This document shows positions 1 to 43,248 of a DNA stretch of 43,248 nt, in pieces. Both the position numbers and the translations under genes were made by a program. How positions within the stretch are numbered: the stretch's first letter is position 1; the number at the start of each line of letters is the position of its first letter. A model generated the notes under the pieces. That model ran no database searches, was not told where the DNA came from, and saw only the letters and a program-made list of their open reading frames with translations. This DNA comes from a virus (lineage: Duplodnaviria > Caudoviricetes). The stretch is taken from the IMG/VR virus record IMGVR_UViG_3300014167_000005, positions 1 to 43,248 of that record. One strand, given 5' to 3'.

Positions 1-939
1 CCGTCTCACATCGCCGGGCAAGCCGTCGAAGCGGTCGCCAAGGCGCGGTGCGTGCATCCGGTGCGTGAGTACCTCGAAGGACTCACCTGGGATGGAACGC
101 CCCGGCTCGACTCATGGTTGAGCACTTACCTCGGCGTGGAGCCCTCGCCCTATGCCTCAGCCGTGGGCTCGCGCTGGATGATCTCGGCGGTGGCGCGAGT
201 GTTTGCGCCCGGGAGCAAGGCGGATTGCTGCCTGATCTTGGAGGGCGAACAGGGCATCAAAAAGTCGACTGCCCTGCACGCTCTATCGCAACCCTGGTTC
301 ACGGACGAACTCGCGGAACTCGGTTCAAAAGATGCTTCTCTGCAGATGCAAGGCGTCTGGATCATTGAACTCGGCGAATTGGAAACGATGTCCCGGACCG
401 AGGTTGGCCGCGTGAAGAAGTTCATGAGCCAGCGCACTGACCGCTTTCGTGCACCCTATGCATCCCGGCCAATTGACGTTCCACGGCAGTGTATCTTCGC
501 CGGCAGCGTGAATCACGCCACCTATCTGCGGGATGAAACCGGAGCCCGGCGCTTCTGGCCGGTTGCGTGTAAGGCGCCGGCCATCGACGTGGACGGAGTT
601 GAGGAGAGCCGGGACCAGCTCTGGGCCGAAGCCTGCTTCCTGTTCCATGAGGGGAAAGTCTGGTGGCTGGATTCTCCCGAGTTGAACAAGCGCGCTGCCG
701 AAGAGCAGGCCGACCGGTATGAGGGCGATCCCTGGGACGTACTGATTGTGAACTGGATTGAGGATCGCGAGTCAGTCTCGATCGCAGACGTGCTGAGCAT
801 GTGCCTGGAAAAGAAGAAGGACATGTGGACGCAGTGGGACAAGATTCGGGTCGCCCGGTGCCTCCGCATGAACGGGTGGGAGCGATTCAACGCTCGCACG
901 GGTTCGTTGCGGGAATGGCGGTATCGGCGTTCGGAGTGA
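1..939 (+). CDS. Virulence-associated E (VapE)-like P-loop helicase/primase-helicase, 5'-truncated by window edge
   Basis: Frame open from base 1. HPVREYL..L.WDG.PRL motif, Walker A GEQGIKKST, Walker B WIIELGEL, RAPY and YLRDETGARRFWPV motifs typical of VapE/VirE. Confidence 0.9.
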   Translation, partial: PSHIAGQAVEAVAKARCVHPVREYLEGLTWDGTPRLDSWLSTYLGVEPSPYASAVGSRWMISAVARVFAPGSKADCCLILEGEQGIKKSTALHALSQPWFTDELAELGSKDASLQMQGVWIIELGELETMSRTEVGRVKKFMSQRTDRFRAPYASRPIDVPRQCIFAGSVNHATYLRDETGARRFWPVACKAPAIDVDGVEESRDQLWAEACFLFHEGKVWWLDSPELNKRAAEEQADRYEGDPWDVLIVNWIEDRESVSIADVLSMCLEKKKDMWTQWDKIRVARCLRMNGWERFNARTGSLREWRYRRSE

Positions 940-944
940 AACGG

Positions 945-1233
945 GGTTCCAGGCATAGCCTCGGTTCCAGTCTGGTTCCGGCCTCTGGTCCCAGCCTAAG
1001 TCCTGCGTTTTGTGAGGCATCACCAGTGGTTCCAGTCTAAATCCGGGCGTACGTATAGAGAAAGAAATCAAGAGTAGGACATGGGTAGGCATATATACAC
1101 GCTTTATTATTCTAGGGAGTCTTCCGAGGCCACTGGAACCCGTGAACCATTGGAACCTAAGCGAGAAACTCCTTCCATCTCAATCGGTTGCGCGGTTCCG
1201 GTCGCGCTCGCGGTAGGCCTAGAGGCCGGAACC
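945..1233. repeat. GGTTCC/GGAACC iteron array flanking an AT-rich core; putative replication origin
   Basis: GGTTCC at 945, 963, 974, 1028, 1194 (GGTCCC at 987). Inverted GGAACC at 1135, 1152, 1228 (TGAACC at 1143). AT-rich about 1050-1113. Immediately after the helicase gene. Confidence 0.65.
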
Positions 1234-1884
1234 GGGCTGGATCCGGCACCGCCTCGCCAACTGAGCTCGGCCGCTCTATTCGTCTCCACCGGACTCAGCG
1301 TCTGGAAAACGGATCAGCCGGAGAACTTCGCGCGTGACGTTCAGATCAACGACACGGCGTACCGGCAGCTGGATCCAGAGTTCTACGCCTGGCTGCGGAG
1401 CAAGATGCAAATGGCGAAGCTGTCCGTTCTGGCAGGGCAACTTCCCCAGGAAGCCTTCGACGCAACTCGCGATAGCTTCAACCGGATTCACGAGTGGGCC
1501 ATAGCTCACTTCGGAGAAACCACCCTGCAAGAAGCTGTACGCGCCTTGGACGCGAGGGATTACCAGCCACCGGTAGCCGAGCCATGGGACCGCCACGAGG
1601 CGCCGCATGCGGCCGGTAAGCTGGGCGCGGCTGCAGAGGCGCTTGCCATGGTCGACGCGATACAGGAGCAAGCAATTGGCTTGGGCTGGAAGCATGAACG
1701 GCTCTACGCGACCGGCAGACCGTCGAGCCAGAACCGGGGGCTCGTGTCGTACTTGAATCCAGGCGACCGCATTGGCGAGGTCACGCGCCAATCCATCGAG
1801 ATCATCCTGCCGAATGGGGTGCGCCAGCATTTCTACAACCCGAACACTGATCAGCCCTGGATCAGACGAGCCTCGCCGGAATAA
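1081..1884 (+). CDS. Hypothetical phage protein (true start probably near 1260, downstream of the iterons)
   Basis: Long ORF with protein-like C-terminal 200 aa. The N-terminal part merely reads through the repeat array. Confidence 0.65.
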   Translation: MGRHIYTLYYSRESSEATGTREPLEPKRETPSISIGCAVPVALAVGLEAGTGLDPAPPRQLSSAALFVSTGLSVWKTDQPENFARDVQINDTAYRQLDPEFYAWLRSKMQMAKLSVLAGQLPQEAFDATRDSFNRIHEWAIAHFGETTLQEAVRALDARDYQPPVAEPWDRHEAPHAAGKLGAAAEALAMVDAIQEQAIGLGWKHERLYATGRPSSQNRGLVSYLNPGDRIGEVTRQSIEIILPNGVRQHFYNPNTDQPWIRRASPE

Positions 1885-1933
1885 CTTGATCACCGACCGG
1901 ACGTTTTTCCGACGTTTCGCACATATTGCTAGT

Positions 1934-2013
1934 GAGGGGCGCAGTTCGAAAAGGTGAGCGCGAGGCGCAACCTTCGAAGGTGCCCTTCCCAAAACGAGCG
2001 ACGGGACTCTCGT
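1934..2013 (+). promoter_or_regulatory. Structured leader (long imperfect hairpin plus short hairpin) ahead of the late genes
   Basis: GAGGGGCGC(1934-1942)/GTGCCCTTC(1980-1988) closes TTCGA/TCGAA, AGGT/ACCT and GCGC/GCGC stems. Second stem ACGAG(1994-1998)/CTCGT(2009-2013). Confidence 0.4.
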
Positions 2014-2053
2014 AAAACACTCTCCCTTCCTCTCGTACCCGAAGTGTGCCCCC

Positions 2054-2389
2054 ATGACGACTGAACGCTTGATCCCCTACTACGCGCCCGATGGCTCGTC
2101 TCTTGGCTTCCGCACTCCCGATGCCGCCAAACGTTTGATCGCAATCGGATACGTGAAGCCGTCGTGGGGCCGCAAGGGACACTTGCGAGCCATTTGGCTG
2201 CAGAGCCCGGATGGCAGCAATCCGATTGAGGCCAAGGCGAGGCAAGGCACCAAGTACAGCCACATGCAGAAGTTGGAGCACGGGCGCTGCTGGAAGCTCC
2301 GCAAGCTGGATGGCCGCGATGAGGATGGCGTGAAGTTCTCCGCGCGCAATGTGTTCCTGCAGGTCGTGACCGATTGCCTGTCCGGGTGA
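2054..2389 (+). CDS. Hypothetical phage protein
   Basis: 111-aa ATG ORF co-oriented with flanking genes, phage-like codon usage. Confidence 0.7.
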   Translation: MTTERLIPYYAPDGSSLGFRTPDAAKRLIAIGYVKPSWGRKGHLRAIWLQSPDGSNPIEAKARQGTKYSHMQKLEHGRCWKLRKLDGRDEDGVKFSARNVFLQVVTDCLSG

Positions 2390-2407
2390 GCAGCAGAATG
2401 GCCGGTC

Positions 2408-2430
2408 TGACTGCGGAAATTCCGCAGTCA
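2408..2430. promoter_or_regulatory. Perfect 11-1-11 inverted repeat (operator or hairpin)
   Basis: TGACTGCGGAA-A-TTCCGCAGTCA in the intergenic gap before the first methyltransferase. Confidence 0.5.
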
Positions 2431-2559
2431 ACAAGTCTGGCCAACGGGCGACCGGGCCGACGGCTTAGCCCAACGCCTTGCCTTGGCGCCTGCAACGCAA
2501 AACGGGCCAACGTGGGTGCAACGCAGTCCGGCCCCAGCCGTGGCGGCACTTAGACAGCA

Positions 2560-4014
2560 ATGACGCCAGTGCACATTCCAAACGAGATGGAGTTTCGGCC
2601 AATCGACGCGCTGATTCCGTACGCCGGCAACGCGCGGACGCATAGCGAGGAGCAGATCGAGCAGCTCGTCCGCTCGATCCGGCGCTTCGGCTGGACGAAT
2701 CCGGTCCTGATGGGCGCAGATGGCACGATCATCGCCGGCCACGCACGGGTGATCGCCGCACGCAAGCTGGGCGTGGCCGAAGTGCCCTGCATTGTGCTCG
2801 ATCACCTGAGTGAGGCAGAGCAGCGTGCGCTGGTTCTCGCTGACAACAAGCTGGCTTTGAACGCCGGCTGGGACGACGCGATGTTGCGCGCTGAACTGCA
2901 GGCGTTGCAGGACGAAGACTTCGATCTGGACGTCGTCGGTTTCAACGACGAAGAGCTTCGCGCGTTACTGGCGGATCCCGCCAGCGACGACCAGGCCGCG
3001 GAACAGACTTCTGCGGAGGACAGCACGCCCGAGGCGCCAGCCGATCCGGTCACCCGCGCCGGCGACATTTGGGCCATCGGCCGGCACCGGCTGATCTGCG
3101 GAGATTGCCGGGAACTGGCTGTCGTGAAGGCCGTGCTTAACGGCGGGGCAGTGAACGTGGCCATCACATCGCCGCCGTACGCATCGCAACGCGAGTACGA
3201 TCCTTCGAGCGGTTTTAGGCCGATCCCACCGGACGAATACGTGGATTGGTTCCGGGCAGTGGCAAACAACGTCGAGGCGGTGCTCGCAGCGGATGGTTCG
3301 TGGTTTGTGAACATCAAGGCGCACGCTGAGGACGGCGAACGCAGCCTGTACGTAATGGACCTGGTCATTGCGCACAAGCGCCAGTGGGGCTGGCGGTTCG
3401 TCGACGATCTACTCTGGCGCAAGACCGACAACGGCGTTCCTGGAGGCTGGCCCAACCGCTTCAAAAACGCGCACGAGCCGGTGTTCCACCTGTGCCGCCA
3501 ATCGGCCATTAAGTTCCGGCCACAGGCGGTGGGCCATGCTTCGGAGGATTGTTTCGACTACTCGCCCGATAATCCAAAATCGACTTCCGGCAGTGGGCTG
3601 CTGGGAACGGGGGCGCGCGGCGGTGCCGCAGGTGAGTCCGGTTCCACAGATGAAGATGGCCGGCACAGCGGCATCGCCCGGCCCTCGAACGTGATCGAGT
3701 GCAAGACCGAATCCACCCAGGGTTCGCACTCTGCGCCCTTCCCCCGAGCGCTGGTCGAATTCTTCGTGAAGGCGTTCTCCGACCCCGGCGATAACATCTT
3801 CGATCCGTTCACCGGCAGTGGTACCACGCTGGCCGCGGCGCACGTGCTCGGCCGGACCGGCTACGGCTGCGAGATCTCGCCGGCGTATTGCGACGTGATT
3901 CTCTCCAGGATCGGCCAGCTGACCGGCGAGGAGGCGTACCTCGAGGCTGACGGACGTACGTTCGCGCAGGTGGCTGCATTCCGCGGCGCCGACGTTTTAC
4001 GGAAGGCATCGTGA
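2560..4014 (+). CDS. ParB-N domain + N4/N6 DNA methyltransferase (SPPY type)
   Basis: LIPYAGNARTHS...FGWTNP...IIAGHAR...LADNKL ParB-like N-terminus. HRLICGD, TSPPY catalytic motif, FDPFTGSGTT SAM motif. Confidence 0.92.
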   Translation: MTPVHIPNEMEFRPIDALIPYAGNARTHSEEQIEQLVRSIRRFGWTNPVLMGADGTIIAGHARVIAARKLGVAEVPCIVLDHLSEAEQRALVLADNKLALNAGWDDAMLRAELQALQDEDFDLDVVGFNDEELRALLADPASDDQAAEQTSAEDSTPEAPADPVTRAGDIWAIGRHRLICGDCRELAVVKAVLNGGAVNVAITSPPYASQREYDPSSGFRPIPPDEYVDWFRAVANNVEAVLAADGSWFVNIKAHAEDGERSLYVMDLVIAHKRQWGWRFVDDLLWRKTDNGVPGGWPNRFKNAHEPVFHLCRQSAIKFRPQAVGHASEDCFDYSPDNPKSTSGSGLLGTGARGGAAGESGSTDEDGRHSGIARPSNVIECKTESTQGSHSAPFPRALVEFFVKAFSDPGDNIFDPFTGSGTTLAAAHVLGRTGYGCEISPAYCDVILSRIGQLTGEEAYLEADGRTFAQVAAFRGADVLRKAS

Positions 4015-5276
4015 TCGATCTCTCCCATTTGAAAATCCAGTTCTGGCCCATCGGCGACCTGATTCCGTACGAGCACAACTCGCGGACTCACTTGCCTGAG
4101 CAGATTGCGCAGGTCGTGAAGTCGATCCGGGAGTTTGGGTGGACCTGCCCGATCCTGGTGGGCGAAGACCGCGTGATCATCGCTGGCCACGCTCGTCTCG
4201 TAGCAGCGCGCGAACTGAAGATGACCGAGGTGCCAGTCATCGCCCTGCCGCACCTGAACGACGCCCAACGGCGCGCACTGGTCATCGCTGACAACCGGAT
4301 TGCCGCAAACGCCGGCTGGGACGAGGCCATGCTGCGCGACGAGATCCAGGGCCTGCAGGTTGAAGACTTTGACCTGGAAGTGCTGGGCTTCTCCCAGGAC
4401 GAGTTGGATGCCCTCCTGGAGGATCCGGAAGAAGCGGCGGCGGGCCACACCGACGAAGACGCCGCGCCCGAAGTGCCGGAGACGGCGGTGACCGTGCCGG
4501 GCGATGTGTGGGTGCTCGGAGAGCATCGGCTGCTGTGCGGTGACTCGACGCAAATCGAGGTAGTCGAGAAAGTGCTCGCCGGCGGCCTCGCCGACATGGT
4601 CTTTTGCGATCCACCGTACAACGTGAACTACGGCGCCACGATGAAGGACAAGCTGCGGGGGAAGGATCGCAAGATCGCCAACGATAATCTGGGGAGCGAC
4701 TTTGAGAAATTCCTGTACGATGCCTGCGTGAACATCCTGGTCGTCGCCAAGGGCGCGGTCTACATCTGCATGTCGTCATCGGAACTGCACACCCTGGAGA
4801 AGGCCTTCCGCGAAGCCGGTGGCCACTGGTCGACCTTCGTGATTTGGGCGAAGAACACATTCACCATCGGCCGAGCGGATTACCAGCGCCAATACGAACC
4901 GATCCTGTACGGGTGGAAAGAGGGCACGGACCATTTCTGGTGCGGCGCCCGTGACCAGGGCGACATCTGGTTCATCAAAAAGCCGCACGTGAACGATCTG
5001 CACCCGACGATGAAACCGGTTGAATTGGTGGAGCGCGCCGTGCGCAACTCGAGCAAGACGCGCGACACGGTGCTCGATCCTTTCGGCGGTTCCGGCACGA
5101 CACTGATCGCCTGCGAGCGCACGAGGCGCCAGGCGCGGCTCATCGAGATGGAGCCGAAGTATTGCGATGTCATCGTTCGGCGCTGGCAGGAACATACGGG
5201 CCAACTGGCTATGCTCGAAGCTGACGGACGGCTGTTCAAAGAGCTGGCCGCGGAGCGGCTGGACACGGCCGCTTGA
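4011..5276 (+). CDS. ParB-N domain + N6-adenine DNA methyltransferase (DPPY type)
   Basis: Same ParB N-terminus. HRLLCGDST, DPPYNV, HPTMKPVELV and LDPFGGSGTT motifs. 4-nt overlap with previous gene. Confidence 0.93.
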   Translation: MIDLSHLKIQFWPIGDLIPYEHNSRTHLPEQIAQVVKSIREFGWTCPILVGEDRVIIAGHARLVAARELKMTEVPVIALPHLNDAQRRALVIADNRIAANAGWDEAMLRDEIQGLQVEDFDLEVLGFSQDELDALLEDPEEAAAGHTDEDAAPEVPETAVTVPGDVWVLGEHRLLCGDSTQIEVVEKVLAGGLADMVFCDPPYNVNYGATMKDKLRGKDRKIANDNLGSDFEKFLYDACVNILVVAKGAVYICMSSSELHTLEKAFREAGGHWSTFVIWAKNTFTIGRADYQRQYEPILYGWKEGTDHFWCGARDQGDIWFIKKPHVNDLHPTMKPVELVERAVRNSSKTRDTVLDPFGGSGTTLIACERTRRQARLIEMEPKYCDVIVRRWQEHTGQLAMLEADGRLFKELAAERLDTAA

Positions 5277-5462
5277 ATCGAGCTTTGCCACCGTGAACTG
5301 GCGCACGTCGAAGCTGAGTTGCGCGCCTTCAATCCCGATGTACAGGGCCTGTACCTCGCATTATCCGATTGGTGCGCTGAATTACAGATTCTCGAGACAC
5401 TGCCATGGAAGAAACCCTTATTCGGCTTCTTGTCGCCGCAGTCGGGCTCGTTTCAGGAATGA
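5277..5462 (+). pseudogene. Start-less small ORF remnant, in frame directly after the MTase stop
   Basis: IELCHRELAHVEAELRAFNPDVQGLYLALSDWCAELQILE... begins at the codon after TGA 5274-5276 and reads like a helical phage protein. No ATG at its 5' end. Confidence 0.4.
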
Positions 5463-5664
5463 TTGGCACCTTCGGTGGGCTGCAGAATCGCGCACTGCTC
5501 GCGGAGGTGCGTATGGATGTGGGGAGATGGAGAACCGGATCACCACACGGATCAATGGCACCTGCGTGCACGCCGGGGAATGTCATCGACGCGAAGAGAA
5601 CATGCACGCGCGTCTGGAGGTCCTGGTGGAGGAGATCCGGCACATAAATGCCGCTGGGCTGTGA
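5405..5664 (+). pseudogene. Frameshifted small membrane-anchored coiled-coil protein
   Basis: MEETLIRLLVAAVGLVSGMIGTFGGLQNRALLAEVR continues sensibly only in another frame (EMENRITTRINGT...EEIRH) after a shift near the G-run at about 5521. Confidence 0.5.
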
Positions 5665-5789
5665 GGCCGATGGCGGAGGGAATGGGGACTGGCCAATGGG
5701 CGACGCGGCAGGCGCCGATCATCTCAACGAGACAAAACGTCAGACATCCGACAGCAGGCCTGTGGTAACATCCTGGGCGGAGTTGCGAT

Positions 5790-6191
5790 ATGTATTTCTG
5801 TTCTCGGTGCAACTACATGAGTGCTGGACCCGGTAAAGATCCGAAGGGGCACATCCTTTCACATTCGAAAAACGCAACCTTCCTACGCGGCCTTTTCGCT
5901 GGACTTGTACTTCCACTGGTCATCTTTTTTGCCGCTGGGATAATCATTAAGGTATTCGGCGACCCGTCGTCCCCATACTTCACGTTGTTCCGGGCTATGA
6001 TTGCCTGCTTGGCAATTGCAGTCGTCTTGGGGTCGATAGCTAGGTCAATCTTTCTTGGACGAAGGTGCAAGAAGAATCCGGCGCCCTATCAGGCCTGGGC
6101 TACGAGGAACTACGGAGAGGCAGCAGGAGTAGCGAGTTCGCTGGTAATTCTGATCGGCGTTGCGCTGCTCATTCAATTCTCATCGAAATGA
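5790..6191 (+). CDS. Small three-TM membrane protein (moron-like; start may be ATG 5817)
   Basis: Three hydrophobic segments. Visibly lower GC and different codon usage than the phage core. Confidence 0.6.
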   Translation: MYFCSRCNYMSAGPGKDPKGHILSHSKNATFLRGLFAGLVLPLVIFFAAGIIIKVFGDPSSPYFTLFRAMIACLAIAVVLGSIARSIFLGRRCKKNPAPYQAWATRNYGEAAGVASSLVILIGVALLIQFSSK

Positions 6192-6412
6192 ATCGCGTCT
6201 AGCTTCCACATTGTCGACTCCTTCACACTTGATTCACTAGTCCTGATCCCAGGTTTGGACGCCATGATCCAAATCGATTGCAGATGCTGGGCAGCGCCCA
6301 ACAACTTTGGTGACGGTGTACCGAAATTCCGCCACTGAGAGATAGCGGCCGGTCGGTTGCGTCCGCGGGCGGTCAGAGGCAGGTAGGACTGCTGGGCAAC
6401 ACAGTGAGTGCG

Positions 6413-6622
6413 CTAGCCACTCTCGGACTTAAAGGAGTCGATGTTGATGCCTATCTTCATCCCCAGGCTGCCGGAGATGAATCGGCAGGCGCTGTTGGCT
6501 TGCCATTGCATGGTGGACATATGCTCCTGGAATGTGGCGCCACCGGCGCACTTAAGCAGGTCGAGCACGATCGTCTTCTTGCTGAACTCGCGCGGCGAGC
6601 GCGTCGGCCGTGGGTTTGGCAA
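6413..6622 (-). pseudogene. Degenerate DUF3489 (winged-helix-like) remnant
   Basis: REFSKKTIVLDLLKCAGGATFQEHMSTMQWQANSACRFISG aligns by eye with REGTRKAIVVALLEREGGATLEELMAATLWRKHSVRGFIS of 41033-41692. Lacks the N-terminus. Confidence 0.65.
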
Positions 6623-6717
6623 CCTTAGGATGCCTTCAATGGCAAAGATCTCATCTCAGTCCGGACCCATGCCTGACACAGTATCGTCACGCTTAAATCG
6701 ATGTGGATCAGGCCTCA

Positions 6718-7365
6718 ATGCTTGAGCTCCAAGTTGAAGCTGACATCCAGGCCGCGGTCGGCGCGCTCGACGCGGTCCGTGTGGATCAACTTCCCTTCGC
6801 TCTGAGCCTGGCGTTGAACAGGATCGCTCAGGCGGCGAAGAAGGACGTTACCGCGGAGATCGCGACTAAGTATCGCAACCGCAGCGGCTCGCTGGCGTTC
6901 CTGATGCAGGGCGTCCGGATGGACCCCGCGACGAAGGTGAACCCGACCGCCACCGTCTACGACGTGGACTGGTTCATGGCCTACCAGGAAGAGGGCGGCC
7001 GGAAGCAAGCCACGGGCAACAAGTGGGAGCGGATCCGGGCGGCGATCATCGATGGCGTGAGGGTTCCGCCATCGGTCACCGCACTGCTCGCGCAGCATGG
7101 CAGCTGTTACTTCATTAACCAGTTCCGCTCGAGCGGGGAGTGGTTCCTGGGGCATCGCTTCAAGACGGGCAAGGATGACTACCGCGACCGTGATGGCACG
7201 CGCATTGACGGCCATCCTGGCTTCTCCGTGGTGATGCTGCTCGAGAAGGCAGTGGATGTGAAGCCGAGCTTCGGCATGCGAGAGACGGTGGAGAGGACGG
7301 TCGAGACGGGTTTCGCCGCAGCGTTCCGCGATGCAGCGGAGCAGGCCTTAGCGACGGCACGGTGA
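6718..7365 (+). CDS. Phage tail-completion/neck-like protein (lambda gpZ-like), upstream of terminase
   Basis: QLPFALSLALNRIAQAAK N-terminus and F..A..QALATAR C-terminus typical of this family. Confidence 0.55.
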   Translation: MLELQVEADIQAAVGALDAVRVDQLPFALSLALNRIAQAAKKDVTAEIATKYRNRSGSLAFLMQGVRMDPATKVNPTATVYDVDWFMAYQEEGGRKQATGNKWERIRAAIIDGVRVPPSVTALLAQHGSCYFINQFRSSGEWFLGHRFKTGKDDYRDRDGTRIDGHPGFSVVMLLEKAVDVKPSFGMRETVERTVETGFAAAFRDAAEQALATAR

Positions 7366-7447
7366 ATTGGGCATGCGGGCTCGACTGATCGAGCCGTGGT
7401 AAGAGAGACACAAAAGAGGGGCTTTGGATCGCCGCTAGGAGGCAAAA

Positions 7448-7551
7448 AGGTACTGATAAGTCCTTTGTTTTCATGCCGGTGCCGAGCCGCGCGGAAGACG
7501 GCCAGCCACGGCTGGAAATCCGGAGTTTCCACCCGTTTCCACTGTTTCCAC
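7448..7551 (+). other. Putative cos packaging site (cosQ-like AGGTACT, cosN-like GGTGCCGAGCCG, three GTTTCCAC repeats)
   Basis: AGGTACT 7448-7454, 23 nt, 12-mer 7478-7489, then CGCGG: same geometry as lambda GGGTCCT-23nt-GGGCGGCGACCT-CGCGG. GTTTCCAC at 7525, 7535, 7544 just before the small terminase. Confidence 0.55.
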
Positions 7552-7558
7552 CTGATTT

Positions 7559-8122
7559 ATGGCGCTCAGTAATCGCGCAATCGCCGAAGCGCTTGGCGTC
7601 AGCCACACGATCGTGAATCGGGCGGTCAAAAATGGCCGCATCGATCCAAGCAAGTCGCTCGACCAGATCCGGCTCGACTGGGCGCGCAACGCGGATCCGC
7701 TGCAGCGCGCCCGGCGCATGGGCTCCGTGGCGGATCGGGCGGTCCCGGAGCAGGCGGTTCGCCGACCGGTACCGGCGCCCGCGGCGCGTCACGTCCCGGA
7801 AGAGGATTTTGCCGGCGCGGCGGGGCCCTCGAAGTTGGGCGGCCTCACGAAGTTTGATCTTGAGCTTCGTGACATGGTCGTCCGGCTTAAGCTGCGCCAG
7901 GTTGCGCTGCGCGAGAAGGAAGGCGCGCTGGTCCAGGCCACTGAGGTGCGGGCTTCCTGGGCGGCGCTGGTGCTGAACGCGAAGTCGCGGCTGCTGCAGA
8001 TGGGCGACGAGGTGGCGGAGGAACTCGCCTACGAGAGCGATCCAATCCGCTGCAAGAAGATCGTCGAGGACAAGGTCCACGAAGTGTTGAACGAACTCGC
8101 GAGGTATAAGCCCGAGGCATGA
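7559..8122 (+). CDS. Terminase small subunit (Nu1-like)
   Basis: N-terminal HTH (NRAIAEALGVSHTIVNRAVKNGRI), coiled coil ending REKEGALV. Overlaps the large terminase start. Confidence 0.8.
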   Translation: MALSNRAIAEALGVSHTIVNRAVKNGRIDPSKSLDQIRLDWARNADPLQRARRMGSVADRAVPEQAVRRPVPAPAARHVPEEDFAGAAGPSKLGGLTKFDLELRDMVVRLKLRQVALREKEGALVQATEVRASWAALVLNAKSRLLQMGDEVAEELAYESDPIRCKKIVEDKVHEVLNELARYKPEA

Positions 8123-10050
8123 CGGTAGAAGGCGCTATCGCCGAGGTGTCCAAGCTCTGGGCGCCACCGCCCCGCCAGACGGTTTGTGAGTGGGCCCGCG
8201 ACAACTTCATCGTGACCACCGGCGCGAAGAAGGGGCGCTTCGTCCCCAATGCCTACCAGGTGGAGCCGATCAATGCGATCGGCGACCCATTTGTTAACGA
8301 GATCGTGATCATGGCAGCCACGCAGATGCTGAAAACGATGGTGATCCTGGTCGGGATCGCCTACGTGATCGCGCGGGATCCGGATCCGATCATGGTGGTG
8401 CAGCCGCGCGATTCCGATGTCAGCAAGTTTTCGAAGTTCCGGCTGGCGCCGATGCTGCGCGAGATGCCGGCCTTGCGAGGGCTGGTCTCGGATCCCAAGG
8501 CGCGCAACTCGTCAACGACGATTGACACGAAAGATTTTCCGGGCGGGCCGCTGATCCTGACCGCGGCTGGCTCGCCGGGTAACCTCGCGTCGTACGCCAT
8601 CCGCTATCTGTTCTGCGACGAGGTCGATAAGTACCCGCTGTCGTCGGGGTCGGAGGGCAACCCGATCGACGTCGCCAACAAGCGAACTGCCACGTACCGC
8701 AGCCGCCGGAAGCGGATTCAAACCTGCTCGCCGACTATCGCGGGCGAGTCACAGATCACGGCGGCCTATGCGGAGACGGACCAGCGGAAGTTCTGGGTGC
8801 CGTGCCCGCTGTGCGGCAAGCGTCAGATTCTTGCCTGGCGCAATGTCCGCTTTGAGAAGAAGGGCGATGATCTCAAGAAGCGTGCGGAAACGGCGGCCTA
8901 TGCCTGCGAGCACTGCGGAGCACTGTGGAACGACGTCCAGCGCTGGGTTGCAGTAGAGCGGGGCGAGTGGCGCGCGCATCAAGCGTTCAATGGCGCGGCG
9001 GGTTTCTGGATCAGCGAGCTTTACTCGCCGTTCAAGACCCTGCGCGAGCTGGTTTCCGACTTCCTGAAGGCGAAGGACAATCCCGAGCGCCTGAAGGTGT
9101 TCGTAAACACGAGCCTGGCGGAAGTCTGGACCGTCCAGGGCACGGCGCCGAGTTGGAAGCGGCTGTACGACCGGCGGGAGGATTACCCGTACGGCAAAGT
9201 GCCGCGCGGCGCCTACTTCCTGACGGCCTTCGTGGATGTTCAGGAGAACCCGCCGCGGCTCGAGGTTGAGGTGAAGGCCTGGGGCAAGAAGGGTGAGAAC
9301 TGGTCGATCTGGTATGAGGTGATCGCGCCCGAACGGTCGGGCCCGGGTGGGCGCCCGGTGCGCTGCACACCGGCGGATCCGGAGCCATGGGAGCGCCTGG
9401 CAGAATTAATCATGGCGGATTGGCGGCATGTCGATGGCGGCACGCTGCCGATCTGGGTCTGCGGCGTGGACTCGGGTTACATGGCGGACACGGTTTACTC
9501 GTTCTGCCGGCAGTGGGCGCAGCCCGCCTACGGCCCGGCCGGCGCACTGGTGCCTTCCTTCCGGACGGTCGTACCGACCAAGGGCGGCCACAACGCCTTC
9601 AAGATTATCGAGGCCATCTCGACAATCGACGCGGCGAAAGTCCGCGGCGGCCTGCGGATCGTCACGATCGGGACGCACTGCGTAAAGCAGATCGTTTATG
9701 ACTCGCTGGGGAAGGACAAGCCGCTCGACGAGCAACCCTTCCCGCAGGGCTACTCACATCACCCCAGCGCTTACGACGAATCGTATTTCCAGGGACTCAC
9801 GGCCGAGACCAGGGTCGTCGCGGGGTCGGGCGCGATCGAGTGGCACGTAAACGGCCGCAACGAGCCGCTCGATACCGCAGTGGGCAACCGGACGATGTAC
9901 GAGTTGTGCGGGGGCTCGCGTCTGAGCGATGCGGCCTGGGCGGCGCTCGATCAGCAGCGCAAGGATTCTGCCGCGCCCACGGTTGTTCCGGCCGGGCAGC
10001 CAGGCCATAAGGAAGAGAGCCGCGTGGCGCGGCCGAGCTGGATGAGTTAA
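8119..10050 (+). CDS. Terminase large subunit (lambda GpA family)
   Basis: PPPRQTVCEWA, ATQMLKT Walker A variant, LFCDEVDKYP Walker B, CSPT, CPLCG/CEHCG zinc motifs, VDVQ nuclease, RNEPLDT. Confidence 0.96.
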   Translation: MTVEGAIAEVSKLWAPPPRQTVCEWARDNFIVTTGAKKGRFVPNAYQVEPINAIGDPFVNEIVIMAATQMLKTMVILVGIAYVIARDPDPIMVVQPRDSDVSKFSKFRLAPMLREMPALRGLVSDPKARNSSTTIDTKDFPGGPLILTAAGSPGNLASYAIRYLFCDEVDKYPLSSGSEGNPIDVANKRTATYRSRRKRIQTCSPTIAGESQITAAYAETDQRKFWVPCPLCGKRQILAWRNVRFEKKGDDLKKRAETAAYACEHCGALWNDVQRWVAVERGEWRAHQAFNGAAGFWISELYSPFKTLRELVSDFLKAKDNPERLKVFVNTSLAEVWTVQGTAPSWKRLYDRREDYPYGKVPRGAYFLTAFVDVQENPPRLEVEVKAWGKKGENWSIWYEVIAPERSGPGGRPVRCTPADPEPWERLAELIMADWRHVDGGTLPIWVCGVDSGYMADTVYSFCRQWAQPAYGPAGALVPSFRTVVPTKGGHNAFKIIEAISTIDAAKVRGGLRIVTIGTHCVKQIVYDSLGKDKPLDEQPFPQGYSHHPSAYDESYFQGLTAETRVVAGSGAIEWHVNGRNEPLDTAVGNRTMYELCGGSRLSDAAWAALDQQRKDSAAPTVVPAGQPGHKEESRVARPSWMS

Positions 10051-10053
10051 GCG

Positions 10054-10254
10054 ATGGCCTACACCCAGCAGGATCTCGACCGGATCAAGAAGGAGATCGG
10101 CAGCGGCGCCGCAGAGCAGCAATATGGCGACAACCGGGTGCGGAAACGCACGCTCTCCGAACTGCTGCGCATTCGTGCAGAGATCCAGGCGGAGTTGGCC
10201 GCGCAGCAACCACCGATCCGCCAGGTGCGGTTCAACACGAAAAAGGGAGTTTGA
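10054..10254 (+). CDS. Head-tail joining protein (gpW-like)
   Basis: MAYTQQDLDRIKKEIGSG...YGD.RV..RTLSEL pattern, between terminase and portal. Confidence 0.85.
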   Translation: MAYTQQDLDRIKKEIGSGAAEQQYGDNRVRKRTLSELLRIRAEIQAELAAQQPPIRQVRFNTKKGV

Positions 10255-10256
10255 CG

Positions 10257-10649
10257 ATGGCCACAAGACAGGCAGAAAAGAACCGGGAGAAGAAGCCGGT
10301 GGAACAGCCGCCCCAGCCGACGGCGGATGCGATGCGCACGCGCACCGCGCAAATCACACCACAGGTTGCGCTCGAGGCGTTGCTGGTGAGTTGGCTGTGC
10401 CTACGCGACTTTGCGCTGTGGGCTTTCGTGCAGGGTATCGAAGCGCCACTCTCTGATGTCGACCTGTCGCAGATGGAGGCGAGCGTTGCTCAGATGAACG
10501 CGATGCACGGCGCGGTGATGCACTTCGCCAGGCAAATCGCTGGCAGGAACGATCCTGTCGCCGTGCTGAAAGAGGCGATTGCCAAAGTGCGTCGCGAGCA
10601 CGAACCGCTGTTCTCCCTGACCGTCCAGAACCTTCCTTCCGCGTTCTGA
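10257..10649 (+). CDS. Hypothetical protein between gpW and portal
   Basis: About 130-aa helical ORF with AAGGGAG RBS, filling the gap exactly. Confidence 0.65.
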   Translation: MATRQAEKNREKKPVEQPPQPTADAMRTRTAQITPQVALEALLVSWLCLRDFALWAFVQGIEAPLSDVDLSQMEASVAQMNAMHGAVMHFARQIAGRNDPVAVLKEAIAKVRREHEPLFSLTVQNLPSAF

Positions 10650-10670
10650 TTTACCGCGTAGTCCTCCATC

Positions 10671-12335
10671 ATGGCCAAAGCCGAACTGTTCACCGACGTG
10701 TATCGTCCCGCGCCCAGTGTGTCCGCGGCCTCTGTGCCCGCGCGGGCCGCCGCGTACGGGAGCACTGGCGGCAGTGCCATGCCCTACTACGACGCTTCCG
10801 GCTGGGGACGGCGCATGTATGGCTGGAACCCGGGCAATGCTGGCCCGAACACAGTCGGCATTCAGACCATCGAGACGCTGCGCTCCCGGTCGCGCTATAC
10901 CTCGCGCAACGATCCGTGGGCTAACAACGGCATTGCCTCGTTCGCGGCCAACGCGATCGGTACTGGCATCAAGCCCCAGTCGATGCACCCGGATAAACGG
11001 ATCAAACAGCGGATCCAGAACGCCTGGTTGCGTTGGACGGACCAGTGCGATGCCCACAACGCCTGCGACTTCTACGGGCTTCAAACACTGTTGTGCCGCG
11101 AGGTGATCGAGGGCGGCGAGTGCTTTGCCCGCTTGCGCCCGCGCCGCAAGGATAGTGGCCTGCGCGTTCCGCTACAACTCCAGTTGCTCGAATCGGAATT
11201 GCTCCCGGCTTGGTACAACGTCGATCGCTCGAATGGGAACCGGGTGCGCGCCGGCGTCGAGTTAAATAAGGAGCATGCGCCGACCGGTTTCTGGTTCTTG
11301 AAGCAGCACCCCGGCGACACCATCATCTGGCCCAGCAACGCCGGGGTGTTGCTGCGCGTTGCCAGCCAGAACGTTTGCCATGTCTTTCAATCGTTGCGCG
11401 CAGGGCAACTCCGCGGCGTGCCGTGGCTGGCGCCGGTGTTGCTGCGAATCCACGAATTGAACCAGTTCGAAGACGCGGAGCTGGTGAAACAAAAGGTTGC
11501 GGCGATGTTCGTGGCCTTTGTGAAGCAGATGACGGGCCAGGGCGTGTTTGGCGAGGTACCTGGCACGCCAGGTGAAGCCGCGGCGCCGCCGCCCGGTGTG
11601 GGCAATGCTGTGATGGAGCCGGGCACGACGCAGTATTTGCGTTTGAACGAAGATGTTGAATTTGCGAATCCGCCCCAGTTCAATTCGCTGCCCGAGTTCA
11701 TGCGGATCTACCTGCGCTCGATCGCGGCGGGTCTCGGCGTCACTTACGAGCAACTGACCGGTGACTTGACCGGCGTGAACTATTCGAGCATCCGCGCGGG
11801 CCTGATTGAGTTCTGGCGCCGTTGCGAGCAGTTCCAGCACCAGGTCATCATCTTCCGCTTCTGCCGGCCGGTCTGGGATGCCTGGATTCGCACGGCTCTG
11901 ATCTCCGGCGAGCTCGATTACTCCGATTACGCAAAAGACCCGCTGGCATTCACGAGCGTGAAGTGGGTTCCACCCGTGCGGCAGTGGGTGGATCCGGCCA
12001 AAGAGATCGGCGCGACACTGGCGGCGATCCGCGGCGGCCTGGGCTCCCGTGACACGGCGGCCAGTGCGCAGGGTTTCGATGTGGAGGAGATCGACAACGA
12101 AAATGCCCGCGACCAGGAGCGCGCCGACGAAGCCGGTCTGGTGTACGACTCCAATGCCCGTGATCGCACTTCGGCCGGCTTCCCCACGGGTGAGAGTCCG
12201 ACCAGTCTGGTGCCGCAGAAGAAGGGCGTGCGCGGCGCGAAGCCGGAGCAACGGCTCGCGCTCGCTACGCCGGCCGGGCTCTATGCGGTGCTCGAGGAGA
12301 TCGTGAGCCTGGAGCTGGACCGGAGGGCGGCGTGA
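10671..12335 (+). CDS. Portal protein, lambda family
   Basis: LRSRSRY..RNDPWA, GECF.R, GQLRGVPWLAPV, YEQLTGDL..VNYSSIRAGL and WVDP.KE motifs. Confidence 0.96.
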   Translation: MAKAELFTDVYRPAPSVSAASVPARAAAYGSTGGSAMPYYDASGWGRRMYGWNPGNAGPNTVGIQTIETLRSRSRYTSRNDPWANNGIASFAANAIGTGIKPQSMHPDKRIKQRIQNAWLRWTDQCDAHNACDFYGLQTLLCREVIEGGECFARLRPRRKDSGLRVPLQLQLLESELLPAWYNVDRSNGNRVRAGVELNKEHAPTGFWFLKQHPGDTIIWPSNAGVLLRVASQNVCHVFQSLRAGQLRGVPWLAPVLLRIHELNQFEDAELVKQKVAAMFVAFVKQMTGQGVFGEVPGTPGEAAAPPPGVGNAVMEPGTTQYLRLNEDVEFANPPQFNSLPEFMRIYLRSIAAGLGVTYEQLTGDLTGVNYSSIRAGLIEFWRRCEQFQHQVIIFRFCRPVWDAWIRTALISGELDYSDYAKDPLAFTSVKWVPPVRQWVDPAKEIGATLAAIRGGLGSRDTAASAQGFDVEEIDNENARDQERADEAGLVYDSNARDRTSAGFPTGESPTSLVPQKKGVRGAKPEQRLALATPAGLYAVLEEIVSLELDRRAA

Positions 12336-13894
12336 CGCGCGGGAACGCGATCGACAACGGAGGGATGTCTGGCTTGACGGGCATTGCTCTCCGGGTCTTC
12401 AACCAGCCGCTCGCCATCGGCCGCGACAAGTTGGACATCATTGTCCGCAACGTCGTCCTGCCGCGCCTCGGCGGGGATGTGGATGCCGCGCTCGAGATCG
12501 ATCAGGACAAGAGCGATCGGAAGCCGTACACGGTAACGCCAGATGGCGTCGCGCTCCTCGATGTCAGCGGAAGCCTGGTGCGGAAGTCGTTCGGGCTGCG
12601 TCCGTGGAGCGGCATGACCAGCTACGAATGGCTGAACAGAGAGCTGTCCATGGCGCTGGCCGACACCGAGGTGCGCGGGTTGTTGTTGTGCTGCGATTCG
12701 CCGGGCGGCGAGGTGGCCGGCTTGTTCGACATCGTCGACGAATTCTATGCGGCCCGCGGCCAGAAGCCGATCTTCGCCTCGATCTGTGAGCAGGCCTGCT
12801 CGGCGGCGTATGCGATTGCCAGCGCGGCCGACAGGATCTTCATCACGCGCACCGGCGCGGCCGGATCGGTGGGCATCGTGATGTGCCACGCCGATCAGTC
12901 CGATTACGACAAGAAGCAGGGCTTCCGCTACGAATACATCTACTTCGGGGAGCGCAAGATCGATGGCAATCCGCACGAGCCGCTGAGCGATGGCGCACGC
13001 GCCGTGCTTGAGGCGGAGGGGCGGCGTTGCTACGGGATGCTCACCCAGGCGGTGGCGCGCAACCGTGGGATGACGCTCAAGGCGGTCAAGGGGACTGAGG
13101 CTGGCGTGTTCTTCGCCGACCAGGCGATTACGGCTGGTTTGGCGGATGAGGTGGGGACCACTGAGGCCGCCTGCGCGGCGCTGGCCGAAGCGATTACCCG
13201 GCAGGCAGCACGCGAGCCGGGGGATTTGAAGAGCGCGGGCCAATTGGCAACCCAACTCGAAATGGCACAGGTTTCGGAAGCGGGAGCGTCCGCTCCGAGT
13301 TCGATGAAGGGAGACACGATGACCAGACCGAAAGTGGCGGGCGCAAAACCATCGCCCGCAGCCGGGAAGAAGCCGGTCGAGGATGACGACGAGCCGAAGG
13401 GCGCCAAGGGCAGCAATGCCGACGCCGACGACGGTGATGATGACGACGACGAGATCGACGCCAAGGGCGACGACGATGACGACGCCAAAGATGACGACGA
13501 GAAGGGCAAGGGCAAGCCTGGGGGCAAGGACGGCAAGCCGCGCGGCGGCAAGAAAGGTCGCCGGGCCGAGGCCGAGGCGCCGCAGCCGACGCCGGCGGAT
13601 CCAGCGCCCGGATCCGCGCAAGCCGGCATGGCGGTGGCCGCGGAGATCGCGGATCTCTGCATCCTGGCGGGCATGCCCGGTATGACCGCGCAATTCATCA
13701 AGGCCGGGCTTACGCCTGCGCAGGCGCGGGAGAAGCTGATGGCCGCCCGGGCCGGTGGTGACCAGGGTGAGATCGACCAGGCCATCAACGCAGACACGGG
13801 CACGCAGATCCACGTTCCGGCCGCGGAGACTGGCGTGGTCAAGAAGTGCAAGGCGATGGCCGCGCGCATGCTGGCGCAGAAGGGGAGGGCGTAA
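12332..13894 (+). CDS. S49 family prohead protease with C-terminal scaffold region (lambda gpC-like; start may be ATG 12365)
   Basis: DSPGGEV, ACSAAYAIASAAD, GSVGIV, GNPHEPL and GLADEV motifs, followed by an acidic low-complexity linker and helical tail. Confidence 0.92.
   Translation: MTRGNAIDNGGMSGLTGIALRVFNQPLAIGRDKLDIIVRNVVLPRLGGDVDAALEIDQDKSDRKPYTVTPDGVALLDVSGSLVRKSFGLRPWSGMTSYEWLNRELSMALADTEVRGLLLCCDSPGGEVAGLFDIVDEFYAARGQKPIFASICEQACSAAYAIASAADRIFITRTGAAGSVGIVMCHADQSDYDKKQGFRYEYIYFGERKIDGNPHEPLSDGARAVLEAEGRRCYGMLTQAVARNRGMTLKAVKGTEAGVFFADQAITAGLADEVGTTEAACAALAEAITRQAAREPGDLKSAGQLATQLEMAQVSEAGASAPSSMKGDTMTRPKVAGAKPSPAAGKKPVEDDDEPKGAKGSNADADDGDDDDDEIDAKGDDDDDAKDDDEKGKGKPGGKDGKPRGGKKGRRAEAEAPQPTPADPAPGSAQAGMAVAAEIADLCILAGMPGMTAQFIKAGLTPAQAREKLMAARAGGDQGEIDQAINADTGTQIHVPAAETGVVKKCKAMAARMLAQKGRA
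13319..13894 (+). CDS. Putative nested in-frame scaffolding protein (Nu3-like internal start)
   Basis: AAGGGAG-acacg-ATG at 13319 is in frame with the protease, at the end of the S49 domain. Confidence 0.55.
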   Translation: MTRPKVAGAKPSPAAGKKPVEDDDEPKGAKGSNADADDGDDDDDEIDAKGDDDDDAKDDDEKGKGKPGGKDGKPRGGKKGRRAEAEAPQPTPADPAPGSAQAGMAVAAEIADLCILAGMPGMTAQFIKAGLTPAQAREKLMAARAGGDQGEIDQAINADTGTQIHVPAAETGVVKKCKAMAARMLAQKGRA

Positions 13895-13897
13895 CCG

Positions 13898-14575
13898 ATG
13901 GCCGTTCAAGTTCAATCGTTCAATCAGGGCGACTGGCTCAAGTTCGAGCACGTGGATCATCGCTTCAGCCGCGATGCGGTCGTGCTCGCCGCGGGCCAGG
14001 CGAACATTCTGACCGGCACGGTGCTGGGTCAGAAGACGGCCGGCGCAGACCTGGTCACGGTCGCTCCGGGTGGCAGGAACACAGGCATGGGCGTCCTGAC
14101 CTTGGACGCGACGACGCCTCTTCTGGCTGGCGTGCTGCCGGGTGTTTACACCGCGACGTGCACCGTTGCTGTGGCTGGTGCCGGCACTTTCCAGGTGACT
14201 GCTCCTAATGGCGCTGTGCTTGGAACGGTGACCGTGGGCGGTGTTGCGTTCGCGACCCAGATCAAGTTCACGATCGCGGACGGCGCTCCGGACTTCGTGG
14301 TCGGCGACCTGTTTTCGATCGAGGTGGGACCGATTTCTCCGGCCACTGTGGTGCCGCTGAACTTGGGTGCCTCGGACGGATCGCAGAACGCCGCGGGCAT
14401 TCTGCTGTTCACGACCGACGCCACTGCCGGAGCGGTAAAGACCACGATGATTGCCCGCGAGGCGGTTTTGTCCTCGTACGGCCTGACTTGGCCGGCGGGA
14501 ATCACGCAGGCGCAACAGGATGCCGCCGTAGCGCAACTCGGCGCGAAAGGAATCCAGGTCCGGCAGGGCGCGTAA
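13898..14575 (+). CDS. Head decoration protein (gpD-like) with inserted beta-rich domain
   Basis: FSRD.VVL..G....GTVLG N-part and DGSQ.AAGIL...AR.A.....L.WP......LGAKGI C-part, split by about 100 aa insertion. Precedes the major capsid gene. Confidence 0.85.
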   Translation: MAVQVQSFNQGDWLKFEHVDHRFSRDAVVLAAGQANILTGTVLGQKTAGADLVTVAPGGRNTGMGVLTLDATTPLLAGVLPGVYTATCTVAVAGAGTFQVTAPNGAVLGTVTVGGVAFATQIKFTIADGAPDFVVGDLFSIEVGPISPATVVPLNLGASDGSQNAAGILLFTTDATAGAVKTTMIAREAVLSSYGLTWPAGITQAQQDAAVAQLGAKGIQVRQGA

Positions 14576-14612
14576 CACTCGTCGCCGCGATCCAGAAAGA
14601 AGAAAACACACT

Positions 14613-15635
14613 ATGCCGATGATCAATCCATTTACTACGGACGGTTTTTCGCTGGTTGCGCTCACCGATGCAATCAACGTCATCCCGAACATGTACGGCA
14701 AGACCAACGAACTCGGCCTGTTCACGGAAAAGGGAGTCCGCACCCGCACCGTGATCGTGGACGAGAAGGATGGCGTCCTGAACCTGCTGCCCACGCGGCC
14801 GGTCGGCGCCCCAGGTACGGAAGCAATCAAGTCGCGCCGCAAGGTGCGCTCGTTCGTGATCCCGCACATCCCGCACGAGGATGCGGTCCTGCCCGAGGAA
14901 ACGCAAGGCCTGCGCGCCTTCGGCTCGGAAAACGAGCTGGAGGCACTGGAGACGCTCGTCGCTGAGCGTCTCGAGACGGCGCGCCGCAAGCACGACATCA
15001 CGCTCGAGAATCTCCGCATGGGCGCACTGCGCGGCCAAATCCTCGACGCAGATGGCTCGATCATCTACGACCTGTTTCAGGAGTTCGGCCTCACGCAGAA
15101 CGTCGTGAACTTCCAGTTCTCGAGCAACGCGTTCGACGTCAAGACCGCCGTGCTCAATGTGAAGCGCTACATGGAGCTGCACCTGTTGGGCGAGGTGATG
15201 CGCGAGGTGCATTGCCTGTGCGCTCCCGACTGGTTTGACGCCTTCACGCGCCATCCGGACGTGCTCACCGCATTCCAGTTCTTCCAGCACACCGATCTGC
15301 CCAATCAGACACTCGACACCGACAACCGGCGCAACTTCCGGTTCGGGGGCGTGACGTTCGAGGAATATCTCGGCCACGCGAGCGACGGTGACGGCGTCGA
15401 TCACGTCTTCGTGCCCGAGGGTTCGGCCATCTTCTTCCCGCTGGGCACGATGACCACTTTCCGCACCTGGTTCGCTCCCGCGGATTTCAACGAGACCGTC
15501 AACACGGTCGGCTTGCCGATCTACGCCAAGCTGGAACCGCGCAAGTTCAACCGCGGCATGGACCTGCATACGCAGTCCAACCCGCTCCCGATGTGCTTGC
15601 GTCCTGCTTTGCTCACAAAGGCGACGCGGAGCTAA
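14613..15635 (+). CDS. Major capsid protein (lambda gpE family)
   Basis: FSLVALTDAIN.IP, IPHIPHED, T.E.LRMGALRG, FAPADF.ETVNT.G and QSNPLPMC.RP motifs. Confidence 0.96.
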   Translation: MPMINPFTTDGFSLVALTDAINVIPNMYGKTNELGLFTEKGVRTRTVIVDEKDGVLNLLPTRPVGAPGTEAIKSRRKVRSFVIPHIPHEDAVLPEETQGLRAFGSENELEALETLVAERLETARRKHDITLENLRMGALRGQILDADGSIIYDLFQEFGLTQNVVNFQFSSNAFDVKTAVLNVKRYMELHLLGEVMREVHCLCAPDWFDAFTRHPDVLTAFQFFQHTDLPNQTLDTDNRRNFRFGGVTFEEYLGHASDGDGVDHVFVPEGSAIFFPLGTMTTFRTWFAPADFNETVNTVGLPIYAKLEPRKFNRGMDLHTQSNPLPMCLRPALLTKATRS

Positions 15636-15681
15636 ACACGATTACGTAGAACTGCCAGCGGGGTGATCGGCCTTGGTGCTA

Positions 15682-15712
15682 CGGGAGTCGGTGGGCAGGC
15701 TGCCGACTCCCG
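15682..15712. other. GC-rich hairpin at the left edge of the inserted cassette
   Basis: CGGGAGTCGG / CCGACTCCCG 10-bp perfect stem, no U-tract. Confidence 0.45.
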
Positions 15713-15918
15713 GCAAACACCTCTGGCTCGTACCGACCGAAGCACATCGACGGTTCGGACAATTTACGACCAGTTGCCGTTCCTGGCCTCAGGTCGACTA
15801 AACAGGACTCATCGATCCGCAAGACGGTTCGGGATCCACCCCCTGTTGGTGGTCAGAGGGCGATTTATCGCGACAAAATCGATTGTCTTCCGCGATCTCC
15901 ACTGTTGCGCCAGCGAAA

Positions 15919-16032
15919 CCAGCGGCGTGTCTTCGCGCGCGCTTCGGGGAGACCGAAGTTCGGGACCTTCCCTTCCTGTATCAGTTCCTTCACCGCACCG
16001 GCAACCTCCCAGATAGCCAAATTCGCGTCACG
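15919..16032 (-). pseudogene. Aldo/keto reductase fragment
   Basis: RDANLAIWEVAGAVKELIQEGKVPNFGLPEARAKT resembles the AKR signature HRVDP.VPIE.VAGAVKELI.EGKVK.FGLSEA. Only about 38 codons survive. Confidence 0.6.
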
Positions 16033-16097
16033 GACAGGGCGAGCGTGCTCGGTGTGCCGAGTTTTCATTGCTCGAAGATGAGTTCTACTCCGAATGT

Positions 16098-16985
16098 TCA
16101 CAATGCTGCGCGCATAGCCACGATTATGGGATCAAGCTCAACTGCTGTAGCATTGACATGCATCACTCTTGTGGCTCGCTCGCTTAGCTTAGCCGGCCGA
16201 ATTCCGGGGGCTGAACCCCGGATTTCATCTTCAGGCCCATAAGCTAGCTCCTGGGCGCGCTCGATTTTCTCCAATACCACTGTCGAGCTCGGCGCCAAAT
16301 TGGAGTTGAACAATAGTCCTAGGCAATCAAAGAGTTCGCGATGGTAGCGTTCGTCCCTTAGCATCCGGCCGATATCCGAACGCAAGGTGGATCCCGGTGC
16401 TAACCTGCGTCCGGCTGTGATCGAACGTAAGAGAACAAGCATGCGCTCGTAACCAGCTATTGCGGTTGCCTCCAGATCTGCATTGATCCCGCAGAAGTCG
16501 TCAAACTGTGTCACTTCGAGTTCCTCGATGAACTGAGGCACTTCTGCCACGAGCTTCCCGACGGCGATCGCGATTCTAGCTCGCGCCCGCCTCAGACTGA
16601 CTGCACCTAAGTCTGCCACTATCGTTCCTTCGAGCATTCCCATTACGCGCTGAAGCGTGATCCCGATTCGCTCTACAATATTTTGTGGTGGGGCCACTGC
16701 GGTCAATACAGCGTCAAGGTAAGATGCGTGCCCTTTCTCTTGTGCCCAGGCACTCGCCAGAGCAGTTCTAATAACTTCGGTCTCCCTCAGGCCGAGACCT
16801 CTTCGCTTCAAGCCATCGAGATGTATTGCTAGATGAGTTTCGTCGTATGCCTGCCCTACCATAGCTTCACGTCGAAGCGCTAAATGGAGCCATAACAACA
16901 GCTCCTTCTCGGGCTCATTGCTATACTCTTCTCTTAGTGATGCAGCGGCGCGATCCGCAAAGCGGATGATGGAGTGGTCGGACAT
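16098..16985 (-). CDS. Ferritin-like di-iron four-helix-bundle protein
   Basis: Full ligand pattern E (RREA), ExxH (EKGH), E (DLEA), ExxH (ERYH). AAGGGAG RBS before ATG 16985, 10 nt after the CHAT stop. Confidence 0.75.
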   Translation of the reverse strand: MSDHSIIRFADRAAASLREEYSNEPEKELLLWLHLALRREAMVGQAYDETHLAIHLDGLKRRGLGLRETEVIRTALASAWAQEKGHASYLDAVLTAVAPPQNIVERIGITLQRVMGMLEGTIVADLGAVSLRRARARIAIAVGKLVAEVPQFIEELEVTQFDDFCGINADLEATAIAGYERMLVLLRSITAGRRLAPGSTLRSDIGRMLRDERYHRELFDCLGLLFNSNLAPSSTVVLEKIERAQELAYGPEDEIRGSAPGIRPAKLSERATRVMHVNATAVELDPIIVAMRAAL

Positions 16986-16995
16986 GCTTGCTCCC

Positions 16996-17940
16996 TTAGT
17001 CTCCTGCAATCTTCTGGATCACGTTTAGAATCAGCGGATCACTATTCTTTCCGTAGTTTTCTTCGAGCGCTGCTGATAATCTTGTTGCAAATCCTCGGCC
17101 TTCGGCTCCAGTCCAAATCGTCACGCGGATTTCAATGTCTCCATAGAATGAGCACACCTCCGCGAACTTATCGGCTACTGTTCGCACTTCGGAAAACTGG
17201 TCCCGTGGGCGGACTGTGTCGTCGTTATACTGGTAAACAACCGCACTCGTCTGTTCCGGGGCATTCTCGATATGGAGGCGCAGAACATATTCACCATCGA
17301 CTTTCTTAGGTCGAGACCCTCGCATGACAAATTCTGCAAGTAATCTTGGGCTAGCGCGGACGTAGAAATCCTTCGGATCGACATCGCTGCGGCAGTGTAT
17401 CTCCGGAGTGTGGCACTCCGAACCAAGCAGCAATTGAACTTGAGCGACACCCAGATCAAAAGCATCCTGAATACTTCGGTCGAAGGCAAGCGCTTCGTAA
17501 AATGTCGATGCAAAAGTCATGGCAGCGGCAGAGCTTATCTCCGCCGACATTCCGATGACTATTGGTACCGCTTCCCCGATATCTTGTGCTTGCTGTGCAG
17601 AATAACAGGCGTTCAGCACAACACACTTAGTCGTCGCTCTTAATGTGCTGAAAACATCGCGCAGCGCTCCATCCGGAACCACGTGACTATTGCCCGTGCT
17701 ATCAATGAAAAGCAGTTCGCCTCTTTCGTTACCATGTCCACTGAAGTGGACTATCTCAGGTTTGTAACGCAGGAGCGTTGGAATCAGCTGATCCGGCCTG
17801 AGATGTTCTATCTTCTCGCAAGTGAAACCAGCACCCCAGGGTGCCGCAGCGAGGCGATCCTCTATGAGCTTCACTTCCCGCTGAAGCTGCAAAGGTGCTC
17901 GATCATGAGGACTCGCTAGCAGAAAGAGAATGCGTGGCAC
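16996..17940 (-). CDS. CHAT (caspase-like) protease with probable C-terminal pYEATS domain
   Basis: RILFLLASP...LQLQREV, VHFSGHG (His) and VVLNACYS (Cys), IGM...I....A..F...FY. The C-terminus Y.LRLHI...VVYQY..D...EV......F......YGD.EIRV fits a prokaryotic YEATS pattern (less certain). Confidence 0.85.
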   Translation of the reverse strand: MPRILFLLASPHDRAPLQLQREVKLIEDRLAAAPWGAGFTCEKIEHLRPDQLIPTLLRYKPEIVHFSGHGNERGELLFIDSTGNSHVVPDGALRDVFSTLRATTKCVVLNACYSAQQAQDIGEAVPIVIGMSAEISSAAAMTFASTFYEALAFDRSIQDAFDLGVAQVQLLLGSECHTPEIHCRSDVDPKDFYVRASPRLLAEFVMRGSRPKKVDGEYVLRLHIENAPEQTSAVVYQYNDDTVRPRDQFSEVRTVADKFAEVCSFYGDIEIRVTIWTGAEGRGFATRLSAALEENYGKNSDPLILNVIQKIAGD

Positions 17941-17983
17941 AAGTCCTAGCTCCTAATTGTAGATGGGCCGTGAATAGTCTCGC

Positions 17984-18472
17984 TCATGGCACAAATTCTT
18001 CGGTCGGTGACTCGGAGGCGGGTGGTGTTTGCGCCTGCGTTGTAACACGCTTAAACGGAATCGTCAACAACGATACCGCTGGGTCTTTGTCCTCATACTT
18101 TTCAATAAAAAATGTGACCCAGGTGCTCTTAGGCGCGACGTGATGCCGATGTGCCAGGCCTCGAGTGAGGACATCTAGCTGTTCGCTCGCTGTCAGACGG
18201 ATGTCCACAACGCCATTTGAATGAACGTGACCGAGCTCCGTGTCACGGCAATTGAATTGAGTACCGCCGAGCGGATGCTTGGAGACTCTCACGTCGGGCC
18301 AATCCCGAACTGTCTTGATGAGCTCTTTGATACCGCGCGTTACGCTAGGAGCCGTCGCGAGAGTGAGAAGATCTAGGCTAAAGTCGAATGCTTGCGTAAG
18401 CAACCAGACGCGCCTGAACCCTGTAAACCGTCGTGTGACGAAACTAAACACTGTGAATCTTATGGATGGCAT
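17984..18472 (-). CDS. DUF5519 / luciferase-like family protein
   Basis: V.DWP.V....H.LGG.QF.....ELGHVH.NG.VDI......L...G.A..HHV.P.S.WV pattern. GAGGA RBS. Confidence 0.75.
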   Translation of the reverse strand: MPSIRFTVFSFVTRRFTGFRRVWLLTQAFDFSLDLLTLATAPSVTRGIKELIKTVRDWPDVRVSKHPLGGTQFNCRDTELGHVHSNGVVDIRLTASEQLDVLTRGLAHRHHVAPKSTWVTFFIEKYEDKDPAVSLLTIPFKRVTTQAQTPPASESPTEEFVP

Positions 18473-18811
18473 CGCCGTTCCTCACAATCGTACCGCATTG
18501 GTAGCCTATGTCTCGGGCGCTGCTCGTTCAGAGTTATCGTGTGCTCCGAATAGATGGCCCAGCATTTTCACCAAACCGGTGGCCACGCGGCGTACCTAGT
18601 GTCCTGGCTGTTGGGTGGTCCAGAGGGATGGAGGCGGAAACCAAGTCGGTCACAATTGCCGTGTGTTGACGCGGTTTTTAATGGCACCCCAGCTTTGGTG
18701 GCTTGCATTGGACACTGTGAAATCATGCGGCTGGGGAAGCCCGCCTGCGTCTCGCGCTCCATCAAGAGACTGTTAGGCAGGAGCCAATGGGCGCCTAAGC
18801 TACTGAAAGTA

Positions 18812-18856
18812 TGAAGCGGGAGACCGGGCTCGAACTTGCGGCGTCCAGCTTGGGAA
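18812..18856 (-). other. Decayed 3' half of tRNA-Gly(CCC); att-site-like scar
   Basis: Minus strand reads TTCCCAA-GCTGG-ACGCC-GCAAG-TTCGAGC-CCGGT-CTCCCGC-T-TCA: anticodon loop, T-loop and acceptor 3' strand of tRNA-Gly. No 5' half upstream; T-stem mismatched. Confidence 0.7.
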
Positions 18857-19056
18857 CTCGCTTTCAGCGAAGGCCAGCGTACCTGGCGGAAGGCGTTTGG
18901 ATTCCTGTCGATAGCGGCCCTTCGCACTGGCCATCGGAATAGATTCTCGCTGCCGACGCAGTGGTTACGAACCGCTTGGCAGTGCAGTCACCATCCCGCT
19001 TTTGTTTCTCAGGCGGCACCCAAACCTAATCTAATCGAGCCCATCCCTCCGCTTCC

Positions 19057-19085
19057 GCGGGAGCTCAAGATCACTCCCGTTTTTT
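19057..19085 (+). terminator. Rho-independent terminator
   Basis: GCGGGAG-10nt-CTCCCGT followed by TTTTT. Confidence 0.6.
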
Positions 19086-19088
19086 GCA

Positions 19089-19445
19089 ATGAGCTGGCAA
19101 GACCGAGTTGACGACATGCTGGAGACGCTGCTCGATCCGGACACCGGATTCGGCACCTCCTACGTTTACACCTTCAGCGGCGGCAGCACGCTCACTCTGT
19201 CTGGGTATTTCAACGCTGCTTACGAGAATGTCAAGCTCGACGGCTACGGCAGCACGATCACGACGGTCCACCCGGTGCTGGGCGTCCGGCTGGCGGATTT
19301 CGCCGGCACGGCGGGCCCGGTGCAGGATGACACCGTGGCTGTCAACGAAGTGAACTACGCGATCTGGGATGTGCAGCCGGACGAGCAGGGCGACGTGGTC
19401 AACAAGAACGGCGGCGCACTTCTCCTTTTGAAGAAACAACCCTGA
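19089..19445 (+). CDS. Head-tail joining protein (gpFII-like)
   Basis: FG..Y.YT...G....GYF, P.LGVRLADF...P.Q.D.V......Y.I.DVQPD pattern. First gene after the head module. Confidence 0.75.
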   Translation: MSWQDRVDDMLETLLDPDTGFGTSYVYTFSGGSTLTLSGYFNAAYENVKLDGYGSTITTVHPVLGVRLADFAGTAGPVQDDTVAVNEVNYAIWDVQPDEQGDVVNKNGGALLLLKKQP

Positions 19446-20011
19446 TGCCTACAGATCATCCCCGGTCTCTGATTCGGGACTACGTTGCAGCGGGCCTGGT
19501 GAACGCGTCAACGCTCGCTGGCGCCCAGGTTTTTGCAAACCGGATTGAACCGGTAGGCGATAACTGGTCGCCTGCGATCTTCGTCCACACGCCCAGCGAG
19601 TCAGTCGATCAGAAGGATTCGTGGGTATCAAATGATCCTGACTGCCCGGGCCGGCTGACTCGGGAGCTGGTGCTCGCGGTGGCCGGCATCATGGAGATGC
19701 CCCGCTCTGGCGTTCCGATCGACAGGCAGCTCGATCAGCTCGCATACCAGATCGAAGCATTCATGGATTCCGATCCGACACTGGGCGGCTTGGCTTCGAA
19801 GTCCCTGCTGCAGCGCACCTCAGTCACTCTCAAGCCCGGTGGAGTCGATGCCGTCGCGATGGTGCAACTCGTTTACACGGTCACGTACTACACAGAGACC
19901 ATCACAGATCCCCGTGTGGAGGGCGTCCCGCCCACGAAGGTCTTTGTCGGCATTGCGCCGGACATCGGCGCTGCCAATCAGGCGGATTACATCGAAGTGG
20001 TGGGCAGCTAA
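19445..20011 (+). CDS. Tail terminator/completion protein (lambda gpU-like)
   Basis: HPR..IR..V...L, PAI.V.T..E, LD.LA..IE.....DPTLGGLA and Y.VTY pattern. Confidence 0.75.
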   Translation: MPTDHPRSLIRDYVAAGLVNASTLAGAQVFANRIEPVGDNWSPAIFVHTPSESVDQKDSWVSNDPDCPGRLTRELVLAVAGIMEMPRSGVPIDRQLDQLAYQIEAFMDSDPTLGGLASKSLLQRTSVTLKPGGVDAVAMVQLVYTVTYYTETITDPRVEGVPPTKVFVGIAPDIGAANQADYIEVVGS

Positions 20012-20014
20012 GGC

Positions 20015-20635
20015 GTGCTGGACCTTCTGATTCAACGCGGCGCCAGGACCGGCGATCTGCAGGATCCGGACACCGCGCGGCTCAACCATCAGGTGAGCAA
20101 TCTGATTCATCGCGGCCTGGTCATCTCTGTGGACCTCGAAAACGCTCTGGCGACCGTGCAAGTGGGAGAGGTGCAAACCGCGCCTCTTCCCTGGCTGACG
20201 GCGCGCGCCGGCGGCGATGTGACCTGGTGGGCGCCGGAGGCCGGTGAGCATGTGGCGATCCTGTGCCCCGGTGGAAGCCTGTCGCAGGGCGTGATTATCG
20301 GCTCGCTCTACTCCGGCTCGAAGCCGGCGCCATCTCAAAGCGCGGATCAGAACGTCACGAAATACTCCGACGGGACGACGATCACTTATGACCGCGCGGC
20401 GCACGCCTTCACTGTTCAGGCGGTGGGCGCGGTGACGATCAATATTCAGGGCAACGCCACGGTCACCGCGCAGGCGGTCACGATGAATGTGCAGGGCGGC
20501 ATGACGCTTGCCGGCGCACTGACTCTCAATGGCGATCTAACGTTGAACGGGAAGGTGGCCGGCACGCTGAAGGTGGCCGGCGATGTGCGCGCCACCGGCT
20601 CGGTAGCGCAGTCGGTTCCGCCGTCGCAATTATGA
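20015..20635 (+). CDS. Baseplate assembly/spike protein V
   Basis: LPWLTARAG....WWAP..GE.V..L.PGG....G.I OB-fold, YSDGT.I.YD, beta-helix repeats. Confidence 0.9.
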   Translation: MLDLLIQRGARTGDLQDPDTARLNHQVSNLIHRGLVISVDLENALATVQVGEVQTAPLPWLTARAGGDVTWWAPEAGEHVAILCPGGSLSQGVIIGSLYSGSKPAPSQSADQNVTKYSDGTTITYDRAAHAFTVQAVGAVTINIQGNATVTAQAVTMNVQGGMTLAGALTLNGDLTLNGKVAGTLKVAGDVRATGSVAQSVPPSQL

Positions 20636-20973
20636 TCGGCATGAATGTCGACACCGGCGCAGAGCTGGCCGGCCTCAGCCATCTCGAGCAGAGCATCCGC
20701 GACATCCTCCTGACGCCGAAGCTCAGCCGGGTGATGTTGCGCGACTACGGCTCGAATCTCTTTTCGCTGGTTGACCAGCCGCTTAACGAAAGCACCAAGA
20801 TGGCGATCACGGCGGCCACTGTAGGCGCGCTTTCCACCTGGGAGCCGCGGATTCAGGTGCAGAGCGTAACGGTCGCGGCGGACCCGGCGAACGGTTCCAT
20901 CTCCATCAATCTGACTGCGCTGTATTTGCCGGATGGGCAAGTCATCAACATTGAGGGCCTGAAACTTTCATGA
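20632..20973 (+). CDS. Baseplate wedge protein W (gpW/gp25 family)
   Basis: GM...TG..L....HL.QSI.DIL.TP..SRVM.RDYGS, WEPRI. Confidence 0.93.
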   Translation: MIGMNVDTGAELAGLSHLEQSIRDILLTPKLSRVMLRDYGSNLFSLVDQPLNESTKMAITAATVGALSTWEPRIQVQSVTVAADPANGSISINLTALYLPDGQVINIEGLKLS

Positions 20974-21851
20974 GCCGCTTCAACCTGATCGACCTTTCGA
21001 CGCTCACTCCGCCGGACGTGGTGGAGACGATCGACTTCGAGTCGATCAAGCTCGACATTCTGCAGGACCTGGTGACGCGCGATCCCTCGTTTTCCGCGCT
21101 GCTCGAGTCGGATCCGGCAGTGAAGCTGGTGGAGGCCTTCGCCTACCGGGAGATGCTCTTGCGCCAGCGGATCAACGACGCCGCGAACGCCAACATGCTG
21201 GCCACCGCGCTGGGCTCGGACCTGGACAATCTGGCGGCGCTGTTCGGCGTCCAGCGCATGACGTTCACGGATGCGCAGGGCAACGTGACGACAGAGACGG
21301 ACGACCGGCTGCGCCTGCGCGCGCAACTCGCACCGGATGCTTTCTCATGCGCCGGCCCGGGGAACGCCTACATCTACTTTGCGTTCTCGGCCGACCTGCG
21401 CGTGGCGGACGCCAGTGCGTTCTCGCCGGCGCCAGGTAATGTCGTTGTGACCATCTACAGCACCGATAACGGCGGCGCTGCTTCGCCGGACCTGCTGGCC
21501 GTGGTGTCTGCCGCGCTCAACGCGGATGACGTCCGGCCGCTGACCGATGTGGTGGAGGTGCAGGCGGCACAGAGCCAACATTATTTAATAGCGGCCACCG
21601 TGACGCTCTACCCCGGACCGGACGCGAGTGCCGTCACAACGGCGATCACCAACGCGCTCACGGCCTACACGCAGAACGTACAACGGCTGGGCTACGGCAT
21701 CACGCTCGCCGGCATGTACGGCGCTCTCGACCAGGCCGGTGTCCAAAACGCGACAATTCAGGCGCCGGTGAGCGACGTTGCTGGTGATCCGTACAAGATC
21801 AACGTCTGTGACGCGGTGACCGTCACCATTGCGCCAGCGAGGACGGAATGA
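20970..21851 (+). CDS. Baseplate J protein
   Basis: IDLS.L..PDVVE.IDFE, LESDP..KL, RQRINDAA, ETDDRLR.R, AGP..AY, VRPLTD.V. Confidence 0.95.
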   Translation: MSRFNLIDLSTLTPPDVVETIDFESIKLDILQDLVTRDPSFSALLESDPAVKLVEAFAYREMLLRQRINDAANANMLATALGSDLDNLAALFGVQRMTFTDAQGNVTTETDDRLRLRAQLAPDAFSCAGPGNAYIYFAFSADLRVADASAFSPAPGNVVVTIYSTDNGGAASPDLLAVVSAALNADDVRPLTDVVEVQAAQSQHYLIAATVTLYPGPDASAVTTAITNALTAYTQNVQRLGYGITLAGMYGALDQAGVQNATIQAPVSDVAGDPYKINVCDAVTVTIAPARTE

Positions 21852-23068
21852 GCACGACACCCTCGCTGCCCCCGTCCGTGTTGCCACCCAATGCGACGCC
21901 GGTCGAGAGGAACATTGAGAGCGCGGGATGGCGCCTCGGCGACGACGGTCCGGTGGGCATCCGCGCACTGTGGAATCCGCAGACAATCCCCGCGGCGTTG
22001 TTGCCCTGGCTCGCCTGGGCGTTGGGCGTCGATGCGTGGGACGCCGCGTGGGATGAGGCGAAGAAGCGCGAAGTAGTTGGCTCTGCCCTCGCGGATCACC
22101 GGGTCGACGGGACACTCGCTGGTGTTCGACGGGTGACCGGGCTTTATGGTGGCACGGTGACGAACGTCGTCCGGCCACCCTGCCAGCTTTACTATGGCGC
22201 GGCGCAAACGCAGGCAGAGAAGGACGCGGCGCTGGCTGTCTATCCGCAACTGATCCTGCGCACCGACTGCGATCCGTTCGCGGTTCCGGATGGTGCGACG
22301 TTCGCCGGCCGGTTCATGGGCCACTGTTATGGCGTCGACCTGGGCGCGGCGGAACGAGCACTGCCGCAGGCGTTCATTGAGGATCAGGGATCGACCACTC
22401 AATGCGCAGTTTCGGAGTGGACTGCTGCCGGTGTGGCCTACTTGCAGATCCAAGTGCCAATCCGTAATCCGCACGGAACCTACGCTGGCGGCTTTCCGAG
22501 ATTCGGCACTGCTGTAGATGCGCCGGTTTACCTGCTGCAACTCATGCAAAGTTACGCGGGGCCCGGGCTGGGCGTCAATTACAAGCTCGTCGACGCCGGC
22601 GTGGATCCGACGCAGGTCTTTCCCGACTGGATTTCGGAGACTTACCCGGCGCAAAGCATCTTTCCGGGGCTCGGCTTCGCGGGCGCGGGGCTGTACTGGC
22701 GTGGATCGGAGGCGGCCAGCCACGTGCACGCCCGGCTGTATCTCTTCGATTCCACCCGGACGCTCGAGGCCGGTGGCAAGAGCTTCTTTGTCGATGCCGT
22801 GCACACCGGCGTCCAACCGCACACGGCGCAGATCCGGGCCTGGTTCCCGTTGCAGCGCTCGCCATGGGCGCCCACCTACTTTGGCCAGGGGTTTTTTGTT
22901 GCGGAGGATTACGAGTGGCTGACGCGCTATTGCGACAGCCTGGCGCGCTGTGCCTCGCTCCGGGACACATTGCTCGTCGATACCCGCAACTATGCGGTCG
23001 TAACTTGCGGACGCCAGGCGCAGTGTGGTCGGGCGACGATGTGCGGCGCGATGCTGCCGCGTGAGTGA
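21848..23068 (+). CDS. Tail protein I (P2 gpI-like) with long C-terminal extension
   Basis: LPPNATP.ER, LWNP...P..LLPWLAWA..VD.WD..W....KR, H...GT..GV, then about 290 extra residues. Confidence 0.85.
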   Translation: MSTTPSLPPSVLPPNATPVERNIESAGWRLGDDGPVGIRALWNPQTIPAALLPWLAWALGVDAWDAAWDEAKKREVVGSALADHRVDGTLAGVRRVTGLYGGTVTNVVRPPCQLYYGAAQTQAEKDAALAVYPQLILRTDCDPFAVPDGATFAGRFMGHCYGVDLGAAERALPQAFIEDQGSTTQCAVSEWTAAGVAYLQIQVPIRNPHGTYAGGFPRFGTAVDAPVYLLQLMQSYAGPGLGVNYKLVDAGVDPTQVFPDWISETYPAQSIFPGLGFAGAGLYWRGSEAASHVHARLYLFDSTRTLEAGGKSFFVDAVHTGVQPHTAQIRAWFPLQRSPWAPTYFGQGFFVAEDYEWLTRYCDSLARCASLRDTLLVDTRNYAVVTCGRQAQCGRATMCGAMLPRE

Positions 23069-23083
23069 GTAAAGAGAGATCCG

Positions 23084-25288
23084 ATGGAACAACAATTCAA
23101 CTTTCAGCAAAACATGGACTTCCAGGTGCAGGACTTCATTGACTTGCAGCAGTGGACCTCGGACGGCATCGACCACATTGCGCTGGACGCGATCGCCCCG
23201 GCTGGCATGTACTTCACCGGGCTCGCCGCCACCCAAAATGGCCAGACCCAGGTGAATGTGGCTCCCGGCCGTCTTTACGCGCAGGGCACCAATCCTTCGG
23301 GCAGCGCCGGCTTGTGGGTGTATCAGTACCCCACGGCGACCACCAATTCCCTGCAGGCCATGCTGCCGCTGAACAATCCGAAGCTCATCGCGCTCATCGC
23401 CTGGGGCTCGGTCGATGCGAATGCCGATGTGGAGCCGCGCTCGTTTCTGGTGAATGCACAGACCGGTCTGGCGCAGACGCAGTCGACCGCTCTGCAGACC
23501 GTCCGCACTTGCAATCTGCAGTTTGTCGCCGGCGTCGAGTCGCCGGTGCCGCAGTTGCCGACAATTCCGGCGAATGCCCTGCTCATCGCGACCATCACGA
23601 TTTCTCCGACCGGCATCACCGGGGTTGCCATGCAGTCGGGCAACATCCTGCCCAACCTGGCGAGCCACGAATCCCGCGTTACGACGCTCGAAAGTACGAG
23701 CACACAGGTGCAACTCAAGACCTCGTCGCTCGCCACCGATCTGAGCGCGCTCGCGGCGAAGACCAACGGCATGGCCTCGTTGAGTTTGGTGACGCAGATG
23801 GCGGCTGATCTCGCGCGCACGAAGGCGAAACTCAACCTGCCGTCTTCCTTTTCCTCGTACGAATCCAGTTTCTTCGGCGATCTGACGAAGAGTAATCCGG
23901 CTGCGACCGGCTATACCGCCAAAATCAGCAACGGGCTGGTCTTCCCCGATGCTGCGAGCGGCACATTCCCGTTCGATCTGTTCAACCCGATCGACTCGAG
24001 CGTGGTCAAGAGCGCGCGTGGCCTGATTCTGCCGGCATACACGAGCGTCCCGCGCATTCAGACCACGGGCTACTCCGGCGATCTCTCGCTGTCGCAGTAT
24101 CAGGTGCAGAGCCAGACCCTGGTCCAGCAGCAGGAAACGGTCTGGCAGTATCGGTACGGCTGGTGCTGGAATTATTACCCCGGCTGGTATCAAGGGCAGT
24201 TCTGGAATTATTACAACCAGTACTACGCCTACAACCTGCAGGGCGGCTACTGGTACGCCTACACCCAGACGAGCTACGCGCTGCAAACCTCCACGACCTC
24301 GATCAACGGTGCCATGGTGGCGCAGACCTTCCTGGTTTCCAACGCCATGTGGCTCACGGCCTTGGATCTGTTCCTGACCTCCGTGGCATCGACCGGCGAT
24401 ATCACCGTTGCGGTGACGAAGACCCTGGCGGGTCAACCCGACCTGACGAATACGATCGCCACGGTGAACGTCCCCGTCGGGACACTGAACACTTATCCGA
24501 AGGCGACGAACATCCCGATCCCGGCCGTGCTGCTTGAAGCCGGCACGCGCTACGCGCTGGTGCTGATCACACAGGGCAACCACCGCGTGGCGGTGGTGAG
24601 CGGGAACAACTACACCAACGGCACGATTTTCTATTCGACCGATGGCGCATATTTCACCGGCGATCTGACCAAGGATCTGATGTTCACGCTGTACGGCGCG
24701 CAGTTCACCAACGCTCTGTCCCAGGTCCAACTGCAGCCCGTCTCGCTGGCCGGCGGCCTCACGGATCTCGCCATCAACGTTTCTCAGGTCACGCCGCAGG
24801 GTACCAGCCTGCAGATTCAGTTCCAGGTCAACGGCCAGTGGTACAACCTGGGCGACACCACCGCGCCTCTGAACGCTGCTCCACAACTCGTGCCGCTGCG
24901 GGCCGTCTTCCTGGGCACCTCGGACCTGGCGCCGGCCGTGCTCGCGACCACGACCGGCGTTGTGGTTTCCCGGCCGGCACTGGCGTTCAATCACACGAGC
25001 GAGTTGCGGACGATCTCGCCCGCGAGTACCAACATTCAGGTTCAGGTGGTCGTCGTCGGTTACAACGCGGCCGTGCACACGCTCACTTGCACGCTCGCGA
25101 ACGGCGGGAACACGATCACGCCTTCGGTGACCAGCTCCGCACTGGAGCCCGATGGCGTGGGCTTGCGGTTCACGTTTAAGTTCACCCCGGGCACGGGAAT
25201 TACCACATACAGCATCAACACCCAGGGCACGCGGCAATCCACCGCCGCGCCATTCCAGGTCGTTGAGCGCACCGACGTTGCGCAGTAA
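23084..25288 (+). CDS. Large baseplate/tail-fibre-proximal structural protein
   Basis: 734 aa after gpI. Beta-rich with central coiled coil, AQTF...LT.LDLF, LEAGTRYALVL and DLMF.LY motifs seen in phage virion proteins. Confidence 0.7.
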   Translation: MEQQFNFQQNMDFQVQDFIDLQQWTSDGIDHIALDAIAPAGMYFTGLAATQNGQTQVNVAPGRLYAQGTNPSGSAGLWVYQYPTATTNSLQAMLPLNNPKLIALIAWGSVDANADVEPRSFLVNAQTGLAQTQSTALQTVRTCNLQFVAGVESPVPQLPTIPANALLIATITISPTGITGVAMQSGNILPNLASHESRVTTLESTSTQVQLKTSSLATDLSALAAKTNGMASLSLVTQMAADLARTKAKLNLPSSFSSYESSFFGDLTKSNPAATGYTAKISNGLVFPDAASGTFPFDLFNPIDSSVVKSARGLILPAYTSVPRIQTTGYSGDLSLSQYQVQSQTLVQQQETVWQYRYGWCWNYYPGWYQGQFWNYYNQYYAYNLQGGYWYAYTQTSYALQTSTTSINGAMVAQTFLVSNAMWLTALDLFLTSVASTGDITVAVTKTLAGQPDLTNTIATVNVPVGTLNTYPKATNIPIPAVLLEAGTRYALVLITQGNHRVAVVSGNNYTNGTIFYSTDGAYFTGDLTKDLMFTLYGAQFTNALSQVQLQPVSLAGGLTDLAINVSQVTPQGTSLQIQFQVNGQWYNLGDTTAPLNAAPQLVPLRAVFLGTSDLAPAVLATTTGVVVSRPALAFNHTSELRTISPASTNIQVQVVVVGYNAAVHTLTCTLANGGNTITPSVTSSALEPDGVGLRFTFKFTPGTGITTYSINTQGTRQSTAAPFQVVERTDVAQ

Positions 25289-25300
25289 CAGGAGGTCTTC

Positions 25301-25492
25301 ATGCCAACAACTACTGAACAGAAATCCAGCGAGGCGCCCGCTATTGATCCTGGCGCCCAGTATGTCGTGCATCTCGCGGAGACCGTGGAGGTGCTGGGCG
25401 AGCGCCTGTATCCGGGCCGGGAGTATCGCCTCCGCGGGGATGTACTGATTCCGATCCAGGCGAGCGTCCAGGATGCCACTCAGCTTCGATAA
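25301..25492 (+). CDS. Small hypothetical tail-associated protein
   Basis: AGGAGG RBS, 63 aa, in the operon. Confidence 0.65.
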   Translation: MPTTTEQKSSEAPAIDPGAQYVVHLAETVEVLGERLYPGREYRLRGDVLIPIQASVQDATQLR

Positions 25493-26207
25493 ATACCGCT
25501 TCACGGACGGTCAGACGCCACTGAGCGCGGGGACTTTCAACCCGCGCTTCCAGGATTTGGACACGCGCATTGCGGCGCTGGAAGCGCTCAATATCGCCTG
25601 GCAAGCGGCCGTGCAGGAGTTGACCGACTTCGGTCTTGCCCGGCTCGACTCCGTGCTGAGCCCAACCTTCGACACGCTTAATCAGGATGTGGCGAATGCT
25701 GCCACCAGCGTCACTGCCATCACCCAGTCGCAGGCGGACGCGTTGGCCGCCGTAGCCGCGTGGCAGGCCAGCACGCTGGCCTTCATCACTGCATGGGAGA
25801 CATCGCTCCAGTCAACGGCGCTGGCTGTCTTAAACACGACGGCGATCGTGGCAGGCAACGGCCAGGGTGGTTTTGCGCCCGTGACCGTCGGCGCAGGGCT
25901 CAGCTACGCGAACGGCACGCTGAGCGCGCCCACGCTTGCCTGGAACACGCGCACGGTTTCGTTCACCGCGGCGCTCCAAAACGGCTACTACGTGACCGTG
26001 CCTGGAGTCGTCGCAACACTGCCGGCAGGAACGGCCGATGGCGACCAGGTGCTCTTCATCAGCGGGCTCAGCGGGACGAGCACGTTCACCATCGTGCCGG
26101 CGTCGGGCCAGACCATCATGGGCGATACTTCGCTCGTCGTTGATCGCGCGAATGCCGGATTGGCACTGATCTATTTCGCCGCCACGGCTGACTGGAGACT
26201 CTTCTGA
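25473..26207 (+). CDS. Tail fibre/adaptor protein
   Basis: N-terminal coiled coil. C-terminal TA....Y.V....ATLP.....GD.V.F......TI......I.G...L.V.......LIY.....W module like T4 gp9/gp10/gp34 repeats. Confidence 0.65.
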   Translation: MPLSFDKYRFTDGQTPLSAGTFNPRFQDLDTRIAALEALNIAWQAAVQELTDFGLARLDSVLSPTFDTLNQDVANAATSVTAITQSQADALAAVAAWQASTLAFITAWETSLQSTALAVLNTTAIVAGNGQGGFAPVTVGAGLSYANGTLSAPTLAWNTRTVSFTAALQNGYYVTVPGVVATLPAGTADGDQVLFISGLSGTSTFTIVPASGQTIMGDTSLVVDRANAGLALIYFAATADWRLF

Positions 26208-27397
26208 TGCAAAGTTTGACTGCACTGATGGGCGGCGGTGGCCGCTTCTCGCACTTCGTTCAACTCACGGGCTCCGGAGTGTGGACTGTTCCGCCCGGCG
26301 TGCAGATGGTCCGCGCGCTCATGGCCGCTGGCGGATCGGGTGGGACCAGCGTATGCGTAGGTGGTGCGAATCCCTGTCAGTCCGGAGGTTCCAGCGCCTA
26401 TGCTGAGGTGGATTACCCGGTTCTGGGCCAAGCCTCGATTCCGTTCAGCGTCGGGGCCGGTGGCGCAGGAGTCCAGACCAGCGTCTATGCCGGCACGCTT
26501 TCTTTGTGTTCCTCTGTCGTTAACCCATACCTCAGTAGCTACAACGACTGGATGCTGACGGTCCCGAGCGCACTGATCTCCGGTCTACCTGCTGGCACGC
26601 CGGTGATGCTCAAGACGACAGCGGGAGCAGGTAGTGGCACAGCAACGATGACCTTTGCGAGTACGCCGGGATTTGGAATTGCCGTTGGCTGGACCGTGTA
26701 CGTCGAGGGTGACAGTGCCACACGCGTGATTCAATCCATTGCTGGCGGTGTGGTGACGTTAACAACAAACATAGCTGGAACGGTAAGTGCAGGTGTCAAT
26801 CGGATTTTCTTTGCACCTCCGACTACATTGGCTTCTGCACAACAATTCGGCATCTATATCGCATCGCTGCCTTATGTTGCTATCGGTTCTGCCAGCTACT
26901 TGTCGAACTACAATGGCGCTTTCATTGCATCGAGCACGACGCTTCTGGTGTTTAGGGTGGCGAACACTCAGGCCACGCCGGCAAACGGTGCGGCACTGGT
27001 TCTTTCGACAGTACCGGTGTTTCCCGTTAGTGGAAGCAACACAATCTTTGGGAATCTGATCGTGTATGGTGGAACGCCGGCGGCCAGCAGCAAGGCGCTG
27101 GGCACGCCGAACGGATCGTTCACTCTGCCGCAGCTCTCAAGTAGTTCATACGAAGCGCTGTTGGGAGGATTTGTTTTCATCCCCGGTGTGGATGGAACAT
27201 ACTCGGGTGCTGGCGCTGCGTGCGGTGTGCCGAACGGCTCGCTGGTGGGTGCTGGTGCCGGTGGCGTGAGCGCTAACCCGGTGGCAGGCAATGGTGGGCC
27301 CGGTGCCGGGGGCGGGGCTCCTGCTGCCACGAACGTCTCTGCCCCCGCGCCATGCGGCGGCAATGGCGGCAGTGGCCTGCTGTATCTCCTGTATTAG
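26207..27397 (+). CDS. Glycine-rich tail fibre / receptor-binding protein
   Basis: GSGVWTVPPGV....AAGGSGG...SVGAGG N-part and GAGGG...GGNGGSG C-part of a glycine-rich fibre domain, enclosing a lower-GC central insert. Confidence 0.7.
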   Translation: MQSLTALMGGGGRFSHFVQLTGSGVWTVPPGVQMVRALMAAGGSGGTSVCVGGANPCQSGGSSAYAEVDYPVLGQASIPFSVGAGGAGVQTSVYAGTLSLCSSVVNPYLSSYNDWMLTVPSALISGLPAGTPVMLKTTAGAGSGTATMTFASTPGFGIAVGWTVYVEGDSATRVIQSIAGGVVTLTTNIAGTVSAGVNRIFFAPPTTLASAQQFGIYIASLPYVAIGSASYLSNYNGAFIASSTTLLVFRVANTQATPANGAALVLSTVPVFPVSGSNTIFGNLIVYGGTPAASSKALGTPNGSFTLPQLSSSSYEALLGGFVFIPGVDGTYSGAGAACGVPNGSLVGAGAGGVSANPVAGNGGPGAGGGAPAATNVSAPAPCGGNGGSGLLYLLY

Positions 27398-27406
27398 GAA
27401 GGGCGC

Positions 27407-27778
27407 ATGCAATACATTAAACAAGGCACAAACACCTTTCAGGTAATTAATGGCGAGCAAGTGTTGATCGATGCCAACGACAACTACGATGTCAACGCCG
27501 ATGGCAGCATTGTTCCGAAACAGCATGTGTGGCTATCGAAGCTCCAGTTCCGCAACCTGTTCAGCATGGATGAACTGGTCGCGCTCGACAACTTCGCCTC
27601 AAGCACCACGCTGACCTCTGATCAGAAAGCGTATCTTACGACGCTCATGAAGAACGTCGATGCTGCCGAGACGATCGACCTCTGCTATCCGATGACGCAG
27701 CAGGGGCTGGCCTACATCGAATCCGCGGGTTTAATCGCCGCAGGGCGAGCAGCCCAGATCCTCGCCACTACGGTCTAA
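27407..27778 (+). CDS. Tail fibre-associated/assembly protein
   Basis: LSKLQFRNLFS..E...IDL......GL......GLI...RA.QIL pattern common after fibre genes. Confidence 0.6.
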   Translation: MQYIKQGTNTFQVINGEQVLIDANDNYDVNADGSIVPKQHVWLSKLQFRNLFSMDELVALDNFASSTTLTSDQKAYLTTLMKNVDAAETIDLCYPMTQQGLAYIESAGLIAAGRAAQILATTV

Positions 27779-27847
27779 CGCTTCGTCCAGACAGTTTCTT
27801 TCGGCCGGCCCGAACCGGCGTAAACCACTCAAAGGAGAAAATCACTT

Positions 27848-29470
27848 ATGTCAGGAAACCAGTTCCTGCACGGTGCCGAAGTTCTGCAAATCGACACCGG
27901 CTCGCGGCCGATCACGACTCCGTCCTCGGCGGTGATTGGCCTGATCGGCTCCGCCCCGTTCGGGCCGCTCAACACCCCGACACTCATCAGCGGCAGTCAG
28001 TCGCTCGCAACCCAGACGTTCGGTCCTGCTGGCTACGGCTTCACGATCCCGGATGCGCTGGCTGCGATCTTCGCGCAGTGCGGCGCCCAGGTGGTCGTCG
28101 TCAACGTGGCGGACCCGAACGACAACACGCTCCAGACCAACGTTGCTGCCGCTCCACTGGCGTTCAGCTCGCTGGGCCAGATTCAGCTTCCGCATGTCGC
28201 GGCGTCGGCAGTTGCGCTTACCGGGCCGGTGACCGCACCCATGGTGTTTCAGGGCACCGCTTTGCCTTTGCCTGCGGGCGCCAGCGCGCCGGTCGTAAAG
28301 TCGGCCGACGGCACGAAGACCTACGCGCTGACCACGGACTACACCTTCGCGGGCGGCACGATCACACAGGTTGGCGGGGGCGGCTTGATTGCGAACCAGG
28401 CGGTGCTGGTGACTTACACCATCGCCGGCATCACCTCCGGTACCGACTACACGGTCGCGGCTCAGGCCGGCCTCATCACCCTTATCTCCGGCGGGAAGAT
28501 CGCAGCCAATGCCACGCTCAATGTGGCATACAGCTACCTCGACCCGACCAAGGTGACGCAGGCGGTGGCGGCCGGCGGCACGAACGCCACCACGGGCGCC
28601 TACACGGGCGCACAGGCGTTGCTTGCCGCGGCGAGCGTTGCGGGCGTCACCCCGCGCATTCTTTGCGCGCCGGGTTTTACCGGCGTCAAGACAGGCACAA
28701 CCGCCAACGCGGTCATCGCTGCGCTGGATGCAGTGGCGGGCAAACTGCGCGCAATCCAAGTGGCGGACGGGCCCAGCGCTGCCAACGGCCCGCTCACCAG
28801 CGACGCCTCGGCGATCAGCTTCCGCAATGACTGGGGTTCGAAGCGCATCTTCCTGGTCGACCCGGGCGTGATCCGTTTGAACCCGGTCACGGACGTCAAC
28901 GACACGCAGCCGGCTTCTGCTTACGTCGCCGGCGTGATCGCGAACCAGGACGCCACCAACGGCTTCTGGTTCTCGCCGTCGAACCAAGTGCTCAACGGCG
29001 TGCTCGGCACCAATCGCCCTGTGGACTTCGCCATGGGGGATTACTCCAGCCGCGCCAATCTGCTCAACCAGAACGATATTTCGACAGTAATTTACCAGGA
29101 TGGCTACCGGCTGTGGGGCAACCGCACCTGCTCGGCCGATCCGCAGTGGACTTTCGTGTCGGTCGTTCGCACCGCCGACATGATCAACGACGCGATTCTC
29201 GAGAGCTTCCTCTGGGCTGTGGACCGCAACATCACCAAGACCTTCCTCTCGGACGTCGTCGATGGCGTCAACTCCTACCTGCGCAGCCTGCAGGCCGAGG
29301 GCGCCATCATCGACGGCAAAGCCTGGGCCGATCCGGAGCTGAACACCCCGGCGACGATCGCCAACGGCCAGATCTACATCGACTTCGATTTCGCCCCGCC
29401 TTACCCGGCTGAGCACATCACCTTCCAGTCGATGATCAACGACAACTACCTCACGGAGGTGACCGCGTAA
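27848..29470 (+). CDS. Tail sheath protein (P2 FI-like)
   Basis: FLHG.EV....G.RPI, PRIL.APG, GFW.SPSN, GYRLWGNRT, F.SV.RT.D, P.PAEHITF. Confidence 0.96.
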   Translation: MSGNQFLHGAEVLQIDTGSRPITTPSSAVIGLIGSAPFGPLNTPTLISGSQSLATQTFGPAGYGFTIPDALAAIFAQCGAQVVVVNVADPNDNTLQTNVAAAPLAFSSLGQIQLPHVAASAVALTGPVTAPMVFQGTALPLPAGASAPVVKSADGTKTYALTTDYTFAGGTITQVGGGGLIANQAVLVTYTIAGITSGTDYTVAAQAGLITLISGGKIAANATLNVAYSYLDPTKVTQAVAAGGTNATTGAYTGAQALLAAASVAGVTPRILCAPGFTGVKTGTTANAVIAALDAVAGKLRAIQVADGPSAANGPLTSDASAISFRNDWGSKRIFLVDPGVIRLNPVTDVNDTQPASAYVAGVIANQDATNGFWFSPSNQVLNGVLGTNRPVDFAMGDYSSRANLLNQNDISTVIYQDGYRLWGNRTCSADPQWTFVSVVRTADMINDAILESFLWAVDRNITKTFLSDVVDGVNSYLRSLQAEGAIIDGKAWADPELNTPATIANGQIYIDFDFAPPYPAEHITFQSMINDNYLTEVTA

Positions 29471-29976
29471 TGCCTTATCCGCAACGTCTGCAGAACTTTT
29501 CGGTCTTTGCCGACGGCAAAGGCTATGTGGGCCTCGCGCCCGAGCTCAATTTGCCGAAGGTGACTTCGAAGACGGAGGAGTACCGCGCCGGAGGCATGGA
29601 CACGCCGGTCGAGGTCATTACCGGCACGGAGAAGCTCGAGTGCTCCTTCACGCTGGCCGAATACAACGCCGCCGTGATGGCGCTGTGGGGCATCACCACG
29701 AGCGCGGAAACCCAGTTCAGCTTCCGCGGCGCCGTGCAACGCCAGGGCGAGGACGCGCAGGCGATCGTCGCTACGGTCGGGGGCCGGATCAAAGAGCTGG
29801 ATCCGGGCACTTGGAAGGCGGGCGATCAGGCCACGCTCAAGGCGTCCATCGCGGTGACCTATTACCGGCTTACCGTCAACGGCACGGATGTGATCGAGAT
29901 CGACGTCGTCAACATGAAACGCATCATCAAGGGCGTCGATCAACTAGCCAGCCAGCGCACGGCGCTGGGCATCTAA
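29470..29976 (+). CDS. Major tail tube protein (P2 FII-like)
   Basis: L.NF..F.DG..Y.G, LPK...KTEEYRAGGM, EID.VNM...I.GVD.LA..R.ALG. Confidence 0.96.
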   Translation: MPYPQRLQNFSVFADGKGYVGLAPELNLPKVTSKTEEYRAGGMDTPVEVITGTEKLECSFTLAEYNAAVMALWGITTSAETQFSFRGAVQRQGEDAQAIVATVGGRIKELDPGTWKAGDQATLKASIAVTYYRLTVNGTDVIEIDVVNMKRIIKGVDQLASQRTALGI

Positions 29977-30051
29977 GCCATCTCCGCAGCCACGGCAGGC
30001 CCGGTCCGGGCGGGATTCCCGGAGCAGACTACTTTCGCTTTCCTTGGAGAT

Positions 30052-30081
30052 GGGGCGGCGTTGCGAGCCGCCCCGCTTTTT
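30052..30081 (+). terminator. Rho-independent terminator after the tube gene
   Basis: GGGGCGGC-7nt-GCCGCCCC-GCTTTTT. Confidence 0.65.
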
Positions 30082-30092
30082 AGCAGGATTCC

Positions 30093-30371
30093 ATGCAGCA
30101 ATCTGAAACCACGATCAAACTCGAATACCCAATTACTTCCGGCGCGCAACTGCTCCAGGAGATCACTTTGCGCCGGCCAAAGGTCAAGGACACCCTCGCC
30201 GCCCAGAAAGTGGCCGGCAGCTCGGCTGAGCAGGAGGTCCGCCTGGTGGCGAATCTCGCGAGCCTCACACCGGCCGAAATCGAAGAGCTCGATGCCGCCG
30301 ATTATGCGCGCCTGCAGGCGGTACTTGAGCGTTTTTTCTCCCCGACGCCGCGGAACTCCGCCAAGCAGTAG
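30093..30371 (+). CDS. Tail assembly chaperone (P2 gpE-like)
   Basis: L.YPI......EITLRRPKVKD, E..L.ANL.....EI.ELD.ADY..LQ, between tube and tape measure. Confidence 0.9.
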   Translation: MQQSETTIKLEYPITSGAQLLQEITLRRPKVKDTLAAQKVAGSSAEQEVRLVANLASLTPAEIEELDAADYARLQAVLERFFSPTPRNSAKQ

Positions 30372-30493
30372 TCTTCCTTGCAAACGTGACCGGCTGGTCT
30401 CTGTCCGAACTTCTCGAGATGTCGCTCGAGGATTTCCGCGACTGGTGTGAAGCCGCGCAATCTCTCCGCGAAACGCTCTCTTCCCAAAGCTGA
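30332..30493 (+). CDS. -1 frameshift extension of the chaperone (gpE+E' equivalent)
   Basis: Slippery T-TTT-TTC at 30332-30338. The -1 frame reads FLPDAAELRQAVVFLANVTGWSLSELLEMSLEDFRDWCEAA...; its TGA (30491-30493) overlaps the tape measure ATG. Confidence 0.8.
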   Translation, partial: FFLPDAAELRQAVVFLANVTGWSLSELLEMSLEDFRDWCEAAQSLRETLSSQS

Positions 30494-32952
30494 TGCCTAC
30501 TTCCAACGCCAGTGTCGTCGTCAAAATCGGTGCGCTGATGGATGCGACCGTCGGCTCGGTCTTCGGCAAGACCACGTCTGGTCTCAAGAAGATCGGCGAC
30601 ACGCTGAAAGAGTTGGCGTCGCGCTCGCAGGAGATGAAGCGGCTGGACGCGGCGAGTGGGCGCCTGGGTGAGTCCGTAGAAACGCTCACCGCGCGGTATG
30701 AGAAGCAGAGCGGGACGCTAGCTAAGGCGGAAGCCTCCTTCGCGAAGGTCAAAGAGAAGATTACGGCGGCCGGGGGTGCTGACGAGAAGCTGGCCGCCCA
30801 GCTTGCGCGTGCCGATGAGGCGTTGCTGCGCGCCCGGGCGAACCTGGACCGCACCAGCGTCAGCCTGGCCAAAGCCAAGACGGATTACACCGAGGCCTCC
30901 GCGGCGGCGGAGAAATTCCGCGCGGCCAATCAGCACGTGGAAGCCTCGCTCGACCACCTGGGCGCGGCCATGAAGCGCTACGAAGGGGCGAGCGCCGCGC
31001 TCAAGAAGAACCAGGCCAACCGCGCGCAATGGCGGGCCGCCATGGTGGAGGTCGGCATCCTGGGCGCCGCGGTGAAGCGCGTTTTCGACAAGGCGAGCGA
31101 ATCGGAGGATGCCAAGATTCGGCTGGGCTTCGTCCTGCGTGGCGACAAGAAACAAATCGGTGACGTGATCCGGGAAACGCGAGCTTTCGTGCATAACAGC
31201 TCGGCCACGATGCCGGAAATGCTCGCCATCCAGGGCACACTTAACCGGGAAGGGTTGCAGGCGGACGAAGCGCTGATCGCTTCGAAGACCGTGCACATGG
31301 TCTCGGAAGTAACGCAGCAAGATGCGGCGGAGACGGCCAAGGCCATCACGAACATTTACAACACTGTCGGGCTGCAGATGGTGGGCTCGACGCAAGCGAA
31401 ACTCGCACGCATCGGCGACCTCGCGGCGGCGATGCAGCAGAACTTTGCCATTGAGGATATCGGCGGCCTGGGCTCCGGCCTCGCGAAGGCGTTGCCGCAG
31501 GCCAGCATGGCGCGGGTGAGCTTCGAACAAACCGGGGCTGCGATTGGCGCGCTCACCCGCTATGGCATCGACGCGGGCGGCGCTGGGCAACAAATGAGTG
31601 CGGTGCTGCGCAATTTGACCAAGGCTTCGAAAGAGCTTGGTTTCCAACTGGTTCACGACGCCAAGGGCAACCTGGACTTCGAAGGCACCATCCTCTCCTT
31701 GAATGCTCGCCTGAACCGGATGGGCGGTCTCGAGCGCAACCGGGATGCGCTGACCAAGGCGTTCACCCGGCGTGGTGCCGACGCGGCATTCTACCTTTCG
31801 CGCGCTGCCGCGACCGGGGAACTTGTGCACGCACAGGATGCGCTGGCGGCTAGCACTGGACGCGTTCAAGAGGAGTATCGGAAGTTAGAGAATTCTCCAC
31901 AAAAGCAATGGGAAAGGGCGGTCAAGAACATCGGGATGATCTTCAACCCGATTGGCATCGCGATGATGCCGGCCGCCACGGCGGTGCTCGAAAAGCTGGA
32001 AGGCGCTTGCGCCAAGCTCGGCGCGTTCTTTGATGAACATCCGACCGCAGCGAAGTGGATTGGCGGAGTGACCGTTGCTGCGCTGGGCCTTGGTGGTGCC
32101 ATTACCATCGTCGGTTATGCAATGACGTCGATCCTGACGCCGTTTCTAAAGATGAAGGAACTGGCACTGCTGTGGAAGCTGCGCAGTTTGGAGACGACGA
32201 TCCAACTTGGCGCGCAGAACGTCGCAACCGGCGAGGCAGCGGTCGCCACCGAGGGCCTGGCTGTGGCGGAAGGCGAGGAAGCGACGGCCGGCGCGGCGTC
32301 GAAAGCGGGTCTTTTGACGCGTGTCCCACTCCTGGGGCGGCTGGCCAGCGCGCTGGGGCGTGTACGCGATGCCGAGTTGGAAGTGGCCACGGCGGCAGGC
32401 ACCGCGGAAACCGCAGAAGCCGGGCTCATGGCGACACTGGCGCCGTTGCTTGGGATCGGACTCCTGGGCGCCGCCACGGGTGGTGCGATTGCCTATCATC
32501 AGCAGAAAGAGTTTCAGGCCGCGACGGATGAACGGTTCAAGCGCTGGTCCGGCACGCACATTGTTCTGAACTACGCCGCGCCGTCTCCCGGCGTTGCTTT
32601 GGAGGGAGCGCAACTCCCTGGTGGCCATGCTATTCCGACCGCTCCGGTAACGCCGCTCCACACCGGGCTCGACGGCCTGATTGAGATCAAGCAGCCGAAG
32701 AGGATGGCGAAGGGCGGCATCGCTACGAAGCCGACGTTGGTCGAGGTGGGCGACGCCGGCACGGAGGGCATTGTTCCTTTGCCGCACGGCTTCCGGCAGG
32801 GTCTGGGAAACAGCACCACGATCACGATTCATATGCCCATCACCATTCACGACGCCACTGATCCGCGCGCAGTCGCCTTGCAGGTGCGCTCGGAGCTGGA
32901 GCATGCAGTGCGGGACGCGGAAGCGCGCCGGCGCGGAGGAATGCACGACTGA
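30493..32952 (+). CDS. Tail tape measure protein
   Basis: 819 aa Ala-rich helical protein, central TP901-like region, MAKGG....PTL..VG.AG.E.IVPL motif. Position after the chaperone. Confidence 0.92.
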   Translation: MPTSNASVVVKIGALMDATVGSVFGKTTSGLKKIGDTLKELASRSQEMKRLDAASGRLGESVETLTARYEKQSGTLAKAEASFAKVKEKITAAGGADEKLAAQLARADEALLRARANLDRTSVSLAKAKTDYTEASAAAEKFRAANQHVEASLDHLGAAMKRYEGASAALKKNQANRAQWRAAMVEVGILGAAVKRVFDKASESEDAKIRLGFVLRGDKKQIGDVIRETRAFVHNSSATMPEMLAIQGTLNREGLQADEALIASKTVHMVSEVTQQDAAETAKAITNIYNTVGLQMVGSTQAKLARIGDLAAAMQQNFAIEDIGGLGSGLAKALPQASMARVSFEQTGAAIGALTRYGIDAGGAGQQMSAVLRNLTKASKELGFQLVHDAKGNLDFEGTILSLNARLNRMGGLERNRDALTKAFTRRGADAAFYLSRAAATGELVHAQDALAASTGRVQEEYRKLENSPQKQWERAVKNIGMIFNPIGIAMMPAATAVLEKLEGACAKLGAFFDEHPTAAKWIGGVTVAALGLGGAITIVGYAMTSILTPFLKMKELALLWKLRSLETTIQLGAQNVATGEAAVATEGLAVAEGEEATAGAASKAGLLTRVPLLGRLASALGRVRDAELEVATAAGTAETAEAGLMATLAPLLGIGLLGAATGGAIAYHQQKEFQAATDERFKRWSGTHIVLNYAAPSPGVALEGAQLPGGHAIPTAPVTPLHTGLDGLIEIKQPKRMAKGGIATKPTLVEVGDAGTEGIVPLPHGFRQGLGNSTTITIHMPITIHDATDPRAVALQVRSELEHAVRDAEARRRGGMHD

Positions 32953-33842
32953 TGGCTACCGACATCATGATGCAGCTCGGGAACTTCCAGTTCTCGATCG
33001 GTACTGCCGCGTATCAGGAGTTGCGCCGCAATGTGGAATACCGCTGGGCGGAACTGAACCGGATCGCTCATCGGCCCTCGCTTCAATTCGTCGGCGTGGG
33101 CCGCGATGAAATCGAGCTGCGCGGCGTGATCCTGCCCACGTTCCAGGGCGGCATTCACCAGGTGGACATTCTGCGCACCTACGCTCAGAAGGGCCAGCCG
33201 CAGACGCTCACCACCGGGCGCGGTGAGAACTGGGGCCCGTGGTGCGTGCTGGCGATCACCGATGAACAGCGGACGATGACGTTCAAAGGAACGCCGCTCA
33301 AGATCGAGTTCACTCTGCGGCTCAGCTATTACGGTCCGGATGATGAGAGCAGTGGTTCGAAAGGCTACGTCTCCTCGACCTGGTACAACCTCCTGGGTAA
33401 ACAGGGCGCGACATTGATCACGCCGCCCGATATCGCGACCGCCAAGTCCGGCGTCGTGCCGCCGGTAAAAGCCTCGCAACTGGGCAGCATGACACCCGCA
33501 CTCGCTGCTGCCAAGATTCCTCCCCAGGTTGCGGCATCGACGCTCACCAAGGCGATTCAGCAGGTGCAGTTGATCGAGAAGGACGCCACCGCCGCGGCAA
33601 CCGTCCTCGCGCAAATTTCGATGACGGTCTCGAGCCTGAAGAGCGGGATTGCCCATGATCCGGTGGGCACGCTAAGCCGGTTGCTCACCAGTGGGATCGG
33701 GCAGACCGGGATCCGGACGCTGTTCGGATCGGACCTGGCAGGATCGCTCTCCCAGATCGGGGCGGCCGTGCAGATCGGCCAGGGCACCGTCCCGACTGTG
33801 GGCAACCTGCTTGTCGCTACAGCGAGGAGCGTGAATCACTGA
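32952..33842 (+). CDS. P2 GpU-like tail protein with about 165-aa C-terminal extension
   Basis: MMQLG.F.FS..TAAYQ.L.R...YRW....R....P.LQF.G.G.D.I.L.G, G...G.W, IEFTL.L..Y. Confidence 0.88.
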   Translation: MATDIMMQLGNFQFSIGTAAYQELRRNVEYRWAELNRIAHRPSLQFVGVGRDEIELRGVILPTFQGGIHQVDILRTYAQKGQPQTLTTGRGENWGPWCVLAITDEQRTMTFKGTPLKIEFTLRLSYYGPDDESSGSKGYVSSTWYNLLGKQGATLITPPDIATAKSGVVPPVKASQLGSMTPALAAAKIPPQVAASTLTKAIQQVQLIEKDATAAATVLAQISMTVSSLKSGIAHDPVGTLSRLLTSGIGQTGIRTLFGSDLAGSLSQIGAAVQIGQGTVPTVGNLLVATARSVNH

Positions 33843-34054
33843 TGACCCAGCAGTACACGACCGAGTCGGGCGACATGGTCGACGCGATCGCCCACAAGGT
33901 CTATGGCGCGACGGCGGGCTACACCGAGGCCATCTTGGCCGCGAATCCCGGCCTCGCCGACGAAGGTCCGCTCTTGCCCGCGGGGATCGCCATCACGCTC
34001 CCGGATCTCAGCGACCAGGCCCAGCAGATTCAGACCGTGAAGCTCTGGAGCTGA
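33842..34054 (+). CDS. Tail protein X (LysM-like)
   Basis: Y.T..GD.VD.I....YG.......IL.ANPGLA..GP.LPAG..I.LP, ends LW. Confidence 0.93.
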   Translation: MTQQYTTESGDMVDAIAHKVYGATAGYTEAILAANPGLADEGPLLPAGIAITLPDLSDQAQQIQTVKLWS

Positions 34055-34056
34055 CA

Positions 34057-35145
34057 ATGACACCGCAATTTCAAATCACCGCCAACGATGTCGATCTCAC
34101 ATCTAAGATCGCGGCGCGCCTGATCCGCCTGCGCATCACCGACGAAGTGGGCGTGACTTCCGACCAGTTGCAGCTCGACCTGGATGACCGGGATGCGGCC
34201 ATTGTGCTGCCGCCCTTCGGCGCGACGCTCGAATGTTCGCTTGGATACAAGGAATCCGGCTTGTCCGCGATGGGCCGCTGGATCGTGGATGAGCTGGAGG
34301 TGGAAGGGCCGGACCGGCGCCTGACGCTCCGGGCGCGCAGCGCCAACACCCCGGCGCCCGCGGCGAATGCGAACTCGACCTGCATTTCCGGACTGCAGGC
34401 CCGCAACAATGACACCTACGCCGGACTGACGGTCGCGGGAATTGTGGCGAAGATTGCCGCCCGCAATCACCTGGGCGCGGCGGTCGATCCGGCGATCGGC
34501 GCGTTCCAGATCGCACACCGCGCGCAGACCGGCCAGAGCGATAACGAATACCTTTCGGTGCTGCTCGAGCTGGTGAACGCCGGCTGGAAGATCCAGGGCG
34601 GCAAGATCATCGTCTTTCAGCACGACGCCGGCGTTGCGCCGTCGGCGTCTGGTGGAACCGGCCAGTCGATTCCGGCGACGAACATTGCACCCACCGACTG
34701 CTTGCGCTGGTCTGCCACGCTGACCCGGCGCAGCTCGCACCGGCGTGCCCGGGCGCGCTATCACGATCCGCAGGCCGGCCAGGACACTTACTTGGAAGCA
34801 GTCTCGGACGATGCCACGGAGGAAGACACCGTCGATACCGATCCGGCGGAGTACCCGAACAGTGACGAGGCGTTGGCCGCCGCTACGTCAAGGGTGCAAC
34901 GCCTCGATCGCGGCTCGGAGCTGCTCCGCCTCACGCTGCAGGGCAATCCCACGATCTGTGCAGAAGGCCCGGTAATTCTCTCCGGCTTCCGGCCGGAGAT
35001 CGACCATGCCTGGATCGCGGTGCGCGTGACGCACACCGTGGAGCAGCAGTCCGGCTACACCACCGAGATTGAAGCGCAGAAGACCCTCATGCAGGCCGCC
35101 AGCTACCGGCAGCGCAAGGGCCTCACTGCAACCAGACCGAAATAA
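34057..35145 (+). CDS. Late control D / baseplate hub protein
   Basis: P.F.I.....D.T.....RL..L.ITD..G..SD.L.L.LDD, LGY..SGL..MG...VDE, L.GFRP.ID..W....V.H. Confidence 0.9.
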   Translation: MTPQFQITANDVDLTSKIAARLIRLRITDEVGVTSDQLQLDLDDRDAAIVLPPFGATLECSLGYKESGLSAMGRWIVDELEVEGPDRRLTLRARSANTPAPAANANSTCISGLQARNNDTYAGLTVAGIVAKIAARNHLGAAVDPAIGAFQIAHRAQTGQSDNEYLSVLLELVNAGWKIQGGKIIVFQHDAGVAPSASGGTGQSIPATNIAPTDCLRWSATLTRRSSHRRARARYHDPQAGQDTYLEAVSDDATEEDTVDTDPAEYPNSDEALAAATSRVQRLDRGSELLRLTLQGNPTICAEGPVILSGFRPEIDHAWIAVRVTHTVEQQSGYTTEIEAQKTLMQAASYRQRKGLTATRPK

Positions 35146-35155
35146 GGAAAACATC

Positions 35156-35644
35156 ATGAACGCATCGGAGAATTGCTTTCGACTGATCGAAGGCTCGGAG
35201 GGCTGTGAGCTGAAGGCCTATCCGTGCCCGTCCGGAATCCCCACCATCGGCTACGGCCATACCGCCAGCGTCCGGCTGGGCATGACGTGCACGCCGGCGC
35301 AGGCCTCGGCCTGGCTCTGTGAGGATGTCCACTATGCAGAGAATCTGGTGCAGGAGCACGTGAAGGTCGCGCTCACTCAGGACCAGTTCGACGCGCTGGT
35401 CTCCATCCTCTTTAATGTCGGGCCGGGCGCGAAGGGCGTGAAGGACGGGATTATTGTTCTCGCCGATGGCCAGAGCTCGACGCTGCTGAGCAAACTCAAC
35501 GCTGGTGATTATGCCGGCGCAGCCGACGAGTTCCCCAAGTGGTGCCACGGCGCGGGCGGCACGCTGCTCGCTGGCCTGGTAACGCGCAGGGCGCGCGAAC
35601 GGGCGCTTTTCCTGGGCCTCCAGGACTACATGCACGCCGCCTGA
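35156..35644 (+). CDS. Endolysin, GH24 (T4/P21-type) lysozyme
   Basis: EGCELKAYPCPSGIPTIGYGHT (E-x8-C-x5-T triad), LTQ.QFDALVS..FNVG, GLV.RR..ERALF. AAGGA RBS. Confidence 0.95.
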   Translation: MNASENCFRLIEGSEGCELKAYPCPSGIPTIGYGHTASVRLGMTCTPAQASAWLCEDVHYAENLVQEHVKVALTQDQFDALVSILFNVGPGAKGVKDGIIVLADGQSSTLLSKLNAGDYAGAADEFPKWCHGAGGTLLAGLVTRRARERALFLGLQDYMHAA

Positions 35645-35683
35645 CAGGGCGGCCCACCAAGTCCACTTCCGCAGAACAACATC

Positions 35684-36469
35684 ATGAAAACCTGGTTCCT
35701 CAAACACTTCACTCCACGTGTGGCTCTGGTAATTCCGTGGTTCGTGCTGGGCACCTTGCTGTGCTGGCCGGCGTTCGAGCTCGGTCTCCTGCTGCATGGG
35801 ACGCGCCCGGGCGTCACCAGCGCAGCATGGGCGGTTGAGTGGCTCACGGACTGCCGCAAGAACCGCGCGTGCCTGCCTTCCCAGACCCTTGCGACCGTAG
35901 GCACGATCAAGGCAGCGTCCGCGCAGAGCTACCAGGCCTCGCGGCAAATGCAACTCACGGCCGTGGAGGGCCTGGCGTTCCTCAAGGATGTTCATCGCGA
36001 CACGCACAGCGTGCTCGCCGAACTCCAGACCTCCGTCCATGAGACTGGCCTGCTGGTGCGCGACACGCGCCAGCGGCTGAACACCGCGCTCGACGACGCG
36101 GATCTGGCTGTGAAGTCCGGTAACCAGCTCCTCATCACGGCAAACTCGACGCTGCTGCCGCTCAACAATTCCCTCGACAACATCGACCGCTTGACCAAGC
36201 TGGCTGCCGACCAGCTCGCCGCCGGCTCACCGAAGGTCCAGCAGACCATGACCGATCTGGACCGGGCGGTGGACGACTTCGCCAAGCTGCTCGAGGACAA
36301 GAACATTCAGGCCACGATTGCCAACATCGCTGGCACGAGTGGACATCTCGATGGCGCCGCCGAGTCGATCGACGACGCTCTTCGCCCGTGGCGTCAACGC
36401 GCGGGCATGCTGAAAACCATTGTGAGCAAGGCGTTCGAGATGCTCAAGCTCACATTTCCCGTCCGTTAG
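35684..36469 (+). CDS. N-terminally membrane-anchored coiled-coil protein (spanin-like candidate)
   Basis: Hydrophobic N-terminus plus long heptad-rich helix, directly after the endolysin. Confidence 0.55.
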   Translation: MKTWFLKHFTPRVALVIPWFVLGTLLCWPAFELGLLLHGTRPGVTSAAWAVEWLTDCRKNRACLPSQTLATVGTIKAASAQSYQASRQMQLTAVEGLAFLKDVHRDTHSVLAELQTSVHETGLLVRDTRQRLNTALDDADLAVKSGNQLLITANSTLLPLNNSLDNIDRLTKLAADQLAAGSPKVQQTMTDLDRAVDDFAKLLEDKNIQATIANIAGTSGHLDGAAESIDDALRPWRQRAGMLKTIVSKAFEMLKLTFPVR

Positions 36470-36481
36470 GAGAACAAACAC

Positions 36482-36826
36482 ATGACTGTATTTCTGACTT
36501 GGCTCAAGCTCATCCCGACGATCCTTTCGACCGTCATGTCCACCATCGCCGCGCTCGAACAGGGCTTCGCGGAAGTTGCCAGCTCGACCGGCAACAGCGC
36601 CGCCCAGACCGGCGCGGCCAAACTCAGCATCGTCCAGACTGCGCTGCAGTCTCTCTATGCGACCGAACAGAGTATTGCTTCCGTCGTGCCGATCGACAAA
36701 CTCACCACGTACGTGACGTCCATCGCCAGCACGCTAGTCGACACCTTCAACAAGCTGGGCTGGTTCAAAAAGACCACCACGCCGGCAACTCCCGCCGCGC
36801 CTGTTGCAACCAGCGCTACGGCGTAA
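36482..36826 (+). CDS. Hypothetical amphipathic protein of the lysis module
   Basis: AGGAG RBS, 114 aa, amphipathic helices. Confidence 0.65.
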   Translation: MTVFLTWLKLIPTILSTVMSTIAALEQGFAEVASSTGNSAAQTGAAKLSIVQTALQSLYATEQSIASVVPIDKLTTYVTSIASTLVDTFNKLGWFKKTTTPATPAAPVATSATA

Positions 36827-36893
36827 GTGCTGCGGATCAGAAACGACCATGCAGATTGAGCGGGGCGTCCAGCCCCGCTCGGAAAGGTTAACG

Positions 36894-37142
36894 ATGAACA
36901 GCAACATGCATCTCTGGTTGCACGGCCTGCTGGCCGCAGTGCTCTCCGCGCTGGCGGACTCGGGCACTGTGGCGGTCGGAGCAGCGGTAGTCGCTCCGGA
37001 CTTCCTGCGGGATTCGCGCTTCTGGGAAGCGCTCGCCGGCATGCTCGTGTTTTCCGCTTTGAAGACCGTCTTTGCCTACCTGAAACAGAGCCCGTTGCCA
37101 GTGGATCCCTCCTGCGGCAATGCAGCGGGGAATGCCCGCTGA
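36894..37142 (+). CDS. Putative holin (two TM segments)
   Basis: WLHGLLAAVLSAL...VVAPDF...LAGMLVFSALKTVFAYLKQSPLP. GGAAAGG RBS. Confidence 0.55.
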   Translation: MNSNMHLWLHGLLAAVLSALADSGTVAVGAAVVAPDFLRDSRFWEALAGMLVFSALKTVFAYLKQSPLPVDPSCGNAAGNAR

Positions 37143-37425
37143 GGAGTCGTCGCGCGCTATCTGGCGGTCTGGGCCCGATCCTGCCTGTCCTTTCTGCGAT
37201 TGCCAATGCTCCATCCGGACCGATGCCTTCGGCACGTTGACCTGGCGCGGCTGCGTGCATGCGCGCGACGTAGTTGAGCAGAGCGAAGTCCTGGGGTTGA
37301 GCTTTCGAAACGAACATCACAAAGGAACTAACAGTGAGCGAAGCAGCACCGACAATCCAGGAGTTGTCCCGGCAGATGGCCTCACTCATCACGCAAATCG
37401 CGGGCCTGCAAAACAGTGTGAATGA
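37132..37425 (+). CDS. Possible small Cys-rich protein
   Basis: CPFC...C.H motif. Fills the gap but overlaps the next gene by about 90 nt. Confidence 0.25.
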   Translation: MPAEESSRAIWRSGPDPACPFCDCQCSIRTDAFGTLTWRGCVHARDVVEQSEVLGLSFRNEHHKGTNSERSSTDNPGVVPADGLTHHANRGPAKQCE

Positions 37426-37726
37426 GATCAAGGTCTCGGTGGAAAAACTGGCGGAGGGGCATACGAGCACGCGTGAGTTTCAAGCGGAGGCCCGGCGCCG
37501 GCTGGACGATTGCGCAGCAGACCGGCGCGACCTGTGGAGCAAGATCAATGACATTCGCGATCGCGAGCTAAAAGACCTTCGCGACAAGGTAGATGATGCC
37601 CGCGCGGAGGCCAGCACCGCAATCGATCGTACACAGTCTCTGTCGATGTGGCTCAGAGTCGCCTGCGCGGCGTACGGTGCCTTGCTGCTGGCGCTGTTCG
37701 TTGCCGTTCTGCGCAGCAAACAGTAG
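37334..37726 (+). CDS. Coiled-coil protein with C-terminal TM helix (XhlA/holin-like)
   Basis: AAAGGA RBS, heptad repeats then WLRVACAAYGALLLALFVAVL. Confidence 0.65.
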   Translation: MSEAAPTIQELSRQMASLITQIAGLQNSVNEIKVSVEKLAEGHTSTREFQAEARRRLDDCAADRRDLWSKINDIRDRELKDLRDKVDDARAEASTAIDRTQSLSMWLRVACAAYGALLLALFVAVLRSKQ

Positions 37727-37733
37727 AGGAATT

Positions 37734-40496
37734 ATGCCAAGATTCATACCTTTTCCAAAGTCGTTCATGGTGCTCTTGTTCTTGACTGGCGCGCTGTTCG
37801 CGCAGCCCACGTTGGTGACAGTCACCGGTCCCATCAACAACCCCAACGGCACGCCATGGTCGGGCCACATCACAGTCAGCAATCCTGGCGTCGTCTGCGG
37901 CGGCATCAAGATCCAGGCGTCCGCGCAGGACTACACGGTCACCAATGGCGTGAGCATTCCGGTGATTCAGCTCTATGCTTTGGCCTCGTGCACGCCTGGC
38001 TACGACTACAACGTGATCTATTACGGCCACGGCCGCGCGCCGGCTTTCTGGGCGATCCCGAGTATGCCGGCCATCACGACGGTTGCTGCGATCGAACGGA
38101 ACACACAGCTTCCGGCGTCGATGCAACTCAACTGGAACCAGATGCCTGCCGGTACCGCGGTGGGCCAGGTGCCCACTTGGGGCGGTGCGTCGTGGGCGCT
38201 GGCTATTCCGGCTGGCGGTGTCGGATCGGTTTCGTCTGTGTTCGGACGCTCCGGCGCCGTTACTGCGCAGGCGGGCGACTACACCACTGATCTGGTCACG
38301 GAAGGCGGAAACCTGTACTTCACGCCTGCGAGGGTCCAGACCGCGATGGCTGGGCTGTACCAGACGCCGTTGACTTGGTTCGGCTCCGGCATTTCCGGTG
38401 CGCTGGATCAGATCCTGGGGAGCGCGGCACAGAAACCCTCGAGCTACTTTCAGGCGGCGATCGCCGGTGCCCCGACGACCTGGCCGAGCTTCGCCATCGT
38501 CGCCACCAGCGGGAATTACAGCGATCTGAGCAACAAACCCACCATTCCTGCCGCGCAGGTGCAGAGCGACTGGAACGCTTCCACCGGCATGGGCGTGATC
38601 TTGAACAAGCCCACGATCCCGTCCACCACGGCGCAAATCGCAGAATCCGGGAATCTGTACTTCACTGCCGCTCGTGCGCAGAGTGCAATGGCCGGGCTCT
38701 ACCAGACGCCCGTCACCGGCGCGCCGAGCACGTGGCCGTCAACGTGGCCATGGGCGTCCCTGTCCGGCGTTCCCTCGTTCGCCGCGGTCGCAACCTCCGG
38801 CAGCTTTCTGGATCTCAGCAATAAGCCCGCGATCCCGGCTGCCCAAGTGCAATCTGACTGGAACGCTTCCAGCGGTTTGGGCGTGATCCTGAACAAGCCC
38901 ACGATCCCGACCACGACGGCGCAAATCACTGAATCCGGGAACCTGTACTTCACTGCTGCTCGCGTGCAAAGTGCGATGGCCGGGCTGTACCAGACGCCCA
39001 TCACCGGGGCGCCCAGCACGTGGCCCACCTTCGCCATTGTCGCGACGTCAGGCAGCTACAGCGATCTCAGCAACAAGCCCACGATCCCGGCAGCCCAGGT
39101 GCAGCCTGACTGGAACGCATCTACAGGGCTGGGCGTGATCCTGAACAAGCCCACGATTCCCACGACCACCGCGCAGATCACGGAGAGCGGAAACCTCTAC
39201 TTCACGGCGGCGCGCGCAGTGAGTGCGATGGCTGGACTTTACCAGGCTCCGATCACGGGTGCGCCGAGCACGTGGCCGGCAACGTGGCCATGGGCATCCC
39301 TGTCTGGTATCCCTTCGGCATTCGTGCCCTCCGCGCATGCCGCAAGCCACCAGTATGGTGGCTCCGATCCTGTGGCGATGGTGACGCCTGCGGCCAATGC
39401 AATCCCGATGGCTGGTAGCGGCGGGACGCTGGCGGCTGCGTGGATCCCCCTGCTCAATCAGAGCACCACCGGGAACGCGGCGACTGCCACCGCGTTGGCG
39501 ACTACACCGACGCCCTGTTCGGCGGGGTATGCCCCGACCGGCGTGGATGCCAAGGGCAATGCGACCGGCTGCGCGTCGCTGAGTGGCGGAAGCATGATCT
39601 ACCCTGGCGCCGGAATCCCAGTGTCCACCGGATCTGCCTGGGGAACGTCGCTGACCGCACCGACCGGGAGCTTCGCGGATACAGGCAAGAGCAACACGTG
39701 GGCGGCGGGCACGACCCAGACGTTCCAGGGAACGTCCGGAACGCAGGCACCAATCAACCTGCTGCCGCAGGTAAACGCCCCTGCTAGCCCGAACAGCGGT
39801 GATGTCTGGATAATCGATTCGAGCAGCCCGCAGATGCAGTACAGACGCGGCAGCGTCACGCTTTCATTGCTCAATACCAACAACTCGCAGACCATCACCG
39901 TAGCCCACAAACTCAGTAGTGGCACGGGCGGGGCCATCATAATGCAACCTGGAGCTGCTTACACGGGTTCATACGATGGCGGGATGAATCGCACCAACGC
40001 GCCATCGCACGGCTTTGGCGCTTCCAGCACACCGTCCATTCAGGAGATCTACGACCCCAACGGCGGCTCGGGACCGGGCAGCAGCAAGCTGGGCGTCATG
40101 CCGACATACTTCACGTCTGGGGAGTCCGGCAAGGCTGTGGCCGTCTCCGCGACGAACCTGTTCACCGCGCCTGGGTCAGCCGTGCAGCAGGTGTGGATCA
40201 TCACGGGCACGATCACGCCCGCCTCTACTTGGTCGTGCGGCTCCGGGACGGGCACGCTTGCGATGACGATTGCATGGACCGACGCGAGGGGCGCGAACAG
40301 CCTCAGCCCGATCAGCGTGGCAGCTACAAGCGTCTCGAATGCTGTTGCGAGCGGTACGGCGATGAATGGGAGCTACACCTTCCAGACCACCATCATCCAG
40401 AAATCGACCACGCCGGCGACCTACACTATTTCGATTCCAGTCAGTTGCACGACCGTCTCGTTTGACTACTTTGTATCCGCAGCGAGGATTGGATAA
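37734..40496 (+). CDS. 920-aa fibre-like repeat protein with predicted Sec signal peptide
   Basis: AGAGGA RBS before ATG 37734. MPRFIPFPKSFMVLLFLTGALFA|QP, then phage-fibre motifs VSSVFGRSGAVTAQAGDY, TE.GNLYFT.AR, VATSGSYSDLSNKP, QSDWN and HAASH..GGSDP. Confidence 0.8.
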   Translation: MPRFIPFPKSFMVLLFLTGALFAQPTLVTVTGPINNPNGTPWSGHITVSNPGVVCGGIKIQASAQDYTVTNGVSIPVIQLYALASCTPGYDYNVIYYGHGRAPAFWAIPSMPAITTVAAIERNTQLPASMQLNWNQMPAGTAVGQVPTWGGASWALAIPAGGVGSVSSVFGRSGAVTAQAGDYTTDLVTEGGNLYFTPARVQTAMAGLYQTPLTWFGSGISGALDQILGSAAQKPSSYFQAAIAGAPTTWPSFAIVATSGNYSDLSNKPTIPAAQVQSDWNASTGMGVILNKPTIPSTTAQIAESGNLYFTAARAQSAMAGLYQTPVTGAPSTWPSTWPWASLSGVPSFAAVATSGSFLDLSNKPAIPAAQVQSDWNASSGLGVILNKPTIPTTTAQITESGNLYFTAARVQSAMAGLYQTPITGAPSTWPTFAIVATSGSYSDLSNKPTIPAAQVQPDWNASTGLGVILNKPTIPTTTAQITESGNLYFTAARAVSAMAGLYQAPITGAPSTWPATWPWASLSGIPSAFVPSAHAASHQYGGSDPVAMVTPAANAIPMAGSGGTLAAAWIPLLNQSTTGNAATATALATTPTPCSAGYAPTGVDAKGNATGCASLSGGSMIYPGAGIPVSTGSAWGTSLTAPTGSFADTGKSNTWAAGTTQTFQGTSGTQAPINLLPQVNAPASPNSGDVWIIDSSSPQMQYRRGSVTLSLLNTNNSQTITVAHKLSSGTGGAIIMQPGAAYTGSYDGGMNRTNAPSHGFGASSTPSIQEIYDPNGGSGPGSSKLGVMPTYFTSGESGKAVAVSATNLFTAPGSAVQQVWIITGTITPASTWSCGSGTGTLAMTIAWTDARGANSLSPISVAATSVSNAVASGTAMNGSYTFQTTIIQKSTTPATYTISIPVSCTTVSFDYFVSAARIG
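38295..39310 (+). repeat. Modular intragenic tandem repeats
   Basis: GNLYFT codons at 38307, 38649, 38937, 39189 (spacings 342, 288, 252 nt). DLSNKP..QVQ.DWNA x3; WPWASLSG x2. Confidence 0.9.
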
Positions 40497-40499
40497 CTC

Positions 40500-40961
40500 A
40501 TGAAAAAACTAATCTTTATCGCACTGTTTGCTCTGCTCGCGCTGGCCGTTGCGAGCAGGTCTCAGACCACGTGGGTCGCACCCCAGACGACGCTGGCCGG
40601 CATCGCCACCAGTTCCGTGGTGGGCTCCCCACTCGTCACACCGCCAGACGCGAACCTGCACGTCTGGCTGATTTCCATCTCGCTCAAGGTCGTGACAGCG
40701 GCCGGCTGCACCGCAGGTTCGCTCTCCGCCCAGTTCGTCTGGACTGATCCGACGGGCTCAAACTCCTACACCGCGATCAGCATTCCGTTCGGGTCGCTTG
40801 CGGGCACGCCGGCGAGCGGATCGAGCCTGGGAAGTCAGTCCATCATCGGACCGCTGCTGCTGTTCACATCTACCACGGACCCGATCGTCGTCAACATGAC
40901 GACGCCGACGTGTTCGAGCTTTTCCTACGCCTATGCACTGAGCGCCAGCCAGTTGTATTAG
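40500..40961 (+). CDS. Secreted protein paralogous to the C-terminal domain of 37734-40496
   Basis: MKKLIFIALFALLALAVASRS|Q signal peptide. Shares VW(I/L)I...C..G.L....WTD..G.NS...IS...P....C...S..Y..SA pattern. Confidence 0.8.
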   Translation: MKKLIFIALFALLALAVASRSQTTWVAPQTTLAGIATSSVVGSPLVTPPDANLHVWLISISLKVVTAAGCTAGSLSAQFVWTDPTGSNSYTAISIPFGSLAGTPASGSSLGSQSIIGPLLLFTSTTDPIVVNMTTPTCSSFSYAYALSASQLY

Positions 40962-40983
40962 CGCGCAGCGCGGACATCCTGAA

Positions 40984-41021
40984 AGACAAAGAGCCCGGCG
41001 CCGATGCCGGGCTCTTTGTCT
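40984..41021. terminator. Bidirectional intrinsic terminator ending the late operon
   Basis: Perfect 16-bp stem AGACAAAGAGCCCGGC / GCCGGGCTCTTTGTCT between convergent genes. Confidence 0.85.
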
Positions 41022-41032
41022 GTCTCCGGACC

Positions 41033-41692
41033 CTACTTTTCAATCGTGTAGACCCTAGCCTTGTCGCTCTCCCGCCGCGTGCTCACGACATTGTAGCCGT
41101 GCTTGCTGCCCAGCGTGGAGATGAACCCGCGAACGGAATGTTTTCGCCAAAGCGTTGCGGCCATTAACTCTTCCAAAGTTGCGCCGCCCTCGCGTTCGAG
41201 TAGCGCCACCACAATCGCCTTGCGCGTTCCTTCGCGCTGCTTGGGCGCAGGCGCCTCGTCCTTGCTGGTGGCGTCCTTGGTTGCCTGCGGATTGGCCGGC
41301 GCCTTGGATGCGGCCGTGCGCGCAAGCTTGGCCGGTTTGGTCGCCTTCGTTGCACGCGTCATCTCCTGCTGCGCTCGGAGCATGTCCTGCTCCGCGATTC
41401 TCATCTCTTCCTCGAGCGCTTCACCGAGGCGCTGTGCAGCGGTCCAGATCCGCGCGATCGCCGTCTTGTGATCCGTGAACTTCTTCACCTCTTTGAGGTC
41501 TGCGTAGGGCGGCGCGCCCGCGAAGCTATTCCAAACCTGGACCATGCGGCTTGTAGGCCACGATGCTGTGGTTTCGCTGAGTTCCGCCTCCGTCGCAAAG
41601 GCTGCGCCGTTTGCTCTGGCTTCTTTGATGGCGGCGTCCTTGTCGGGATGCACTGCCAGGCTGTTTTCCGTGTTGATGCTGTATGTGGGCAT
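41033..41692 (-). CDS. DUF3489 domain protein
   Basis: C-terminal REGTRKAIVVALLEREGGATLEELMAATLWRKHSVRGFIS...RVY.I. AAGGA RBS before ATG 41692. Confidence 0.85.
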   Translation of the reverse strand: MPTYSINTENSLAVHPDKDAAIKEARANGAAFATEAELSETTASWPTSRMVQVWNSFAGAPPYADLKEVKKFTDHKTAIARIWTAAQRLGEALEEEMRIAEQDMLRAQQEMTRATKATKPAKLARTAASKAPANPQATKDATSKDEAPAPKQREGTRKAIVVALLEREGGATLEELMAATLWRKHSVRGFISTLGSKHGYNVVSTRRESDKARVYTIEK

Positions 41693-42613
41693 GTGATGTT
41701 CCTTGGTGCGATCAGGTTTGTTCCTGCGCACCACGATTCATCGCTCGGTCCAGCTGGAGGATCAAGTCAATTCGCGGTCCTGCATCGAGAACAATCTGAA
41801 GTGGAGTCGGGGCGTCGCGCAGGAAACACTGGCGACCGCCGGGCTGCTGATCCATTGCGGCGACGGCCCTGTGGGCTTGCAGTGCCCGCTGGTCGCTGAC
41901 GAAGCTGCGGTTGCTGAACTCCAAGAGCTTCTCAAACTTGCATTCGGCCGAAAAGGCACCCAGATCGTTTCGGCATTTTCGGAATAAACTGCAACACTTA
42001 GATCGGATATCCACCCCCCAGGAGTATTTCAGCTCTCTGATGAAACGATACAAGCATTATTGATTATTAATGTCGTTGTATCGGCAAAACACATGGGATA
42101 TATTCTACCTGCGAGAGCCTAAGAAGACCATTCACTCAGTACTCGCTTGGAGGTAAGCCAAGTCCAAATCTATTTATACCACCTGATCATTGTTCTAACT
42201 ATACGGGATGCACCCGGGTTCAAGCGTAAGGTATGCGCTCATGCTGTGCGGCACGGCGAGGGATGCTCGTCGTTTTGCCCATGAACAGCGCGGAGATTAT
42301 GCGCCTTCCGCGGTGTCTCTTGGACTACTGGCAGCCGAACAGAGCGAGCCCGGATGTCTCCACAAGGGCTGCGCACCATTCATCGACGTGACGCTTTACT
42401 GTCAGAAAGCGCTCGCTGTTGTAACTAGACTTCTTGATGGTAATTATTCACGATTTCAACGTCGTTATGCTTGTGTTTCGAATGTATGGCTACCACGCCG
42501 GAACTCGGGCTGAGAAATGACATGGGAAGAGAATCAGTTGGGCAAAGTCTGGGAGACCAGGGTCTCTGTAACTGCAGGGAGTAACTCGGAGTAGGACTGG
42601 GAGGAAGACCGAA

Positions 42614-43248
42614 GTGGCACCACGCTCACTTGTTCGCGGATCTCTTTACAGGATACTTTACTTGTGTGTCGCTTCTGCTCTGGCGCTCCACGCCCAGGGC
42701 GTCGATCCTGGGAAGCCGTCCAGAGAGTACATCCGCCTGGGAGACCGCGTGATCGCGATCGAGAATGCGGGTGAGTCCCCTCAGCCAATTACCGTTACCG
42801 TGAATCCGAACGCGGTCGCCATGAGTGCGGGGCAATCGCAGCAGTTCACCGCTGCAGTCAGCGCAACACCCAACACAAGCGTAACGTGGAGTCTCAATCC
42901 TGCCACCGGAAGTGGAACGATTGACCCAAATTCCGGACTGTACACCGCCCCAAGTACTGTCTCGGTCCTAAGCACAGTGATTGTAGTCGCCACCAGCGCC
43001 GCCAATCCGACGGTGACGGGCAACGCTACGATAACGCTCCTGCCTCCGGCCGGAGTGCTACCGAGCGGTTGGAGCAGCTACGCAATTGGGACGAGCCACA
43101 GCAGCACGGGGACGTACGCCAACGCGGTGTACACGCTGACCAACAACGCAGGTAGTTGGGGTGGGAGCACGGACAGCTTTGAGTTTGCGGCGCAGCCGAT
43201 GGTGGGCGACGGGACGATCGTAGCGCGGGTGGCGAGCGTGCAATCGAC
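42614..43248 (+). CDS. Secreted Ig-like (Big_2-type) repeat protein, probably host, runs off the window
   Basis: GGGAGGA RBS, GTG 42614, signal ...ALALHA|Q, REYIRLGDRVIAIEN, VTVNP...GQSQQFTA.V......VTWSL...G.I...GLYTAP, then LPSGW...GDGTIVARV. Frame open to the window end, so absent from the ORF track. Confidence 0.8.
   Translation, partial: MAPRSLVRGSLYRILYLCVASALALHAQGVDPGKPSREYIRLGDRVIAIENAGESPQPITVTVNPNAVAMSAGQSQQFTAAVSATPNTSVTWSLNPATGSGTIDPNSGLYTAPSTVSVLSTVIVVATSAANPTVTGNATITLLPPAGVLPSGWSSYAIGTSHSSTGTYANAVYTLTNNAGSWGGSTDSFEFAAQPMVGDGTIVARVASVQS

What the first reader, a model, noticed from the sequence alone, without database searches (positions are those of the whole stretch)
16098..18472. 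Candidate undescribed defence/cell-death operon: DUF5519 + CHAT-pYEATS protease + di-iron ferritin-like protein, inserted antisense in the capsid locus
Seen: three minus-strand genes spaced 43 and 10 nt apart, each with an RBS and visibly lower GC, interrupt the late operon between major capsid and head-tail joining genes. The CHAT domain keeps both catalytic residues (HFSGHG, LNAC) and the ferritin-like protein keeps all six di-iron ligands. Established: CHAT/caspase-like proteases act in bacterial immunity by cleaving a neighbouring effector (gasdermin, Craspase Csx29/Csx30); pYEATS domains occur in conflict-system architectures; antisense morons in prophage late regions are often lysogen-expressed anti-phage genes. 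Inference: the pYEATS-like domain senses a phage cue and activates the protease, which processes the adjacent di-iron protein (its about 70-aa tail after ERYH is a possible inhibitory segment) into a toxic redox effector. I know of no named system with this combination. DUF5519 may be a passenger.
Basis: partly seen in the sequence, partly recalled or inferred. Interest (0 to 1): 0.85.

Follow-up and report, generated by a model that had tools for sequence, protein, structure and literature searches.

The report
Phage protease plus di-iron enzyme cassette
A phage carries, in a slot where its relatives swap accessory genes, a caspase-like protease with a YEATS-type domain next to an unstudied iron-binding protein whose relatives repeatedly sit beside bacterial immune proteases, so it is likely a new, still untested anti-phage module.

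Summary
In detail: three antisense, low-GC genes (PF17648 'luciferase'/DUF5519, CHAT-pYEATS protease, ferritin-like di-iron protein) fill a cargo slot between capsid and head-tail genes that is empty or holds other cargo (two toxin-antitoxin pairs) in close relatives. His69/Cys112 and six predicted iron ligands are invariant. The CHAT-pYEATS + di-iron pair recurs, translationally coupled, in one unrelated bacterial genome (37-39% identity). Both protease-partnered di-iron proteins carry a 14-residue loop insertion that five protease-less relatives lack. In Myxococcota/deltaproteobacterial genomes, 13 of 17 homologues lie within three genes of CHAT-SAVED (CBASS), caspase, subtilase or trypsin proteases; 0 of 8 long outgroup loci do. 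Against: in the window's own clade only 1 of 8 other loci has the protease, PF17648 is the commoner partner, the steadiest partners in Myxococcota are an MpaB oxygenase and LuxR, and the window's protease lacks a conserved Asp. Best reading: a likely lysogen-expressed defence module in which the protease would gate a membrane-acting di-iron oxidase (defence role about 65%; direct cleavage about 35-40%). No named system matches in PADLOC or the papers searched. No complex model or experiment.

The parts
15760..18970 (.). Variable cargo slot between major capsid and head-tail attachment genes (approximate limits)
   Evidence: blastn similarity to close phage relatives stops near 15,712-15,778 and resumes near 18,967-19,072; slot nearly empty in L109 and L111; GC 0.54 against 0.62 for the window
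17984..18472 (-). PF17648 'Luciferase' (DUF5519) protein, 162 aa; conserved His cluster; dispensable partner
   Evidence: Pfam E 8.5e-13; homologues directly upstream of the di-iron gene in L003, L005, L024
17946..17987 (-). 13-codon remnant ORF starting at an ATGA overlap with the PF17648 stop; likely scar of the di-iron gene that once followed
   Evidence: Same ATGA overlap starts the di-iron gene in L003, L005 and L006; scar reading is inference
16996..17940 (-). CHAT protease (residues about 1-190; H69, C112) fused to a pYEATS-like domain (about 195-314), 314 aa
   Evidence: PF12770; 8TL0 SAVED-CHAT by sequence E 3.8e-11 and fold E 1e-12; family of 26; pYEATS evidence
16098..16985 (-). Ferritin-like di-iron carboxylate protein, 295 aa: ligands E40, E83, H86, E172, E212, H215; Y47 and Y179; two extra helices between the ligand pairs; extended loop 250-284
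   Evidence: 134 relatives; invariant residues; model pLDDT 92; fold matches incl. alternative oxidase 3vv9 Z 13.2, rmsd 3.8, 191 aligned; loop lengths
14613..15635 (+). Major capsid protein E (left flank)
   Evidence: PF03864 E 1e-106
19089..19445 (+). Head-tail attachment protein (right flank)
   Evidence: PF05354 E 1e-15

Best explanation
The cassette is likely a phage-carried defence module in which the CHAT-pYEATS protein would act as sensor-protease and the adjacent di-iron protein as its predicted effector. Shown: the genes, their folds, intact catalytic and ligand residues, the cargo slot, one independent recurrence of the coupled pair, and the family's repeated position beside immune proteases. 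Inferred: expression from the antisense strand in a lysogen; a ligand (YEATS domains bind acylated lysines, recalled) from an infecting phage activates the protease; it cuts the extended, Arg-containing loop 250-284 of the di-iron protein, loosening the last helices; the freed enzyme, built like the membrane-attached di-iron oxidases (alternative oxidase, Coq7), uses O2 on a membrane quinol or isoprenoid lipid and arrests or kills the cell. PF17648 is an optional helper left from an older PF17648-di-iron operon into which the CHAT-pYEATS-di-iron unit was likely recombined.
For: Pair recurs in G062 (L062): CHAT-pYEATS 37% identical over 315 columns, stop overlapping the di-iron start (TAATG), and that di-iron protein is the window protein's best hit among 134. 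Loop between Y249 and D285 is 35-36 residues in 2 of 2 protease-partnered proteins and 21 in 5 of 5 proteins from (or near-identical to) loci without protease. 13 of 17 Myxococcota/deltaproteobacterial loci have a CHAT(-SAVED), caspase, subtilase or EAD1-trypsin gene within three genes; with the window clade these fall in about six separate places on a quick tree. 0 of 8 long outgroup loci and 0 of 12 pattern false-positive loci hit the five protease queries; 0 of 27 outgroup neighbour ORFs have such a Pfam domain. Between type III (L012) and type II (L032) CBASS loci the CHAT part is 83%, di-iron 89%, MpaB 90% identical while SAVED is 45% and the cyclases do not align: the protease travels with the di-iron block, the sensor is swapped. 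Slot cargo in relatives includes Phd-ParE and Xre/RES toxin-antitoxin pairs. RNA-library contigs of three wetland studies cover pieces of the cassette, one run all three genes. Protease-effector pairs reshuffled among trypsin, caspase and subtilisin proteases are the pattern described by Evans et al. (10.1101/2025.11.14.688446).
Against: Only 1 of 8 other loci of the window's clade has the protease; 3 have intact PF17648, 2 a remnant, 2 neither. Tandem CHAT-pYEATS genes in G089 have no di-iron gene in the 946 nt to the contig end or upstream. In the 17 Myxococcota/delta loci the constant partners are MpaB (17 of 17) and LuxR (16 of 17), not a protease; 4 of 17 have no protease. Eight of the 13 positives are one clade of close relatives and are divergently transcribed from the protease, so CHAT co-inheritance may be plain linkage. 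Several proteases have another possible outlet: metallophosphoesterase beside the L014 subtilase; Thoeris-IV-like caspases are promiscuous and need no partner (10.1101/2024.10.24.620036). The window protease has Ser137 where 23 of 26 have Asp, a position recalled as part of the Arg-binding pocket. The tail is predicted ordered (pLDDT 83-97). The control queries came from the positive loci. Fold scores for alternative oxidase, bacterioferritins and Dps are tied. No integrase was found among 33 ORFs scanned, so lysogeny is assumed.
Confidence: 0.4

Rival explanations
1. The di-iron protein works with an oxygenase partner (PF17648 here, MpaB/Lcp-type heme oxygenase plus a LuxR regulator in Myxococcota) as a self-contained oxidative module that makes or destroys a lipid-derived toxin or alarm signal. 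It gathers in defence loci and is co-expressed with proteases, but the protease acts on other host proteins.
For: MpaB in 17 of 17 and LuxR in 16 of 17 Myxococcota/delta loci; PF17648 intact or as remnant in 5 of 8 other loci of the window's clade. The two partners were never seen together in the loci fetched. Outgroup members sit among squalene/phytoene synthase and flavin oxidoreductase genes, pointing to isoprenoid chemistry. L016 has a PD-Lambda-1 homologue, not a protease, as next gene.
Against: L062 has the coupled CHAT-di-iron pair and no PF17648 match in its genome with this query; PF17648 decays while the di-iron start is kept (L006, L008); the loop insertion tracks with the protease in the few cases seen.
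Confidence: 0.3
2. The di-iron protein is protective or regulatory, not toxic: a rubrerythrin/ferritin-like peroxide or iron buffer, or a redox-sensitive inhibitor of the protease, that benefits the host carrying the phage.
For: Nearest folds include mini-bacterioferritin, Dps and nigerythrin; Atlas feature hits are rubrerythrin-like clusters, scores 0.80-0.83, leads only; stand-alone copies exist (L002, L004/L007).
Against: Two extra helices between the ligand pairs give the longest alignment to alternative oxidase (191 residues; top Foldseek rows, all E > 0.1). The family is rare and patchy (6 of 401 and 14 of 401 genomes including long members), unlike a housekeeping stress enzyme.
Confidence: 0.18
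3. The three genes are loosely assembled cargo and the window's protease is weakened or changing specificity; the unit has no joint function in this phage.
For: Mosaic origin: PF17648 is 68% identical to L003 while the di-iron proteins are 44%, whereas in the three other pairs both genes diverge alike (49/52, 55/50, 53/42%); remnant ORF; Ser137; other slot cargo is not all defence-like.
Against: All three frames are intact with SD-like sites; the dyad, E22 and all ligands are kept; the coupled pair survives at 37-39% identity in L062; RNA contigs cover the genes.
Confidence: 0.12

Closest known systems
Protease-effector modules: MBL, alpha/beta-hydrolase, Pepco, EACC1, bGSDM, Csx30, CalpT, PCaspase, CATASP, MPE (Evans et al., 10.1101/2025.11.14.688446)
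   Same: Small two-gene unit of sensor-fused protease and neighbouring protein; same effector family found beside several protease classes and sensors.
   Different: None of the ten listed families is ferritin-like ('ferritin', 'iron', 'YEATS', 'CHAT': 0 occurrences in the main text); linkage here is looser, cleavage is untested, and the predicted output is oxidation rather than nuclease, hydrolase or pore.
SAVED-CHAT / PCaspase cascade (Haliangium type III-B CRISPR/CBASS hybrid; PDB 8TL0; 10.1101/2023.06.23.546230)
   Same: Closest solved structure of the protease domain; related di-iron genes flank CHAT-SAVED in CBASS loci.
   Different: Window protease has pYEATS instead of SAVED, no cyclase, PCaspase, sigma factor or kinase; the CBASS loci seen here have SAVED C-terminal and no PCaspase hit.
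Type IV Thoeris (TIR + caspase; 10.1101/2024.10.24.620036)
   Same: Caspase-clan protease as output; di-iron homologues lie within TIR/caspase loci L025, L029, L010.
   Different: No TIR in the window; that caspase is promiscuous and needs no dedicated substrate.
Membrane-attached di-iron carboxylate oxidases (alternative oxidase, Coq7)
   Same: Six-ligand E/ExxH/E/ExxH set, E-x6-Y twice (motif meaning recalled), extra helices between ligand pairs; 3vv9 Z 13.2 and COQ7 7ssp Z 11.5.
   Different: 13% identity, no family HMM hit, extra C-terminal helices; soluble ferritin-like proteins score the same Z; substrate unknown.
TIR-pYEATS and other pYEATS fusions
   Same: The same C-terminal domain occurs fused to TIR (TM 0.90, Acidobacteriota cluster) and metallophosphoesterase; pYEATS is named a ligand-binding domain of conflict systems in 10.64898/2026.10.19.760177.
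   Different: No ligand known from what I read; CHAT-pYEATS as a family was not found described.

Membership tests
CHAT / caspase-clan protease | PF12770 above cut-off and CHAT fold | tested here: met
   32.9 bits against 24; Foldseek 8TL0 E 1e-12, rmsd 2.7
CHAT / caspase-clan protease | His-Cys dyad | tested here: met
   H69, C112 invariant in 26 of 26
CHAT / caspase-clan protease | Conserved Asp after the strand following the Cys (recalled as S1 pocket) | tested here: not met
   Ser137 in the window, Asp in 23 of 26; role of the residue is recalled, not tested
CHAT / caspase-clan protease | Proteolytic activity | not testable with these tools
   needs biochemistry
pYEATS (PF20305) | Pfam cut-off in the window protein | tested here: not met
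   no PF20305 row at E up to 0.1; 4 of 25 homologues pass
pYEATS (PF20305) | YEATS-type beta-sandwich fold | tested here: met
   TM 0.73/0.78 to a pYEATS cluster; Yaf9 YEATS 5wyi E 3.2e-4; both rest on predicted models
Ferritin-like di-iron carboxylate superfamily | Four-helix bundle with E, ExxH, E, ExxH | tested here: met
   six residues invariant in 43 of 43, each on a long helix; Z 13.5-10.3 ferritin-like rows
Ferritin-like di-iron carboxylate superfamily | Bound di-iron centre and redox activity | not testable with these tools
   needs metal analysis and assay
Alternative oxidase / Coq7 subgroup | Extra amphipathic helices between ligand pairs; best structural match | tested here: inconclusive
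   helices 103-126 and 130-146, no 19-residue segment above mean hydropathy 1.2; AOX tied with bacterioferritins within 1 Z; Foldseek E > 0.1
Alternative oxidase / Coq7 subgroup | Family HMM match | tested here: not met
   no Pfam or NCBIfam hit
Protease-effector defence module | Recurrent adjacency to protease across lineages | tested here: met
   L062; 13 of 17 Myxococcota/delta loci; controls 0 of 8 and 0 of 12
Protease-effector defence module | Obligate linkage and congruent phylogeny | tested here: not met
   1 of 8 other loci in the window's clade; L099 protease alone; 4 of 17 without protease; no protease tree was built
Protease-effector defence module | Site-specific cleavage that unleashes toxicity and phage protection | not testable with these tools
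CBASS, Thoeris, gasdermin or Craspase systems | Cyclase, TIR, gasdermin or Cas7-11 partner in the locus | tested here: not met
   only 'chat' and 'SAVED_CHAT' domain-level PADLOC hits; none for the other two genes; flanks are virion genes

The most novel reading that the evidence does not exclude
The di-iron family is a new class of protease-gated death effector, an oxidase that attacks membrane quinols or isoprenoid lipids after cleavage, and has been recruited at least six times by different immune sensors (pYEATS, CBASS SAVED, TIR-caspase, subtilase, EAD1-trypsin). It would be the missing substrate of Myxococcota CBASS CHAT-SAVED and give bacteria an iron-dependent oxidative cell death.
Probability: 0.3. 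Interest if true: 0.85.

Novelty: new variant of a known kind. Interest (0 to 1): 0.62.

Why it matters
Known protease-activated effectors are nucleases, hydrolases, pores or sigma-factor regulators; a di-iron redox enzyme would add a new chemistry of bacterial programmed death. It also offers a concrete candidate substrate for CBASS CHAT-SAVED proteases in cultured myxobacteria (Archangium, Pyxidicoccus, Hyalangium), and a compact two-gene assay for finding what pYEATS domains sense. Even under the main rival, an undescribed di-iron + oxygenase + LuxR module marks defence loci in Myxococcota.

Tried and rejected
Word-based homologue searches found only the window's own proteins; the full HMMER scan was needed. 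Pattern scans of viral contigs found no di-iron, PF17648 or CHAT-pYEATS relative; 13 viral CHAT loci had neither pYEATS nor di-iron gene. No match of the di-iron protein in annotated phages or plasmids; plasmid CHAT hits were mostly partial (1 of 51 covers 80%). First genome contigs pattern found nothing. Genome samples gave few new loci: 3 of 301, 3 of 7, 2 of 401 (mostly long members) and 1 of 221 (CHAT domain only); only 5-10 candidates per genome were scored, so these are lower bounds. No PDB sequence relative of the di-iron or PF17648 proteins. Atlas structure search of the di-iron protein gave only TM < 0.4 rows on a weak model. Promoter/terminator scan is at chance level (1 against 1.8; 4 against 3.6); repeats are short and chance-like. 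RNA-run contigs cover little outside the cassette (25,001-43,248: X2 2, X4 4, X7 0 of 30 bins, DNA run X3 30 of 30; similar for 18,517-25,000), but the runs were chosen by holding the cassette, contigs give no strand or level, and the RNA contigs do not stop at one place, so I do not count the uncovered parts as evidence. The careful tree did not finish; the quick tree is used only to count separate clades. Literature: no paper with DUF5519, with ferritin-like + CBASS + CHAT + SAVED, nothing relevant; one search was uninformative; PMC7159879 has no YEATS-domain or ferritin passage; the AOX review gave no passage for residue numbers. Rejected: artefact ORFs (homologues, conserved ligands); the whole tail as a disordered inhibitory peptide; PF17648 as essential; membership of CBASS, Thoeris, gasdermin or Craspase.
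Full report
1. Observation. The window is a 43-kb virus record with lambda-type portal, S49 protease, capsid E and a contractile tail. Three minus-strand ORFs lie between capsid (14613-15635) and head-tail attachment gene (19089-19445): 18472-17984, 17940-16996, 16985-16098, spaced 43 and 10 nt, each with an SD-like motif. Their GC3 is 0.50-0.55 against 0.79-0.84 in structural genes. Of 48 viral loci with a related capsid gene, 16 also held the head-tail gene; the gap is 64-66 nt in 2 and 946-2739 nt in 14, none resembling the window's insert. Cargo read in 11 distinct inserts includes Phd-ParE, Xre-like/RES, DUF4145, DUF2188 and a beta-helix protein; several have no Pfam hit. The slot is a cargo hotspot, partly defence-like. 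No integrase was among the 33 ORFs scanned; a temperate lifestyle is inference.

2. The protease. Residues 1-190 are CHAT (8TL0 by sequence and fold). A profile of the window and L062 proteins found 24 further full-length proteins of 311-338 aa among the 120 rows listed. In the 26-row alignment E22, H69, C112 are invariant; position 137 is Asp in 23, Ser in the window. The C-terminal domain is YEATS-like by Atlas structure (TM 0.73 to pYEATS; 0.90 to an unnamed domain fused to TIR), by Foldseek on my model (Yaf9 YEATS) and by homology (4 of 25 pass PF20305). One passage of 10.64898/2026.10.19.760177 names pYEATS a ligand-binding domain of conflict systems.

3. The di-iron protein. It matches no library family but has 134 relatives at 50% clustering, itself included: 70 of 250-420 aa, 37 longer, 27 shorter. 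DUF362 was found in 11 of the 49 relatives scanned, all long. Six ligand residues plus E28, Y47, T174, Y179 are invariant in 43 of 43. The model (pLDDT 92) is all-helical with two extra helices between the ligand pairs and an ordered tail. VIA-align ranks mini-bacterioferritin (Z 13.5, 135 aligned), a Bacillus di-iron protein (13.4) and alternative oxidase (13.2, rmsd 3.8, 191 aligned) as tied; Foldseek's top rows are alternative oxidase at E > 0.1. Superfamily is settled; an AOX/Coq7-like, membrane-attached oxidase is a lead. Long outgroup members lie beside squalene/phytoene synthase, flavin oxidoreductase and hydrolase genes, which hints at isoprenoid substrates.

4. Neighbourhoods, window's clade (24 rows, SH-aLRT 96, quick tree). 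Eight other distinct loci could be read (L004/L007 and L008/L009 counted once each). L062 (genome G062, drawn from the phylum of an Acidobacteriota MAG, locus GC 0.45) has CHAT-pYEATS overlapping the di-iron start, 37% and 39% identical to the window, with no PF17648 found in that genome. L003, L005, L024 have intact PF17648 directly upstream and no protease; L006 and L008 keep only its 3' end; L002 and L004 have neither. Several of these contigs are under 2.5 kb. The window looks like a mosaic: PF17648 is 68% identical to L003 but the di-iron genes 44%, and the ATGA overlap that starts the di-iron gene in L003, L005, L006 starts a 13-codon remnant here. The loop between Y249 and D285 has 35-36 residues in the two protease-partnered proteins and 21 in five from protease-less loci; among 12 proteins of unknown context three also have 31-36. 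G089 has two CHAT-pYEATS genes and no adjacent di-iron gene.

5. Neighbourhoods, wider family. A motif scan of species genomes gave 28 loci, 16 true homologues and 12 chance matches; genome searches added L064 and L073. Leaving out L024, all 17 have an MpaB/Lcp-type oxygenase and 16 a LuxR gene (HMMs built from some of these loci; Pfam confirmed MpaB in 6 of 6 scanned). Thirteen have a protease within three genes: CHAT(-SAVED) in eight, divergent from the di-iron gene and, where the locus reaches that far, followed by type III or type II CBASS genes; caspase with ThsB-type TIRs (L025) or caspase (L029); caspase-TIR in one operon with di-iron, MpaB and TIR genes (L010); subtilase (L014); EAD1-trypsin (L033). 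Four have none (L011, L016, L022, L037); L016 has a PD-Lambda-1 homologue instead. Controls: 0 of 8 long-member loci and 0 of 12 chance loci hit five protease queries (queries came from positive loci), and none of 27 outgroup neighbours has such a domain. L012 against L032 shows CHAT 83%, di-iron 89%, MpaB 90%, SAVED 45%, cyclases unrelated; L012 against L034 keeps SAVED (87%) though the cyclase differs.

6. Expression. Seven runs hold the stretch, three RNA. RNA-run contigs cover 15068-16040, 16077-16889 and 17355-18440 in X2 without other letters, and pieces in X4 and X7. This shows presence in RNA libraries, not strand or level.

7. Mechanism. I commit to sensor-protease plus protease-gated di-iron oxidase (0.4), with a defence-related role of some kind at about 0.65. 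The steps ligand sensing, cleavage in loop 250-284, membrane oxidation and cell arrest are all inferred. The strongest rival (0.3) is an independent di-iron + oxygenase module that only shares loci and regulation with proteases; its support is the constancy of MpaB/LuxR or PF17648. A protective ferritin-like role (0.18) and loose cargo (0.12) follow.

8. Comparison and novelty. It works like the protease-effector modules of Evans et al. (10.1101/2025.11.14.688446; I read part 1 of 6 and term searches of the main text), whose ten families include no ferritin-like protein. It is not a member of SAVED-CHAT/PCaspase (10.1101/2023.06.23.546230, passages) or type IV Thoeris (10.1101/2024.10.24.620036, passages). 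PADLOC 2023 has no model for the di-iron, PF17648, MpaB or LuxR proteins tested. Searches found no description of the combination; the library lacks most subscription papers and bioRxiv supplements were closed. Recalled, not from calls: the name DUF5519 for PF17648, fungal luciferase and MpaB/Lcp chemistry, acyl-lysine binding by YEATS, the E-x6-Y motif, the S1 role of the Asp. An earlier AI note of this scan (e1-8349115) reached a similar view of such a cassette; it is not independent evidence.

9. Verdict. Real, undescribed as far as searched, plausibly defensive; new variant of the protease-effector kind if cleavage is confirmed. Interest 0.62.

Noticed in passing
L010-L012, L014, L016, L020, L022, L025, L026, L029, L032-L035, L037, L064, L073: Conserved di-iron + MpaB/Lcp oxygenase + LuxR module in Myxococcota/deltaproteobacteria, mostly beside defence genes (CBASS, TIR/caspase, subtilase, EAD1-trypsin, PD-Lambda-1); not found described.
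   Followed up: partly
L012:3675-5807 and L032:3717-5807: CBASS effectors with N-terminal CHAT and C-terminal SAVED; the SAVED part is swapped (45%) while CHAT stays 83% identical; no PCaspase seen in these loci.
   Followed up: partly
window 15,636-19,088; L100-L116, L121: Capsid/head-tail junction is a cargo hotspot of this phage group: Phd-ParE plus three unknown ORFs (L102), Xre-like/RES (L112), DUF2188 plus a 205-aa unknown (L104, L106), DUF4145 (L105), a 363-aa unknown (L114), HExxH peptidase-like ORF (L110), beta-helix protein (L113).
   Followed up: partly
L099:51-7490 (G089): Two tandem CHAT-pYEATS genes behind a radical-SAM-like gene, a Ser/Thr kinase-TPR-like gene and a 451-aa unknown (labels by eye, not scanned).
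   Followed up: no
L005:3075-5510: 811-aa ORF with no Pfam or PADLOC hit, 5 nt upstream of PF17648 on the same strand; possible alternative sensor for the PF17648-di-iron operon.
   Followed up: partly
L063, L066-L072: Long di-iron members (DUF362-fused clade) lie beside squalene/phytoene synthase, ArsA-type ATPase, flavin oxidoreductase and hydrolase genes; possible unrecognised isoprenoid-modifying enzymes.
   Followed up: partly
L026:1070-2467: MBL-fold protein (PADLOC LmuA/Avs1a-like) just beyond the LuxR gene: a separate protease-MBL type module next to the CBASS locus.
   Followed up: no
window 2560-5276: Two tandem ParB-DNA methyltransferase genes (phrog_498).
   Followed up: no
window 37593-40496 and 23084-25288: Large ORFs (967 and 734 aa) without Pfam hit; the first has a partial tail-fibre PHROG match.
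   Followed up: no
window 15,068-16,040: RNA-run contigs of X2 continue past the di-iron stop into the capsid gene; could be antisense read-through, strand unknown.
   Followed up: no
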